DNA of 43,991 nucleotides. It comes from an uncultured Eubacteriales bacterium. GTDB taxonomy: Bacteria; Bacillota; Clostridia; Peptostreptococcales; Anaerovoracaceae. The first letter of the stretch is position 1; every line of letters begins with the position of its first letter. Under the pieces are notes generated by a model. That model made no database searches and had not been told where the DNA came from. It saw only the letters and a list, made by a program, of their open reading frames with translations. The translations under genes and the position numbers were made by a program. The stretch covers positions 1 to 43,991 of the forward strand of contig CACZTH010000161.1 of the NCBI GenBank assembly GCA_902784035.1, given 5' to 3'. Of the stretch, positions 1-43,991 are shown one piece after another.

Positions 1-498
1 ATCCTGCTGAGAGACACGGGCGCGACCATTTCTCCCTTCAACGCCTTCATCCTCCTGCAGGGCCTGGAGACCCTGTCACTGAGACTGGACCGTCACGCGG
101 AAAATACCAAGAAGGTCATCGAGTACCTGAAGACCCAGCCCCTGGTCGAGAAGATCAACCATCCATCTCTCCCGGAGCATCCGGACCACGCCCTGTATGA
201 GAAGTACTTCCCCAATGGCGGCGCTTCCATCTTCACCTTCAACATTAAGGGCGGCCAGGAGGAAGCCTATACCTTCATCGATCATCTGAAAATCTTCTCC
301 CTGCTGGCCAATGTGGCCGACGTGAAGAGCCTGGTCATCCACCCGGCTACCACGACCCACGCGGAGCTGTCCGATGAGGAGCTGGAAGAGGCTGATATCC
401 ATCAGAATACCATCCGCCTTTCCATCGGCACCGAGACCGCTGAGGACATCATCTGGGATCTGGATCAGGCCTTCCAGGCGGTGAAAGAGACCCTGTAG
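1..498 (+). CDS. metY: O-acetylhomoserine aminocarboxypropyltransferase/sulfhydrylase, 5'-truncated by the window edge
   Basis: Frame 1 reads ILLRDTGATISPFNAFILLQGLETLSLR...FSLLANVADVKSLVIHPATTTH...IRLSIGTE, the typical MetY C-terminal half; TAG at 496-498. Confidence 0.92.
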   Translation: MLLRDTGATISPFNAFILLQGLETLSLRLDRHAENTKKVIEYLKTQPLVEKINHPSLPEHPDHALYEKYFPNGGASIFTFNIKGGQEEAYTFIDHLKIFSLLANVADVKSLVIHPATTTHAELSDEELEEADIHQNTIRLSIGTETAEDIIWDLDQAFQAVKETL

Positions 499-624
499 AG
501 AAGATTCACCCGGCTGTCGGATGGCTGAGGCCCCCCGGGGAAATCCCATCCGGCCCGCCGAAGGGCGGAAACAACGAACGCCTCCTGACGAACGCCTCCT
601 CATGAAACCATCGAGCATATAACG

Positions 625-683
625 GCTGACATGCCTCCTTCCGGCGGACCGCATCCCGCCGGGGGGAGGCATGTCGGCTTTTT
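625..683 (+). terminator. Intrinsic terminator downstream of metY
   Basis: GCTGACATGCCTCCTTCCGGCGG (625-647) pairs with CCGCCGGGGGGAGGCATGTCGGC (656-678), including G-U pairs, followed by TTTTT. Confidence 0.7.
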
Positions 684-761
684 CCGGCCGTGAAAACAGG
701 CGCGGCGGCCGCCCTGCCGAAGGACCTTTGTATAAAAAATACGCTTTCGTGCAAATAACGG

Positions 762-790
762 TTGAAAAAAGTTTCTGTTGGGTGTATAAC
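762..790 (+). promoter_or_regulatory. Sigma-A-like promoter for ilvE
   Basis: TTGAAA (762-767), 17 bp spacer, TATAAC (785-790), in an AT-rich patch upstream of RBS AAGGAG (842-847). Confidence 0.55.
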
Positions 791-857
791 TAAATTCGTT
801 CAAGCAAATTTGGTGCGTGAACCAATATCGGAGATTATTGAAAGGAGCGAGTCAGAA

Positions 858-1886
858 ATGACGAAGAACATCGACTGGGGGAATCTGGGGTTCGGATATA
901 CGGATCTTCCGTACCGGGCCGTCTGTGAGTATAAAAATGGGAAGTGGGGCGAGATGCAGCTCAGCGAGGATCCTTACGTCAGGATCTCTGAGTGCGCTGG
1001 TGTGCTTCAGTACTCCCAGTCCTGTTTCGAGGGCCTGAAGGCATATACCACCCAGGACGGCCGGATCGTTACCTTCCGTCCGGACCTGAACGCGGAGCGG
1101 ATGTACAATTCCTGCAAGCGGCTGGAGATCCCTGCCGTCACGCCGGAGATGTTCATGGAGGCCCTGGACAGAGTGGTGAAGGCCAACATCGAGTACGTGC
1201 CGCCCTTCGGTTCCGGCGCGACCCTGTATGTCCGTCCGTATGTTTTCGGTTCCGGCGCCGTCATCGGCGTTGCTCCCGCTGACGAATATATCTTCCGGAT
1301 GATCTGCATGCCTGTCGGCCCCTACTATAAGGGCGGCGCCAAGCCGATTAAGGTGAAGATTTCTGATTTCGACCGCGCGGCCCCGAGAGGGACCGGCGAT
1401 ATTAAGGCCGGCCTGAACTACGCCATGAGCCTTTATGCCTCTGTCCACGCCCACGCGGAGGGCTACGCCGAGAACATTTATCTGGATCCGGCGACCAGGA
1501 CGAAGATCGAGGAGGCCGGCGGCGCGAACGTCATCTTCGTGACGAAGGACGGCACCGTGGTCACTCCGAAGTCCGATTCCATCCTGCCCTCTGTCACCCG
1601 TCGTTCCATCATGTACGTGGCTGAGCATATCCTGGGCATGAAGACCGAGCAGCGGGAGGTCACCCTGGCCGAGGTTCCGGATTTCGTGGAATGCGGTCTC
1701 TGCGGCACCGCCGCCGTCATCTCCCCTGTGGGCATCATCGACAACCATGGTGAGGACATCGTCTTCCCGAGCGGCATGGAGCATCCGGGTCCCGTCATCC
1801 AGAAGCTCTATGACACCCTGACCGGCATCCAGAGCGGCCGTATCGAGGCGCCGGAGGGTTGGCTCCACGAGATTAAGGCGGACTGA
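858..1886 (+). CDS. ilvE: Branched-chain amino acid aminotransferase (PLP fold IV)
   Basis: IDWGNLGF, YSQSCFEGLKAY, FRPDLNA, LYVRP, KAGLNY (PLP lysine), EEAGGAN, ILPSVTRRS, GTAAVISP. Start placed at ATG 858 behind AAGGAG. Confidence 0.95.
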   Translation: MTKNIDWGNLGFGYTDLPYRAVCEYKNGKWGEMQLSEDPYVRISECAGVLQYSQSCFEGLKAYTTQDGRIVTFRPDLNAERMYNSCKRLEIPAVTPEMFMEALDRVVKANIEYVPPFGSGATLYVRPYVFGSGAVIGVAPADEYIFRMICMPVGPYYKGGAKPIKVKISDFDRAAPRGTGDIKAGLNYAMSLYASVHAHAEGYAENIYLDPATRTKIEEAGGANVIFVTKDGTVVTPKSDSILPSVTRRSIMYVAEHILGMKTEQREVTLAEVPDFVECGLCGTAAVISPVGIIDNHGEDIVFPSGMEHPGPVIQKLYDTLTGIQSGRIEAPEGWLHEIKAD

Positions 1887-1890
1887 CCCT

Positions 1891-2403
1891 GTGATGGAGC
1901 CTGTCCGGCTCACCCACATGATCGACCCCGTCTACGATGAGGATTCAGAGTTCCTGCTCCTGGGCAGCTTCCCCTCTGTGAAGTCCCGGGAGCAGGAATT
2001 TTTTTACGGTCATCCTCAGAACCGGTTCTGGAAGATCATGAGCGCCCTGTTCGGGGAAGACGCGGGGGAGACAAAGGCTTCCCGGAAGGCGTTCCTCCTC
2101 CGTCACCACATCGCGGTCTGGGATGTGATCCAGGCCTGCACCATCACCGGGTCCAGCGACAGCAGCATCCGGGACGTGACGGTCACGGACCTCCGGCCCA
2201 TCCTGGAGAACAGCCGGGTGGGAGACCGGATCTTCGTGAATGGGGGGAAGGCCCATTCCCTGTATATGAAATATACCTATCCCGCGCTGGGGATCCCGGC
2301 GGTTAAGCTGCCCTCTTCCAGCCCGGCCAACGCGGCCTGGTCCCTGGACCGGCTGATCCAGGCCTGGGGAGCGGCCATTCTCCCCGGACTTCGGGAAAGG
2401 TGA
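1891..2403 (+). CDS. DNA-deoxyinosine (hypoxanthine) glycosylase, UDG family 6-like
   Basis: LLLGSFPSVKS...FYGHPQNRFW, WDVI, LPSSSPANA motifs. Confidence 0.88.
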   Translation: MMEPVRLTHMIDPVYDEDSEFLLLGSFPSVKSREQEFFYGHPQNRFWKIMSALFGEDAGETKASRKAFLLRHHIAVWDVIQACTITGSSDSSIRDVTVTDLRPILENSRVGDRIFVNGGKAHSLYMKYTYPALGIPAVKLPSSSPANAAWSLDRLIQAWGAAILPGLRER

Positions 2404-2420
2404 ATCGAAACAGGTCTCTT

Positions 2421-2455
2421 CCGGCGGAATTTCTGAAATTTCCGCCGGTTTTTTT
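2421..2455 (+). terminator. Intrinsic terminator
   Basis: CCGGCGGAA...TTCCGCCGG stem followed by T7. Confidence 0.8.
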
Positions 2456-2525
2456 CGTTCCTGCGGTATAATGAGAAGACGAGTTACTGAGTCGGAAGCA
2501 GGGCGGCGGCCGGAAGGAGGACGTT

Positions 2526-3830
2526 ATGGCCCAGTGTGTAGTGATCGCGGACGACCTGACGGGAGGGAATTCTACAGGCGTCCTGATGACGAAGATGAAT
2601 TACAGCGCTTTCACGGTGCTGAACCCCGGGGCCATCGAACCCGGGGAGGTGGAGCGGTGCGACTGCGTGATTCAGCCCACCGACAGCCGGGGGATCTCCC
2701 CGGAGGAGGCCTATGACCGGGTCTTCCGGGCCACCCGGCGCCTGATGGGGGAGGGGGTGAAGGTCTACGCCCACCGGATCGACAGCACCCTCCGGGGGAA
2801 CCTGGGCGCTGAGACGGACGCCATGCTGGACTGCCTGGGAGAGGACTATGTGGCCATCTGCGCCCCCTGCTTCCCGCAGACCGGCAGGATCGTCAGCGGC
2901 GGTTATCTTTTGGTCGACGGGATCCCCCTTCATAAGACCAGCATCGCCATCGACCCGAAATCCCCTGTGGAAACCTCAGAGGTGGCGGCGGTGGTGCGGG
3001 CCCAGACGAAATACCCGGTCTGCGTCATCACCATGAATGACCTGATGCACGGCAAGCATTACCTGGCCAACATCATCCGGGCCCGGGTTCAGGAGGGGAA
3101 CCGGATCATCTGCCTGGACTGCGTGACCCAGGAGGACGTGGACCTGATCGCTGACGCCGTGATCACCAGCGGGCTGAAGACCATCTGCGTGGACCCGGGC
3201 GTTTTCACGGCCACCCTGTCCCGGAAGCTGATCACGCCCTCCCACCAGGTGGAGAAGAGCCGGATCCTGGCGGTGGTGGGCAGCGTCCATCCCATGGCGA
3301 AGGAACAGATGGAAGAGCTGTGGCTGTCCTCCCAGAAGACCCATAATGTTTTCGTAAACACGAAGGAGCTTCTGGAGAGCGAAGAGCGTCGGCAGGCGGA
3401 GGTCCTCCGGGTCTCCGACGAGATCCTGTCGGTCAGCGACCTCTACCTGGTCTCCACGGTCACCGGCGACGGCATCTATCCGGAGAACCGGATCGATTTC
3501 CGTCCCTACCTGGCGCAGGGGAAGACCCTGGACCAGGTCACCGGCATCATCAACAAGTCCTTCGGGGAGATCGCCCTCCGCGTCTTCCAGGGAGATCCCT
3601 CGTTTAAGGCCCTGTATACCAGCGGCGGCGACATCACCGTGTCCGTCTGCGAGGCCTTCGGGACCTCCGGCCTCCAGCTGAAGGACGAGGTCCTGCCCCT
3701 GGCCGCCTTCGGGGAATTTCAGGGCGGCCCCTACCAGGGGACCTATATTGTGACAAAGGGCGGCAGCCAGGGGGCGGCCGGCGCCATCAACCGCTGCATC
3801 ACCTACCTGAAGGAGAAGCTGCACATCTGA
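2526..3830 (+). CDS. Four-carbon acid sugar kinase (DUF1537; DtnK/DenK-like)
   Basis: [27 protein letters not shown] and VTKGGS motifs; adjacent to pdxA; RBS AAGGAGG. Confidence 0.9.
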
Positions 3831-3862
3831 TCTGTGCGGGAAGAGGAGAAAGGAAAAGAACC

Positions 3863-4861
3863 ATGAGAAAGCCATTGATCGCCATCCCCAGCGGAGATCC
3901 CGCGGGCGTAGGTCCTGAAATCGTCGTGAAGGCCCTGGCGGATCCGAAGGTCCAGGAGACGGCCGACGCCATCGTCATCGGTGATAAACGGATCTTCGAG
4001 AACGCTGTGAAGATCACCGGCGTCCCCCTCACCGTGAAGGTGGTGGAAGAGCCGGAAGAGGGGGATTACACCCCCGGAATCCTGAACCTGATCGACCTGG
4101 ACAACATCGATCCTGAGAAGTTCCAGTTCGGCGTGGTCCAGGCCATGTGCGGCCAGGCGGCCTATGATTACATCGCGAAGAGCATCGAGATTACACTGGC
4201 CGGCAAGGCCGACGCGGTGGCGACCCCGCCTATTAATAAGGAGGCCCTTCACGCCGCCGGCGTCAACTATATCGGTCACACGGAGATCTTCGGGGCCCTG
4301 ACCCATACGGAGGATCCCCTGACCATGTTCGAGACCAACGGGCTCCGGGTCTTCTTCCTGACCCGTCACCTGTCCATGCGGGACATGCTGGACCAGATTA
4401 AGAAGGACCGGATCATCGACTATGTTCACCGCTGCACAGACGCGCTGAGGAAGCTGGGCGTAGAGGGCGGCACCATGGCGGTGGCAGGCCTCAATCCCCA
4501 TTCCGGCGAGCACGGTCTCTTCGGCTGGGAGGAAGTGAATGAGATCGCGCCGGCCGTGGAGCAGCTGCAGAAGGAAGGCTATGACGTGAAGGGGCCGGTC
4601 CCGGCGGATTCCGTCTTCCATCAGGCGGCCATGGGAAAGTATAATTCCGTCCTTTCCCTCTACCATGATCAGGGCCATATCGCGACGAAGACCCTGGATT
4701 TCGAGAAGACCATCTCGATCACGAACGGCATGCCCATCCTCCGGACCTCCGTGGACCACGGCACCGCCTTCGACATCGCGGGCAAAAACATCGTCAGCAG
4801 TGTCAGCATGGTAGAAGCCATCCTGCTGGCGGCGAAGTACGCCCCCTTCTTCACCCGGTAG
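3863..4861 (+). CDS. pdxA: PdxA-family dehydrogenase (PdxA2-type, D-threonate/erythronate-4-phosphate or 4-hydroxythreonine-4-phosphate)
   Basis: [27 protein letters not shown] and [14 protein letters not shown] motifs. Confidence 0.93.
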
Positions 4862-4884
4862 AGACATGGACAGAGGAGAATTGA

Positions 4885-5517
4885 ATGGATAAGAAAAGCT
4901 TATTGCTGTACGCGATCACAGACAGCCGCTGGCTGAAGGAGAAGACCCTGGCGGAGCAGACGGAGGAAGTCCTTCGGTCCGGCGCCACCTTCCTCCAGCT
5001 CCGGGAGAAGGACGCGGATGACGAGACGCTGAAGGAGGAAGCGCTCGCCCTGAAGGCCGTGGCGGCGAAATATCATGTGCCCTTCGTTCTGGACGATAAT
5101 GTCCGGGTGGCGAAGGCCGTGGACGCGGACGGGGTCCATGTGGGCCAGTCCGATATGGCCTATGAAGAGGCCCGGGAGATCCTGGGCCCGGATAAGATCA
5201 TCGGCATCTCCGCCGGGAATCTGGAGGAGGCGGTGGCCGCGGAGAAGGCCGGCGCGGATTATATCGGCGTCGGGGCCATGTTCAACACCGACACGAAGGC
5301 CGTGGACGGGACGGTCCCCTTCGAGGTTCTGAAGGAGATCGTCGACACGGTCTCCATCCCGGTGGTGGCCATCGGCGGCATCAATCCGGAGAATGCCCGG
5401 GAACTGGCCGGTATGGGCCTGGATGGGATCTGCGTGATCTCCGCCATCTACGGTTCTGAGGACCCGGCGGCGGCCACGAGGGCCCTGCGGGCGGCGGCGG
5501 AGGACGTGGTCAAGTGA
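4885..5517 (+). CDS. thiE: Thiamine-phosphate synthase
   Basis: LYAITD, QLREK, DGVHVGQSD, ADYIGVG and PVVAIGGI motifs. Confidence 0.93.
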   Translation: MDKKSLLLYAITDSRWLKEKTLAEQTEEVLRSGATFLQLREKDADDETLKEEALALKAVAAKYHVPFVLDDNVRVAKAVDADGVHVGQSDMAYEEAREILGPDKIIGISAGNLEEAVAAEKAGADYIGVGAMFNTDTKAVDGTVPFEVLKEIVDTVSIPVVAIGGINPENARELAGMGLDGICVISAIYGSEDPAAATRALRAAAEDVVK

Positions 5518-6083
5518 TCAGACTGCATATCTTCGACGTGGACGGCACCCTGCTGGACTCCATGCCCTTATGGGAGAATTTAGGACGAAACTATCTGAAG
5601 GCCCATGGGGGGACGATCCCCGGGGACCTGGACGAGCGGCTGGAGACCCTGACCATCGACGAGTCGGCCAGGTGGTTCCACGAGGAACTGGGCATCCGGG
5701 AGACGCCGGCCCAGATCCAGCGGGGCTTTCTGGACATGATCCGGAAGGGCTATGAGGAGGAAGTCCCGGCCATGCCGGGGGCGGAGGCCAGACTGAAGAT
5801 GGCCGCGGCTTCCGGCGCGCCCCTGGTCGTGCTTTCGACCTCGGACGAGGGGCTGATTAAGGCCGCCTTCAAGCGGCTGGGCTTCCTGAAATATTTCAGC
5901 CAGATCTATACCTCCGGCCGGCTTGGCCTGGGGAAAGACGGGCCCGGCATCTTCCGGGCGGTCTGCGACCTGGAGGACGTGGAGCCGGCGGAGGCCATGG
6001 TCTACGAGGACTCGGATTTCGCCATCCGGGCCGCCCGGGAGGCGGGCTGCCAGGTGACGGTCATCGGGCAGGCGGAGGGCTGA
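5514..6083 (+). CDS. HAD-family phosphatase
   Basis: FDVDGTLLDS (motif I) and YEDS (motif IV); GTG start overlaps the thiE stop. Confidence 0.85.
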   Translation: MIRLHIFDVDGTLLDSMPLWENLGRNYLKAHGGTIPGDLDERLETLTIDESARWFHEELGIRETPAQIQRGFLDMIRKGYEEEVPAMPGAEARLKMAAASGAPLVVLSTSDEGLIKAAFKRLGFLKYFSQIYTSGRLGLGKDGPGIFRAVCDLEDVEPAEAMVYEDSDFAIRAAREAGCQVTVIGQAEG

Positions 6084-6212
6084 GGCCGGTCGGGCGGAAG
6101 ACCGCCCGTCAAGTTGAAATTTGTTTAATATCATCAATTATCACGAAGCGGCAGATTGGGGGCACCACCTTCTGCCGCTATAGAAAATCATGCGTTTTTT
6201 CGGAGGGTAATC

Positions 6213-7010
6213 ATGAAAAAGAAAACCGCATTGACGATCGCGGGGAGCGATTCCTGCGGAGGCGCCGGGATCCAGGCTGATCTGAAGACCATGACCGTGA
6301 ACGGCGTTTACGCCATGAGCGCGGTCACGGCCCTGACTGCCCAGAACACGACCGGCGTAACGGACATCATGGAGGTGACGCCCGGCTTCCTCGCGGAGGA
6401 GCTGGACGCCGTGTTCACGGATATCTATCCGGACGCCGTGAAGATCGGCATGGTCTCCTCCAGCGGCCTGATCCGCTGCATCGCGGAGAAGCTGAAGCAG
6501 TACCGGGCCAGGAACATCGTAGTGGACCCGGTCATGGTATCCACCAGCGGGTCCAGGCTGATTTCAGAGGACGCGGTGGCGACCCTTTGTTCGGAGCTTC
6601 TCCCCATGGCGGACATCATCACGCCTAATATCCCGGAGACGGAGGTCCTGGCGGGCCGGAAGGTCAAGTCGAGCGAGGATATGATTGACGCCGCGGGTTC
6701 CATCTATGAGAAGTACGGCTGCGCGGTTCTCTGCAAGGGGGGCCACCAGCTGAACGACGCGAACGACCTGCTCTACGACGGGCAGGGCCCCCGCTGGTTC
6801 TATGGGAAGCGGATCGACAATCCCAATACCCACGGGACGGGCTGCACCCTGTCCAGCGCCATCGCCTCCAACCTGGCGAAGGGGATGCCTCTGGACCAGG
6901 CGGTAGAGAAGGGGAAGGTCTTCATCTCCGGCGCCCTGAACGCCATGCTGGACCTGGGGAAGGGATCCGGGCCCATGGATCACGCTTTCGCCGTGAAGGG
7001 GGAGTACTGA
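6213..7010 (+). CDS. thiD: Hydroxymethylpyrimidine/phosphomethylpyrimidine kinase
   Basis: LTIAGSDSCGGAGIQADLKT, TAQNT, DPVM and THGTGCTLSSAI motifs; ATG 6213 behind GGAGG. Confidence 0.94.
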   Translation: MKKKTALTIAGSDSCGGAGIQADLKTMTVNGVYAMSAVTALTAQNTTGVTDIMEVTPGFLAEELDAVFTDIYPDAVKIGMVSSSGLIRCIAEKLKQYRARNIVVDPVMVSTSGSRLISEDAVATLCSELLPMADIITPNIPETEVLAGRKVKSSEDMIDAAGSIYEKYGCAVLCKGGHQLNDANDLLYDGQGPRWFYGKRIDNPNTHGTGCTLSSAIASNLAKGMPLDQAVEKGKVFISGALNAMLDLGKGSGPMDHAFAVKGEY

Positions 7011-8206
7011 TGGAGGAAAGAAAAACATCAGTATTCGAGAATGGCCTGATCTGGTTCGGGGCAGGGGTCTCCATCGCGGAGATCCTTACCGGGACCTATA
7101 TCGGGGGCCTGGGGTTCCGGAAGGGGTTCCTGGCCATCCTGCTCGGCCACGTGATCGGCTGTGTCCTTCTCTTCTTCGCGGGCTATATCGGGGCCCAGGC
7201 GAGAAAGAGCGCCATGGAGACCACGAAGATGAGCTTCGGGTCGAAGGGCGGCCTCTGGTTCGCGGCCATGAACATCCTGCAGCTGGTGGGCTGGACGGCC
7301 ATCATGATCTATGACGGCGCCCTGACGGCCAACGCCATTTTCAAAACGGGCCACTGGCTCTGGGCCCTGGTCATCGGCGGTCTGATCCTGGTCTGGATCC
7401 TGATCGGGATCACCAACCTGGGGAAGATTAATACCATCACGATGGCGGCGCTCTTCATCCTCTCCATCGTTCTCTGCGTGGTCATATTCCGTGGACGGGG
7501 AACGGCAGCCGGCGGCGACCCCATCAGCTTCGGGGCGGCCGTGGAGCTGGCTGTGTCCATGCCCCTGTCCTGGATGCCGCTGATCAGTGACTATACGAGG
7601 ACGGCGGAGAAGCCGTTCGCCGCCACCATGGTCAGCACGGTCAGCTACGGCCTGGTCAGCACCTGGATGTTCATGATCGGCATGGGGGCCGCCATCTTCG
7701 CCGGCACCACGGATCTGGCCTCCATCATGCTGAAGGCGGGCCTGGGCGTGGCCGGCCTCCTGATCATCATCCTGTCCACGGTGACCACCACCTTCCTGGA
7801 CGCTTATTCCGCCGGTATCTCCTGCGAGTCCATCTCGCGGAAGATCGACGGGAAGAAGGCGGCTCTGCTTATCACCGTGGCCGGCACAGTCCTGGCCATC
7901 TTCCTGCCCATGGACGACATCACGAACTTTCTCTACCTGATCGGATCGGTCTTCGCGCCCATGATCGCCATTCTGATCGCCGACTACTTCCTCCTGAAGA
8001 AGGACCGGAGCGGCCAGGCCTTCAGCTGGGTGAGCCTGGCCGTCTGGCTGATCGGATTCATCCTTTACCGCCTCCTTCTGAAGGTAGACCTGCCCTGCGG
8101 CAGCACCTTCCCGGACATGGTCCTGACCATGGCCCTGGCCTGGATCGCGGGAAAGATATCGGATGTGAATCCGCCTGAAGCGGCGGAGAAGCGCGGACGC
8201 TCATAA
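7010..8206 (+). CDS. cytX: Putative hydroxymethylpyrimidine transporter (NCS1/CytX family)
   Basis: Multi-TM protein with NGLIWFGAGVSIAEI, QLVGWTAIMI, MPLSWMPLISDY and STVTTTFLDAYSAG; coupled to thiD. Confidence 0.85.
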   Translation: MEERKTSVFENGLIWFGAGVSIAEILTGTYIGGLGFRKGFLAILLGHVIGCVLLFFAGYIGAQARKSAMETTKMSFGSKGGLWFAAMNILQLVGWTAIMIYDGALTANAIFKTGHWLWALVIGGLILVWILIGITNLGKINTITMAALFILSIVLCVVIFRGRGTAAGGDPISFGAAVELAVSMPLSWMPLISDYTRTAEKPFAATMVSTVSYGLVSTWMFMIGMGAAIFAGTTDLASIMLKAGLGVAGLLIIILSTVTTTFLDAYSAGISCESISRKIDGKKAALLITVAGTVLAIFLPMDDITNFLYLIGSVFAPMIAILIADYFLLKKDRSGQAFSWVSLAVWLIGFILYRLLLKVDLPCGSTFPDMVLTMALAWIAGKISDVNPPEAAEKRGRS

Positions 8207-8216
8207 GGAGACAGAC

Positions 8217-8914
8217 ATGGCTGGCTTGATCACCTTTCAGCATGTATGGAAGACCTATCAGATGGGGGATGTCGAGATCCACGCCCTGCGTGACGTGAGC
8301 TTCCAGGCGGAGGAGGGGGAGCTCTGCGTGATCCTCGGCGCTTCCGGAGCGGGGAAGACCACGCTTCTGAACCTGCTGGGCGGCATGGACCGGCCCTCGC
8401 GGGGGCAGATCTTTCTGGAGGACTGGGAGGTGTCCGCGCTGACGGAGAAGGAGCTGATCCAGTACCGGCGGCGGGAGGTGGGCTTCGTTTTCCAGTTCTA
8501 CAACCTGATGCCCAACCTGACGGCGGAGGAAAATGTGGAGATCGCGGCCATGCTGAGCCCAGACGCCATGGACCCCTGGGAGGCTCTGGCCCAGGTCGGC
8601 CTCGGGGACCGGCTGGAAAATTTTCCTGCCCAGCTGTCCGGCGGCGAGCAGCAGCGGGTGGCCATCGCCCGGGCCGTGGCCAAGCGGCCCCGGCTCCTGC
8701 TCTGCGATGAGCCCACCGGCGCGCTGGACGCGGCCACCGGCCAGACGGTCCTGAAGCTCCTGGCGGCCGCCGGCCGGGGGTCACGACCTTCCTCATCACC
8801 CATAACCAGGCCATCGCCCCCATGGCCGACCGGGTCATCCGGATCCGGTCCGGGGAGATCGTGGGCAATGACCGGAATCCGGATCCCGTCCCGGCGGAGG
8901 AGATCGAATGGTGA
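8217..8914 (+). pseudogene. ABC transporter ATP-binding protein (LolD/MacB-like), frameshifted near 8776-8780
   Basis: [17 protein letters not shown] and LLCDEPTG are in the first frame. The H-loop and C-terminus (VTTFLITHN...MADRVI...EEIEW*) continue in the -1 frame from 8780 to TGA 8912-8914. Confidence 0.8.
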
Positions 8915-11409
8915 CCCGGGCCGGTATGAGAAGGGTCGCTGTCCGGAGGATCCGGACCCATCTGGGCCGGTTCCTCGCCATCCTCCTGATCGCGGCCCTG
9001 GGAACAGGTTTTTTCGCGGGTCTGAAGGTGTGCAAGAGGACCATGGCGGGGACCCTCCAGGAGTTCACTGTCGCCACTCGTTTTCATGATTTCGAGGTCG
9101 CTTCGACGCTTGGGTTCGAAGGGGAGGACGTCCGCGTCCTCGGGAAGGTCGCCGGCATCCGGTCCGCCGAGGGCAGCCGGTCCCGGGACCTGATCCTCTC
9201 CACCTCCGGGCGTCTTGGCGCCTACCGGGTATCCCAGATCGGGCGGAAAACAGACCTGCCCAGCCTGAAGGCGGGCCGGATGCCCCGGTCCGCGGGCGAG
9301 GCCCTGGGAGACAGCCGGGCCTTCAGCGAGAAGGACCTGGGGAAGACCATTTCCATCGCGGCGGGGAATGAGAAGACCTCGAAGGAGGCTTTCACACGGA
9401 CCTCGTTCACGCTGGTGGGACTCTGTGAGAGCCCGGCCTGGCTGGGGAGCCAGCGGGGGACCACCGACATCGGGGACGGGAGCCTGAAGGGCTTCCTGCT
9501 GGTGCCCGCGGCCGCCTTTCAGAAGGACCAGCCCTATACCTCGATCCTCCTGAGGATGAAAGCCCAGCCCCTGGTCTACTCGGAGGACTATCAGGCTCTG
9601 GCGAAGAAGGTGAAGAAGCAGGTCCGAAAGACGGCGGAGGAACAGGCCAGCAGCCGCTGGCGGAAGATGCTGGCGGAGGTCCGTGAGAAGTCGCCGCTCA
9701 CCTATCTGGTCTCTCCGGAAGACATCCTGAAGATGCGGGGTCTGTCCGAACCGGAGGTCTATGTCCTGGGCAGGGCGGAGAATGCCGGTTACCGGGCCTT
9801 CGAGAATGATACAGGGCTCGTCGCGGGAATCGCGGATCTTTTTCCCCTTCTCTTCATCCTGGTGGCCATGCTGGTCTGCATGACCACGGTCAGCCGGCTG
9901 GTAGAGGAGGAGCGGATCCAGATCGGGACCCTGAAGGCCCTGGGCTACAGTGAGGCGTCTATCACAGGCGGCTACCTCGCTTACGCGGGGCTGGCGGGCG
10001 TCCTGGGCTGGGCCGCCGGCTTCTTCGTCGGGACCCTCTTCTTCCCCAGGCTCCTCTGGTGGGCCTACAGCGTCGTCTATGACTTTCTCCCCCTCCGCTA
10101 CTACTTCAGCCTGCCCCTGGCCCTCCTGACCCTGGGCGCGGTCCTGGGCCTCCTGCTTCTGGTGACCTGGCTGACCTGCCGGGAGACCCTCCGGCAGACA
10201 CCGGCGGCCCTCCTGGTCCCGCCCGCCCCGAAGGCGGGGCGGCGGATCCTGCTGGAGCGGATCGGGCCCCTCTGGCGGCGGTTCTCCTTCCTCCAGAAGG
10301 TGACCCTCCGGAACATGTTTCGATATAAGAAAAGGTTCCTCATGATGCTGGTCGGGATCGCCTGCTGCTCAGGGCACATCCTGATGGCCTTCGGGATCCG
10401 GGATTCCATGGTAGGAGTAGGGGACATCCAGTTCGGCCGGATCCAGAAGTATGACCTGAGGGTCGGGACCGGGGAAGGCCAGGCTGAGACGGTCGCGAAG
10501 GAGGCGAAGGCGGTTCTGCCCGGCTTCCGGGCTCTGGCCGCTGTCTCCCAGACCGGGAAACTTCGGAAGAAGGACGGTTCCCGGCTGGACCAGGTGGACT
10601 TCCTGGCCTTTCCGGGAGCGTCAGAGAAGGAATTCCGGACCTGCTGGAACCTGAAGACGCCGGATGGGAAGGCCCTGTCACTCCCGGAGAAGGGTCAGGT
10701 CCTGATCTGCGAGAAGGCCGCCCAGGAGGCGGGGGTCCGGAAGGGAGGCCGGATCACCCTCTGGTCCGGCGGAACGAAGAGGACCTTCCGGGTAGCCGGT
10801 ATCTTCCGGAATTATGTGGGGACCATCGTGATTTTTTCAGGCGGAGACGGAGCCTACCTTCGGGCGCGGGGGGAGACCGACTGCCTGTTCGCCTTCGTCC
10901 GGGGAGACCGCGGAGAGGCGGCTTCGAAGCTTATGGCGCTTCCGGGCGTCCGGTCCTGCAGCCGGACGGACCAGGCCCGGCGGGACACGGACCAGGCTAC
11001 GGAGAGCCTGAACAGCATCATCTGGGTCATCGTGGCTTTCGCGGCCCTCCTGGCCTTCGTGGTCATTTTCGACCTGACCGGGATCAACCTGGCGGAACGG
11101 AAACGGGAGATCGCGACGGTCATGGTCCTGGGCTTCACAGACCGGGAGACGGCCCGGTACGCTCTTCGGGAGAACCTGATCCTGTCGGTGTTCGGGTCGG
11201 TGCTGGGGCTGCCCCTCGGCGCCTTCTTCCAGCGGATGATCATGCAGAAGATCCGGGTGGAACACATCCTGTATCCGCCGGTCATTCATCCGGCCTCCTA
11301 TCTCCTGGCCTTCCTCCTGACCATGGTCTTCAGCCTGGTCATCGTGGGCGTGGTCCGGGGCAGGCTCCGGAAGATCCCCATGGCGGAGTCCCTGAAGGCC
11401 CAGGAGTAG
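8908..11409 (+). CDS. FtsX/MacB-like ABC transporter permease
   Basis: 833 aa with two FtsX-type repeats ([14 protein letters not shown]; [14 protein letters not shown]) and flanking TM segments. Confidence 0.9.
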
Positions 11410-11431
11410 GAAGAGCGGGCCCGGCATCCGG

Positions 11432-11484
11432 CGAGGCCTGGGGCCCGGCGGAAAGAGGCAATCCGCCGGGTCCGGCCGGTCTCG
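11432..11484. other. Long GC-rich inverted repeat between the ABC permease and hydE
   Basis: CGAGGCC..GGGCCCGGCGGA pairs with TCCGCCGGGTCC..GGTCTCG. There is no U-tract, so a terminator role is uncertain. Confidence 0.45.
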
Positions 11485-11538
11485 AACGGGTACGGCAAGC
11501 CCCTGTTTCAATTTCCTTTGACGGGAAATATATGAGGT

Positions 11539-12645
11539 ATGACGATGACGGGCGCTGAACAACTGATCGAACGGCTGGAGCGGGAACGCCGCCTTTCTCT
11601 TTCGGAGTATGAGGCCCTGATCCTGGCCGGCCGGGGAGAGACCGGGGCAGATCTTCGGGCTGCGGCGGCGGCGCGGGCTGCCCGGGTCCGGGACGAGAAC
11701 TACGGGAACAGGGTCTTCGTACGGGGCATCGTGGAATTCACGAATATCTGCCAGAATGACTGCTATTACTGCGGGATCCGCCGCTCCAACCAGGAGGTCG
11801 CCCGTTACCGGCTGACCGGGGACGACATCCTCCGCTGCTGTGAGGCGGGCTACGGCCTGGGCATGAGGACCTTCGTTCTCCAGGGGGGAGAGGACGGCTG
11901 GTATGATGATGACCGGATGGCGGCCATCGTTCGCCGGGTGAAGGGGGAATTCCCTGACTGCGCCGTGACCCTGTCTCTGGGAGAGCGGTCCAGGGACAGC
12001 TACCAGCGCCTCTTCGACGCGGGGGCGGACCGCTATCTCCTCCGGCATGAGACCGCGGACCGGGCCCACTACCGGAAGCTCCATCCGGCCAGCATGTCCT
12101 GGGAGCACCGGATGGCCTGTCTCTGCGTCCTCCGGGGTATCGGATACGCCGTGGGCCTGGGCATGATGGTGGGGTCCCCCTTCCAGACCGCGCGTGACCT
12201 GGCGGAGGACCTGAAGCTGATCGAAACCTTCCAGCCGGACATGTGCGGGATCGGGCCCTTCATCCCTCACAGGGACACCCCCTTTCGGGACCAGCCCGCG
12301 GGGACCCTGGAGGAGACCCTCTATCTTCTGTCTCTGATCCGCCTGCTCTGTCCCGATGTTCTCCTGCCCGCCACCACCGCCCTGGGCACCATCGATCCCC
12401 GGGGCAGGGAGAAGGGGGTGGCCGCCGGCGCGAATGTGGTCATGCCGAATCTTTCGCCGGGCCGGGTCCGCCATCAGTATGAGCTGTATGATAATAAGAT
12501 CTGCATGGATGATGAACCGGTCATGTGCAGAAACTGCCTGGACCTCCGGATGCGGACCGTGGGCTGCCGGATCGTGGTGGACCGCGGCGACCGGAGGAGG
12601 GCGGACAGCGCGGAGCGAAAACAGACGGAAACTGAGCCTGAATGA
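11539..12645 (+). CDS. hydE: [FeFe]-hydrogenase H-cluster radical SAM maturase HydE
   Basis: RGIVEFTNICQNDCYYCG (CxxxCxxC), YLLRHET, GIGPFIPH.DTP, PATTALGT, GANVVMPN, YELY, and C-terminal Cx7Cx2C (CMDDEPVMCRNC) as in HydE's auxiliary cluster site. Confidence 0.9.
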   Translation: MTMTGAEQLIERLERERRLSLSEYEALILAGRGETGADLRAAAAARAARVRDENYGNRVFVRGIVEFTNICQNDCYYCGIRRSNQEVARYRLTGDDILRCCEAGYGLGMRTFVLQGGEDGWYDDDRMAAIVRRVKGEFPDCAVTLSLGERSRDSYQRLFDAGADRYLLRHETADRAHYRKLHPASMSWEHRMACLCVLRGIGYAVGLGMMVGSPFQTARDLAEDLKLIETFQPDMCGIGPFIPHRDTPFRDQPAGTLEETLYLLSLIRLLCPDVLLPATTALGTIDPRGREKGVAAGANVVMPNLSPGRVRHQYELYDNKICMDDEPVMCRNCLDLRMRTVGCRIVVDRGDRRRADSAERKQTETEPE

Positions 12646-12715
12646 GATTGCCGCCGCGGGTCGCGGGTCGGCCGGATCGGTCAGATCAACTGGCTCGAAC
12701 CGCCCGCCCCTGGCC

Positions 12716-12743
12716 TTGACAGTCCTTGTGCGGATGATAAAAT
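12716..12743 (+). promoter_or_regulatory. Strong sigma-A-like promoter for the TM1266/nitrogenase-like/hyp operon
   Basis: TTGACA (12716-12721), 16 bp spacer containing an extended -10 TG (12735-12736), TAAAAT (12738-12743). Confidence 0.75.
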
Positions 12744-12815
12744 ACAGATAGATAAGCATTCCATCTGACCGTGAGGTGATCCGAGCGGGAAGCGGAGGAT
12801 GCGGACCGCATTCTG

Positions 12816-12844
12816 ATCCTTCCCGAGCCCGGGAAGGATTTTTT
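12816..12844 (+). terminator. Intrinsic terminator inside the operon leader (attenuator)
   Basis: Perfect stem ATCCTTCCCG-AGCC-CGGGAAGGAT plus TTTTT, lying between the promoter and the RBS (AAGGAG 12855-12860). Confidence 0.75.
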
Positions 12845-12866
12845 GTCAGAAAGAAAGGAGATCGTC

Positions 12867-13130
12867 ATGAGCGAAGAGAAGAGACTGGGGATCGTCGGCG
12901 TCGTGGTGGAGGACCTGACCCAGGCGGAGGCGGTGAACGAGGTGATCCATGACTTCAGCGGCCTGATCGTGGCCCGGATGGGGATCCCCTACCGGGAAAG
13001 GGGGGTCTCGGTCATCTCTCTCCTGGTGGACGGGGGGCAGGACCAGATTAACGCCCTGACCGGGCGGCTTGGCCGGATCCCGGACGTGTACGCCAAGTCC
13101 ATGCTTCAGCGGATGAAGGAACAGGCATGA
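12867..13130 (+). CDS. TM1266-family iron-only hydrogenase system putative regulator (ACT-like)
   Basis: 87 aa: [12 protein letters not shown]...VNEVIH...[19 protein letters not shown]...[11 protein letters not shown]. This family is normally found beside hydE/hydG. Confidence 0.85.
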
Positions 13131-13906
13131 AGAAGATCGCCATCTATGGGAAAGGCGGGATCGGCAAGTCCACGGTGACCTCCAACCTGGCGGCGGCCTT
13201 CGCCATGCTGGGGAAGAAGGTCATCCAGATCGGCTGCGACCCGAAGGCGGATTCCACCATCAGCCTCCTGGGCGGGGAGCCCCTCCAGCCGGTGATGGAT
13301 TACATGCGGGCCTATGATAAGGAGCCCGGGCTGGAGGAGGCCATGAAGGTCGGCTTCGGCGGGGTCCTCTGCATCGAGACCGGGGGCCCGACGCCTGGCC
13401 TGGGCTGCGCGGGGCGGGGGATCATCGCCACTTTCTCGCTGCTGGAGGACCTGGAGCTTTTCGAAAAAGAAGACCCGGACATCGTTCTCTATGATGTCTT
13501 AGGAGACGTGGTCTGCGGCGGTTTCGCCGCTCCCATCCGGGAGGGCTACGCCAGCGAGATCCTGATCGTGACTTCGGGGGAAAAGATGGCGCTGTACGCC
13601 GCGGGCAACATCAGCGACGCGGTGATGAATTTCGAGGACAGAAGCTATGCCCGGGTCCGGGGCGTGGTCCTGAACCGGAGGAATGTGCCGGACGAGGAGG
13701 AAAAGGTGAAGGCCTTCGCGGCCTCCCGGGGCTTCCCGGTGATCGCGGACATCCCGCGGAGCGACGCCATTAATGAGTATGAGGACCAGGGCATGACGGT
13801 GATCCAGGGAAATCCGGATCTGCCGGTGAGCCAGTGCTTCTTCCGGCTGGCGCGGACGCTGCTGGAGGACGAGGACGGCGGAAAAGCGCCGGCGGCGGAG
13901 GCGTGA
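13127..13906 (+). CDS. Nitrogenase Fe-protein-like ATPase/reductase (NifH/CfbC/BchL family), copy 1
   Basis: [32 protein letters not shown] and [11 protein letters not shown]; both [4Fe-4S] cysteines present. Confidence 0.93.
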
Positions 13907-14000
13907 CGGTCCTCCCGCTGGCGGACGCCGGAGGCGGCAGCGGTACGACGGTCTTCCCGCGGGCGGGGCGCCGGCGGAGAAGGGGATGACGGCCGCCCGC
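13905..14000. repeat. Degenerate ~42-bp tandem repeat in the intergenic spacer
   Basis: Units begin GACGGTCCTCCCGC (13905), GACGGTCTTCCCGC (13947) and GACGGCCGCCCGC (13988). Confidence 0.5.
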
Positions 14001-14047
14001 AGGGCAGAATTCGTCAGTTCATGAAAGCGGAGAGAGGCGGAGAAAAC

Positions 14048-15370
14048 ATGCGGAATGACCAGCCCTACAGCATCACAGCCAGGGAGCTCTATGGAGCGGG
14101 ACCGGACCAGATCCCGGATCCCTTCATCCCCAGCTGCCACCTGATCTACAGCTCTCCGGCCACCCTGGCCTATAACTCCCCCGGGGCCATCGGCTTCGGG
14201 GTGAAAAGGGCGGGGCTCCTGATCCCGGAGTCCGTCATGCTCCTGGTGTCCCCCGCCTGCTGCGGGCGGAATTCCACCATTCTTTCCAGTGAGGAAGGCT
14301 ACGCGGACCGGATGTTCTACCTGCTTATGAAGGAGGCGGACCTGGTGACCGGCCGCCACCTGTCCCGGATTTCCCAGGCTATCCGGGAGATCGCGGAGGC
14401 GGCGGAGCCCCGGCCGAAGGTGGTGGTCATCTGCATCACCTGCGCGGACGCGCTCCTGGGCACGGACCTGGAGCGGGTCTGCCGGCGGGCGGAGGCGGAG
14501 ACCGGCCTCCGGGTGGTCCCCAGCTATATGTACGCCCTGGAGCGGGAGGGACGGAAGCCCCCCATGGCCGCCATCCGGAAAACCATTTACTCCCTGCTGG
14601 AAAAGGGCGAAAAAGAGCCGGACCGGATCAACCTGATGGGCTTCTTCACGCCGGTGGATCCGAGGAGCGAGCTTTTCCAGGTTCTCCGGGGGATGGGGAT
14701 CCGGAAGATCGGTCAGGTCTGCCAGTATGACAGCCTGGACGCCTATCAGAAGATGGGCCGGGCCAATTTCAACCTGGTCCTTCATCCCGAGTCCCGCTAC
14801 GCCGCCGAGGACCTGCTGACCCGGCTGGGCATGCCCTATATCGAGTTTCCCCGCCTCTTCCAGCCGGAACGGATCCACCAGCAGTACCAGCTCCTGGCCG
14901 CCGCGCTGGGGACGCGCGCCGAGGACGGCCCCATGTTCGAAGCGGCCCGGAAGGCCCGGGACCAGTTTCGGTCCCGCTACGCCGGCCTGACCTGCGCGGT
15001 GGGGGAGATGACGAACGCCGATCCTTTCGAGCTGGCCGCCTCTCTGGCGGACATGGGCCTCCGGGTGAAAAGCGTCTTTTCCAACGTGACCCCGGACAGC
15101 TTTCCCTTCCTGAAGCGGCTGGCGGCGGCTTCCCCGGATACCCGGATCTACACCGGCATCTCCCCCTCCATGATCCATTATGAAGAGGAGAAGGACGTAG
15201 ACCTGACCATCGGAAAGGACGCCGGCGGATACATCCCGTCCGCCAGGAACCTGGAATGGTTCGGAGAGCTCCAGCCCTACGGTTTCCAGGGCTTTACTGA
15301 TTTTCTGTCCGCCGCCTCCGCCGTCCTGGAGGGACCAGCCTCCGACGAACGAAAGGGGGTCTTCCTGTGA
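14048..15370 (+). CDS. Nitrogenase component-1-like oxidoreductase, D/alpha-type subunit, copy 1
   Basis: VSPACCGR, MKEADLVTG, ITCADALLGTDL, INLMG and YGFQG follow the NifD/E/BchN/CfbD pattern. Start at ATG 14048 (alternative 14021). Confidence 0.85.
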   Translation: MRNDQPYSITARELYGAGPDQIPDPFIPSCHLIYSSPATLAYNSPGAIGFGVKRAGLLIPESVMLLVSPACCGRNSTILSSEEGYADRMFYLLMKEADLVTGRHLSRISQAIREIAEAAEPRPKVVVICITCADALLGTDLERVCRRAEAETGLRVVPSYMYALEREGRKPPMAAIRKTIYSLLEKGEKEPDRINLMGFFTPVDPRSELFQVLRGMGIRKIGQVCQYDSLDAYQKMGRANFNLVLHPESRYAAEDLLTRLGMPYIEFPRLFQPERIHQQYQLLAAALGTRAEDGPMFEAARKARDQFRSRYAGLTCAVGEMTNADPFELAASLADMGLRVKSVFSNVTPDSFPFLKRLAAASPDTRIYTGISPSMIHYEEEKDVDLTIGKDAGGYIPSARNLEWFGELQPYGFQGFTDFLSAASAVLEGPASDERKGVFL

Positions 15371-16620
15371 AAGGCCTGTATCGCTATCTCAGCCCCGCGG
15401 CCCCGGACCAGTCCGGCGCGGTCTCCGTCCTGTTCGAGCAGGGCGGCCTGATCGTGGTCCTGGACGCCGGCGGCTGCACCGGCAACATCTGCGGCTTCGA
15501 CGAGCCCCGCTGGTTCCTCCGGAAGAGCGCCGTCTACTCAGCGGGCATCCGGGACATGGACGCCATCCTGGGCCGGGACGACAAGCTGATCGACAAGCTT
15601 CAGGAGGCCGTGGACACCGCCGACGCCCGTTTCATCGCTCTGATCGGCACCCCCGTTCCCTCTGTCATCGGCACCGACTACCGCGCCCTGGCCCGGCTGG
15701 CCCGGAAGCGCTACGGCCTCCCGGTGATCTGGACCGACACCGCCGGCATCGACAGCTACGAGAAGGGCGCGTCGAAGGCCTACCTGGCCCTGATCGATCT
15801 GGCGGAGGAACTGTTTGGCGGGGAAAAAGCTGACCGGCGGGCGTTCCCTTCCTCCGTCATGCCCGCTCCGGGCGTCCCGGCCGCCGGGACGACGGCGGCC
15901 GGGAGCGCCGATGCCGGAAGCACGGAGGCCCCCGGCTCTGGCTCTGGCTCCGCCCCGCTGCCTGCTGGCCGCGTCCTGGTCTGGGGAGCCACGCCCCTGG
16001 ACCTGCCGGCGGCCGACGGCGCCCTCTGCCTCCGCCGGAGGATCGCGGCCCGGGAGGGAGTGCCGGAGGATCAGGTGGTCACCATCGGCATGGACAGCCG
16101 GCTGGAGGATCTCCGGGACCTGGGCGGGGTCCGGAAGAACCTGGTCTGCGCGCCCTCCGGTTTCGCGCCCGCCCGGCGGCTGGCGAAGGCCTTCGGTACC
16201 CCCTGGGAAGCCTGCTTCCCGGTGCCGCCGGAGGCGGCCGGCCTGGCCCGGGACATCCCCCATGCCTGCCGGGTCCTGATCCTCCACCAGCAGGTCCTGG
16301 CGGACGGACTCCGGGAGGTCCTGGAAGCCGGCCGGCCCGACCTTCAGATAACGACGGCCTCCCTTTTTACCATGGATCCGGCCCTGGCCCGGCCGGCGGG
16401 CGGTTTCGACGGATTGGCGGCCCCGCCTGACACCGAGCTTCCCGGCGAGGATGAGCTGGTCCGTTTCGTGAAGGAAAACCATTTCGACGCGGTGATCGGA
16501 GATCCCATTTACTTCCGGGCCCTGAAGAGCCCGGAGCTGATCCGGATCCCTCTCGCCCATTTCGCGCAGTCAGGGGGCATGTACCGGCCCGCCTGTGATG
16601 AGGACGCATGGATAATATGA
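15367..16620 (+). CDS. Nitrogenase component-1-like oxidoreductase, K/beta-type subunit, copy 1
   Basis: DAGGCTGN..FDEPRW, DAILGRDDKL, GTPVPSVIGTDY, WGATPLD and IGDP; GTG start overlaps the upstream stop. Confidence 0.82.
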   Translation: MKGLYRYLSPAAPDQSGAVSVLFEQGGLIVVLDAGGCTGNICGFDEPRWFLRKSAVYSAGIRDMDAILGRDDKLIDKLQEAVDTADARFIALIGTPVPSVIGTDYRALARLARKRYGLPVIWTDTAGIDSYEKGASKAYLALIDLAEELFGGEKADRRAFPSSVMPAPGVPAAGTTAAGSADAGSTEAPGSGSGSAPLPAGRVLVWGATPLDLPAADGALCLRRRIAAREGVPEDQVVTIGMDSRLEDLRDLGGVRKNLVCAPSGFAPARRLAKAFGTPWEACFPVPPEAAGLARDIPHACRVLILHQQVLADGLREVLEAGRPDLQITTASLFTMDPALARPAGGFDGLAAPPDTELPGEDELVRFVKENHFDAVIGDPIYFRALKSPELIRIPLAHFAQSGGMYRPACDEDAWII

Positions 16621-18965
16621 CCCGGCGAAAACTTCATATCTTCGGGATTGTCCAGGGGGTGGGCTTCCGCCCCCACGCGGCTCGGACCGCGGCGGATACC
16701 GGGGTCACCGGCACCGTCTGCAATAAGGGGCCCTATGTGGAGATCTTCATCCAGGGGACCCTGGCCCAGGTCGACCGCTTCGAGCGCCTGCTCCAGGACA
16801 GAGCCCCGGAACGGTCCCACATTCTCCAGGTGGAAGCGGAGAATGTTCCGGTCGAGCCCGGCGAGTCTGATTTCCGGATCATTCACAGCCAGAAGGTAAG
16901 GGGAAGGATCCTGGTTTCCCCGGACATCGCCATCTGCCCGGACTGTGAGCGGGAGCTCTTCGACCCGGAGGATCCCCGCTACCTTCATCCCTTCATCAAT
17001 TGCACCGCCTGCGGTCCCCGGCTGACCATCCTGAAGGGCATGCCCTATGACCGGGTGCGGACCAGCATGAGCCGCTTTCCCATGTGCCCCCGCTGTGAGG
17101 GCGAGTACACAGACCCGAAGAGCCGGCGCTATCACGCTCAGCCTGTCTGCTGCCCCGACTGCGGCCCTCATCTCACCGCCTTCCGGCCCGATCAGCCGGA
17201 GACCAGGAAGAAGGGGGACGCGGAGGTCATCCGCCTGGCCCGAAAGACCCTTCGGGCGGGAGGCATCCTCGCGGTCAAAGGCATCGGCGGCTTTCACCTG
17301 GCCTGCGACGCCCGGTCCCAGGCCGCTGTGGCCCGGCTCCGCCGCCTGAAGGCCCGGCCGTTCAAGCCCTTTGCCGTCATGGTCCGGGACCTGGAGACAG
17401 CGGCCCGGGAGTGTGAGATCGGCGGAGCGGAGAAGGCGCTGACCGGGCCGGAGAAACCCATCCTCCTTCTGCCGAAGCGGGCGGACGGGGCGGTTACCGG
17501 TCTCGCGGCGCCGGAACAGTCACGGCTGGGGATCATGCTCCCCTATACGCCCCTCCACCACCTGCTTTTCCGTTATCCGGACGGGGAGGGGATGACCGAC
17601 TGCCTGATCATGACCAGCGCCAACCCGAAGGGGGCGCCCATCTGCCGGACGGCGGAGGAAGTCCGGGACAGTCTGGGCGGCCTGTGCGACCTGGTGGTGG
17701 ACCATGACCGGGAAATCCTCCTCCGGGCGGATGATTCCGTGGCCGCCCTTTCCCGGGGCCGACTGTCCATGATCCGGAGATCCCGGGGCTACGCGCCCCT
17801 GCCCTTCACCGGCCCCGCCGGCGAACGGGGGACTGTCCTGGGCATGGGAGGCGAGCTGAAGAACACCTTCTGCCTGGCGAAGGACGGACTCTATTATCCT
17901 TCTCCCTATATAGGGGATCTGGCCGACCTTCGGAGCGTGGCCGCTCTCCGGCAGGCGCTGACCCGGATGGAGGACCTGCTGGAATTCCGCCCGGAGAGGG
18001 TGGTCTGCGACCTCCATCCCGCCTACCACAGCGCGGAGGAAGCGGAGGAACTGGCCCGGACCCGGGGGCTTCCGCTCCATAAGATCCAGCATCACTACGC
18101 CCATGTCCTGTCCTGTATGGCTGAGCACCGAGAGGAAGGGCCGGTCATCGGCGCCGCCCTGGACGGGACCGGGTATGGGGAAGACGGCACGGTCTGGGGA
18201 GGGGAATTCCTCCTGGCGGATCGGGCCGGCTATACCCGGCTGGGCAGCCTCCGCCCCTTCCCCCAGGCGGGCGGCGACCTGGCTCCGAAGGAGGGCTGGC
18301 GGCCCGCTTTCGGCCTGCTCCTGGAGGCCTTCGGCGGGGCAGGGGCGCCGGGCGCCGCTGAAGCGGCTGAGAAGCTGGGCGCGGAGCTCGGCCTGAACAG
18401 CCGTCCAGCCCTCCATGTCCTGAACCAGATGATCCAGGCGGGGGTCAACACCGTACCCTCTTCCAGCCTCGGCCGCTTCTTCGACGCGGCCTCAGCGGTC
18501 CTGGGCTTCCGGACAGCGTCCAGCTGCGAGGGGGAAGCGGCCATGGTCCTCCAGCACCGGGCCGAGCGCTGGAAGGGGGACATCCGGCCTCTTCAGCTGC
18601 CGGAAGTGGAGTTCGAGGGGGAGGGAGGCCTCTTCCGCCTGCCGGGAGGTCCGGTCCTGCTGGAGCTGGCGGACCGCCGTCTGAACGGTGAGCCGGCTGA
18701 CGGGCTCGCGTGGGCCTTCCACCGGGCGGCGGCGGAGATGACCGTCCGGGGGGTCTGCCTTTGTCAGAAGAAGACAGGCCTCAGGAAGGTGGTCCTGACC
18801 GGCGGCGTCATGCAGAACCTTCTGCTGCTGGAAATGATCGAGACGGCCCTGGAGGACCGGGGCTTCGAGGTCCTGACCCACGCCATGATCCCCGCGAACG
18901 ACGGGGGGATCGCGCTGGGCCAGGCCTGGTATGGAATGAAGAAAGGGGAACAGCTATGTGTGTAG
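16608..18965 (+). CDS. hypF: Carbamoyltransferase HypF
   Basis: Acylphosphatase domain GIVQGVGFRP, two Zn fingers (CPDC..CTAC; CPRC..CPDC), KGIGGFHL, QHHYAH, DGTGYG and PANDGGIALGQ. Alternative start 16617. Confidence 0.96.
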   Translation: MDNMTRRKLHIFGIVQGVGFRPHAARTAADTGVTGTVCNKGPYVEIFIQGTLAQVDRFERLLQDRAPERSHILQVEAENVPVEPGESDFRIIHSQKVRGRILVSPDIAICPDCERELFDPEDPRYLHPFINCTACGPRLTILKGMPYDRVRTSMSRFPMCPRCEGEYTDPKSRRYHAQPVCCPDCGPHLTAFRPDQPETRKKGDAEVIRLARKTLRAGGILAVKGIGGFHLACDARSQAAVARLRRLKARPFKPFAVMVRDLETAARECEIGGAEKALTGPEKPILLLPKRADGAVTGLAAPEQSRLGIMLPYTPLHHLLFRYPDGEGMTDCLIMTSANPKGAPICRTAEEVRDSLGGLCDLVVDHDREILLRADDSVAALSRGRLSMIRRSRGYAPLPFTGPAGERGTVLGMGGELKNTFCLAKDGLYYPSPYIGDLADLRSVAALRQALTRMEDLLEFRPERVVCDLHPAYHSAEEAEELARTRGLPLHKIQHHYAHVLSCMAEHREEGPVIGAALDGTGYGEDGTVWGGEFLLADRAGYTRLGSLRPFPQAGGDLAPKEGWRPAFGLLLEAFGGAGAPGAAEAAEKLGAELGLNSRPALHVLNQMIQAGVNTVPSSSLGRFFDAASAVLGFRTASSCEGEAAMVLQHRAERWKGDIRPLQLPEVEFEGEGGLFRLPGGPVLLELADRRLNGEPADGLAWAFHRAAAEMTVRGVCLCQKKTGLRKVVLTGGVMQNLLLLEMIETALEDRGFEVLTHAMIPANDGGIALGQAWYGMKKGEQLCV

Positions 18966-19168
18966 GTCTTCCTGCCCAGGTGCGGTCCGTGAAGGACGGC
19001 ATGGCCGTGGTGGACGCCACGGGGGCCTTGAGAGAGGTGTCGGCGGAGCTATTAGAGGACCTGGAGCCGGGGGACTTCGTCATGGTCCACGCCGGGGCCG
19101 CCATCGCGAAGATCAGCCAGGACGACGGCGCTGAGGCCGACGCGATCCTGAAGGAGCTGGGCGAATGA
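18956..19168 (+). CDS. hypC: Hydrogenase maturation chaperone HypC
   Basis: MCVGLPAQV N-terminus (Cys2) and GDFVMVHAGAAI; RBS AAAGGGG. Confidence 0.94.
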   Translation: MCVGLPAQVRSVKDGMAVVDATGALREVSAELLEDLEPGDFVMVHAGAAIAKISQDDGAEADAILKELGE

Positions 19169-20229
19169 GCGCGCGGGATGTCATTCAGCGGGCCCTCGGC
19201 GTGATCCGCCGCTATGACGGCCCGCCAGTCCGGATCATGGAGGTCTGCGGGACCCATACCCATGAGATCTTCCGGCTGGGCATCCGGGGACTGCTGCCGA
19301 ACCAGGTCCGTCTCATTTCCGGGCCGGGCTGCCCCGTCTGCGTGACCCCGGTGGGGTACATCGACGAAGCCATCTGGCTGGCCCTGGAGAAGGGATGCGT
19401 GATCGCCACCTTCGGGGACCTGATCCGGGTGCCGGGGACGGAGATGAGCCTGGCAGACGCCCGGGCCAGGGGAGCGAGGGTGGAGACGGTCTATTCGCCG
19501 CTGGACGCCCTGAAGCTGGCGAAGGAGGAGCCGGACCGGGAGGTGGTCTTCCTGTCGGTGGGCTTCGAGACCACCACGCCCTCCTCGGTCATCAGCGTCC
19601 GGAACGCGGAGGAGCAGGGGGTCCGGAACTATACCATCCTGACGGCGAATAAGACCATGGACAATGCCTACCGGGCCCTGAAGGGGTCGGCGGACGCTTT
19701 CCTCTATCCCGGCCACGTCAGCACCATGACCGGGACAGCCATCTACCGGGAGCTCCTGGAGGAGGGCGTTTCCGGCGTGGTCACCGGCTTCACCGGCGCG
19801 GAGCTTCTTTCGGCGCTGGCGGTCATCCTCCGGCGGCTGCCGGAGGGGAAGCCCTTCTTCGTCAACGCCTATCCCCGGGTGGTCACGGACGAGGGCAGTC
19901 CGGCCTCCCGGGACCTCGTCCGGCGGTTCATGGAGCCGGTTGATTCCGAGTGGCGGGGGATCGGGGTGATCCCGGACTCCGGCCTTCAGCTGAGGGAGGC
20001 GTACGCCGCCTTCGACGCCCGGAAGAAGCACGACGTTCCCCCGATCCGGGGCCGGGCCAATCCCGGCTGTCACTGCGGGGAGGTCCTCCGGGGCAGCATC
20101 CGGCCGGACCAGTGCCCGATGTTCGGTAGGGCCTGCACGCCGGTCCATCCGGCCGGGGCCTGCATGGTGTCCAGCGAGGGCGCCTGCGCCGCTTTTTATA
20201 AATATGACCTGAGACAGGAGCAGCAATGA
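19165..20229 (+). CDS. hypD: Hydrogenase maturation protein HypD
   Basis: MEVCGTHT, GPGCPVC, GFETT, PGHVS and the C-terminal FeS motif ending GACMVSSEGAC. Confidence 0.96.
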   Translation: MSARDVIQRALGVIRRYDGPPVRIMEVCGTHTHEIFRLGIRGLLPNQVRLISGPGCPVCVTPVGYIDEAIWLALEKGCVIATFGDLIRVPGTEMSLADARARGARVETVYSPLDALKLAKEEPDREVVFLSVGFETTTPSSVISVRNAEEQGVRNYTILTANKTMDNAYRALKGSADAFLYPGHVSTMTGTAIYRELLEEGVSGVVTGFTGAELLSALAVILRRLPEGKPFFVNAYPRVVTDEGSPASRDLVRRFMEPVDSEWRGIGVIPDSGLQLREAYAAFDARKKHDVPPIRGRANPGCHCGEVLRGSIRPDQCPMFGRACTPVHPAGACMVSSEGACAAFYKYDLRQEQQ

Positions 20230-21230
20230 ACGAAAGAATTACGCTGGCCCACGGAGCGGGGGGAATCCAGACCTCCCAGCTCATCGGCGGCCTGTTTGAG
20301 AAATACCTGGGCGGCCCCCATTTCACGAAGGATGACGCGGCGGTTCTCCCGTCTCCCCAGGGGCAGCTCGCCATGAGCACCGACGGCTTCATCGTGTCCC
20401 CGGCCTTCTTCCCCGGCGGCAATGTGGGCAAGCTGTCCATCTGCGGCACAGTGAACGACCTGGCCTGCATGGGGGCGAAGCCCCTTTACCTGACCTGCAG
20501 CTTCATCATCGAGGAGGGTTTTCTCTATGATGACCTGGAAAGGGTAGTGGCCGCCATGGCCGAGACCGTAAACAGGGTGGGCTGTGAGATCGTGGCCGGC
20601 GATACGAAGGTGGCCGGCAAGGGCCAGGCCGATGGGGTCTTCATTACCACCACCGGGGTCGGGGCCCTTACCCCCGGCGCGGCGCCTGCGGGCAGCCGGG
20701 CCAGACCCGGGGACGCGGTCCTGGTGACCGGCGACGTGGGCCGCCACGGCTGCACCATTCTCCTGGCCCGGAACAGCTTCGGCATCGACGCTGACGTGAC
20801 GAGTGACTGCGCGCCGCTCTGGGCGCCGGTCCGGGATATGCTGGCCGTGACGAAGGACATCCACGTGATCCGGGACGCCACCCGGGGCGGAGTGGGAACA
20901 GTCCTCTATGAGGTGGCCGGCGAGAGTCAGGTCGGCATCCGCCTCCGCCGGGCAGACGTCCCCGTGAAGGACGAGGTCCGGGGGGTCACCGGCATGCTGG
21001 GCCTGGATCCCCTCTACCTGGCCTGCGAGGGCTGCATGGTGGTCATCTGCCCCCAGGAGAAGGTTCCCGCCGTTCTGGAGGCCCTCCGGCGGCACCCGGA
21101 AACGAAGGACGCGGCCCAGATCGGGACCGTCACGGAAGAGCAGAAGGGCAGGGTCGTGGTCGAGACCGAAGTCGGCGGAGAGACCCTCCTGTCCCGGCCA
21201 ACCGGTGAGCTCCTGCCGCGGATCTGCTGA
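20226..21230 (+). CDS. hypE: Carbamoyl dehydratase HypE
   Basis: LAHGAGG, GTVNDLA, GDTKV, RDATRGG and C-terminal LPRIC (thiocyanate-carrying Cys). Confidence 0.96.
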   Translation: MNERITLAHGAGGIQTSQLIGGLFEKYLGGPHFTKDDAAVLPSPQGQLAMSTDGFIVSPAFFPGGNVGKLSICGTVNDLACMGAKPLYLTCSFIIEEGFLYDDLERVVAAMAETVNRVGCEIVAGDTKVAGKGQADGVFITTTGVGALTPGAAPAGSRARPGDAVLVTGDVGRHGCTILLARNSFGIDADVTSDCAPLWAPVRDMLAVTKDIHVIRDATRGGVGTVLYEVAGESQVGIRLRRADVPVKDEVRGVTGMLGLDPLYLACEGCMVVICPQEKVPAVLEALRRHPETKDAAQIGTVTEEQKGRVVVETEVGGETLLSRPTGELLPRIC

Positions 21231-21308
21231 ATAAGGCGGCCGCGGCGGACGGTCCTCCCGCCGGGAGGCTATTATCCTATCCTACAGTTTAGAGAGATCG
21301 GAGAAGAG

Positions 21309-22154
21309 ATGTATAAACTGGCATTCTATGGAAAGGGCGGCATCGGAAAATCCACCACTGTGTCGAATGTGGCCGCCTGCCTGGCGGAGAGGGGACTTCG
21401 GGTCATGCAGATCGGCTGCGACCCGAAGGCGGACTCCACCATCGACCTCCGGGGCGGCGCCCCCAAGCTGTCTGTCATGCAGCTTCTTCGAGAGAAGAAC
21501 CGGGCCGCGCCCCTGGACGAGCTGGTGACCACCGGTTACAACGGGGTCCTGCTGGTGGAGGCGGGAGGACCGACCCCGGGCTTAGGCTGCGCCGGCCGGG
21601 GGATCATCGCCGCCCTGGAGCTTCTGGACGAGAAAAAGGCCTACGAGGTCTACCAGCCTGACGTGGTCCTGTTCGACGTCCTGGGCGACGTGGTCTGCGG
21701 CGGCTTCTCCATGCCCATCCGGGAGGGATACGCCGACCAGGTCTTCATCCTGACCTCCGGCGAGGCCATGTCCTGCCACGCCGCCATGAACATCGCCGTG
21801 GCCGTGGACACCTTCCGCCAGCGGGGCTACGCCTCCCTGGGCGGGATCATTCTGAACCGGAGGAACGTCCGGGATGAGGACGCCCGGGTGGCCAGGCTCT
21901 GCGAAGACACCGGCACCTCCCTGGTGGGGTCCCTGGACTTCTCTGAGACGGTCCAGGACGCCGATGAGATGCGGAAGACGGTGATCGAGGCCTTCCCGGA
22001 CAGCGCCGCCGCTGACATGTACCGGATCCTGGCGGGGGACCTGATCGCCCGCGCCCGGGTCAACGCGGAGGCCGCCGCCCTGGATCCCGATGGCGACAGT
22101 TACGTGACCCCGGCGGGCATCCGGCGCTTCCGCGAGGAAGGAGGCCTGGCATGA
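21309..22154 (+). CDS. Nitrogenase Fe-protein-like ATPase/reductase, copy 2
   Basis: [34 protein letters not shown] and [11 protein letters not shown]. Confidence 0.93.
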   Translation: MYKLAFYGKGGIGKSTTVSNVAACLAERGLRVMQIGCDPKADSTIDLRGGAPKLSVMQLLREKNRAAPLDELVTTGYNGVLLVEAGGPTPGLGCAGRGIIAALELLDEKKAYEVYQPDVVLFDVLGDVVCGGFSMPIREGYADQVFILTSGEAMSCHAAMNIAVAVDTFRQRGYASLGGIILNRRNVRDEDARVARLCEDTGTSLVGSLDFSETVQDADEMRKTVIEAFPDSAAADMYRILAGDLIARARVNAEAAALDPDGDSYVTPAGIRRFREEGGLA

Positions 22155-23698
22155 TCATCGATCTTCATCAGGCGGAGAAGGACGACAAAGACCGCCCGTC
22201 AGACGCCCAGACAGACGCCCTGTCAGACGTCTACCCAGACCCCCGGGCAGACGTCCAGACAGCCTCCGCGGATCGGGCGGAGCTTCCCCTGGGCCAGGTG
22301 GACAGCCTGACGCCCTTCAGAGCCGGCATCGAATATTCCCCGCCCGCCCGGGGGACCTGGACCATCGCCCATACCCCCTTCCTGGTGCCGGAGAGCCGGC
22401 AGATCTTCGTCTGCCCGGAAGGCTGCCTCCGGGGGGTGGTCCTGTCCGCCGCCGAGTGCGGGGGAACAGACAGGTTCTCTGTCGTGGCCGTGAAAGAAAA
22501 GGATCTTTACGAGGGCGATATGGAGGGACTCTCCATCGAGGGCGTCTCGGATATCCTGTCCCGGTGCGATCCGCTCCCGAAGGTCTGCTTCGTCTTCACC
22601 GCCTGCATCCACCACTTCCTGGCCCTGGACCGGAAGCTGGTCTTCCAGACCCTCCGGGACCGTTTCCCCCAGGTGGACTTCCTGGAATCCAACATGAACT
22701 GCACCATGCGGAAGTCCAGGCTGAATTATGAAGAGGTTCAGTGGCGGCAGAACTACGCCGGCCTCCACGGTTCCCCGGAAGAACCGAAGGACCCCCGCCA
22801 GGTGAATATCATCGGCAGCTACTACGCGACGGACGAGGCTTCGGGCCTTCTGGAAATGCTCCGGGCCGGCGGGGTCCGGGTCCTGGATCTGCCCCGGCTG
22901 AAGACGTACGGAGACTACCGTCAGATGGAAAAAAGCGCCTGGAACATCTGCCACTGGCCTGTGGCCAGGGAGGCCTGCCGGGATCTTTCCGCCCGGCTTG
23001 GACAGCGGGAGCTGTATCTTCCCTATACCTGGGACCCTGCTGAGATCACCGAGCTTCTGAAAAAGGCCGGGCAGGCCCTGGCCTGCCCGGTCCCGGAGGA
23101 CCTGCCCCAGCGGTCCGCCCGGGCCCTGGACCGCCTCGCCCGGGTCGGCGCGCGCTTCCGCGCCGGCGGCGCGGAAGTCGGCGTGGACGGGGTGTCCACG
23201 CCCAGGCCGTTCGGCCTGGCGCGCCTGCTGACCGAGGCTGGGTTCCCGGTCAGGATCATCTACGCCGATGCTGTGGCGCCGGAGGACGCGCCGGCTTTCC
23301 GGGCTCTCCGGGAGACCCATCCGGAGATCATGATGAGCGCCATGGTCGATTTCCGGCTCCGGCTCCGTTCCCGGGACCTGGCTGCCCGGGCGGCCGAAGA
23401 AGGAAAGCGGTTCGTGGCGGTCGGCCAGCGGGCAGCCTACTTCTCCGGCACAGATTACTTCGTGAACATGGTGGCGAACGACGGGCTCTGGGGATTTCGG
23501 GGTATCGAGGCCCTGGCGGACAGGCTGGACAGCGCCTTCCGCCGGTCGAAGGACCCCCGCCGGGTCATCCAGGTGAAAGCCAGGGGCTGCGACCCCTGTC
23601 CGGGTGCCGGCGATGTCTACCAGCCCGGACCGGAGATCAGCGCCGCTTTTCGTTCAATCCCGGCGAATTCTGAAGAAGGAAGGGGGCGGTCCCGGTGA
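22151..23698 (+). CDS. Nitrogenase component-1-like oxidoreductase, D/alpha-type subunit, copy 2
   Basis: EYSPPARG, FVCPEGCLRG, VKEKDLYEG, TACIHHFLALD, VNIIG and WGFRG; parallels 14048-15370 motif by motif. Confidence 0.82.
   Translation: MIIDLHQAEKDDKDRPSDAQTDALSDVYPDPRADVQTASADRAELPLGQVDSLTPFRAGIEYSPPARGTWTIAHTPFLVPESRQIFVCPEGCLRGVVLSAAECGGTDRFSVVAVKEKDLYEGDMEGLSIEGVSDILSRCDPLPKVCFVFTACIHHFLALDRKLVFQTLRDRFPQVDFLESNMNCTMRKSRLNYEEVQWRQNYAGLHGSPEEPKDPRQVNIIGSYYATDEASGLLEMLRAGGVRVLDLPRLKTYGDYRQMEKSAWNICHWPVAREACRDLSARLGQRELYLPYTWDPAEITELLKKAGQALACPVPEDLPQRSARALDRLARVGARFRAGGAEVGVDGVSTPRPFGLARLLTEAGFPVRIIYADAVAPEDAPAFRALRETHPEIMMSAMVDFRLRLRSRDLAARAAEEGKRFVAVGQRAAYFSGTDYFVNMVANDGLWGFRGIEALADRLDSAFRRSKDPRRVIQVKARGCDPCPGAGDVYQPGPEISAAFRSIPANSEEGRGRSR
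22190..22261 (+). repeat. Six degenerate 12-bp in-frame tandem units (GACnnCnnnnCA)
   Basis: Encodes DRPS-DAQT-DALS-DVYP-DPRA-DVQT in the N-terminal extension of the D-like copy 2. Confidence 0.65.
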
Positions 23699-25047
23699 AA
23701 CAGGCGAAAATCGTCACCTCGGTCTATTCGGTGGATCTGTTCGGGATCTGCTCCCTCCTCTATGAGCTGGGGGGCCTGATCGTCATGCACGACGCCAGCG
23801 GCTGCAATTCCACCTACGCGACCCACGATGAGCCGCGCTGGTACGACATGGACAGTATGATATACATCTCGGGTCTCACGGAATTCGACGCGGTCATGGG
23901 AAATGATGAAGGCTTCATCGAGGATGTCCTGGAGATCGCCCGGGAGCGGCACCCCCGCTTCATCGCGGTCTTCGGGTCTCCGGTGGCCATGATCATGGGC
24001 ACAGATTTCCGGGGGATCGCCCGGATCATCGAGCGGCGGTCGGGCATTCCCTGCTTCGGTTTCGAGACTTCCGGCATGCGGACCTACGTGTCCGGTGCGG
24101 CTCAGGCCATGACCGCCCTGGTCCGCCGCCTTCTGGCGGAGCCGGAAGCGTTCGGGATAAGGGCGCCGGCCGGTACCCCGTCCTCCCCGGCTTTCTCCCC
24201 CGCGTCCGTTCCGGAGGCGGCGGCTGGCCAGCCTTATCAGGTCCGGGACGGGGCCGCCGCGGGCGGGGGGCCGGCTGACCGACCCCTTCGGATCAATCTT
24301 CTGGGGGTCACGCCCCTGGACTTCTCTGTCATGGGCAATGTGGCTGCCCTCCAGGCCTGGTGCCGGGAGATGGGTTTTCAGGTCTGGACCACCTGGTGTA
24401 TGGGCGATTTCCTCGAGGATCTGGCCCGGGCGCCGGAGGCGGACGTGGACCTGGTCTGCTCGGCCATGGCCCTGCCGGCAGCGAAGGAGCTTCAGGTCCG
24501 GTACGGGATCCCCTATGTGATCGGCCTGCCCTATGGGACAGGGGCCGGGAAGGCTCTGGCGAGGGCCATCCGCCGGGCGGCGGGAGCCAGGAACGGCGGC
24601 CTGAGCGGGGAGCGGGATGAATGTTTCTCCCCGGACATTTTCGGTACTTCTGAAGGGGGAGAGGCCTGCCTGTCGGGGTCTCCGAAGATTCTCCTGATCG
24701 GGGAGCCGGTGGCCTGCGGCAGTCTGAGGGTCAGCCTGGAAGCGGCCGGGGCCGGTGTAGTCCGGCTGGTCGACCCCCTGGAGGATCTGGGGGTTCCTCT
24801 TCGGCCGGGGGATGTCCGCACGGACGCGGAGGAGGACCTCCGGCGGCTGATCGGGGAGGCGGACCTGGTCATCGCGGACCCGCTCTATAGACGCCTCCTC
24901 CCGGAGGCGGACCAGGGAAAACTGATCCGCCTGCCCCATGAGGCTTATTCAGGCCGGATGTACCGGGCGGAGATCCCGGTCCTGGTGGGGGAGGCCTGGG
25001 ACCGGTGGCTGGAGAAGAAGCTGCCGCCCGCCTTCCGCCGGGCATGA
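23695..25047 (+). CDS. Nitrogenase component-1-like oxidoreductase, K/beta-type subunit, copy 2
   Basis: HDASGCNST..HDEPRW, DAVMGND, GSPVAMIMGTDF, INLLGVTPLD and IADPLY; parallels 15367-16620. Confidence 0.82.
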   Translation: MKQAKIVTSVYSVDLFGICSLLYELGGLIVMHDASGCNSTYATHDEPRWYDMDSMIYISGLTEFDAVMGNDEGFIEDVLEIARERHPRFIAVFGSPVAMIMGTDFRGIARIIERRSGIPCFGFETSGMRTYVSGAAQAMTALVRRLLAEPEAFGIRAPAGTPSSPAFSPASVPEAAAGQPYQVRDGAAAGGGPADRPLRINLLGVTPLDFSVMGNVAALQAWCREMGFQVWTTWCMGDFLEDLARAPEADVDLVCSAMALPAAKELQVRYGIPYVIGLPYGTGAGKALARAIRRAAGARNGGLSGERDECFSPDIFGTSEGGEACLSGSPKILLIGEPVACGSLRVSLEAAGAGVVRLVDPLEDLGVPLRPGDVRTDAEEDLRRLIGEADLVIADPLYRRLLPEADQGKLIRLPHEAYSGRMYRAEIPVLVGEAWDRWLEKKLPPAFRRA

Positions 25048-25108
25048 GCAGGAAAGGAGCGCGGACCGGGCCCTTTTCCCTTTTGTTTAACTATATGGAT
25101 GGATATAG

Positions 25109-25147
25109 AAAGGCTCCAGCCGCTCTGATAAGCGGCCGGGGCCTTTT
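25109..25147 (+). terminator. Probable terminator closing the nitrogenase-like/hyp operon
   Basis: AAAGGCTCCAGCCGCT-CTGATA-AGCGGCCGGGGCCTTTT hairpin. Confidence 0.6.
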
Positions 25148-25491
25148 CGCGCTTCCCGTTGTCTGGCGGGAGGTTTTCGATTACGCGGGCGGCTGTGGGG
25201 ATCGGGAAAGGCGGGACCTGCGGCTGTGAAACGGCGATTCTTTCGACTTAACAGAATCGCGGCGAAGAATTTACAGAATTTTCACAATGGGCGAAAGCCG
25301 CATGAAATAAGGGGCCGCGGCATTTCACTCCTTCGGAGGGGCCCGGGATGTCCGTGAAACCCCTTCCCCCTGACCGGATGGTATGATAGTCTTTTTATGC
25401 AGAAACTAAAGAGAGAAACGGCAAGAAGGCCGTCTTCCCTCCCGCCCGCTCAGGAAGCGGACTGTCCTGTCGCGTTATTAAGAGGAACATC

Positions 25492-26442
25492 ATGAGTACA
25501 GAGAATGCCAATGTCGTCGAAATCCGCGGTCTGGTGAAGGACTATGGTGTTTTTCGTGCCATCGACCACCTGGACCTGACCATCCGGCAGGGGGAGATCT
25601 TCGGCCTCCTGGGCCCCAACGGGTCCGGGAAGTCCACCACCATCGGCTGTCTCCTGTCCCTGCTGAAGTACAGCGGGGGCACCATCAAGGTCTTCGGGGA
25701 GTCCATGTCGCCAGCGGCCTATGATCTGAAGCGGCGGATCGGCGTGGTCTTCCAGGACATGGCCGTGTTCGACCAGCTGACCGTGAAGGATAACATCGAT
25801 TATTTCTGCGGCCTGTATGTGACAGATAAGACCGCCCGAAAGAAGTATGTGGAGGAAGCCATCGACTTCGTCGGTCTGGGAGACTTCATACGGAAGAAGC
25901 CCAGGCAGCTGTCCGGCGGCCTGAAGCGGCGTCTGAACATCGCCTGCGGGATCGCGCATAAGCCGGACCTGGCCATCCTGGATGAGCCCACGGTAGCGGT
26001 GGATCCCCAGAGCCGGAATAATATCCTGGAAGGGATCCGTCAGCTCAACCAGGCGGGATCGACCATCATCTACACTTCTCATTATATGGAAGAGGTGGAG
26101 GAGCTCTGCACCAGGATCGCGATCATCGACAGGGGGAAGCTGATCGCGGAGGGGACCAGCTCGGAACTGATCGGAAGGATCCAGGCGGATGAAACCGTCA
26201 CCGCCGAGGGGATCCAGCTGACCGAAGACCAGGTCCGGCAGCTGGAACAGATGCCGATTGTTCTGTCGGCGGTCTATAACGGCGGAATCCTGAAGCTCCA
26301 GCTCCGGGGCTCCGGCGCGGGGCTCATGACCATTCTCCGGTATCTCGAGCAGGAGCGGATCCGGTTCGGAAGGATCTATTCGGAGAAGCCGACGCTGAAC
26401 GATGTCTTTCTGGAGCTGACCGGCAAGGAACTGCGGGATTAG
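25492..26442 (+). CDS. ABC-2 type exporter ATP-binding protein
   Basis: GPNGSGKST, LSGGLKRR, ILDEPTVAVDPQSR and YTSHYMEE. Confidence 0.92.
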   Translation: MSTENANVVEIRGLVKDYGVFRAIDHLDLTIRQGEIFGLLGPNGSGKSTTIGCLLSLLKYSGGTIKVFGESMSPAAYDLKRRIGVVFQDMAVFDQLTVKDNIDYFCGLYVTDKTARKKYVEEAIDFVGLGDFIRKKPRQLSGGLKRRLNIACGIAHKPDLAILDEPTVAVDPQSRNNILEGIRQLNQAGSTIIYTSHYMEEVEELCTRIAIIDRGKLIAEGTSSELIGRIQADETVTAEGIQLTEDQVRQLEQMPIVLSAVYNGGILKLQLRGSGAGLMTILRYLEQERIRFGRIYSEKPTLNDVFLELTGKELRD

Positions 26443-26451
26443 GAGGGGCCC

Positions 26452-27564
26452 ATGGGATCGATGATCATGCTGCGGTATAAGCAGACCCTGGGGAACCTGC
26501 CAGCCCTGTTCTGGGCTTTCGCCTTTCCCATTATTCTCTGTGTCCTCTTCCACGTCTCCTTCGGAAATCTGGAAACGGGGACCTTCGATCCGGTGAAGAC
26601 AGGGGTCGTAAGAACAGGAAAGCCCAGCGCCGCCTTCGAGGAAACCGTGAAACGGCTGGACGGGGACCTGCTGGACGTGACGTATATGAAGGAGGACGCG
26701 GCGAAGCGGGCCCTGAAGGATGGGAAGATCACCGGGGTCATTTACGACCAGGAGACACCGAGGCTGCTGGTGACGGGGACAGGGATCAGTCAGACCATCC
26801 TGTCCTCCTTCCTGGATCAGTATATTAAGAGCGTGGGCATTTATAAAGACCTGGCCCGCCGGGACCCGTCGAAGGCCCAGCGGGCGGCCCGGGTCCTGGA
26901 TGAGGACGCGGATCATATCCGGGAAGTTTCCATGGGCGGGAAGACCTATGACGGCTACCTGGACTTTTATTTCGCCCTGATCGCCATGGCCTGCTTCTTC
27001 GGCGTCTTTTTCGGGCAGACCATGGGGGAGGAGAGCGCGGCGAACGCTTCGCCCCTGGCGGCCAGACGCTGCGTCTGTCCCCGGAGCCGTCTTCTCATGG
27101 CGCTGACGGATCTTCTCATCTGCTTCACCATCCAGTTCACCTGCGTGATCGTCCTTCTTCTTTTCATGCGGTACGCCATGGGGATCAGGCTGCCGGAGAA
27201 CATTCCCATGCTGCTTCTGATCTGCGCCCTGGGCTGTCTGGTGGGGGTGTCTTTCGGCCTGGCGCTGGGCTGCTCCAGGCTGAAACAGAGTGGGAAAAAC
27301 GCCCTGGCGGTGACGGTTCCTCTGGTTTCCTGCTTTTTCGCCGGTCTCATGGTGGGCGGCATGAAATATATCGTCGAACAAAGGGCGCCCATCGTGAACC
27401 GGATCAACCCGGCGGCCCTGATCAGCGACGCTTTCTATTATCTGACGGTCTTCGACGATCCCCGCGGACTGGGAATTCGACTGGTTCTTCTGGCCATCTG
27501 GGCGGCCGCCCTGACCGCCTGCGCCGTGAACATGATGAGGAGGGACCGCTATGACAGTATTTAG
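26452..27564 (+). CDS. ABC-2 type exporter permease
   Basis: One N-terminal TM, an extracytoplasmic domain, then a multi-TM C-terminus; follows the ATPase. Confidence 0.85.
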   Translation: MGSMIMLRYKQTLGNLPALFWAFAFPIILCVLFHVSFGNLETGTFDPVKTGVVRTGKPSAAFEETVKRLDGDLLDVTYMKEDAAKRALKDGKITGVIYDQETPRLLVTGTGISQTILSSFLDQYIKSVGIYKDLARRDPSKAQRAARVLDEDADHIREVSMGGKTYDGYLDFYFALIAMACFFGVFFGQTMGEESAANASPLAARRCVCPRSRLLMALTDLLICFTIQFTCVIVLLLFMRYAMGIRLPENIPMLLLICALGCLVGVSFGLALGCSRLKQSGKNALAVTVPLVSCFFAGLMVGGMKYIVEQRAPIVNRINPAALISDAFYYLTVFDDPRGLGIRLVLLAIWAAALTACAVNMMRRDRYDSI

Positions 27565-28708
27565 GGGTTTTCTGAAGGTCATCCGGGCCAACCGGACCTA
27601 TATTCTGATCTATGTCCTCATTTTCACGGTCCTGGCTGTCCTGATGGCGAAGGTCACCGCGAAGGGGGGGACGGTGTCCTATGAAGCCGCCTCCGTCCCC
27701 ATTACTGTGGTGGATCATGACCAGAGCCAGATCTCGAAGGGCCTGGTCCGCTATCTGAAAACCAAGAACGAGGTGAAGGTGACCAGCTATGACAGGGAGG
27801 CCCTGACCCAGTCCCTTTATAATCAGGACACCTGTCTGGTTGTCCAGGTCCCGAAAGGTTTCGGGGACAGTCTGGCGGAAGGGAAGGGCCTCCTGAAGGT
27901 GACCCCGGTCCCGGGGCTGGACAGCTCCAGGATGGCTCAGGCGGACTGTGAGGCTTATCTGAAGCTTGCCAGGATCTGTCTGGCGGCTGGCGACAGCCAG
28001 CGGGCAGCGACGGACCGGGTCCTGGGCATGGCGGGTCAGAAGGTGAACGTGGACTTTCTGTCCAGGAAGGATGAGAACAGCCTGCCCGGCTGGGCGGTCC
28101 TCACCCGGTATTATCCCTATCTGTTCCTGTCTGTGATCATCTACGTCATTGCCATGACCATGAAAGAATTCAAGCGGAAGGGCGTGAAGGCGCGGATGGA
28201 GGCTTCCCCGGTTCCGCCGTCCGCGCAGACCGGTCAGGCTCTCCTGGCGTTCGGCCTCCTGTGCGGATTCTTCTTCCTGGTCAGCCTGGTCCTGCCCGCC
28301 GCTACGGGAAAAGGCTTTTTCGGGAGTCCCCACCTGGGCCTCCTGGTTCTCAACATCCTGATGCTCCTGCTCTTCACCATCAGCGTCGGCTGGCTGGTCA
28401 GCCTCCTGGCCAGTTCGCCAGGGACGATCACGGCTCTGGTGAATGTGGCTGGCCTGGGCTTCTCCTTCCTGTGCGGGGTCTTCATCCCCCTGGATTTCAT
28501 GAGCGGCGGACTGAAGAAGTTCGCTTCCTTCATCCCGATTTACTGGTATGAAAGGATCAATCAGATCCTGGCCGCCCGGGGAGCCCTGGGCGGGGCGGAT
28601 CAGGCGGTTCTCCGGCAGGGACTTCAGGTCCAGGCGGCCGGCATTGCCGTGGTCCTGATCGTGAGCGCGCTGGCGGCCCGGGGCATCCGGAGAAACAATC
28701 GAACGTAA
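27551..28708 (+). CDS. ABC-2 type exporter permease (second subunit)
   Basis: Same topology; VVDHDQS and FLCGVFIP...FIPIYW motifs. Confidence 0.85.
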   Translation: MTVFRGFLKVIRANRTYILIYVLIFTVLAVLMAKVTAKGGTVSYEAASVPITVVDHDQSQISKGLVRYLKTKNEVKVTSYDREALTQSLYNQDTCLVVQVPKGFGDSLAEGKGLLKVTPVPGLDSSRMAQADCEAYLKLARICLAAGDSQRAATDRVLGMAGQKVNVDFLSRKDENSLPGWAVLTRYYPYLFLSVIIYVIAMTMKEFKRKGVKARMEASPVPPSAQTGQALLAFGLLCGFFFLVSLVLPAATGKGFFGSPHLGLLVLNILMLLLFTISVGWLVSLLASSPGTITALVNVAGLGFSFLCGVFIPLDFMSGGLKKFASFIPIYWYERINQILAARGALGGADQAVLRQGLQVQAAGIAVVLIVSALAARGIRRNNRT

Positions 28709-28732
28709 GTGGCGTCGCGCCGGGCTGAACGG

Positions 28733-28789
28733 CCGGAGCTTTCTTTGTCCATGGGATTTTCCCAGGGGCGGGGAAGCTCCGGTTTTTTT
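28733..28789 (+). terminator. Intrinsic terminator
   Basis: Long stem CCGGAGCTT...AAGCTCCGG followed by T7. Confidence 0.8.
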
Positions 28790-29077
28790 ATGTTCCGTTC
28801 CGCCTGATCATGATCGGGGCGGAATGGGAACATTTTACGAACAATTCTTGATACCGGCGGCACGGCGCCGGCAGGACTTGTCATGTAACAAAGAGTTAAC
28901 ATCTTCTTCATTTTTTTGAGCGATAGGGGAAGGTATACTTCATACCTGTAGCACCGGGGGAGGCCTCGGAACGGGCGCGGATCCCCTTTGTCAACAGCCC
29001 CGCTGTCCGGTACATGCTATGGCGGTCATGAGGCTGGAGCCTTCTCATATTGAATGGATACGATACGGAGTAGATGA

Positions 29078-29836
29078 ATGAAGCAGACAGTTACACAAGA
29101 GGATCGGATCGATCTTCTGGAGATCCTGCGTCTCTTTGGCAGGCATATCCTGGTGCTGATCCTGGCCGCGGTGGTAGGGGTCGCCTGCGGCTATCTATTT
29201 ACGAAGACGCAGCTCGCCCCGGAATACTCGTCGACCGCGACGATCCATGTTATGGAGACGGAGGATAAGAAGAGCGACATCGTCGTCCAGAACCAGGAGC
29301 TTCAGACCGCGACCCTGCTGACGAACGAATGCCAGGAGATCATCCAATCCCAGGAAGTAGCGATGAAGGTTATTTCCCAGATGAATCTCCAGGATACGGA
29401 TGGGAAAGCCCTGGTTCCGGAGAAGTTCCTGAAGAAGGTGGAAGTGGACATCCCCGTGAATACGAGGATCCTTACGATCAAGGTGACCGATTCTGACCCG
29501 CAGAAGGCCTGCGCCATCGCCAACGCCCTGTCCGCGGCTTCCCGGGAACGGATCCAGAAGGTCCTGGACCTGAAGCGGGTGCAGGTGGTGGACGAGGCCC
29601 AGGTGGCGTCGACGCCTGATGGTCCCGACGCCGCGCGAAACGCTTTCACAGCCGGGATCCTGGCTGTGGTCCTGGTCATGGTGATTTTAGTCCTCCGGTT
29701 TATGTTCGATGACAGGATCCGGACGCCGGAAGATGTTGAAGACTATCTGGGTCTGAACGTCCTGGGGCTTATTCCTGCGTCAGGAGACATGAGGCGGGGC
29801 GGCCGCCACGCGGCGAAAACAGGAAGAGGGGAATGA
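29078..29836 (+). CDS. Capsule chain-length determinant / tyrosine-kinase modulator (CpsC/Wzz/YveK family)
   Basis: IDLLEIL, two TM segments, PEYSSTA and DDRIRTPEDVEDYLGLNVLGLIP. Confidence 0.9.
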   Translation: MKQTVTQEDRIDLLEILRLFGRHILVLILAAVVGVACGYLFTKTQLAPEYSSTATIHVMETEDKKSDIVVQNQELQTATLLTNECQEIIQSQEVAMKVISQMNLQDTDGKALVPEKFLKKVEVDIPVNTRILTIKVTDSDPQKACAIANALSAASRERIQKVLDLKRVQVVDEAQVASTPDGPDAARNAFTAGILAVVLVMVILVLRFMFDDRIRTPEDVEDYLGLNVLGLIPASGDMRRGGRHAAKTGRGE

Positions 29837-30528
29837 TGAGACAGATTCAGATCACGAGGCCGGTTCTGACCGTCAGCCAGGAGGAGGCCTATCGAACGCT
29901 GAGCGCTAATATCCAGTTTCTGGGAGATGATATTCGAGTCATCGCGGCGACCTCCTGTATGCCGCATGAGGGCGCCAGTCATGTCGTCCTGGCCATGGCG
30001 CTGTCGCTGGCGGAAAGCGGGAAGTCCGTCCTGCTCCTGGACGCGGATCTGCGGGATTCAGCCATGGGCGGCCTGCTTGGCGCCCGGCAGGAGGCGGAGG
30101 AGGGGCTCAGTCAGCTTCTCTCTGGCCAGATGAAGACGGAGGATGTCCTCTGTCAGACCAGTGTGCCAGGCCTTCAGGTCATTTTCTCCGGGGGCGCGCC
30201 CTTCAATCCCGCGGAGCTCCTGAGCAGCGGCAGGTTCAAGTCCCTCTGCGCGGACGTCAGGAAGACCTACGATTATGTCATCGTAGACACCCCTCCTCTG
30301 GGACAGGTGATCGACGCCGCGGTGGCGGCCGCCTGCTGCGACGGGGCCGTCCTCGTCGTCGAGACAGGCGTCACGAGCCGCCGGCTGGCGGAGCAGGTGA
30401 TGAGCCAGCTGGAACGGTCCGGCTGCGAGATCCTGGGCGCGGTCCTGAATGATTTCGAAGCGAAGCGTTCAGACCTCAGGAAGTATGGCAGTTACAGATC
30501 CACGGGAAGCAGAAAGCGGCATGCGTAA
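29833..30528 (+). CDS. CpsD/CapB-family BY-kinase homolog with a degenerate Walker A
   Basis: EAYRTL, LLDADLR, NPAELL and VIVDTPP present; the P-loop reads PHEGASH instead of xxEGKS/T. Confidence 0.88.
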   Translation: MMRQIQITRPVLTVSQEEAYRTLSANIQFLGDDIRVIAATSCMPHEGASHVVLAMALSLAESGKSVLLLDADLRDSAMGGLLGARQEAEEGLSQLLSGQMKTEDVLCQTSVPGLQVIFSGGAPFNPAELLSSGRFKSLCADVRKTYDYVIVDTPPLGQVIDAAVAAACCDGAVLVVETGVTSRRLAEQVMSQLERSGCEILGAVLNDFEAKRSDLRKYGSYRSTGSRKRHA

Positions 30529-32545
30529 TATGAGCATCGAAGAAAAGAAGCCACGGAAGCTCCATCACTGGCAGATCATCGCGGTCTGTCTCTGTGTCTA
30601 TGATGTCGTCGCGGTCAATTTCGCCTATTTCTTCGCGCTGCTCCTCCGTTTCGATTTCAGGTTCTCAGTGATTCCCCTCCTGTATCTGGACCAGTGGAAG
30701 CAGTTCGCGCCTTCCTATACCGTATTCTGCATCATCGTATTCTATATGGCGCGGCTGTATAGGAGCGTATGGCGCTATGCCAGCTATTCAGAGCTGCTCC
30801 ACGTTCTGCTCAGCTCCCTGATCACGACGGCCTTCCAGGTGGTCGGGACCCTGGCCACGGTTGGCAGGATGCCGATCTTCTATTATCTGGCGGGGGCTGT
30901 CTTTCAGTTCATCCTGATCATCGCCATACGCTTCTCCTATCGGTTCGTCCTCTTCATCGATCAGGCGCGGGGGGCCGGGGCCATAGGCGGCCAGGGAGAT
31001 AATGTCATGATTGTCGGCGCCGGCAACGCCGGCCAGGCCATCCTCCGGGATTTCACGCGGGCGAAGGAGATCCAGGACCGGGTCGTCTGCTTCATCGATG
31101 ATAACGCGAATAAATGGGGCCGCTATATTAACGGTGTCCCGGTGGCCGGCGGCAGGGATGACATCTTCGCCAGCGTGAAGAAGTTTCATGTGAAGAAGAT
31201 CTACATCGCCATGCCCAGCGCGTCCAAGGAGCAGAAGAGGGAGATCCTGAACATCTGTAAGGAAACTGGCTGTCAGCTGAAGCAGCTGCCCGGCATCTTC
31301 CAGCTGGCGACAGGGGAGATCACCGTCAGCCAGATGAGAGATGTGTCGGTGGAGGATCTGCTGGGGAGAGATCAGATTAAGACCGATCTGACCGAGGTCT
31401 TCCAGTTCATCAACGGAAAACGGGTCCTGATCACCGGCGCCGGCGGCTCCATCGGCTCCGAGCTTTCCCGGCAGGTGGCTTCCCACAAGCCCAGTCTCCT
31501 GGTCCTGTTCGATATCTATGAGAATAATGTTTACGACCTCCAGCTGGAGCTGAAGGAGAACTATCCGAAACTGAACCTGGTGGTGCTGATCGGGTCTGTC
31601 CGGGACAGCCGGCGGATGTTCGAGATTTTCGAGAAATACCGGTTCCAGATCGTCTACCACGCCGCGGCCCACAAGCATGTGCCCCTGATGGAGGACAGTC
31701 CCTGTGAGGCCATTAAGAACAATGCCATCGGAACCTATAAGACGGCCTATGCCGCCATGACCCATGGCTGTGAGCGGTTCGTCCTGATCAGCACGGATAA
31801 GGCGGTCAACCCCACCAACATCATGGGCGCCTCCAAGCGGCTCTGTGAATTGGTCATCCAGAGTTTCGACGAGAAGATTAAGGCTGGCCGGGCCGATGAG
31901 ATCCCCCAGCTCTTCACCCATTCTGGCATGGAGAACGCGGATAAGGACGGTACCGGCGCTGTATTCCGGAACATTAAGACCGAGTTCGTCGCGGTCCGCT
32001 TCGGCAATGTGCTGGGCTCCAACGGGTCTGTCATTCCCATCTTCAAACGGCAGATCGCCCACCACCAGCCGGTCACGGTCACCCATCCGGACATCATCCG
32101 GTACTTCATGACCATCCCGGAGGCGGTGAGCCTGGTCCTTCAGGCAGGGACCTACGCGAAGGGCGGGGAGATCTTCGTTCTGGACATGGGAAGCCCGGTT
32201 AAGATCGATACCCTGGCCAGGAACCTGATCAAGCTGTCCGGCTATAAGCCGGATGTGGACATCCCCGTCGTCTATACCGGTCTCAGGCCCGGCGAGAAGC
32301 TCTATGAGGAGAAGCTGATGGTGGAGGAAGGCCTGAAGAGGACAGCGAACAATCTGATTTACATCGGGTCCCGCATCCCCTTCGACACGGATAAGTTCCT
32401 GGGGCAGATGGGATGGCTGATGAAGGTTGCCTATTCGAATGAAGAAGATCAGATGCGCGCCTGTGTGGCGCAGGTGGTGGACACCTTCCGGCCCGCGAAG
32501 CTCGTGAATGAGGAGCTGGAGGAGGAAAGGGAGCCCGCGTCCTGA
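30521..32545 (+). CDS. Membrane-bound UDP-GlcNAc 4,6-dehydratase (CapD/PglF family)
   Basis: N-terminal TMs, GAGNAG, TGAGGSIGSEL, HAAAHKHVP, STDKAVNP..MGASK, VRFGNVLGS and RPGEKLYEE. Confidence 0.93.
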   Translation: MRNMSIEEKKPRKLHHWQIIAVCLCVYDVVAVNFAYFFALLLRFDFRFSVIPLLYLDQWKQFAPSYTVFCIIVFYMARLYRSVWRYASYSELLHVLLSSLITTAFQVVGTLATVGRMPIFYYLAGAVFQFILIIAIRFSYRFVLFIDQARGAGAIGGQGDNVMIVGAGNAGQAILRDFTRAKEIQDRVVCFIDDNANKWGRYINGVPVAGGRDDIFASVKKFHVKKIYIAMPSASKEQKREILNICKETGCQLKQLPGIFQLATGEITVSQMRDVSVEDLLGRDQIKTDLTEVFQFINGKRVLITGAGGSIGSELSRQVASHKPSLLVLFDIYENNVYDLQLELKENYPKLNLVVLIGSVRDSRRMFEIFEKYRFQIVYHAAAHKHVPLMEDSPCEAIKNNAIGTYKTAYAAMTHGCERFVLISTDKAVNPTNIMGASKRLCELVIQSFDEKIKAGRADEIPQLFTHSGMENADKDGTGAVFRNIKTEFVAVRFGNVLGSNGSVIPIFKRQIAHHQPVTVTHPDIIRYFMTIPEAVSLVLQAGTYAKGGEIFVLDMGSPVKIDTLARNLIKLSGYKPDVDIPVVYTGLRPGEKLYEEKLMVEEGLKRTANNLIYIGSRIPFDTDKFLGQMGWLMKVAYSNEEDQMRACVAQVVDTFRPAKLVNEELEEEREPAS

Positions 32546-32618
32546 TTCGGGAGATATGCCTGGGTTGAACAGGGACAGACCTGGCTTCAGGCCTGTCCGC
32601 GCAGGCAGGAGAGAGACG

Positions 32619-33893
32619 ATGGAGAAGGAAGAAACGAAGACGAAGCTGCGGAAACGGAACATCCCCTTCAGCCCGCCGGACATCGGTGAGCGGGAAATCG
32701 AGGAGGTGGCGGCGGCCATGCGGTCGGGCTGGATCACGACCGGTCCCCGGACGAAGAAGCTGGAGAAAGAACTGGCGGCCTACCTGGGTCTGCCGGAGGA
32801 GGCGCCGAACCTGGTCTGCCTGAATTCGGCCACCGCCGCGGAGGAGCTGAACCTCCGGATTCTGGGCGTCGGAGAGGGCGATGAAGTCCTGGTTCCTGCC
32901 TATACCTACACCAGCACCGCTTCGGCGGCCCTCCATGTGGGGGCCAGGGTCCGCTTCATCGATTCCCAGAAGGACTGCTGCGAGATGGACTATGACGCCC
33001 TGGAGGCGGCCATCACGGAGAAGACGAAGGCTGTTCTTCCGGTCGACCTGGGCGGGATCCCCTGTGATTACGACCGGATCTACCAGGCGGTGGAGCGGAA
33101 GAGAGATCTGTTCCGTCCCGCCGGAAATACAGACCTGGGAGAACGGATCCAGAAGGCTCTGGGCCGGGTGGCTGTGGTGGCTGACTGCGCCCACGCGCTG
33201 GGGGCCAGCCGGAAGGGGGTCATGGCCGGGCGGCTTGCGGACTTCTCCTCCTTCTCCTTTCACGCGGTGAAGAACTTCACCACGGCAGAGGGCGGCGCCG
33301 GCGCCTGGCGGACCCTGCCCGGGATCGACGACAGCGAGATCTACCATCAGTACCAGCTCTACAGCCTGCACGGCCAGAGTAAGGACGCCCTGGCCAAGAC
33401 CAGGCTGGGGGCCTGGGAATATGACATCGTCGGTCCCTGGTATAAGTGCAACATGACCGATATCATGGCCGCCATCGGACTGAAACAGCTGGAAAGGTAT
33501 CCCGCCCTCCTGGCTCGGAGAAGAGAACTGATCGCGCGGTATGACGCGGTCTGTGACGCCATCGGCGTCCTCCATCTTCACCATTTCACTGATGAGCGGA
33601 TCTCCTCCGGCCACCTCTACCTGACCCGGGTCCCGGGGATCAGCGAGGCCCAGCGGAATGAGATCATCGTGAAGATGGCGGAGAGGGGCGTGGCGTCGAA
33701 TGTTCACTATAAGCCCCTGCCCATGATGACCGCCTATAAGGCACTGGGCTGGGATATCCGGGATTTCCCGAACGCTTATGAGTATTATCACAATCTGATC
33801 ACCCTGCCCCTCCATACCAGGCTGTCCGACGAAGACGCGGACTATGTGGGGCAGGTATTCACGGAAACGGTGCGGGAGGTCAGAGGCCGATAA
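32619..33893 (+). CDS. DegT/DnrJ/EryC1/StrS sugar aminotransferase
   Basis: IPFSPPDI, SGWITTGP, DCAHALG and FSFHAVKNFTTAEGG (PLP lysine); ATG 32619. Confidence 0.92.
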   Translation: MEKEETKTKLRKRNIPFSPPDIGEREIEEVAAAMRSGWITTGPRTKKLEKELAAYLGLPEEAPNLVCLNSATAAEELNLRILGVGEGDEVLVPAYTYTSTASAALHVGARVRFIDSQKDCCEMDYDALEAAITEKTKAVLPVDLGGIPCDYDRIYQAVERKRDLFRPAGNTDLGERIQKALGRVAVVADCAHALGASRKGVMAGRLADFSSFSFHAVKNFTTAEGGAGAWRTLPGIDDSEIYHQYQLYSLHGQSKDALAKTRLGAWEYDIVGPWYKCNMTDIMAAIGLKQLERYPALLARRRELIARYDAVCDAIGVLHLHHFTDERISSGHLYLTRVPGISEAQRNEIIVKMAERGVASNVHYKPLPMMTAYKALGWDIRDFPNAYEYYHNLITLPLHTRLSDEDADYVGQVFTETVREVRGR

Positions 33894-33918
33894 GGGCTCC
33901 GATCGGAAAGAGAGAGAC

Positions 33919-35157
33919 GTGCAGAAGAAGATCATGATCCTCGGGGCCAGCATCCTTCAGCTCCCCGCCATCCTGAAAGCGAAGGAGATGGGCCTTCTGC
34001 CCGTCGTATGTGACATGAATCCTGAGGCAGTCGGCTTCCGGGAGCCCGGGATCATGAAAGAGGTGATCAGCACCATCGATACCGAAGGCGTCCTGGCCGC
34101 CGCCCGGAAACATCAGATCGACGGGATCATGACCCTGGCGACGGACATGCCCATGATGACCGTCGCCAAGGTCTCCCATGAACTGGGGCTGGTGGGCGTC
34201 AGTGAGCGCACCGCCCTCTGCGCCACGAATAAGGCAGCCATGCGGGACGCCCTTAGGGCGGCGGGGGTTCCGATACCGGAATACCATAAGGTGTCCTCCC
34301 TCCGGGAGTGCCGGGAGGCGGTCCGCCTGATCCAGGAACATGGCTTCCGCTGCATCATCAAGCCGGCTGACAATTCCGAGAGCCGGGGCGTCGATCTCCT
34401 GAGGGAATTCAGCCGGGAGGCGGTGGAAAGGGCCTACGCCTACAGCCGTGCCAATTCCAGGAGCGGCGGCGTCATCGTTGAAGAGTATATGCGGGGTCCG
34501 GAGGTGAGCGTGGAGACAGTGGCTCAGGACGGGGAGGTCCGGGTCCTTCAGATCACGGATAAGATCACCACGGGCGCTCCGTATTTCGTCGAGATGGGCC
34601 ATACCCAGCCCTCCCGGCTGCCTGCCCTGACGCGGGAGCGGATCCGGCAGGTGACCATCGCCGCCAACCGGGCGGTCGGGATCGAGAACGGCCCTTCCCA
34701 CACGGAGATCATCGCCACCGCGGAAGGCCCGAAGGTGGTGGAACTTGGCGCCCGGATGGGCGGCGACTGCATCACGACCCACCTGGTTCCCCTGTCCACC
34801 GGCATTGACATGGTCCGCTGCTGTCTGCAGCTCGCCATCGGCGAGAAGCCGGATCTGACGCCGAAGTTCGCGAGGGGCGCGGCCAACCGGTATTTCCGGC
34901 AGCCTGACGGGAAGATTTTGTCCATCCGGGGGGTGGAGGAAATCGAGCGGATGTCCGGCGTTCGTCAGGTCAGCATCGTCCATGGCGCGGGTGAGACGGT
35001 GGGCGCCGTGAGGAGCAGCGGCGACCGGATCGGCTTCGTGATCGCCGAGGGGAAGGACGCGGATCAGGCGGCGGCGCGGGCGGAAGCGGCCCGCTGCAGT
35101 CTGTCGGTGGAGACCGCCTGGGCGGGCCCTGGGAAGGCAGAGGAAGAGCATGTATAA
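33919..35157 (+). CDS. ATP-grasp domain protein (putative amide ligase)
   Basis: NKAAMR, IIKPAD..SRGV, VEEYMRGPEVSVE, HTE and ELGARMGG; GTG start at 33919. Confidence 0.85.
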   Translation: MQKKIMILGASILQLPAILKAKEMGLLPVVCDMNPEAVGFREPGIMKEVISTIDTEGVLAAARKHQIDGIMTLATDMPMMTVAKVSHELGLVGVSERTALCATNKAAMRDALRAAGVPIPEYHKVSSLRECREAVRLIQEHGFRCIIKPADNSESRGVDLLREFSREAVERAYAYSRANSRSGGVIVEEYMRGPEVSVETVAQDGEVRVLQITDKITTGAPYFVEMGHTQPSRLPALTRERIRQVTIAANRAVGIENGPSHTEIIATAEGPKVVELGARMGGDCITTHLVPLSTGIDMVRCCLQLAIGEKPDLTPKFARGAANRYFRQPDGKILSIRGVEEIERMSGVRQVSIVHGAGETVGAVRSSGDRIGFVIAEGKDADQAAARAEAARCSLSVETAWAGPGKAEEEHV

Positions 35158-35749
35158 GAGATTCGTTAAACGGGTCCTGGACCTGACCTTTTCCCTGATC
35201 GCCATGCCCATTTTCGGACTGATCTGTCTGTTCGTCGCGCCGGCGATCAGGCATGAGGATTAGGGGACCGTCTTCTATACGGCGGAACGACGGGGCCTGA
35301 ACGGGAAGAAATTCAAGATGTATAAGTTCCGTTCCATGAAGATGAACGCGCCGGACATCCGAAATAAGGACAATTCCACGTATAACGCCGAGGATGACCC
35401 CCGGGTGACGAAAATCGGCCGCTTCCTCAGGAAGACGTCCCTGGACGAGACCGCCCAGGTCCTGAACATCCTGAAGGGGGATATGAGCATCATCGGCCCC
35501 CGTCCCATCACGACGGACAAGCCCCTGGAGGAATACGATGAAAAAAGGCGGGTCAGGCTGACGGTCCGGCCCGGCGTCACCGGCTATACCCAGGCCTATT
35601 TCCGAAACACGATCACCCAGGAGGAAAAGTTCGAATACGACGCGAAATACGCTCAGAACGTCTCCTTTCTCCTGGATCTGAAGGTCTTCTTCAAGACCAT
35701 CCAATCCGTACTGTTTCAGAAGGGGATCTATAATACCCGGAATGATTGA
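35150..35749 (+). pseudogene. Initiating sugar (phosphoglycosyl) transferase, PglC/WcaJ-like, with an in-frame TAG at codon 38
   Basis: MYKRFVKRVLDL...IRHED*GTVFY..R.GLNGKKFKMYKFRSM...DPRVTKIGRFLRKTSLDE...GDMSIIGPRP; TAG at 35261-35263. Confidence 0.85.
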
Positions 35750-35758
35750 GGGCAGAGC

Positions 35759-36406
35759 ATGAAAAAAATGATTATTGTGGGCGCCGGCGGGCTGGGGCGG
35801 AAACTGTTCGTCTGTCTTCGACGGCTGAATACGAATCACCAGTGGGATATCCGGGGCTTCATCGACGACAATCCCCATGCCCTGGACGGGAAGAAATGCG
35901 ACCTGCCCATCATCGGCGGCCTTTCCGACTGGGCGCCCCAGGAGGATGAGATCTTCGCCATGGGTGTCGCGGAACCGTCTGTGAAGTACAAGCTGGCCGC
36001 GATGCTCCGGGGGAAGGGGGCGAAGTTCGCGACCATCGTCTCCCCGGACGTGATCCTGGGCGACTATGTGGCGTTCGGCGAGGGCAGCGTCATCCTGACC
36101 CCCTATAACATCGAGAGCGGGGTCCGGATCGGCGAATTCGTCACGGTCCTGGGCAGCACCATGGCCCTGGACGGGGTGATCGACGATTACGCGACCACGG
36201 CGGGCTTCGCCAATCTGACCGACGCCCATGTCGGCCGGGGCGCTTATGTGGGCAGCCAGACCTTCCTCAACCAGGGGATCACGGTCGGCGAGTGCGCCTA
36301 CGTTGGCGTCGGCAGCATCTGCCTGAAGGACGTCGCCCCCTGTACGCAGGTCTTCGGGACCCCGGCCCGGGTGATCGGGAAGAAGGAGAATTTTTTCAAT
36401 GACTAA
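35759..36406 (+). CDS. PglD/NeuD-like sugar acyltransferase (left-handed beta-helix)
   Basis: IIVGAGGLG, GFIDD, hexapeptide repeats and C-terminal GTPARVI. Confidence 0.82.
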   Translation: MKKMIIVGAGGLGRKLFVCLRRLNTNHQWDIRGFIDDNPHALDGKKCDLPIIGGLSDWAPQEDEIFAMGVAEPSVKYKLAAMLRGKGAKFATIVSPDVILGDYVAFGEGSVILTPYNIESGVRIGEFVTVLGSTMALDGVIDDYATTAGFANLTDAHVGRGAYVGSQTFLNQGITVGECAYVGVGSICLKDVAPCTQVFGTPARVIGKKENFFND

Positions 36407-36638
36407 TTCAGAGAAATACGACAACGTTTTCTGCTCGGTGTTCGAGGTGGGAAAAGACCAGCTGGACGGGAAATTCACCTTCGCGGATGTGAAGAGCTGG
36501 GATTCTCTGACCCATCTGACCCTGATCAGCGGCCTGGAGGATGCCTTCGACATCATGTTCGAGACAGAAGACATCCTTCATTTCGGGGGCTATGAGAACG
36601 GGAAGAAGATCCTGACCAAGTACGGCGTCGAATTCTGA
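36399..36638 (+). CDS. Acyl carrier protein
   Basis: 79 aa acidic protein with a WDSLTH phosphopantetheinylation motif and LEDAFDI. Confidence 0.88.
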   Translation: MTNSEKYDNVFCSVFEVGKDQLDGKFTFADVKSWDSLTHLTLISGLEDAFDIMFETEDILHFGGYENGKKILTKYGVEF

Positions 36639-37433
36639 TGCCGGCTTTCCAGGCAGGTGCCAGGGTCTGGGAAGCGCCGGAGATTTACCAGTTCTCCTAT
36701 GGGAGAGAGAAGGCGGACAGTTATCTGATCATTCGGTCGGGACGGGCGGTGCTGGTAGACGCGGCTTCCCCGGAGCTGGCAGAGAGGATCAGGGCCAGTG
36801 GCCTGGCCCTGGACCTGATCCTCCTGACCCATGAGCACTGTGACCACCTGTGGGGGCTGAACGCTGTCCGGGCGGCCTTCCCGGCGGCGAGGACCATCTG
36901 CGCCCGCGCCTGCAGTGAGGCCATGGGGGATCCGGCGCGGAACCAGGCCAGGCGCTACCATATTTATATGGCGCTTCGCTATGGGTCCGCCTGTCAGGAG
37001 AAGGGGGAGGCGGATGGGAAATGGGACCCGGAGCTTCGGTGTCAGCCGGCGGATCAGGTGTTCGAGACCCGGACCGCCCTGTCCTGGCAGGGCCTGGCCC
37101 TGAACCTGATCCCGGCCCCCGGGCACAGTCCGGGAAGCGGAGGATCTGATTCCCGTTCAGTCTGAACTCCATCCGGCCCCCGGGCACAGTCCGGGAAGCG
37201 TCCTGATCCGCCTTTCCGGCGCGGGCGTCTTCTCTGGCGATACCCTTCTTCTGGATCAGCCCGTATTCTCAGGTTTCGAGGGCGGGTCAGAAGAAAACTT
37301 CCGGAGGATCACCATGCCGGTCCTGGACGCCCTCCCCGCGGCGGAGATGATCTTTCCGGGGCATGGCGGCGTCTTCCGGAAACGGCGCTGGGACGAAGAA
37401 AGGATGAGCAGTGGGCGAACTTCTGAAGGATAA
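36638..37433 (+). pseudogene. MBL-fold metallo-hydrolase interrupted by a 61-bp duplication/insertion
   Basis: THEHCDH and PGHSPGS precede TGA 37163-37165. The remainder (FSGDTL...IFPGHG) continues in another frame from 37200 to TAA 37431-37433. Confidence 0.8.
37112..37200. repeat. Perfect 28-bp direct repeat flanking a 33-bp insert
   Basis: CCGGCCCCCGGGCACAGTCCGGGAAGCG at 37112-37139 and 37173-37200. Confidence 0.9.
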
Positions 37434-38157
37434 GGTCTGTATCGTGACAGGGTCGGTCCGGGGCATCGGCCGGTCGGTGGCGGAACTGTTCGCGGCGGAG
37501 GGGGCCCGGGTCGTGGTGAATGGGACCCGGCCCGGTTCCGCGGCGGAATGGATCAGGGCCTCTGACTTTCAGGACCGTTTTTATCCGTACTATTTCGACG
37601 TGTCCGACCCCGCTGCTGTCCGGAAGAATGTGATGGCTGTGAAGAAGGAGCTGGGCCGGATCGATGTCCTGGTCAATAACGCCGGCGTGGAGCGTAATGA
37701 GCTGATCGGCATGATCAGCCGGGAGAACATGGAGAAGATGTTCCAGGTCAATGTCTACGGGACCATCGAGATGCTTCAGTATGTGAGCCGGGTCATGGGA
37801 CGGAGCCCCGGCGGCGGCAGCATCATCAACATCGCCTCTGTCGTCGGCCTCCGGGGAAATCCTGGGCAGCTGGTTTATTCAGCCACGAAGGGAGCGGTCA
37901 TCGCCCTGACCCGGTCGGCGGCGAAGGAACTGGCCCCCCGGAAGATTCGGGTGAACGCCATCGCCCCCGGCCTGACCCAGACCGGGATGATGGAGCAGGC
38001 GGACCTGGACAAGCTGAAGCCGCGGATCGCCAACATCGCCATGGGCAGGATCGCCCAGCCGTCCGACATCGCCGGCGCCTGTCTGCTTCTGGCGTCGGAT
38101 TACGCCGGCTATATCTCAGGACAGGTGCTGGCGGTGGACGGATGCGCCAGCATGTGA
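37411..38157 (+). CDS. FabG-like SDR oxidoreductase
   Basis: TGSVRGIG, NNAG, YSATK and VNAIAPG. Confidence 0.9.
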   Translation: MGELLKDKVCIVTGSVRGIGRSVAELFAAEGARVVVNGTRPGSAAEWIRASDFQDRFYPYYFDVSDPAAVRKNVMAVKKELGRIDVLVNNAGVERNELIGMISRENMEKMFQVNVYGTIEMLQYVSRVMGRSPGGGSIINIASVVGLRGNPGQLVYSATKGAVIALTRSAAKELAPRKIRVNAIAPGLTQTGMMEQADLDKLKPRIANIAMGRIAQPSDIAGACLLLASDYAGYISGQVLAVDGCASM

Positions 38158-38170
38158 GCGGGAGAGAAAG

Positions 38171-39589
38171 ATGTTTCTGAATATCGATAAGCAGAACCGG
38201 GAAAGCGTCGCGCTGGTGGATAATGATGGCCGCCGGGTGACCTACGGCGAGCTGGCCGACCGGATGGGGGAACTGGGCGCCCGGGTGGAGCCCCGGTCCG
38301 TCATCTTCAATCTCTGCCGGAATACGGCGGGGGCCATGGCTGGATACCTGGGATTCATCGACCGGGGCGCGGTTCCCCTGAACCTGAGTGATAAGATCGA
38401 CCGGGCCCTCCTTCAGACCATGCTGGACACCTACCGGCCGGCCTGGCTCTGGGTTCCGGAGGAAGAAGCGGCCGGCTTCGGGGGCGAAGTGGTCTGCCGG
38501 CTCTGGGACTATGCCCTGGTCCGGACCGGGAACCCCCTGTATCCCCTCCATGAGGACCTCCAGTTTTTGATGGCCACCTCCGGCTCCACCGGGAGCCCCA
38601 AGCTGGTCCGGTATAAGAAGGGAAACCTGGAAGCCAACGCGAAGAACGTGGCCATCGCCTTCGGATGGACGCAGGCGGAACGGCCGCTCTGTGACCTGGG
38701 CATGCAGTACACCATGGGGCTGAACGTCATCAACACCCACCTCTTCGTGGGCGCGACGGTCCTCCTGACCACCTATAACATCATGAGCGCCGGGTTCTGG
38801 CAGTACATGAAGGAGGAGCGGGCTACGAACTTCACCGGCGTCCCCTTCAGCTATGACCTCTTCTACCGCCTCCGTTTCGAACGGATGGACCTGCCCGACC
38901 TGAAGACCCTGTCCCAGGGCGGCGGCAAACTGACCAGCGCCCGCTTCACCCAGCTGGCGAACTATGCGGCCAGGACCGGAAGAAGGTTCATCGCCTCCTT
39001 CGGGACCACGGAGACCGCTGCCCGTATGGCCTGCCTGCCCGCGGCCCTGGCCCTGGAGAAGGTGGGAAGCATCGGAAGGGCCATCCCGGAGGGCGAACTG
39101 TTCCTGGTGGATGACAAAGGCAGCCCGGAGGACGCTCCCGCGGCGGAGGGCGAGCTTTGCTACCGGGGTCCCAACGTCACCATGGGTTACGCGTATACGA
39201 AAGAAGATCTCCAGAGGGGAGATGACTGCCGGGGGGAGTACCACACCGGCGACCTGGCGCGGCGGGACGCGGATGGCTGCTATTACATCACCGGCAGGCT
39301 GTCCCGGTTCCTGAAGCTCCTGAGCTACCGGATCAGCCTGGATCAGAGCGAGCGCCTGATCCAGCAGGCCTTTGACATCGAATGCGCCTGCTCCGGGACG
39401 GACGAGCGGATGAACATCTACCTGACCGACGGGTCGAAGGCGGATCAGGTCGTCGACTTCATCGCGAAGAAGACCGGCCTCCACCGGTCTCTCTTCCGGG
39501 TTTTCGCCGTTCCGGAGATCCTGCGGAATGACACCGGGAAGATCCAGTACCGGAAGATGGACGCCCGGTACGCCGGGGCGGAGAAGTGA
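38171..39589 (+). CDS. AMP-binding adenylation enzyme (acyl-ACP/CoA ligase-like)
   Basis: TSGSTGSPK, FGTTE, YHTGDL, GRLSRF and TGKI. Confidence 0.88.
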   Translation: MFLNIDKQNRESVALVDNDGRRVTYGELADRMGELGARVEPRSVIFNLCRNTAGAMAGYLGFIDRGAVPLNLSDKIDRALLQTMLDTYRPAWLWVPEEEAAGFGGEVVCRLWDYALVRTGNPLYPLHEDLQFLMATSGSTGSPKLVRYKKGNLEANAKNVAIAFGWTQAERPLCDLGMQYTMGLNVINTHLFVGATVLLTTYNIMSAGFWQYMKEERATNFTGVPFSYDLFYRLRFERMDLPDLKTLSQGGGKLTSARFTQLANYAARTGRRFIASFGTTETAARMACLPAALALEKVGSIGRAIPEGELFLVDDKGSPEDAPAAEGELCYRGPNVTMGYAYTKEDLQRGDDCRGEYHTGDLARRDADGCYYITGRLSRFLKLLSYRISLDQSERLIQQAFDIECACSGTDERMNIYLTDGSKADQVVDFIAKKTGLHRSLFRVFAVPEILRNDTGKIQYRKMDARYAGAEK

Positions 39590-39646
39590 GGCGTCATCCG
39601 CAGGCCCGGCGGGCATGGGGAAGGTCGGGGGAATGAACGCGCGGAC

Positions 39647-40897
39647 ATGAGGAAGGTCAGAGAAATGAACGTACTGAAGAAGATCTATAAACGATTCGCG
39701 ACCCAGGCCATTCATGGGGGCGGGAAGGACCGGATGCCCTTCGGGGAGCAGATGGCCTTCCTGCGCGCTGTCGGGACCCCGGGAGACGACTATGAGCGGA
39801 GCTACCTGAAGTATAAGTGCTTCACTGCTGCCTGCTACTATCACCGCGGCCGGCTGCTCTTCCTGTACAATCTGGCGGCCATGTTCGCGCTTCCCGTCTA
39901 TCGGCTGAAGCTCCGCCGGCTGAACCGGGCCAACCCGGTGAAGGACCAGGCGGACGCCGTCATCGAGAACGTGCCCCGGCTTCCGAACACGGACGTCATC
40001 CCCCGGGAGCTCCTGACCCAGTATGAGCGGAAGCGGGAGATCCATTCGATCAGCTATGGAAACGCCCACCTGAACGACCAGGGAGAAGCCATCTACCGGG
40101 AGGTCCGCCGGCGCTATTTCGGCCACTTCTACTTCCGTCTGATGGTCCTCCTGAAGCTGGCCCAGTTCTCCGTCTACCTGGACAGCTACCGTCCGAAGGC
40201 GGTCTGTTTCTACAGCGTCGAGCGGGAGTTCGAGAGCCCCCTTCAGACCATGCTCTGCGAAGCCATGGGGGCCAGATACATTGCCTTCATGCACGGAGAC
40301 TACCTGAAATCATTGGATTTCGCCTTTCAGAAATACTCGCTCTATTATGTCTGGGATCAGGCTTACGCGGATATGTTCGACGAGCTCCAGTGCGATTTCC
40401 CGACCCGGGTTTACCGGCCGGCGAAGCTGACGGGGATCGCCGGGAAGAAGGAGGATGAAGACTGCGGCTATTTCGCGACCTATTATTTCTCCGCTGAGTC
40501 GGAAATCCAGGTCGCCAGGGTCCAGAAGGTTTTCGCCCGTTTCGAGGCGGAGGGGCTCAGGATCAAGGTCCGGCCCCATCCCCGTTTTTCGGACATTCCC
40601 ATGATCCAGCGCTTTTTCGGGGCGGAGAATGTGGAGGATGTCCACGAATGGAGTCTGGCCGATTCCATCGCCGATTCCATCTTCATCGTCGGGCTCAATA
40701 CGACCGTCCTCTCGGAGGCCTTTTTCTCGGGGAAGAAAATCGTGATCGACGATGTCTCCGCGCCGGCGGTGTACGCGGAGCTGGACGAGCGGGGCTATGT
40801 CTCCATAAAGAGGGAACATCTCCTGCTCTCAGAACTTCAGGACATGGATCTTTCGCCCTTCACCGGGCGCTGCCGCTGTGAGCGGGAAGCAAGGTAA
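39647..40897 (+). CDS. Capsule-locus protein of unknown function, possibly a GT-B glycosyltransferase
   Basis: 416 aa soluble ORF in the operon with FMHG, VRPHPR and NTTVLSEA motifs. Alternative start 39665. Confidence 0.55.
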   Translation: MRKVREMNVLKKIYKRFATQAIHGGGKDRMPFGEQMAFLRAVGTPGDDYERSYLKYKCFTAACYYHRGRLLFLYNLAAMFALPVYRLKLRRLNRANPVKDQADAVIENVPRLPNTDVIPRELLTQYERKREIHSISYGNAHLNDQGEAIYREVRRRYFGHFYFRLMVLLKLAQFSVYLDSYRPKAVCFYSVEREFESPLQTMLCEAMGARYIAFMHGDYLKSLDFAFQKYSLYYVWDQAYADMFDELQCDFPTRVYRPAKLTGIAGKKEDEDCGYFATYYFSAESEIQVARVQKVFARFEAEGLRIKVRPHPRFSDIPMIQRFFGAENVEDVHEWSLADSIADSIFIVGLNTTVLSEAFFSGKKIVIDDVSAPAVYAELDERGYVSIKREHLLLSELQDMDLSPFTGRCRCEREAR

Positions 40898-40904
40898 GGA
40901 ACGC

Positions 40905-42227
40905 ATGACTTTCTACAGTATATTCTACCTGATCATCGCGGCCGCGCTGCTGCTATATACCGCTCGCCACCGCTTCGACCTCATCGCGGTGGCGGCCCTG
41001 TGCTTCATCGTCTATACGATCTACTGCATCCCCGGCACCGGGATCGCCGGCTTCTACCGGCCGCGGCTGTCCCCGGCTCTTTACTATTCGGTCTATGTCC
41101 AGATGGCGGTGATCCTGGCAGCCAGCGTCATCATCCGAAGCGGCAGGGAAGAGAAACCCCGGACGCCCTGGCTGACGGATGAGGGGATCCGGCCGGGACA
41201 GGAAGACATTCTCCACCGGTCCTTCCGGCTCTATACCATCGTCATCGCCCTGTTCGCCCTGCTGAATGTGGCAACCATCGGCGTTTCGACCTTCCTCTCC
41301 GGGAAGGGATCCGTCTGGGGAAAGGCCAACATCCTCTATATCATCAGCCTCTATGGGGCTTATCCCTCCTTCGCTTATGGCATTCATAAGCGGGATAAGT
41401 TTATCTGGATGCTCAGTCTCCTGGTGGAGCTGACCATCTTCATCGCCGGCGCCAGGGCTTTCACCGCGACCCTGCTGATCATGATCATCTGTGAGATGGG
41501 GTCCTCCCTCTGGAAGGAGCGAAAGGGAAATGTGAAGCTCTATGTCTGGGGGGCCCTCCTGGTTCTTTTCATGGTCCTGTACCGGGCCGTGGATACCCAG
41601 GTCATGTCAGGGGATTTCGCCGGTGTCCTCACGACCCTGAAGGACCCGGCCACCTGGGCTTCCGCTCTGGAGCTGAATGAGCCCCGGGTCATCATCGCCA
41701 ATTATGATTATGTGCTGACGCACCATGTCCATTTCCCCTTAGGGGATGTGGTTTACCGGATCATCGATTTCGTGCCGGGCATGACGAAGATGATTCCGAT
41801 CCCGCTGACCTTCCCGGAGTATTTCTCCAACTGGCTCATGGCTCAGGAGAACGCCTCCGCGGGCGTCGGCGGGACCATCTGGGGAGAGGGCTACGCCATG
41901 TTCGGCTGGGCGGGGATCCCCCTGCTCACCGCCGTCTGGATGGCCCTGCTGGGCTTCGCCAATAAACACATGGATTTCCATAAGCCCTATAGTTATTTCA
42001 TCGTGGCTTCCGCCACCTACCTGAGCTGGTACATCAGCCGGCTGGATTTCAACCGGGTAGCCCAGTCTCTGAAGGTCATGTTCCTCTGCTTCCTGATCTG
42101 GCAGACCATCTTCCTGATCCAGGGGGGCGAAGTGGTCTTCCGGAGGTTCAGCCTCCTGCTCGGCCGTCCCAGGCTGAAGCGCCGGCCTGCCTGGCGCTGC
42201 GGCAGCGTGAAAGAGGTCAGCCGATGA
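40905..42227 (+). CDS. Putative polysaccharide polymerase Wzy
   Basis: Highly hydrophobic multi-TM protein with a large loop ending GVGGTIWGEGYAMFG; sits directly before the flippase. Confidence 0.7.
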   Translation: MTFYSIFYLIIAAALLLYTARHRFDLIAVAALCFIVYTIYCIPGTGIAGFYRPRLSPALYYSVYVQMAVILAASVIIRSGREEKPRTPWLTDEGIRPGQEDILHRSFRLYTIVIALFALLNVATIGVSTFLSGKGSVWGKANILYIISLYGAYPSFAYGIHKRDKFIWMLSLLVELTIFIAGARAFTATLLIMIICEMGSSLWKERKGNVKLYVWGALLVLFMVLYRAVDTQVMSGDFAGVLTTLKDPATWASALELNEPRVIIANYDYVLTHHVHFPLGDVVYRIIDFVPGMTKMIPIPLTFPEYFSNWLMAQENASAGVGGTIWGEGYAMFGWAGIPLLTAVWMALLGFANKHMDFHKPYSYFIVASATYLSWYISRLDFNRVAQSLKVMFLCFLIWQTIFLIQGGEVVFRRFSLLLGRPRLKRRPAWRCGSVKEVSR

Positions 42228-43612
42228 AGAAGAGCAGAAACCGGATCGTCCTGTTCAACATCGCCAGCACCATCATCCTGCAGGGCCTGGCCTTCATCTC
42301 CGGCCCCATCTTCTCGGGCTCCCTGGGACCCCATAATTACGGCATCGTCTCGGTCTACGCCACCTGGGTCCAGATCGCGTCCACGGTCTATTCCCTCCAG
42401 GCCTCCGGGACCATCGCCAACGCCCGGGTTTCATATCCGGAGGACCAGCAGGAGAAATTTCAGTCCAGCATCTTCGGCCTGTCTACCCTGTCCTATTTGA
42501 TTTTTTCAGGGATTACCCTGCTGGCGGTCCTGGTCCTCCGCCGCTGGTTCGGCGTGGGCCTGGCCATGACAGGCTGCGTACTGGCTCAGGGCTGGGGCTT
42601 TTATATGGTGAATGGCATGAACGCCAAGTTCACCTATGAGTTTAAAGCGGATAAGAATTTCATTCTGTCTGTCACCACCTCGGCGCTGACGATCGGCCTT
42701 TCCATCGTCCTGATCCGCTCTATGCCGAAGGACGTGAACTACTGGGGACGGATCCTCGGCCAGGCCGGCGTCTATGTGGTCATCGGCCTCATCCTCTTCA
42801 TCTACATGATGTCGAGGGGGCGGACCTTCTATGACAAAGGCTACTGGATGTTCGCTCTGCCTATCGCCGTCCCAACTATTTTTCACAGTCTGGCCCTGAT
42901 CGTCCTGAACCAGAGCGACCGTGTCATGCTCCAGAGCATGGTTGAGAATTCCGCCGCCGGCATCTATTCGCTGGCGTTCACCTTCGGCGGTGTATTGAGC
43001 ACCATCTACCGAGCGCTGAATAACAGCTGGGTCCCCTTCTATTACGACTATACGAAGAAGGGGGAGATCGAGGAGATGAAGGTCCACGCGAAGAATTATA
43101 TGGAACTCTTCACGATCCTGAGCATGGGCGTCATCCTCCTGGCCAGAGAGGTCTTTCACATCTACGCGAACGTGAAATTCTGGTCCGGAACTGACCTGAT
43201 CCCCCTGTTTTCCATCGGGAACTACTTCATTTTCCTGTACAGTTTCCCGGTGAATTACGAGTTCTACCATAAGAACACGAAGATCATCGCCATCGGCACC
43301 ACCGGCGCCGCGGTCTTCAACATCGTCCTGAACTACTTTCTGATCGGGATCTGGGGGATCTATGGGGCGGTGATCGCGACGGCGGCTGCCCACGGGCTTC
43401 AGTTCATCTTCCACTTCGCCTGCGTAGGAAGGATTAAGGGCGACGTATTTCCCTTCCGGCTCAGGGATTTCATGCCTGGTTTCGTGGCAGTCTGCCTGAC
43501 CTGCGTCTTCTACTGGCTCACGCGGGATTACTGGCTGGTCCGGTGGGGCGTCGGCGGGATCCTGGGGATCTACCTGCTGACGAAGATGTACAAGCGGAGA
43601 GAGATCTTTTAG
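42224..43612 (+). CDS. Oligosaccharide flippase Wzx
   Basis: Multi-TM MOP-type protein with YGIVSVY, LNQSDRVML, AGIYS and NIVLNY.LI..WGIYGA. Confidence 0.88.
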   Translation: MKKSRNRIVLFNIASTIILQGLAFISGPIFSGSLGPHNYGIVSVYATWVQIASTVYSLQASGTIANARVSYPEDQQEKFQSSIFGLSTLSYLIFSGITLLAVLVLRRWFGVGLAMTGCVLAQGWGFYMVNGMNAKFTYEFKADKNFILSVTTSALTIGLSIVLIRSMPKDVNYWGRILGQAGVYVVIGLILFIYMMSRGRTFYDKGYWMFALPIAVPTIFHSLALIVLNQSDRVMLQSMVENSAAGIYSLAFTFGGVLSTIYRALNNSWVPFYYDYTKKGEIEEMKVHAKNYMELFTILSMGVILLAREVFHIYANVKFWSGTDLIPLFSIGNYFIFLYSFPVNYEFYHKNTKIIAIGTTGAAVFNIVLNYFLIGIWGIYGAVIATAAAHGLQFIFHFACVGRIKGDVFPFRLRDFMPGFVAVCLTCVFYWLTRDYWLVRWGVGGILGIYLLTKMYKRREIF

Positions 43613-43688
43613 CGACCGGTGTCTGAACGCGGATCGGGTCGCTTTTGTCAAATGAAACAGAGTAATCGGCCGATAGGAGGAATGAACG

Positions 43689-43991
43689 GTGTCAGCTTTC
43701 AACGGTTCCACATTAATGATCACAGGCGGGACGGGGTCCTTCGGGAATACAGTCCTGAAGCACTTCCTGGAGACGGATATCGGCGAAATCCGGATCTTTT
43801 CCCGGGATGAGAAGAAGCAGGATGACATGCGTCATGAGCTTCAGGCCAGGCATCCGGAGGCCAGCCGGAAGGTGAAGTTCTATATCGGGGATGTCCGGAA
43901 CCCCCAGTCCATCCGGGACGCCATGTACGGCGTGGATTACATCTTCCACGCGGCGGCGCTCAAGCAGGTGCCGAGCTGCGAGTTCTTCCCG
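43689..43991 (+). CDS. UDP-GlcNAc 4,6-dehydratase/epimerase (FnlA/CapE/WbjB-like), 3'-truncated by the window edge
   Basis: GTG 43689 behind AGGAGG: ITGGTGSFGN...IFSRDEKKQDDMR...IGDVR...FHAAALKQVPSCEFFP. Not in the supplied ORF track because it has no stop in the window. Confidence 0.9.
   Translation, partial: MSAFNGSTLMITGGTGSFGNTVLKHFLETDIGEIRIFSRDEKKQDDMRHELQARHPEASRKVKFYIGDVRNPQSIRDAMYGVDYIFHAAALKQVPSCEFFP

What the first reader, a model, noticed from the sequence alone, without database searches (positions are those of the whole stretch)
11539..25047. Candidate undescribed metallocofactor system: HydE, TM1266, two nitrogenase-like H-D-K triplets and hypFCDE in one island
Seen: gene order hydE, TM1266, H1, D1, K1, hypF, hypC, hypD, hypE, H2, D2, K2. 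Eight junctions overlap (13127/13130, 15367/15370, K1/hypF, hypF/hypC, 19165/19168, 20226/20229, 22151/22154, 23695/23698), so the nitrogenase-like and hyp genes form one coupled unit, with a promoter before TM1266 and a terminator after K2. Known: HypF/E make CN from carbamoyl phosphate and HypC/D scaffold Fe(CN)2CO for [NiFe]-hydrogenases. HydE acts on an Fe(CO)2(CN)-cysteine synthon in [FeFe] H-cluster maturation. H/D/K-type proteins are ATP-driven low-potential reductases (nitrogenase, DPOR/COR, CfbCD, MarHDK). These toolkits normally serve three separate enzymes, and no hydrogenase subunit is in the window. Inference: the island builds or uses an Fe-CN/CO organometallic cofactor by a route I do not recognise, either for a nitrogenase-fold enzyme or for a hydrogenase encoded elsewhere.
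Basis: partly seen in the sequence, partly recalled or inferred. Interest (0 to 1): 0.93.

Follow-up and report, generated by a model that had tools for sequence, protein, structure and literature searches.

The report
A HydG-free route to hydrogenase cofactor
This gene cluster joins the nickel-iron hydrogenase helper genes hypFCDE to two nitrogenase-like enzyme sets, takes the place of hydG in related bacteria, and occurs almost only in anaerobes that keep HydE and HydF but lack HydG, so it likely builds the iron-cyanide-carbonyl unit of iron-only hydrogenases by an undescribed route.

Summary
Gene order and all eight overlaps are confirmed. The genome (91.8% complete) has three [FeFe]-hydrogenases, HydE and HydF, but no HydG, [NiFe] large subunit or HypA was found. 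The core H1-D1-K1-hypFCDE recurs in at least 584 species genomes. Of 50 carriers tested, 50 have HydF, 49 HydE, 3 HydG, 6 a [NiFe]-type subunit. In unselected samples the D1/D2 clades were found in 6 of 7 and 7 of 11 HydF+/HydG- genomes, and in 0 of 25 and 0 of 160 HydG+ genomes. Within one genus the module fills hydG's operon slot. A third form keeps H2-D2-K2, hydE and hydF but carries a metal-chelate importer instead of H1-D1-K1-hypFCDE (never both in 160 loci). Best reading (0.8): a HydG-independent supply of the Fe(CO)2(CN) synthon to HydE; all chemical steps are inferred. The gene linkage was noted in 2012 without a function; ten literature searches found no HydG-replacement proposal. This scan reached the same reading earlier on other DNA (e1-5450471, e1-5242768, e1-3822258).

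The parts
11539..12645 (+). hydE, radical SAM H-cluster maturase; predicted acceptor of the module's product
   Evidence: TIGR03956 536 bits; aligns end to end with T. maritima HydE structures, E 3e-84, keeping LLRHET, PATT, VMPN and C-terminal CX7CX2C
12716..12743 (+). sigma-70-type promoter match
   Evidence: TTGACA-16-TAAAAT, 11 of 12; consensus match only
12765..12792 (+). conserved leader hairpin (candidate cis-regulatory RNA, no Rfam family); its 3' end can pair with the 5' arm of the terminator
   Evidence: no Rfam match; also upstream of hydG operons
12815..12845 (+). intrinsic terminator inside the leader (predicted attenuator)
   Evidence: 11-pair stem plus T run; alternative fold without it in the shorter transcript
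12867..13130 (+). TM1266-family protein, usual first gene of hydE-hydG-hydF operons
   Evidence: PF21699, TIGR03959; precedes hydE/hydG in hydG operons of the same family
13127..13906 (+). H1, NifH-like ATP-dependent Fe protein
   Evidence: PF00142 E 5e-84; below NifH, CfbC, BchL and BchX cut-offs; P-loop and both cluster Cys motifs intact
14048..15370 (+). D1, nitrogenase-fold alpha-type subunit
   Evidence: PF00148; model pLDDT 88.7, best fold matches nitrogenase chains, TM 0.6-0.68, 15-19% identity; invariant C71, C128, C131 counted from 14051
15367..16620 (+). K1, nitrogenase-fold beta-type subunit; fused to D1 in four relatives
   Evidence: PF00148; invariant D14, C37, C42; fusions L055, L062, L063, L092
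16608..18965 (+). hypF carbamoyltransferase
   Evidence: TIGR00143 688 bits; all HypF domains
18956..19168 (+). hypC
   Evidence: PF01455, TIGR00074; C2 and H45 invariant in 43 sequences
19165..20229 (+). hypD scaffold
   Evidence: TIGR00075 386 bits; CGxH, GPGCPVC, GFETT, PGHV and C-terminal cluster motif present
20226..21230 (+). hypE, ends in PRIC
   Evidence: TIGR02124 409 bits
21309..22154 (+). H2, second NifH-like Fe protein (50% identical to H1)
22151..23698 (+). D2, second alpha-type subunit; the one kept in the importer form of the operon
   Evidence: PF00148; invariant W70, H74, C92, C152; own clade, support 100
23695..25047 (+). K2, second beta-type subunit
   Evidence: PF00148; invariant D14, H32, C37, H44
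25109..25148 (+). terminator-like hairpin after K2
   Evidence: seen by eye in the sequence

Best explanation
The hypFCDE genes and the two nitrogenase-like H-D-K sets take the place of hydG in genomes that keep hydE and hydF, and likely make the iron-cyanide-carbonyl building block that HydE would turn into the [FeFe]-hydrogenase H-cluster. Shown: the genes, intact motifs, conservation, near-exclusion with hydG, lack of a [NiFe] client in most carriers, and position in the TM1266-hydE-hydF operon. Inferred mechanism: (1) HypF and HypE make cyanide from carbamoyl phosphate and HypC-HypD assemble an Fe(CN)x(CO) unit, as in [NiFe] maturation (established for the family, PMC8454700 passages). (2) H1-D1-K1, always encoded just before hypF, supplies ATP-driven low-potential electrons for this assembly, most likely for making CO from CO2 or for adding a second CO, and yields a stable Fe-cyanide-carbonyl species. 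(3) H2-D2-K2 reductively remodels that species into the cysteine-bound Fe(CO)2(CN) synthon, or an equivalent, and passes it to HydE. (4) HydE and HydF finish the [2Fe] unit as usual (PMC11736057 passages). The order D1K1 before D2K2 is read from the importer form, in which a metal-chelate ABC importer replaces H1-D1-K1-hypFCDE while H2-D2-K2, hydE and hydF stay. Confidence 0.8 is for 'replaces HydG'; the assignment of steps 2 and 3 is about 0.45.
For: Own genome: three HydA with H-cluster motifs, HydF, HydE; no HydG (none of 12 radical SAM ORFs), no PF00374, no PF00346, no HypA. Family sample of 61 genomes: 32 HydF+, 25 of them HydG+; 6 of the 7 HydF+/HydG- carry the D1 or D2 clade (5 full modules, 1 importer form), 0 of 25 HydG+ and 0 of 29 HydF- matched the D1 query. 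Class sample of 250 scored genomes: 170 HydF+, 160 HydG+; 7 of 11 HydF+/HydG- carry the clades, 0 of 160 HydG+ (their hits were NifE-like or a farther family). 50 carrier genomes: HydF 50, HydE 49, HydG 3, [NiFe]-type subunit 6. Same-genus swap: TM1266-hydE-hydG-hydF in G252 against hydA-H1D1K1-hypFCDE-TM1266-D2K2-hydF-hydE in G326. No hydG in 160 D1/D2 loci; hyp/D1K1 and importer never together. The three operon forms need 13 changes on a 59-row HydF tree, at least 3 per form on well-supported branches. The same leader precedes module and hydG operons. PMC9431212 (passages) reports five acetogens with hypCDEF but no hypAB, and hydG not found in five species, unexplained there.
Against: No biochemical or genetic test. 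3 of 50 carriers also have HydG (G071 C. drakei, G076, G082). 5 HydF+/HydG- genomes carry neither clade (G024; G164, G180, G234, G259), so HydG loss does not always come with the module. HypA is present in 22 of 50 carriers and 6 of 50 have [NiFe]-type subunits that these Hyp proteins may also serve. The Hyp product has two CN and one CO while HydE's substrate has one CN and two CO; no known chemistry converts one into the other. The importer form has no visible source of CN or CO. HydA was checked in only 6 genomes. A D1-based query can miss D2-only operons (G303's D2 was missed at E 1e-15), so the zeros are 'not found with this query'. Genomes are related and the module moves as a block, so the Fisher values (8e-6, 5e-10) overstate. 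PMC9431212 names a putative atypical HydG in C. autoethanogenum. In the C. autoethanogenum transposon table 8 of the 10 module genes are called non-essential in both conditions, though so are hydE and hydF.
Confidence: 0.8

Rival explanations
1. The module handles iron-cyanide chemistry for another purpose (detoxifying or mining iron-cyanide complexes, or releasing iron from an imported chelate), and HydG-less carriers mature their hydrogenases from trace CO and CN or not at all.
For: The D2 clade nests among H-D-K plus FecBCD-importer loci that lack hyd genes and occur in HydG+ genomes (G288, G317, G223) and on T. saccharophilum pTS1. Five HydF+/HydG- genomes have no module. PMC9431212 (passages) cites about 1% activation by HydE plus HydF without HydG.
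Against: Does not explain the near-exclusion with hydG, the position between TM1266, hydE and hydF, the shared leader, or why cyanide-making hypFE sit in the core.
Confidence: 0.08
2. Hyp and HydE build an Fe-CN/CO cofactor that is loaded into the D/K proteins, which are themselves the end enzymes (one set catalytic, one a NifEN-like scaffold).
For: Two paralogous D/K pairs recall NifDK and NifEN; the D subunits lack the cofactor cysteine and carry strongly conserved pocket residues.
Against: Gives no reason for losing hydG while keeping hydF in 50 of 50 carriers; D2K2 persists without any hyp gene in the importer form.
Confidence: 0.06
3. hypFCDE mature an ordinary [NiFe]-hydrogenase encoded elsewhere, and the nitrogenase-like genes are unrelated neighbours.
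For: All Hyp motifs are canonical; 6 of 50 carriers have [NiFe]-type subunits and 22 of 50 have HypA.
Against: 44 of 50 carriers and the own genome show no large subunit by two families; hypF follows K1 directly across several phyla; module Hyp proteins are 45-74% identical to the window's, against 30-40% for a hyp set from a genome without the module (L127).
Confidence: 0.03

Closest known systems
Canonical [FeFe]-hydrogenase maturation, TM1266-hydE-hydG-hydF (HydG makes [Fe(Cys)(CO)2(CN)] from tyrosine; PMC11736057 passages)
   Same: HydE, HydF, TM1266, the leader motif and the HydA clients are kept; the module sits in the same operon slot.
   Different: HydG is absent (47 of 50 carriers); CN would come from carbamoyl phosphate through HypFE, not from tyrosine; two ATP-driven reductases are added.
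[NiFe]-hydrogenase Fe(CN)2CO assembly by HypCDEF (PMC8454700 passages)
   Same: All four genes with intact catalytic motifs.
   Different: No large subunit in 44 of 50 carriers, no hypA or hypB seen among recurring neighbours; coupled to nitrogenase-like genes; the product would need a second CO and one CN fewer.
Uncharacterised paired NifHEN-like proteins of Coprococcus catus and Dorea longicatena (Dos Santos 2012, PMC3464626, passages)
   Same: Two linked copies, two conserved Cys in the D-type and one at the canonical position in the K-type subunit, next to hydrogenase maturation genes. Very likely the same system.
   Different: That paper gives one sentence of speculation (cluster assembly); no link to HydG loss, no client, no importer form in the passages read. 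Its sequences were not compared directly here.
DPOR/COR and CfbCD (nitrogenase-like reductases with a single [4Fe-4S] cluster that act on a bound cofactor precursor; PMC13474568 section 2.4)
   Same: Fe protein plus nitrogenase-fold component without the FeMo-co cysteine; an invariant Asp in the K subunits recalls the BchB ligand (inference).
   Different: Different ligand pattern, below all family cut-offs, 15-19% identity to solved relatives; predicted substrate is an iron-cyanide-carbonyl complex, not a tetrapyrrole.
MarHDK / NfaHDK / Mo, V and Fe nitrogenases
   Same: Fold and H-D-K gene order.
   Different: Lack most P-cluster cysteines and the cofactor cysteine; no nifB-like gene among recurring neighbours or in the own genome's radical SAM list.

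Membership tests
Canonical HydEFG H-cluster maturation | HydE with radical SAM and active-site motifs | tested here: met
   49 of 50 carriers
Canonical HydEFG H-cluster maturation | HydF and a HydA client in the genome | tested here: met
   HydF on C38, 50 of 50 carriers; three HydA; HydA in 5 of 5 further genomes
Canonical HydEFG H-cluster maturation | HydG | tested here: not met
   not found in own genome or in 47 of 50 carriers
Canonical HydEFG H-cluster maturation | activates apo-HydA | not testable with these tools
   needs biochemistry or genetics
[NiFe]-hydrogenase Hyp maturation | intact HypC, HypD, HypE, HypF motifs | tested here: met
[NiFe]-hydrogenase Hyp maturation | a [NiFe] large subunit to receive Fe(CN)2CO | tested here: not met
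   own genome none; 44 of 50 carriers none
[NiFe]-hydrogenase Hyp maturation | HypA/HypB nickel insertion | tested here: inconclusive
   HypA not found in own genome but present in 22 of 50 carriers; HypB not searched
Mo/V/Fe nitrogenase | three P-cluster Cys in D and three in K | tested here: not met
   D1 and D2 keep two of the three NifE/NifD positions; K1 and K2 keep the one Cys that aligns with NifN C44
Mo/V/Fe nitrogenase | FeMo-co Cys (alpha-275 position) | tested here: not met
   NifE/NifD NxxxCxx motif aligns to a Cys-free stretch in D1; D2 not aligned to PDB
Mo/V/Fe nitrogenase | FeMo-co His (alpha-442 position) | tested here: inconclusive
   no shown alignment to NifD reached this region; no invariant His in the C-terminal part of D1 or D2
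MAR (Group IV-C) and Nfa (IV-A) | six cluster Cys plus Cys/His pair, with marB/nifB (PMC13753814 passages) | tested here: not met
CfbCD (Group IV-B) | single D-type subunit, CfbC above cut-off | tested here: not met
   separate D and K genes; NF033200 295 and 290 bits against 402
DPOR/COR (Group V) | three Cys from N/Y plus Asp from B | tested here: inconclusive
   first Cys position replaced, invariant Asp14 in both K subunits; its equivalence to the BchB Asp is inferred, not aligned; BchL/BchX models below cut-off
Dos Santos 2012 paired NifHEN-like clade | two linked copies, two Cys in D and one in K, beside hydrogenase maturation genes | tested here: met
Dos Santos 2012 paired NifHEN-like clade | sequence grouping with the C. 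catus and D. longicatena proteins | not tested
   those proteins were not among the fetched sequences

The most novel reading that the evidence does not exclude
H2-D2-K2 is a new kind of nitrogenase-like enzyme that uses ATP-driven reduction to remodel a stable, diffusible iron-cyanide-carbonyl complex into HydE's substrate. H1-D1-K1 with HypFCDE makes that complex from carbamoyl phosphate and CO2, while importer-type bacteria take it up from neighbours or the environment: cross-feeding of an organometallic hydrogenase precursor among gut and rumen anaerobes, under a shared uncatalogued RNA switch.
Probability: 0.4. Interest if true: 0.95.

Novelty: new variant of a known kind. Interest (0 to 1): 0.86.

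Why it matters
HydG is treated as the obligatory source of the H-cluster's CO and CN. If this module replaces it, hundreds of anaerobe species, including C. ljungdahlii, C. autoethanogenum (same gene order), Megasphaera and Anaerobutyricum hallii, build [FeFe]-hydrogenase by a second route. It would explain the published puzzle of acetogens with hypCDEF but no hypAB and no recognisable hydG (PMC9431212), give a function to a large uncharacterised nitrogenase-like clade, link [NiFe] and [FeFe] maturation chemistry, and offer a handle on the open question of the anaerobic CO source and electron donor for HypCD (PMC8454700). It is directly testable in genetically tractable hosts. The parts are known families and the end of the pathway is known, hence 'new variant'; the predicted enzyme chemistry has no described precedent in the papers searched.

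Tried and rejected
Rfam: nothing at gathering score in the window; two chance-level hits in the leader. No tRNA. G024 first looked like a seventh family carrier, but its hit is another nitrogenase-like type beside Cys/Met PLP genes, so it is counted as a miss. Eighteen weak class-sample hits (E 1e-16 to 1e-25) were cut out: 17 are NifE-like, one (G223) a farther H-D-K plus importer locus. G288, G317 and G321 (E 1e-55 to 1e-67) belong to that farther group, outside the D2 clade, and are not counted as carriers. HypA absence was expected as a marker but HypA is in 26 of 61 genomes, so it is not used. HydE alignment (28 module, 19 hydG-type) gave no clean active-site difference, only retention of the C-terminal CX7CX2C. 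Transposon data for C. autoethanogenum: module genes have about half the insertion index of the next 20 genes (medians 0.011 vs 0.019 rich, 0.005 vs 0.010 CO; values typed), like hydE and hydF; too weak to use. Complex prediction for D1-K1-HypC was not available, so binding is untested. No RNA holder was listed for the stretch; no evidence either way. Both trees are quick searches without bootstrap. Literature searches found no paper proposing HydG replacement; the library lacks most subscription chemistry journals, where such work often appears. PMC12905484 and bioRxiv 10.64898/2026.08.20.746119 (passages) had nothing relevant. Supplementary Figure S2 of PMC3464626 was not seen and may show this gene order.

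Full report
Observation. The twelve genes are real, intact and in the stated order. Eight junctions overlap and three do not. A promoter match at 12716-12743 is followed by a terminator at 12815-12840 before TM1266, so hydE lies upstream of this transcription start. H1 and H2 are 50% identical, D1 and D2 25%, K1 and K2 about 29%: old paralogues, not a recent duplication.

The own genome gives the lead. G000 (1.6 Mb, 174 contigs, 91.8% complete, 0% contamination) has three [FeFe]-hydrogenase genes with H-cluster motifs and a hydF. Not found: HydG (the only hit is HydE; 12 radical SAM ORFs listed, none HydG- or NifB-like by inspection), a [NiFe] large subunit (PF00374; PF00346) and HypA. Its only PF00148 genes are the four in the window. 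So the Hyp proteins have no usual client and the H-cluster pathway lacks its CO/CN source.

Conservation. In these 80 loci, short contigs included, I found H1 75, K1 71 (plus four D1-K1 fusions), hypF 68, hypC 67, hypD 67, hypE 65, D2 58, TM1266 53, K2 52, H2 44, hydE 27 and hydF 16. The block H1-D1-K1-hypF-C-D-E keeps its order; H2-D2-K2, TM1266, hydE and hydF move around it. One 4-kb contig (L098) has D1 followed directly by H2. A protein search gave 2102 sequences at E 1e-30 among 7996 scored. C. autoethanogenum has the same order, CLAU_0360 to 0351 (PMC9004356 supplementary file 2, part 5).

Exclusion with hydG. Family sample, 61 genomes: 32 have HydF and 25 of these HydG. The other seven are G000, G002, G027, G039, G042 (full module), G020 (H2-D2-K2, binding protein and hydE; no HypD found) and G024 (neither). 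None of 25 HydG+ and none of 29 HydF- genomes matched D1. Class sample, 250 scored of 251: 170 HydF+, 160 HydG+, 159 both. Of 11 HydF+/HydG-, five have the full module (G000, G128, G170, G303, G326), two the importer form (G204, G341) and four neither (G164, G180, G234, G259). No HydG+ genome had a D1- or D2-clade hit; their matches were NifE-like or a farther family. From the other side, 50 of the 80 carrier genomes (isolates and longest contigs, chosen before the results; completeness not given) have HydF 50, HydE 49, HydG 3, a [NiFe]-type subunit 6 and HypA 22. The HydF and HydE counts argue that missing hydG is not assembly loss.

Positional replacement. HydG operons in the same family mostly read TM1266-hydE-hydG-hydF. 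In genus g117, G252 has exactly that and G349 has TM1266-hydG, while G170, G303 and G326 lack hydG and carry the module next to TM1266 and hydF; G326 reads hydA-H1D1K1-hypFCDE-TM1266-D2K2-hydF-hydE. On a quick tree of 59 HydF sequences the three operon forms need 13 label changes, at least three per form on well-supported branches (six HydF from unclassifiable loci left out), so the swap happened several times. D1 and D2 each form a clade with support 100 and show matching subgroups across phyla, as expected for a block moved horizontally.

A third form orders the steps. A metagenome scan with an alignment biased to importer-type D2 (560 confirmed, 80 kept) gave 36 loci with hyp/D1K1 and no importer, 19 with a FecBCD-type importer and no hyp/D1K1, 25 with neither (mostly short), none with both and none with hydG; 38 of the 80 are one 90% cluster and the 19 importer loci fall in 15 clusters; none of the 80 GTDB D1 loci has the importer. 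Typical order: TM1266-fecCD-ATPase-hydE-H2D2K2-binding protein-hydF. G204, G020 and G341 have HydA, HydE and HydF but no HydG or HypD was found. The binding protein belongs to the metal-chelate class. The simplest reading is that H1-D1-K1 plus HypFCDE makes a small iron complex that other bacteria import, and that H2-D2-K2 converts it for HydE. This is inference from gene content.

Protein anatomy. HydE is canonical. Hyp motifs are intact. Both H proteins keep the P-loop and cluster cysteines. D1 folds like a nitrogenase chain (pLDDT 88.7; TM 0.6-0.68 at 15-19% identity). D1 and D2 keep two of three cluster cysteines, K1 and K2 one cysteine plus an invariant Asp14; D1 adds C128, K1 adds C42, D2 and K2 add invariant histidines. 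The cofactor cysteine is absent in D1. This fits one [4Fe-4S] cluster at each D/K interface and an open substrate pocket, as in DPOR and CfbD (inference; PMC13474568 section 2.4), not a FeMo-type enzyme.

Leader RNA. Between promoter and terminator lies a 28-nt motif found upstream of TM1266, H1, hypC and hydF in module loci and upstream of three hydG operons. In 31 aligned copies (10 of 41 hits dropped as duplicates or off-target) 89.5% of cells pair, 5 of 8 pairs change on both sides, 0 of 500 shuffles reach it and slid controls reach at most 52%. The copies were picked with a pattern drawn from them, so this leans positive. Its 3' end can pair with the terminator's 5' arm. Rfam has no match. 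It ties the module to hyd-operon control; the ligand is unknown.

Mechanism. Established: HydG makes [Fe(Cys)(CO)2(CN)] and hands it to HydE (PMC11736057, passages); HypFE make CN, HypCD scaffold Fe(CN)2CO, and the electron source and anaerobic CO source are open (PMC8454700, passages). Inferred: H1-D1-K1 supplies ATP-driven low-potential electrons or CO for assembly, H2-D2-K2 adjusts the ligand set and delivers the synthon, HydE and HydF finish. I put 0.8 on HydG replacement and about 0.45 on this division of labour.

Against. No experiment; three carriers also have HydG; five HydF+/HydG- genomes have neither form; the CN:CO ratio must be inverted by unknown chemistry; farther H-D-K plus importer loci occur in HydG+ genomes; D2-only operons can escape a D1 query; relatedness inflates the statistics; HydA was checked in six genomes only; PMC9431212 proposes an atypical HydG in C. 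autoethanogenum, although none was found in C. ljungdahlii ERI-2 at E 1e-40; protein binding was not modelled.

Prior knowledge. PMC3464626 (passages) noted two linked NifHEN-like copies beside hydrogenase maturation genes in gut Firmicutes and suggested a role in cluster assembly. PMC9431212 (passages) reported acetogens with hypCDEF without hypAB and missing hydG, without connecting them. The 2026 review PMC13474568 (term search, outline and section 2.4) has no occurrence of HydE and lists no such function. Ten searches found no HydG-replacement proposal; subscription journals are mostly outside the library. Notes e1-5450471, e1-5242768 and e1-3822258 later proved to state the same on other genomes; they are not independent evidence.

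Verdict. Real and conserved; most likely a HydG-independent front end of H-cluster biosynthesis with a de novo form (this window) and an importer form. New variant of a known pathway with predicted new enzyme chemistry. Interest 0.86.

Noticed in passing
window 12765-12845; L008, L028, L033, L040, L108, L143, L145 and others: Conserved leader hairpin with two tandem G-A elements and a linked terminator, not in Rfam, upstream of both module and hydG operons; candidate riboswitch or TM1266-binding attenuator.
   Followed up: partly
L023, L071, L095, L097 and Megasphaera loci, upstream of TM1266: Other recurring leader sequences with terminators that differ from the main motif; possibly further regulatory motifs.
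   Followed up: no
L118, L024, L119; L166, L178, L179, L182, L216, L239, L241: Importer form of the operon: FecBCD-type ABC transporter with hydE, H2D2K2 and hydF, no hyp, no hydG. In L119 (12266-13321) the ABC ATPase is fused to a TM1266 domain.
   Followed up: yes
L120, L121, L122, L244, L129 (T. saccharophilum pTS1): Farther H-D-K plus metal-chelate importer loci without hyd genes, some in HydG+ genomes; possible ancestral uptake-and-reduction system of unknown substrate.
   Followed up: partly
G180, G234, G259, G164, G024: HydF and HydE present, HydG not found, and neither module form found (G180, G234, G259 have no PF00148 or HypD match); assembly gaps, decay or a further route.
   Followed up: partly
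HydE sequences: C-terminal CX7CX2C cluster motif kept in 25 of 28 module-type HydE but 3 of 19 hydG-type HydE; may be lineage or a functional need.
   Followed up: partly
L055, L062, L063, L092; P0121-P0146: Natural D1-K1 fusions of about 800-900 aa.
   Followed up: partly
L098:981-3022: D1 followed directly by H2 with no K1 on a 4-kb contig.
   Followed up: no
L005 (G000 contig C38): hydF is followed by a fumarate-lyase-family gene (PF00206), apparently in two ORFs; fits the aspA-hydF linkage of PMC11736057.
   Followed up: no
window 8217-11409: ABC ATPase matches its family only to about residue 185 and then reads out of frame into the FtsX-type permease region; likely frameshift or assembly error.
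   Followed up: no
window 2526-8206 and 29078-43612: Threonate-type kinase with pdxA-family gene, thiamine salvage genes with a CytX-type permease, and a polysaccharide locus of lower GC (57-65%) than the module (63-69%).
   Followed up: no
G082 (L034, L107): One assembly carries both a hydE-hydG-hydF operon and a second hydE-hydF pair plus the module; dual system or mixed bin.
   Followed up: no

What the first reader, a model, noticed from the sequence alone, without database searches (positions are those of the whole stretch)
11539..13130. hydE and TM1266 without hydG/hydF: possible HydG-independent H-cluster synthon pathway
Seen: a HydE with YELY and Cx7Cx2C next to a TM1266-family gene, followed by nitrogenase-like and hyp genes. 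Known: TM1266 proteins usually accompany hydE/hydG, and HydG supplies CO and CN (from tyrosine) on the Fe synthon that HydE uses. Inference: HypFCDE could supply CN and the Fe scaffold, and the ATP-dependent reductases could supply CO or reducing power, together replacing HydG. Caveat: hydE lies upstream of the 12716 promoter, so its link is by adjacency only.
Basis: inference. Interest (0 to 1): 0.8.

Follow-up and report, generated by a model that had tools for sequence, protein, structure and literature searches.

The report
Ten-gene substitute for hydrogenase maturase HydG
These gut and rumen anaerobes carry iron-iron hydrogenases and two of the three assembly enzymes but no HydG, and in its place they keep a ten-gene block of nickel-iron-hydrogenase cyanide enzymes and two nitrogenase-like reductases that likely builds the iron-carbonyl-cyanide unit HydG normally supplies, which would be a second, undescribed way to make this enzyme's active site.

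Summary
Confirmed and extended. The window holds a genuine hydE, TM1266 and nflH1D1K1-hypFCDE-nflH2D2K2. The genome has hydF and three [FeFe]-hydrogenases but no hydG, no [NiFe] large subunit, no hypAB and no nifB. In 201 family genomes the island (20) never co-occurs with hydG (88), always co-occurs with hydF and hydE, and never with a [NiFe]-hydrogenase. Across all samples, 0 of 27 island genomes have hydG. In relatives the block is fused into hydA/hydE/hydF operons, and it shares an undescribed RNA leader with hydG operons. A variant swaps nfl1+hyp for an iron-chelate-type ABC importer; it lacks hydG in 8 of 12 genomes but coexists with it in 4, as a salvage route would. So Nfl2 is the common core and Hyp/Nfl1 the likely de novo supply. 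HydG replacement is inferred (about 0.75); the chemistry is untested. Clostridium autoethanogenum has the same annotated gene order, expressed, which makes it directly testable. The Nfl-hyp association was noted in one sentence in 2012, and this scan saw both operon types before as 'function unknown'. I found no report of the HydG substitution.

The parts
11539..12645 (+). hydE, H-cluster radical SAM maturase (probable start 11545)
   Evidence: TIGR03956 535.8 bits over cut-off; PDB HydE E 3e-84; cavity residues invariant
12716..12743 (+). sigma-70-like promoter candidate
   Evidence: consensus match 11/12; 1 found, 1.2 expected; function not shown
12765..12792 (+). conserved RNA leader hairpin (two tandem-GA internal loops, varying 3-bp stem), no Rfam family
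   Evidence: also lies upstream of hydG-type operons
12815..12845 (+). intrinsic-terminator-like hairpin plus T run in the leader (likely attenuator)
   Evidence: leader folds at z -4.0
12867..13130 (+). TM1266-family protein
   Evidence: TIGR03959 and PF21699 over cut-off; domain fused to the importer ATPase in variant operons
13127..13906 (+). nflH1, NifH-like ATP-dependent Fe protein
   Evidence: PF00142 E 5e-84; below NifH, CfbC, BchL and BchX cut-offs; C94 and C130 in 81/81
14048..15370 (+). nflD1, nitrogenase component-1-like subunit
   Evidence: PF00148; conserved C71, C72, C129, C132, C145; nitrogenase fold at 15-20% identity
15367..16620 (+). nflK1, component-1-like subunit
   Evidence: PF00148; D14, C37, C42 conserved; naturally fused to D1 in G383 and G343
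16608..18965 (+). hypF carbamoyltransferase
   Evidence: TIGR00143 687.6 over cut-off; two zinc fingers and HxxH in 79/79
18956..19168 (+). hypC chaperone with N-terminal Cys2
   Evidence: TIGR00074 over cut-off; Cys invariant in 24/24
19165..20229 (+). hypD scaffold
   Evidence: TIGR00075 over cut-off; CGxHxH, GPGCPVC and GFETT in 67/67
20226..21230 (+). hypE with C-terminal PRIC
   Evidence: TIGR02124 over cut-off; PRIC end in 61/62
21309..22154 (+). nflH2, second NifH-like Fe protein
   Evidence: PF00142 E 6e-81; about 50% identical to NflH1
22151..23698 (+). nflD2, component-1-like subunit of the core module
   Evidence: PF00148; H74, C92, C152, C480 conserved; found in 25 of 28 HydF+/HydG- family genomes
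23695..25047 (+). nflK2, component-1-like subunit
   Evidence: PF00148; D14, H32, C37, H44 invariant; fused to D2 in G223 and G287

Best explanation
The ten-gene block likely replaces HydG by building the iron-carbonyl-cyanide unit that an ordinary HydE, then HydF, would turn into the active site of the cell's [FeFe]-hydrogenases. Shown here: the gene content, intact motifs, mutual exclusion with hydG, the absence of a [NiFe] client, operon fusion with hydA/hydE/hydF, and a shared RNA leader. Inferred steps: (1) HypF/HypE make cyanide from carbamoyl phosphate and HypC/HypD assemble an Fe(CN)x(CO) unit, as in their known chemistry. (2) NflH1D1K1, an ATP-driven low-potential reductase co-linear with hypFCDE, would feed that scaffold with electrons and/or CO, or take the unit off it. 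(3) NflH2D2K2, the core shared with the importer variant, would remodel the unit to HydE's substrate, [Fe(cysteinate)(CO)2(CN)], which needs one CN fewer, one CO more and a cysteine. (4) HydE, HydF and the glycine-cleavage H protein finish as usual. In the variant, an ABC importer would bring in a ready-made Fe-CN/CO complex for Nfl2 (salvage). The 0.75 is for HydG replacement; the division of labour in steps 2-3 is about 0.4.
For: Family sample of 201 genomes: island 20, HydG 88, HydF 116; overlap of island and HydG 0, island within HydF 20/20, island in 0 of 85 HydF-negative genomes. nflD2 is in 25 of the 28 HydF+/HydG- genomes and in 0 of 88 HydG+. The other three are G313 (hydG cut by a contig end), G405 (hydA-hydF-nflH at a contig end) and G336 (no HydE). 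A [NiFe] large subunit is in 0 of 22 island genomes but in 56 of 57 other hypD genomes. Outside the family, 7 of 7 close nflD2 genomes from four families are HydF+ and HydG-. One- to three-contig genomes G229, G145 and G171 lack hydG. Operons: hydA-nfl1-hypFCDE-TM1266-nflD2K2-hydF-hydE (G647), hydA-hydE-hydF-TM1266-nfl1-hyp (G109), hydE-nfl2-hydF (G334), against TM1266-hydE-hydG-hydF in congeners G115 and G175. HydE cavity residues are the same in 23 island, 5 importer and 17 HydG-type proteins, and the labels are interleaved on the HydE tree (7 changes). The RNA leader lies upstream of island, importer and hydG operons. A synthetic synthon can bypass HydG in vitro (PMC8855341, PMC10114646; passages).
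Against: No biochemical or genetic test was possible. Four of five genomes of genus g133 carry the Nfl2+importer module together with HydG, and HydG+ G374 has the importer's binding protein, so Nfl2 is not strictly exclusive with HydG. HypCD is known to make Fe(CN)2CO, not Fe(CO)2CN, and no cysteine ligation step is identified. Distant Nfl+importer operons occur without hydF or hydG (G642, G690), so the ancestral module does something else. Genomes are related, so the Fisher p of 2e-16 overstates; the 27 island genomes fall in 10 coded genera plus G434, whose genus is not told. HydE and [NiFe] genes were not searched in all five out-of-family island genomes. C. autoethanogenum transposon data are inconclusive: eight of the ten genes are called non-essential on CO, but so are hydE and hydF.
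Confidence: 0.75

Rival explanations
1. The Hyp proteins and Nfl1 build an Fe(CN)/(CO) cofactor for the nitrogenase-like proteins themselves, which are the real client enzyme with an unrelated reductive function. hydG was lost separately and the hydrogenases are matured poorly or by trace CO and CN.
For: No known Hyp client is present. NflD1 has spare conserved cysteines, including a CxxC. HydE plus HydF give about 1% activation without HydG in vitro (as described in PMC9431212 section 17). Distant Nfl+importer operons exist without hydF.
Against: It does not explain 0 of 27 with hydG, 0 of 85 in HydF-negative genomes, in-operon hydE/hydF/hydA in several independent arrangements, TM1266, or the shared leader. 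Nfl2 runs without any Hyp gene found in the five importer genomes of the family sample, so it would not need a Hyp-made cofactor.
Confidence: 0.09
2. The block replaces HydG only as a source of free CN- and CO, for example by Nfl reduction of HypE-thiocyanate, carbamoyl groups or CO2. The iron complex is then assembled on HydE or HydF, with no organometallic hand-over and no organometallic import.
For: Thiocyanate and selenocyanate are nitrogenase substrates, and the Fe protein reduces CO2 and cleaves Se-C bonds ATP-dependently (PMC9462850 passages). A free-diatomics view of HydG exists (passages).
Against: HypC Cys2 and the HypD iron-binding motifs are fully conserved, which implies an iron scaffold is used. 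The alternative front end is a FecCD/periplasmic-binding-protein chelate importer, not a small-anion channel. The HydE cavity is unchanged.
Confidence: 0.15
3. The pattern is an artefact: hydG is missing from incomplete assemblies or is too divergent to detect, and the Hyp genes serve an undetected nickel enzyme.
For: G000 is 91.8% complete in 174 contigs. G313's hydG was missed because a contig ends inside it. G145 and G171 carry hypAB elsewhere. A non-canonical HydG candidate is proposed for C. autoethanogenum.
Against: Near-closed genomes (G229, G145, G171) lack hydG. The same search finds hydG in 88 relatives, nearly all at E below 1e-150. In G000 no ThiH/HydG-like protein other than HydE is found. 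PF00374 detects even Ech-type subunits in 56 of 57 controls.
Confidence: 0.04

Closest known systems
[quoted passage not shown]
   Same: Genuine HydE, HydF, TM1266, GcvH and HydA with intact H-cluster motifs; same operon positions and the same RNA leader.
   Different: No HydG or other tyrosine lyase in the window's genome; ten other genes (or an ABC importer plus three) stand in its place.
HypABCDEF maturation of [NiFe]-hydrogenase
   Same: HypF, HypE, HypC and HypD are over their cut-offs with catalytic motifs intact; carAB-like genes are present (motif match).
   Different: No large subunit (0 of 22), no hypAB in the block or in G000, G109 and G229; hypF is preceded by nflH1D1K1 in all 27 genomes and in 63 of 64 metagenome loci with room.
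Nitrogen-fixation-like (NFL) two-component reductases: DPOR/COR, CfbCD, MAR, ISR, NifEN
   Same: NifH-like ATPase plus a D/K pair with the nitrogenase component-1 fold and interface Cys/Asp/His that suit a simple Fe-S cluster.
   Different: 13-20% identity to all solved members; below every family cut-off; no NifB; no such function in the 2026 review sections read (PMC13474568).
'NifHEN-like' genes beside hydrogenase maturation genes in Coprococcus catus and other Firmicutes (Dos Santos 2012, PMC3464626)
   Same: Very probably the same gene association; the paper suggests a role in active-site metallocluster assembly.
   Different: One sentence only in the passages read: no mention of hydG absence, of an [FeFe] client, of two modules, of the importer alternative or of the leader. 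Its supplementary figure could not be read.
Cobalamin-style 'synthesis or salvage' logic (BtuFCD/FecCD importers; comparison recalled)
   Same: A FecCD permease, ABC ATPase and periplasmic binding protein replace the biosynthetic front end and can coexist with the other de novo route.
   Different: The cargo is unknown; import of an iron carbonyl/cyanide complex has no precedent that I found.

Membership tests
HydE | TIGR03956 score over curated cut-off, above PylB and BioB | tested here: met
   535.8 vs 254.6; PylB 145.9 and BioB 62.8 are below their cut-offs
HydE | CxxxCxxC, YxxY and cavity residues including Tm M224 and M291 | tested here: met
   numbering mapped through the alignment; M224 and M291 named in PMC10114646, the other residue labels recalled
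HydE | converts [Fe(Cys)(CO)2(CN)] with SAM | not testable with these tools
   needs an enzyme assay
Canonical HydEFG pathway | HydG in the genome | tested here: not met
   0 of 27 island genomes
Canonical HydEFG pathway | HydA, HydF and GcvH present | tested here: met
   HydA; HydF; GcvH 5 of 5
Canonical Hyp pathway | HypCDEF with intact motifs | tested here: met
Canonical Hyp pathway | [NiFe] large subunit as client | tested here: not met
   0 of 22 island genomes against 56 of 57 controls
Canonical Hyp pathway | HypA/HypB nickel insertion | tested here: inconclusive
   none over cut-off in G000, G109, G229; present elsewhere in G145 and G171
Mo/V/Fe nitrogenase, Nfa, MAR | family scores over cut-off and NifB/MarB for an L-type cluster | tested here: not met
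   NifH 297 vs 394, NifD/NifE far below; NifB over cut-off in 0 of 5
Mo/V/Fe nitrogenase, Nfa, MAR | six P-cluster cysteines and the Cys/His cofactor pair | tested here: not met
   conserved Cys/His are confined to the N-terminal domain apart from D2 C480 and K-subunit C-terminal His; D1 C72 and C132 and K2 C37 align to NifEN cysteines; judged from alignments, not from model coordinates
CfbCD, DPOR, COR | family scores over cut-off; tetrapyrrole gene context | tested here: not met
   CfbC 295 and 290 vs 402; BchL, BchX, BchN, BchB, BchY all below; no tetrapyrrole genes in the window
NFL superfamily | NifH-like Fe protein plus component-1 fold | tested here: met
NFL superfamily | placement in a named Group IV-VI clade | not tested
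   no reference sequences of groups IV-D/E or VI were at hand; the tree holds only fetched loci
TM1266 | TIGR03959/PF21699 over cut-off, beside hyd maturase genes | tested here: met
Known riboswitch or leader families (Rfam 15) | covariance-model match | tested here: not met
   no relevant match

The most novel reading that the evidence does not exclude
Many anaerobes, including industrial gas-fermenting acetogens, build the H-cluster without HydG or tyrosine: nitrogenase-like ATP-driven reductases remodel a Hyp-made Fe(CN)2CO into HydE's substrate and supply the long-sought anaerobic CO ligand. Neighbours import the organometallic iron complex like a vitamin, under a TM1266-sensed RNA attenuator.
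Probability: 0.4. Interest if true: 0.95.

Novelty: new variant of a known kind. Interest (0 to 1): 0.88.

Why it matters
HydG is treated as the required source of all CO and CN in the H-cluster. A natural HydG-free route would join the two hydrogenase maturation systems and give functions to two uncharacterised nitrogenase-like clades, which a 2026 review calls a main open problem (PMC13474568, section 10). It would explain a printed puzzle: hydG was not found in five of eight gas-fermenting Clostridium acetogens, and hypCDEF occurs without hypAB in five (PMC9431212). It offers a handle on the unresolved anaerobic CO source for HypCD (PMC12134894). It is testable now in C. autoethanogenum, which has the same annotated ten-gene order, expressed. 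The importer variant suggests cross-feeding of an organometallic cofactor precursor in gut communities.

Tried and rejected
Rfam: no family for the leader. Idea that the Nfl proteins make the aminomethyl bridge: dropped because GcvH is present in 5 of 5 and the exclusion is with hydG. Idea that island HydE has a changed substrate site: no discriminating column among 45 proteins. L-cluster or FeMo-type cofactor: no NifB. Strict exclusion of Nfl2 with HydG: rejected by genus g133. The HydF tree did not finish and was not rerun; no species tree was built. Covariation counts for the leader are circular, because the seed pattern required pairing. No RNA holder listed for the window, so no expression claim for this organism. 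No complex prediction is available, so binding of HypC, HydE or TM1266 to the Nfl proteins is open. C. autoethanogenum transposon calls do not discriminate. Fold searches gave only the generic nitrogenase fold. Motif checks in the genome found no CODH, arginine deiminase or carbamate kinase pattern, but these were recalled regular expressions and are weak. Literature searches with no paper on HydG substitution: zero hits; listings read, selected papers opened. The library covers open-licence PMC and bioRxiv only.
Full report
Observation. The window is contig C161 of a 1.6 Mb genome, 91.8% complete with 0% contamination. Family scans give, on the + strand: hydE (11539-12645), TM1266 (12867-13130), nflH1, nflD1, nflK1, hypF, hypC, hypD, hypE, nflH2, nflD2, nflK2 (13127-25047). 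HydE, TM1266 and the four Hyp proteins pass their curated cut-offs; the six nitrogenase-like (Nfl) proteins pass only the Pfam superfamily models. YELY and Cx7Cx2C are present. The 12716 promoter is a single consensus match at chance frequency.

The genome. HydG: the only hit is hydE, and tblastn with a relative's HydG agrees. HydF is on C38. Three [FeFe]-hydrogenase genes exist; two have the three H-cluster motifs in standard form and the third looks group-B-like (motif labels recalled). No [NiFe] large subunit, HypA or HypB or NifB was found. GcvH is present.

Profile in the family. One draw of 200 genomes of at least 90% completeness plus the window's genome was searched six times. nflD1 orthologs: 20 of 201. 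HydG over cut-off: 88 of 201; G333 has a sub-cut-off, ThiH-like hit (label inferred). HydF: 116 of 201, 115 over cut-off. Crossing them: island with HydG 0, island without HydF 0, HydF with neither 8. nflD2 orthologs are in 25 of 201: all 20 island genomes plus five of those eight, and none of the 88 HydG+ or 85 HydF-negative genomes. The last three are G313, whose hydG is cut by a contig end, G405, where hydA-hydF-nflH runs off the contig, and G336, which has no HydE. HypD is in 77 of 201; a [NiFe] large subunit is in 56 of the 57 non-island ones and in none of 21 other island genomes. All 22 island genomes searched have one HydE. Kin are not independent, so the p-values overstate; but genus g1 holds both types, and on the HydE tree the three labels need 7 changes.

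Outside the family. In a class-wide draw of 271 genomes, 11 others matched nflD2. The seven closest (four families) all have HydF and none has HydG; of the four more distant, two have HydG and two have neither gene. I drew that split after seeing the E-values; the D-subunit tree supports it, with the close set as one clade (SH-aLRT 100, quick search). Five of the seven carry the full Hyp island. In total, 0 of 27 Hyp-island genomes have HydG and 27 of 27 have HydF. HydA was seen in all 10 island genomes looked at and in the 4 importer genomes searched.

Operon anatomy. nflH1D1K1-hypFCDE is co-linear in all 27 genomes (split over two contigs in G333). In 80 metagenome loci, hypF follows nflD1 in 63 of 64 with room, all four hyp genes in 46 of 47, and hydG in none of the 80; many of these loci are near-copies. 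hydE, hydF or hydA join the block in several different arrangements: G647 hydA-nfl1-hyp-TM1266-nflD2K2-hydF-hydE, G109 hydA-hydE-hydF-TM1266-nfl1-hyp, G287 ending hypE-hydE, G223 ending hypE-hydF, G334 hydE-nfl2-hydF. Congeners G115 and G175 have TM1266-hydE-hydG-hydF.

A second form. The five family genomes with Nfl2 only have no HypD. They carry instead a FecCD permease, an ABC ATPase (fused to a TM1266 domain in G283, G351 and G376) and a periplasmic binding protein. Close orthologs of that binding protein occur in those five and in HydG+ G374, and in none of the 20 island genomes. G012 and G662 repeat this form without HydG. Against a strict rule, genus g133 has the same importer-Nfl2 operon, twice with its own hydE, and 4 of 5 of those genomes also have HydG. 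So HydG is present in 4 of 12 importer-form genomes. Distant Nfl trios (about 30% identity) also sit with such importers but without hyd genes, so importer+Nfl is probably the ancestral unit. The simplest reading is two front ends, synthesis (Hyp+Nfl1) or import, feeding one core (Nfl2) that feeds HydE; salvage can coexist with HydG, while the second de novo route does not.

Shared regulation. Between the promoter candidate and TM1266 lies a hairpin with two tandem-GA loops (12765-12792) and a terminator-like stem (12815-12845). A strict pattern for it gives 21 distinct hits in 3.1 Mb of fetched loci, all just upstream of maturation genes, and none in three shuffles; the loci were chosen around these genes. 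A covariance model also hits at E below 0.01 upstream of five hydG-type operons not in the seed (G289, G404, G306, G313, G175; E-values rough), upstream of four g133 importer operons (E 5e-7 to 0.02) and G012 hydE-hydF, and in none of 12 distant Nfl+importer loci. Rfam has no match. This ties island, importer and hydG operons to one regulon. That TM1266 senses the product or binds this RNA is a guess.

Proteins. HydE cavity positions are the same in 23 island, 5 importer and 17 HydG-type proteins, with no discriminating column, so the substrate is probably unchanged; the Cx7Cx2C motif is variable in all groups. Hyp motifs are intact. Models of NflD1 and NflD2 (pLDDT 90 and 89) match nitrogenase, NifEN, MAR and DPOR at 13-20% identity with no close group. 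Conserved Cys, His and Asp cluster in the N-terminal domains, which fits simple Fe-S clusters and a large substrate rather than an L-type cofactor.

Mechanism. Established (passages of PMC10114646, PMC8855341, PMC12134894): HydG's product is [Fe(cysteinate)(CO)2(CN)], HydE binds it, a synthetic version bypasses HydG, HypF/HypE make CN from carbamoyl phosphate, HypCD holds Fe(CN)2CO, and the anaerobic CO source and HypD's electron donor are unresolved. Inferred: Nfl1 supplies low-potential electrons or CO to the scaffold, or unloads it; Nfl2 adjusts the ligand set and passes the unit to HydE. Precedent for such chemistry on an ATP-bound Fe protein exists (CO2 reduction, Se-C cleavage; PMC9462850 passages). 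None of this is shown for these proteins.

A tractable host. Di Leonardo et al. (PMC9431212; abstract, passages, sections 11 and 17) could not find hydG in five of eight gas-fermenting Clostridium species, doubted an earlier assignment in C. autoethanogenum while proposing another candidate, and found hypCDEF without hypAB in five. Supplement rows for C. autoethanogenum show the window's ten-gene order by annotation (CAETHG_0375 to 0366; CLAU_0360 to 0351). Nine of the ten proteins appear in its proteome beside HydE and HydF, and the term HydG does not occur in the five supplement files searched (PMC5831606). Limits: I could not test orthology by sequence, that strain also has a [NiFe] locus, and its transposon screen calls eight of the ten genes non-essential on CO, as it does hydE and hydF, while the hydrogenase CLAU_2721 is essential (PMC9004356 supplement rows). 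That screen is therefore inconclusive.

Prior knowledge. Dos Santos et al. 2012 (PMC3464626, passages) note NifHEN-like genes beside hydrogenase maturation genes in Coprococcus catus and suggest a role in metallocluster assembly; their supplementary neighbourhood figure could not be read and may bear on this. The 2026 NFL review (outline, passages, section 2.4 and the first part of section 10) lists no such function. Eight searches found no report of HydG substitution, in a library that lacks most subscription papers. This scan noted both operon types before with function unknown, and a reverse swap at a [NiFe] operon; these notes are unchecked and not independent support.

Verdict. HydG replacement about 0.75; the detailed chemistry about 0.4; interest 0.88.

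Noticed in passing
window 12765-12845; L241, L245, L253, L254, L294, L298: Undescribed RNA leader (double tandem-GA hairpin plus terminator) upstream of H-cluster maturation operons of all three types; a candidate attenuator.
   Followed up: partly
L122:7689-8768, L124:10885-11967, L128:5027-6214: TM1266 domain fused to the C-terminus of an ABC importer ATPase, which hints that TM1266 is a ligand-sensing domain.
   Followed up: partly
L052-L060, L266-L269: A wide family of distant NflHDK trios sits with FecCD-type importers, with no hyd or hyp genes; some of these genomes have neither hydF nor hydG. Substrate unknown.
   Followed up: partly
G000:C38:485-1797 (- strand): hydF is followed by two ORFs that look like a split aspartase/fumarase-family gene (GQSTND motif, label recalled); a paper on ammonia-lyases in bridge synthesis appeared in a search listing (PMC11736057).
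   Followed up: no
L104:8100-10664, L107:8507-11251; L047:6300-8828, L050:6856-9381: Natural D1-K1 and D2-K2 fusions, useful for expression and structure work.
   Followed up: no
L262-L265: Genus g236 has one NflH at the locus for both D/K pairs, with TM1266 directly before nflD2.
   Followed up: no
L010:7952-9160: hydF is split into two ORFs in this relative (one stop inside the match); assembly error or broken gene.
   Followed up: no
L117:7761-13091: G145 and G171 keep hypAB away from the island; in G145 they lie beside an Fe-S flavoprotein and near a LarC-like nickel insertion gene, with no [NiFe] large subunit in either genome.
   Followed up: partly
L118:1278-6418: G335 has [NiFe]-type hypFCDE (34-44% identity to the window's) with no large subunit, island or HydF found; the assembly has 220 contigs.
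   Followed up: partly
L215:9228-11293: nflH1D1 followed by unrelated genes, the one metagenome locus where the block is broken.
   Followed up: partly
window 8217-9089: ABC ATPase gene whose family match stops near residue 184 while the relative in L010 is a clean 234 residues; probably frameshifted.
   Followed up: no
window 4885-8206 and 29078-43612: Thiamine salvage genes (thiE, thiD, cytX) upstream and a capsule/exopolysaccharide cluster downstream; ordinary.
   Followed up: no
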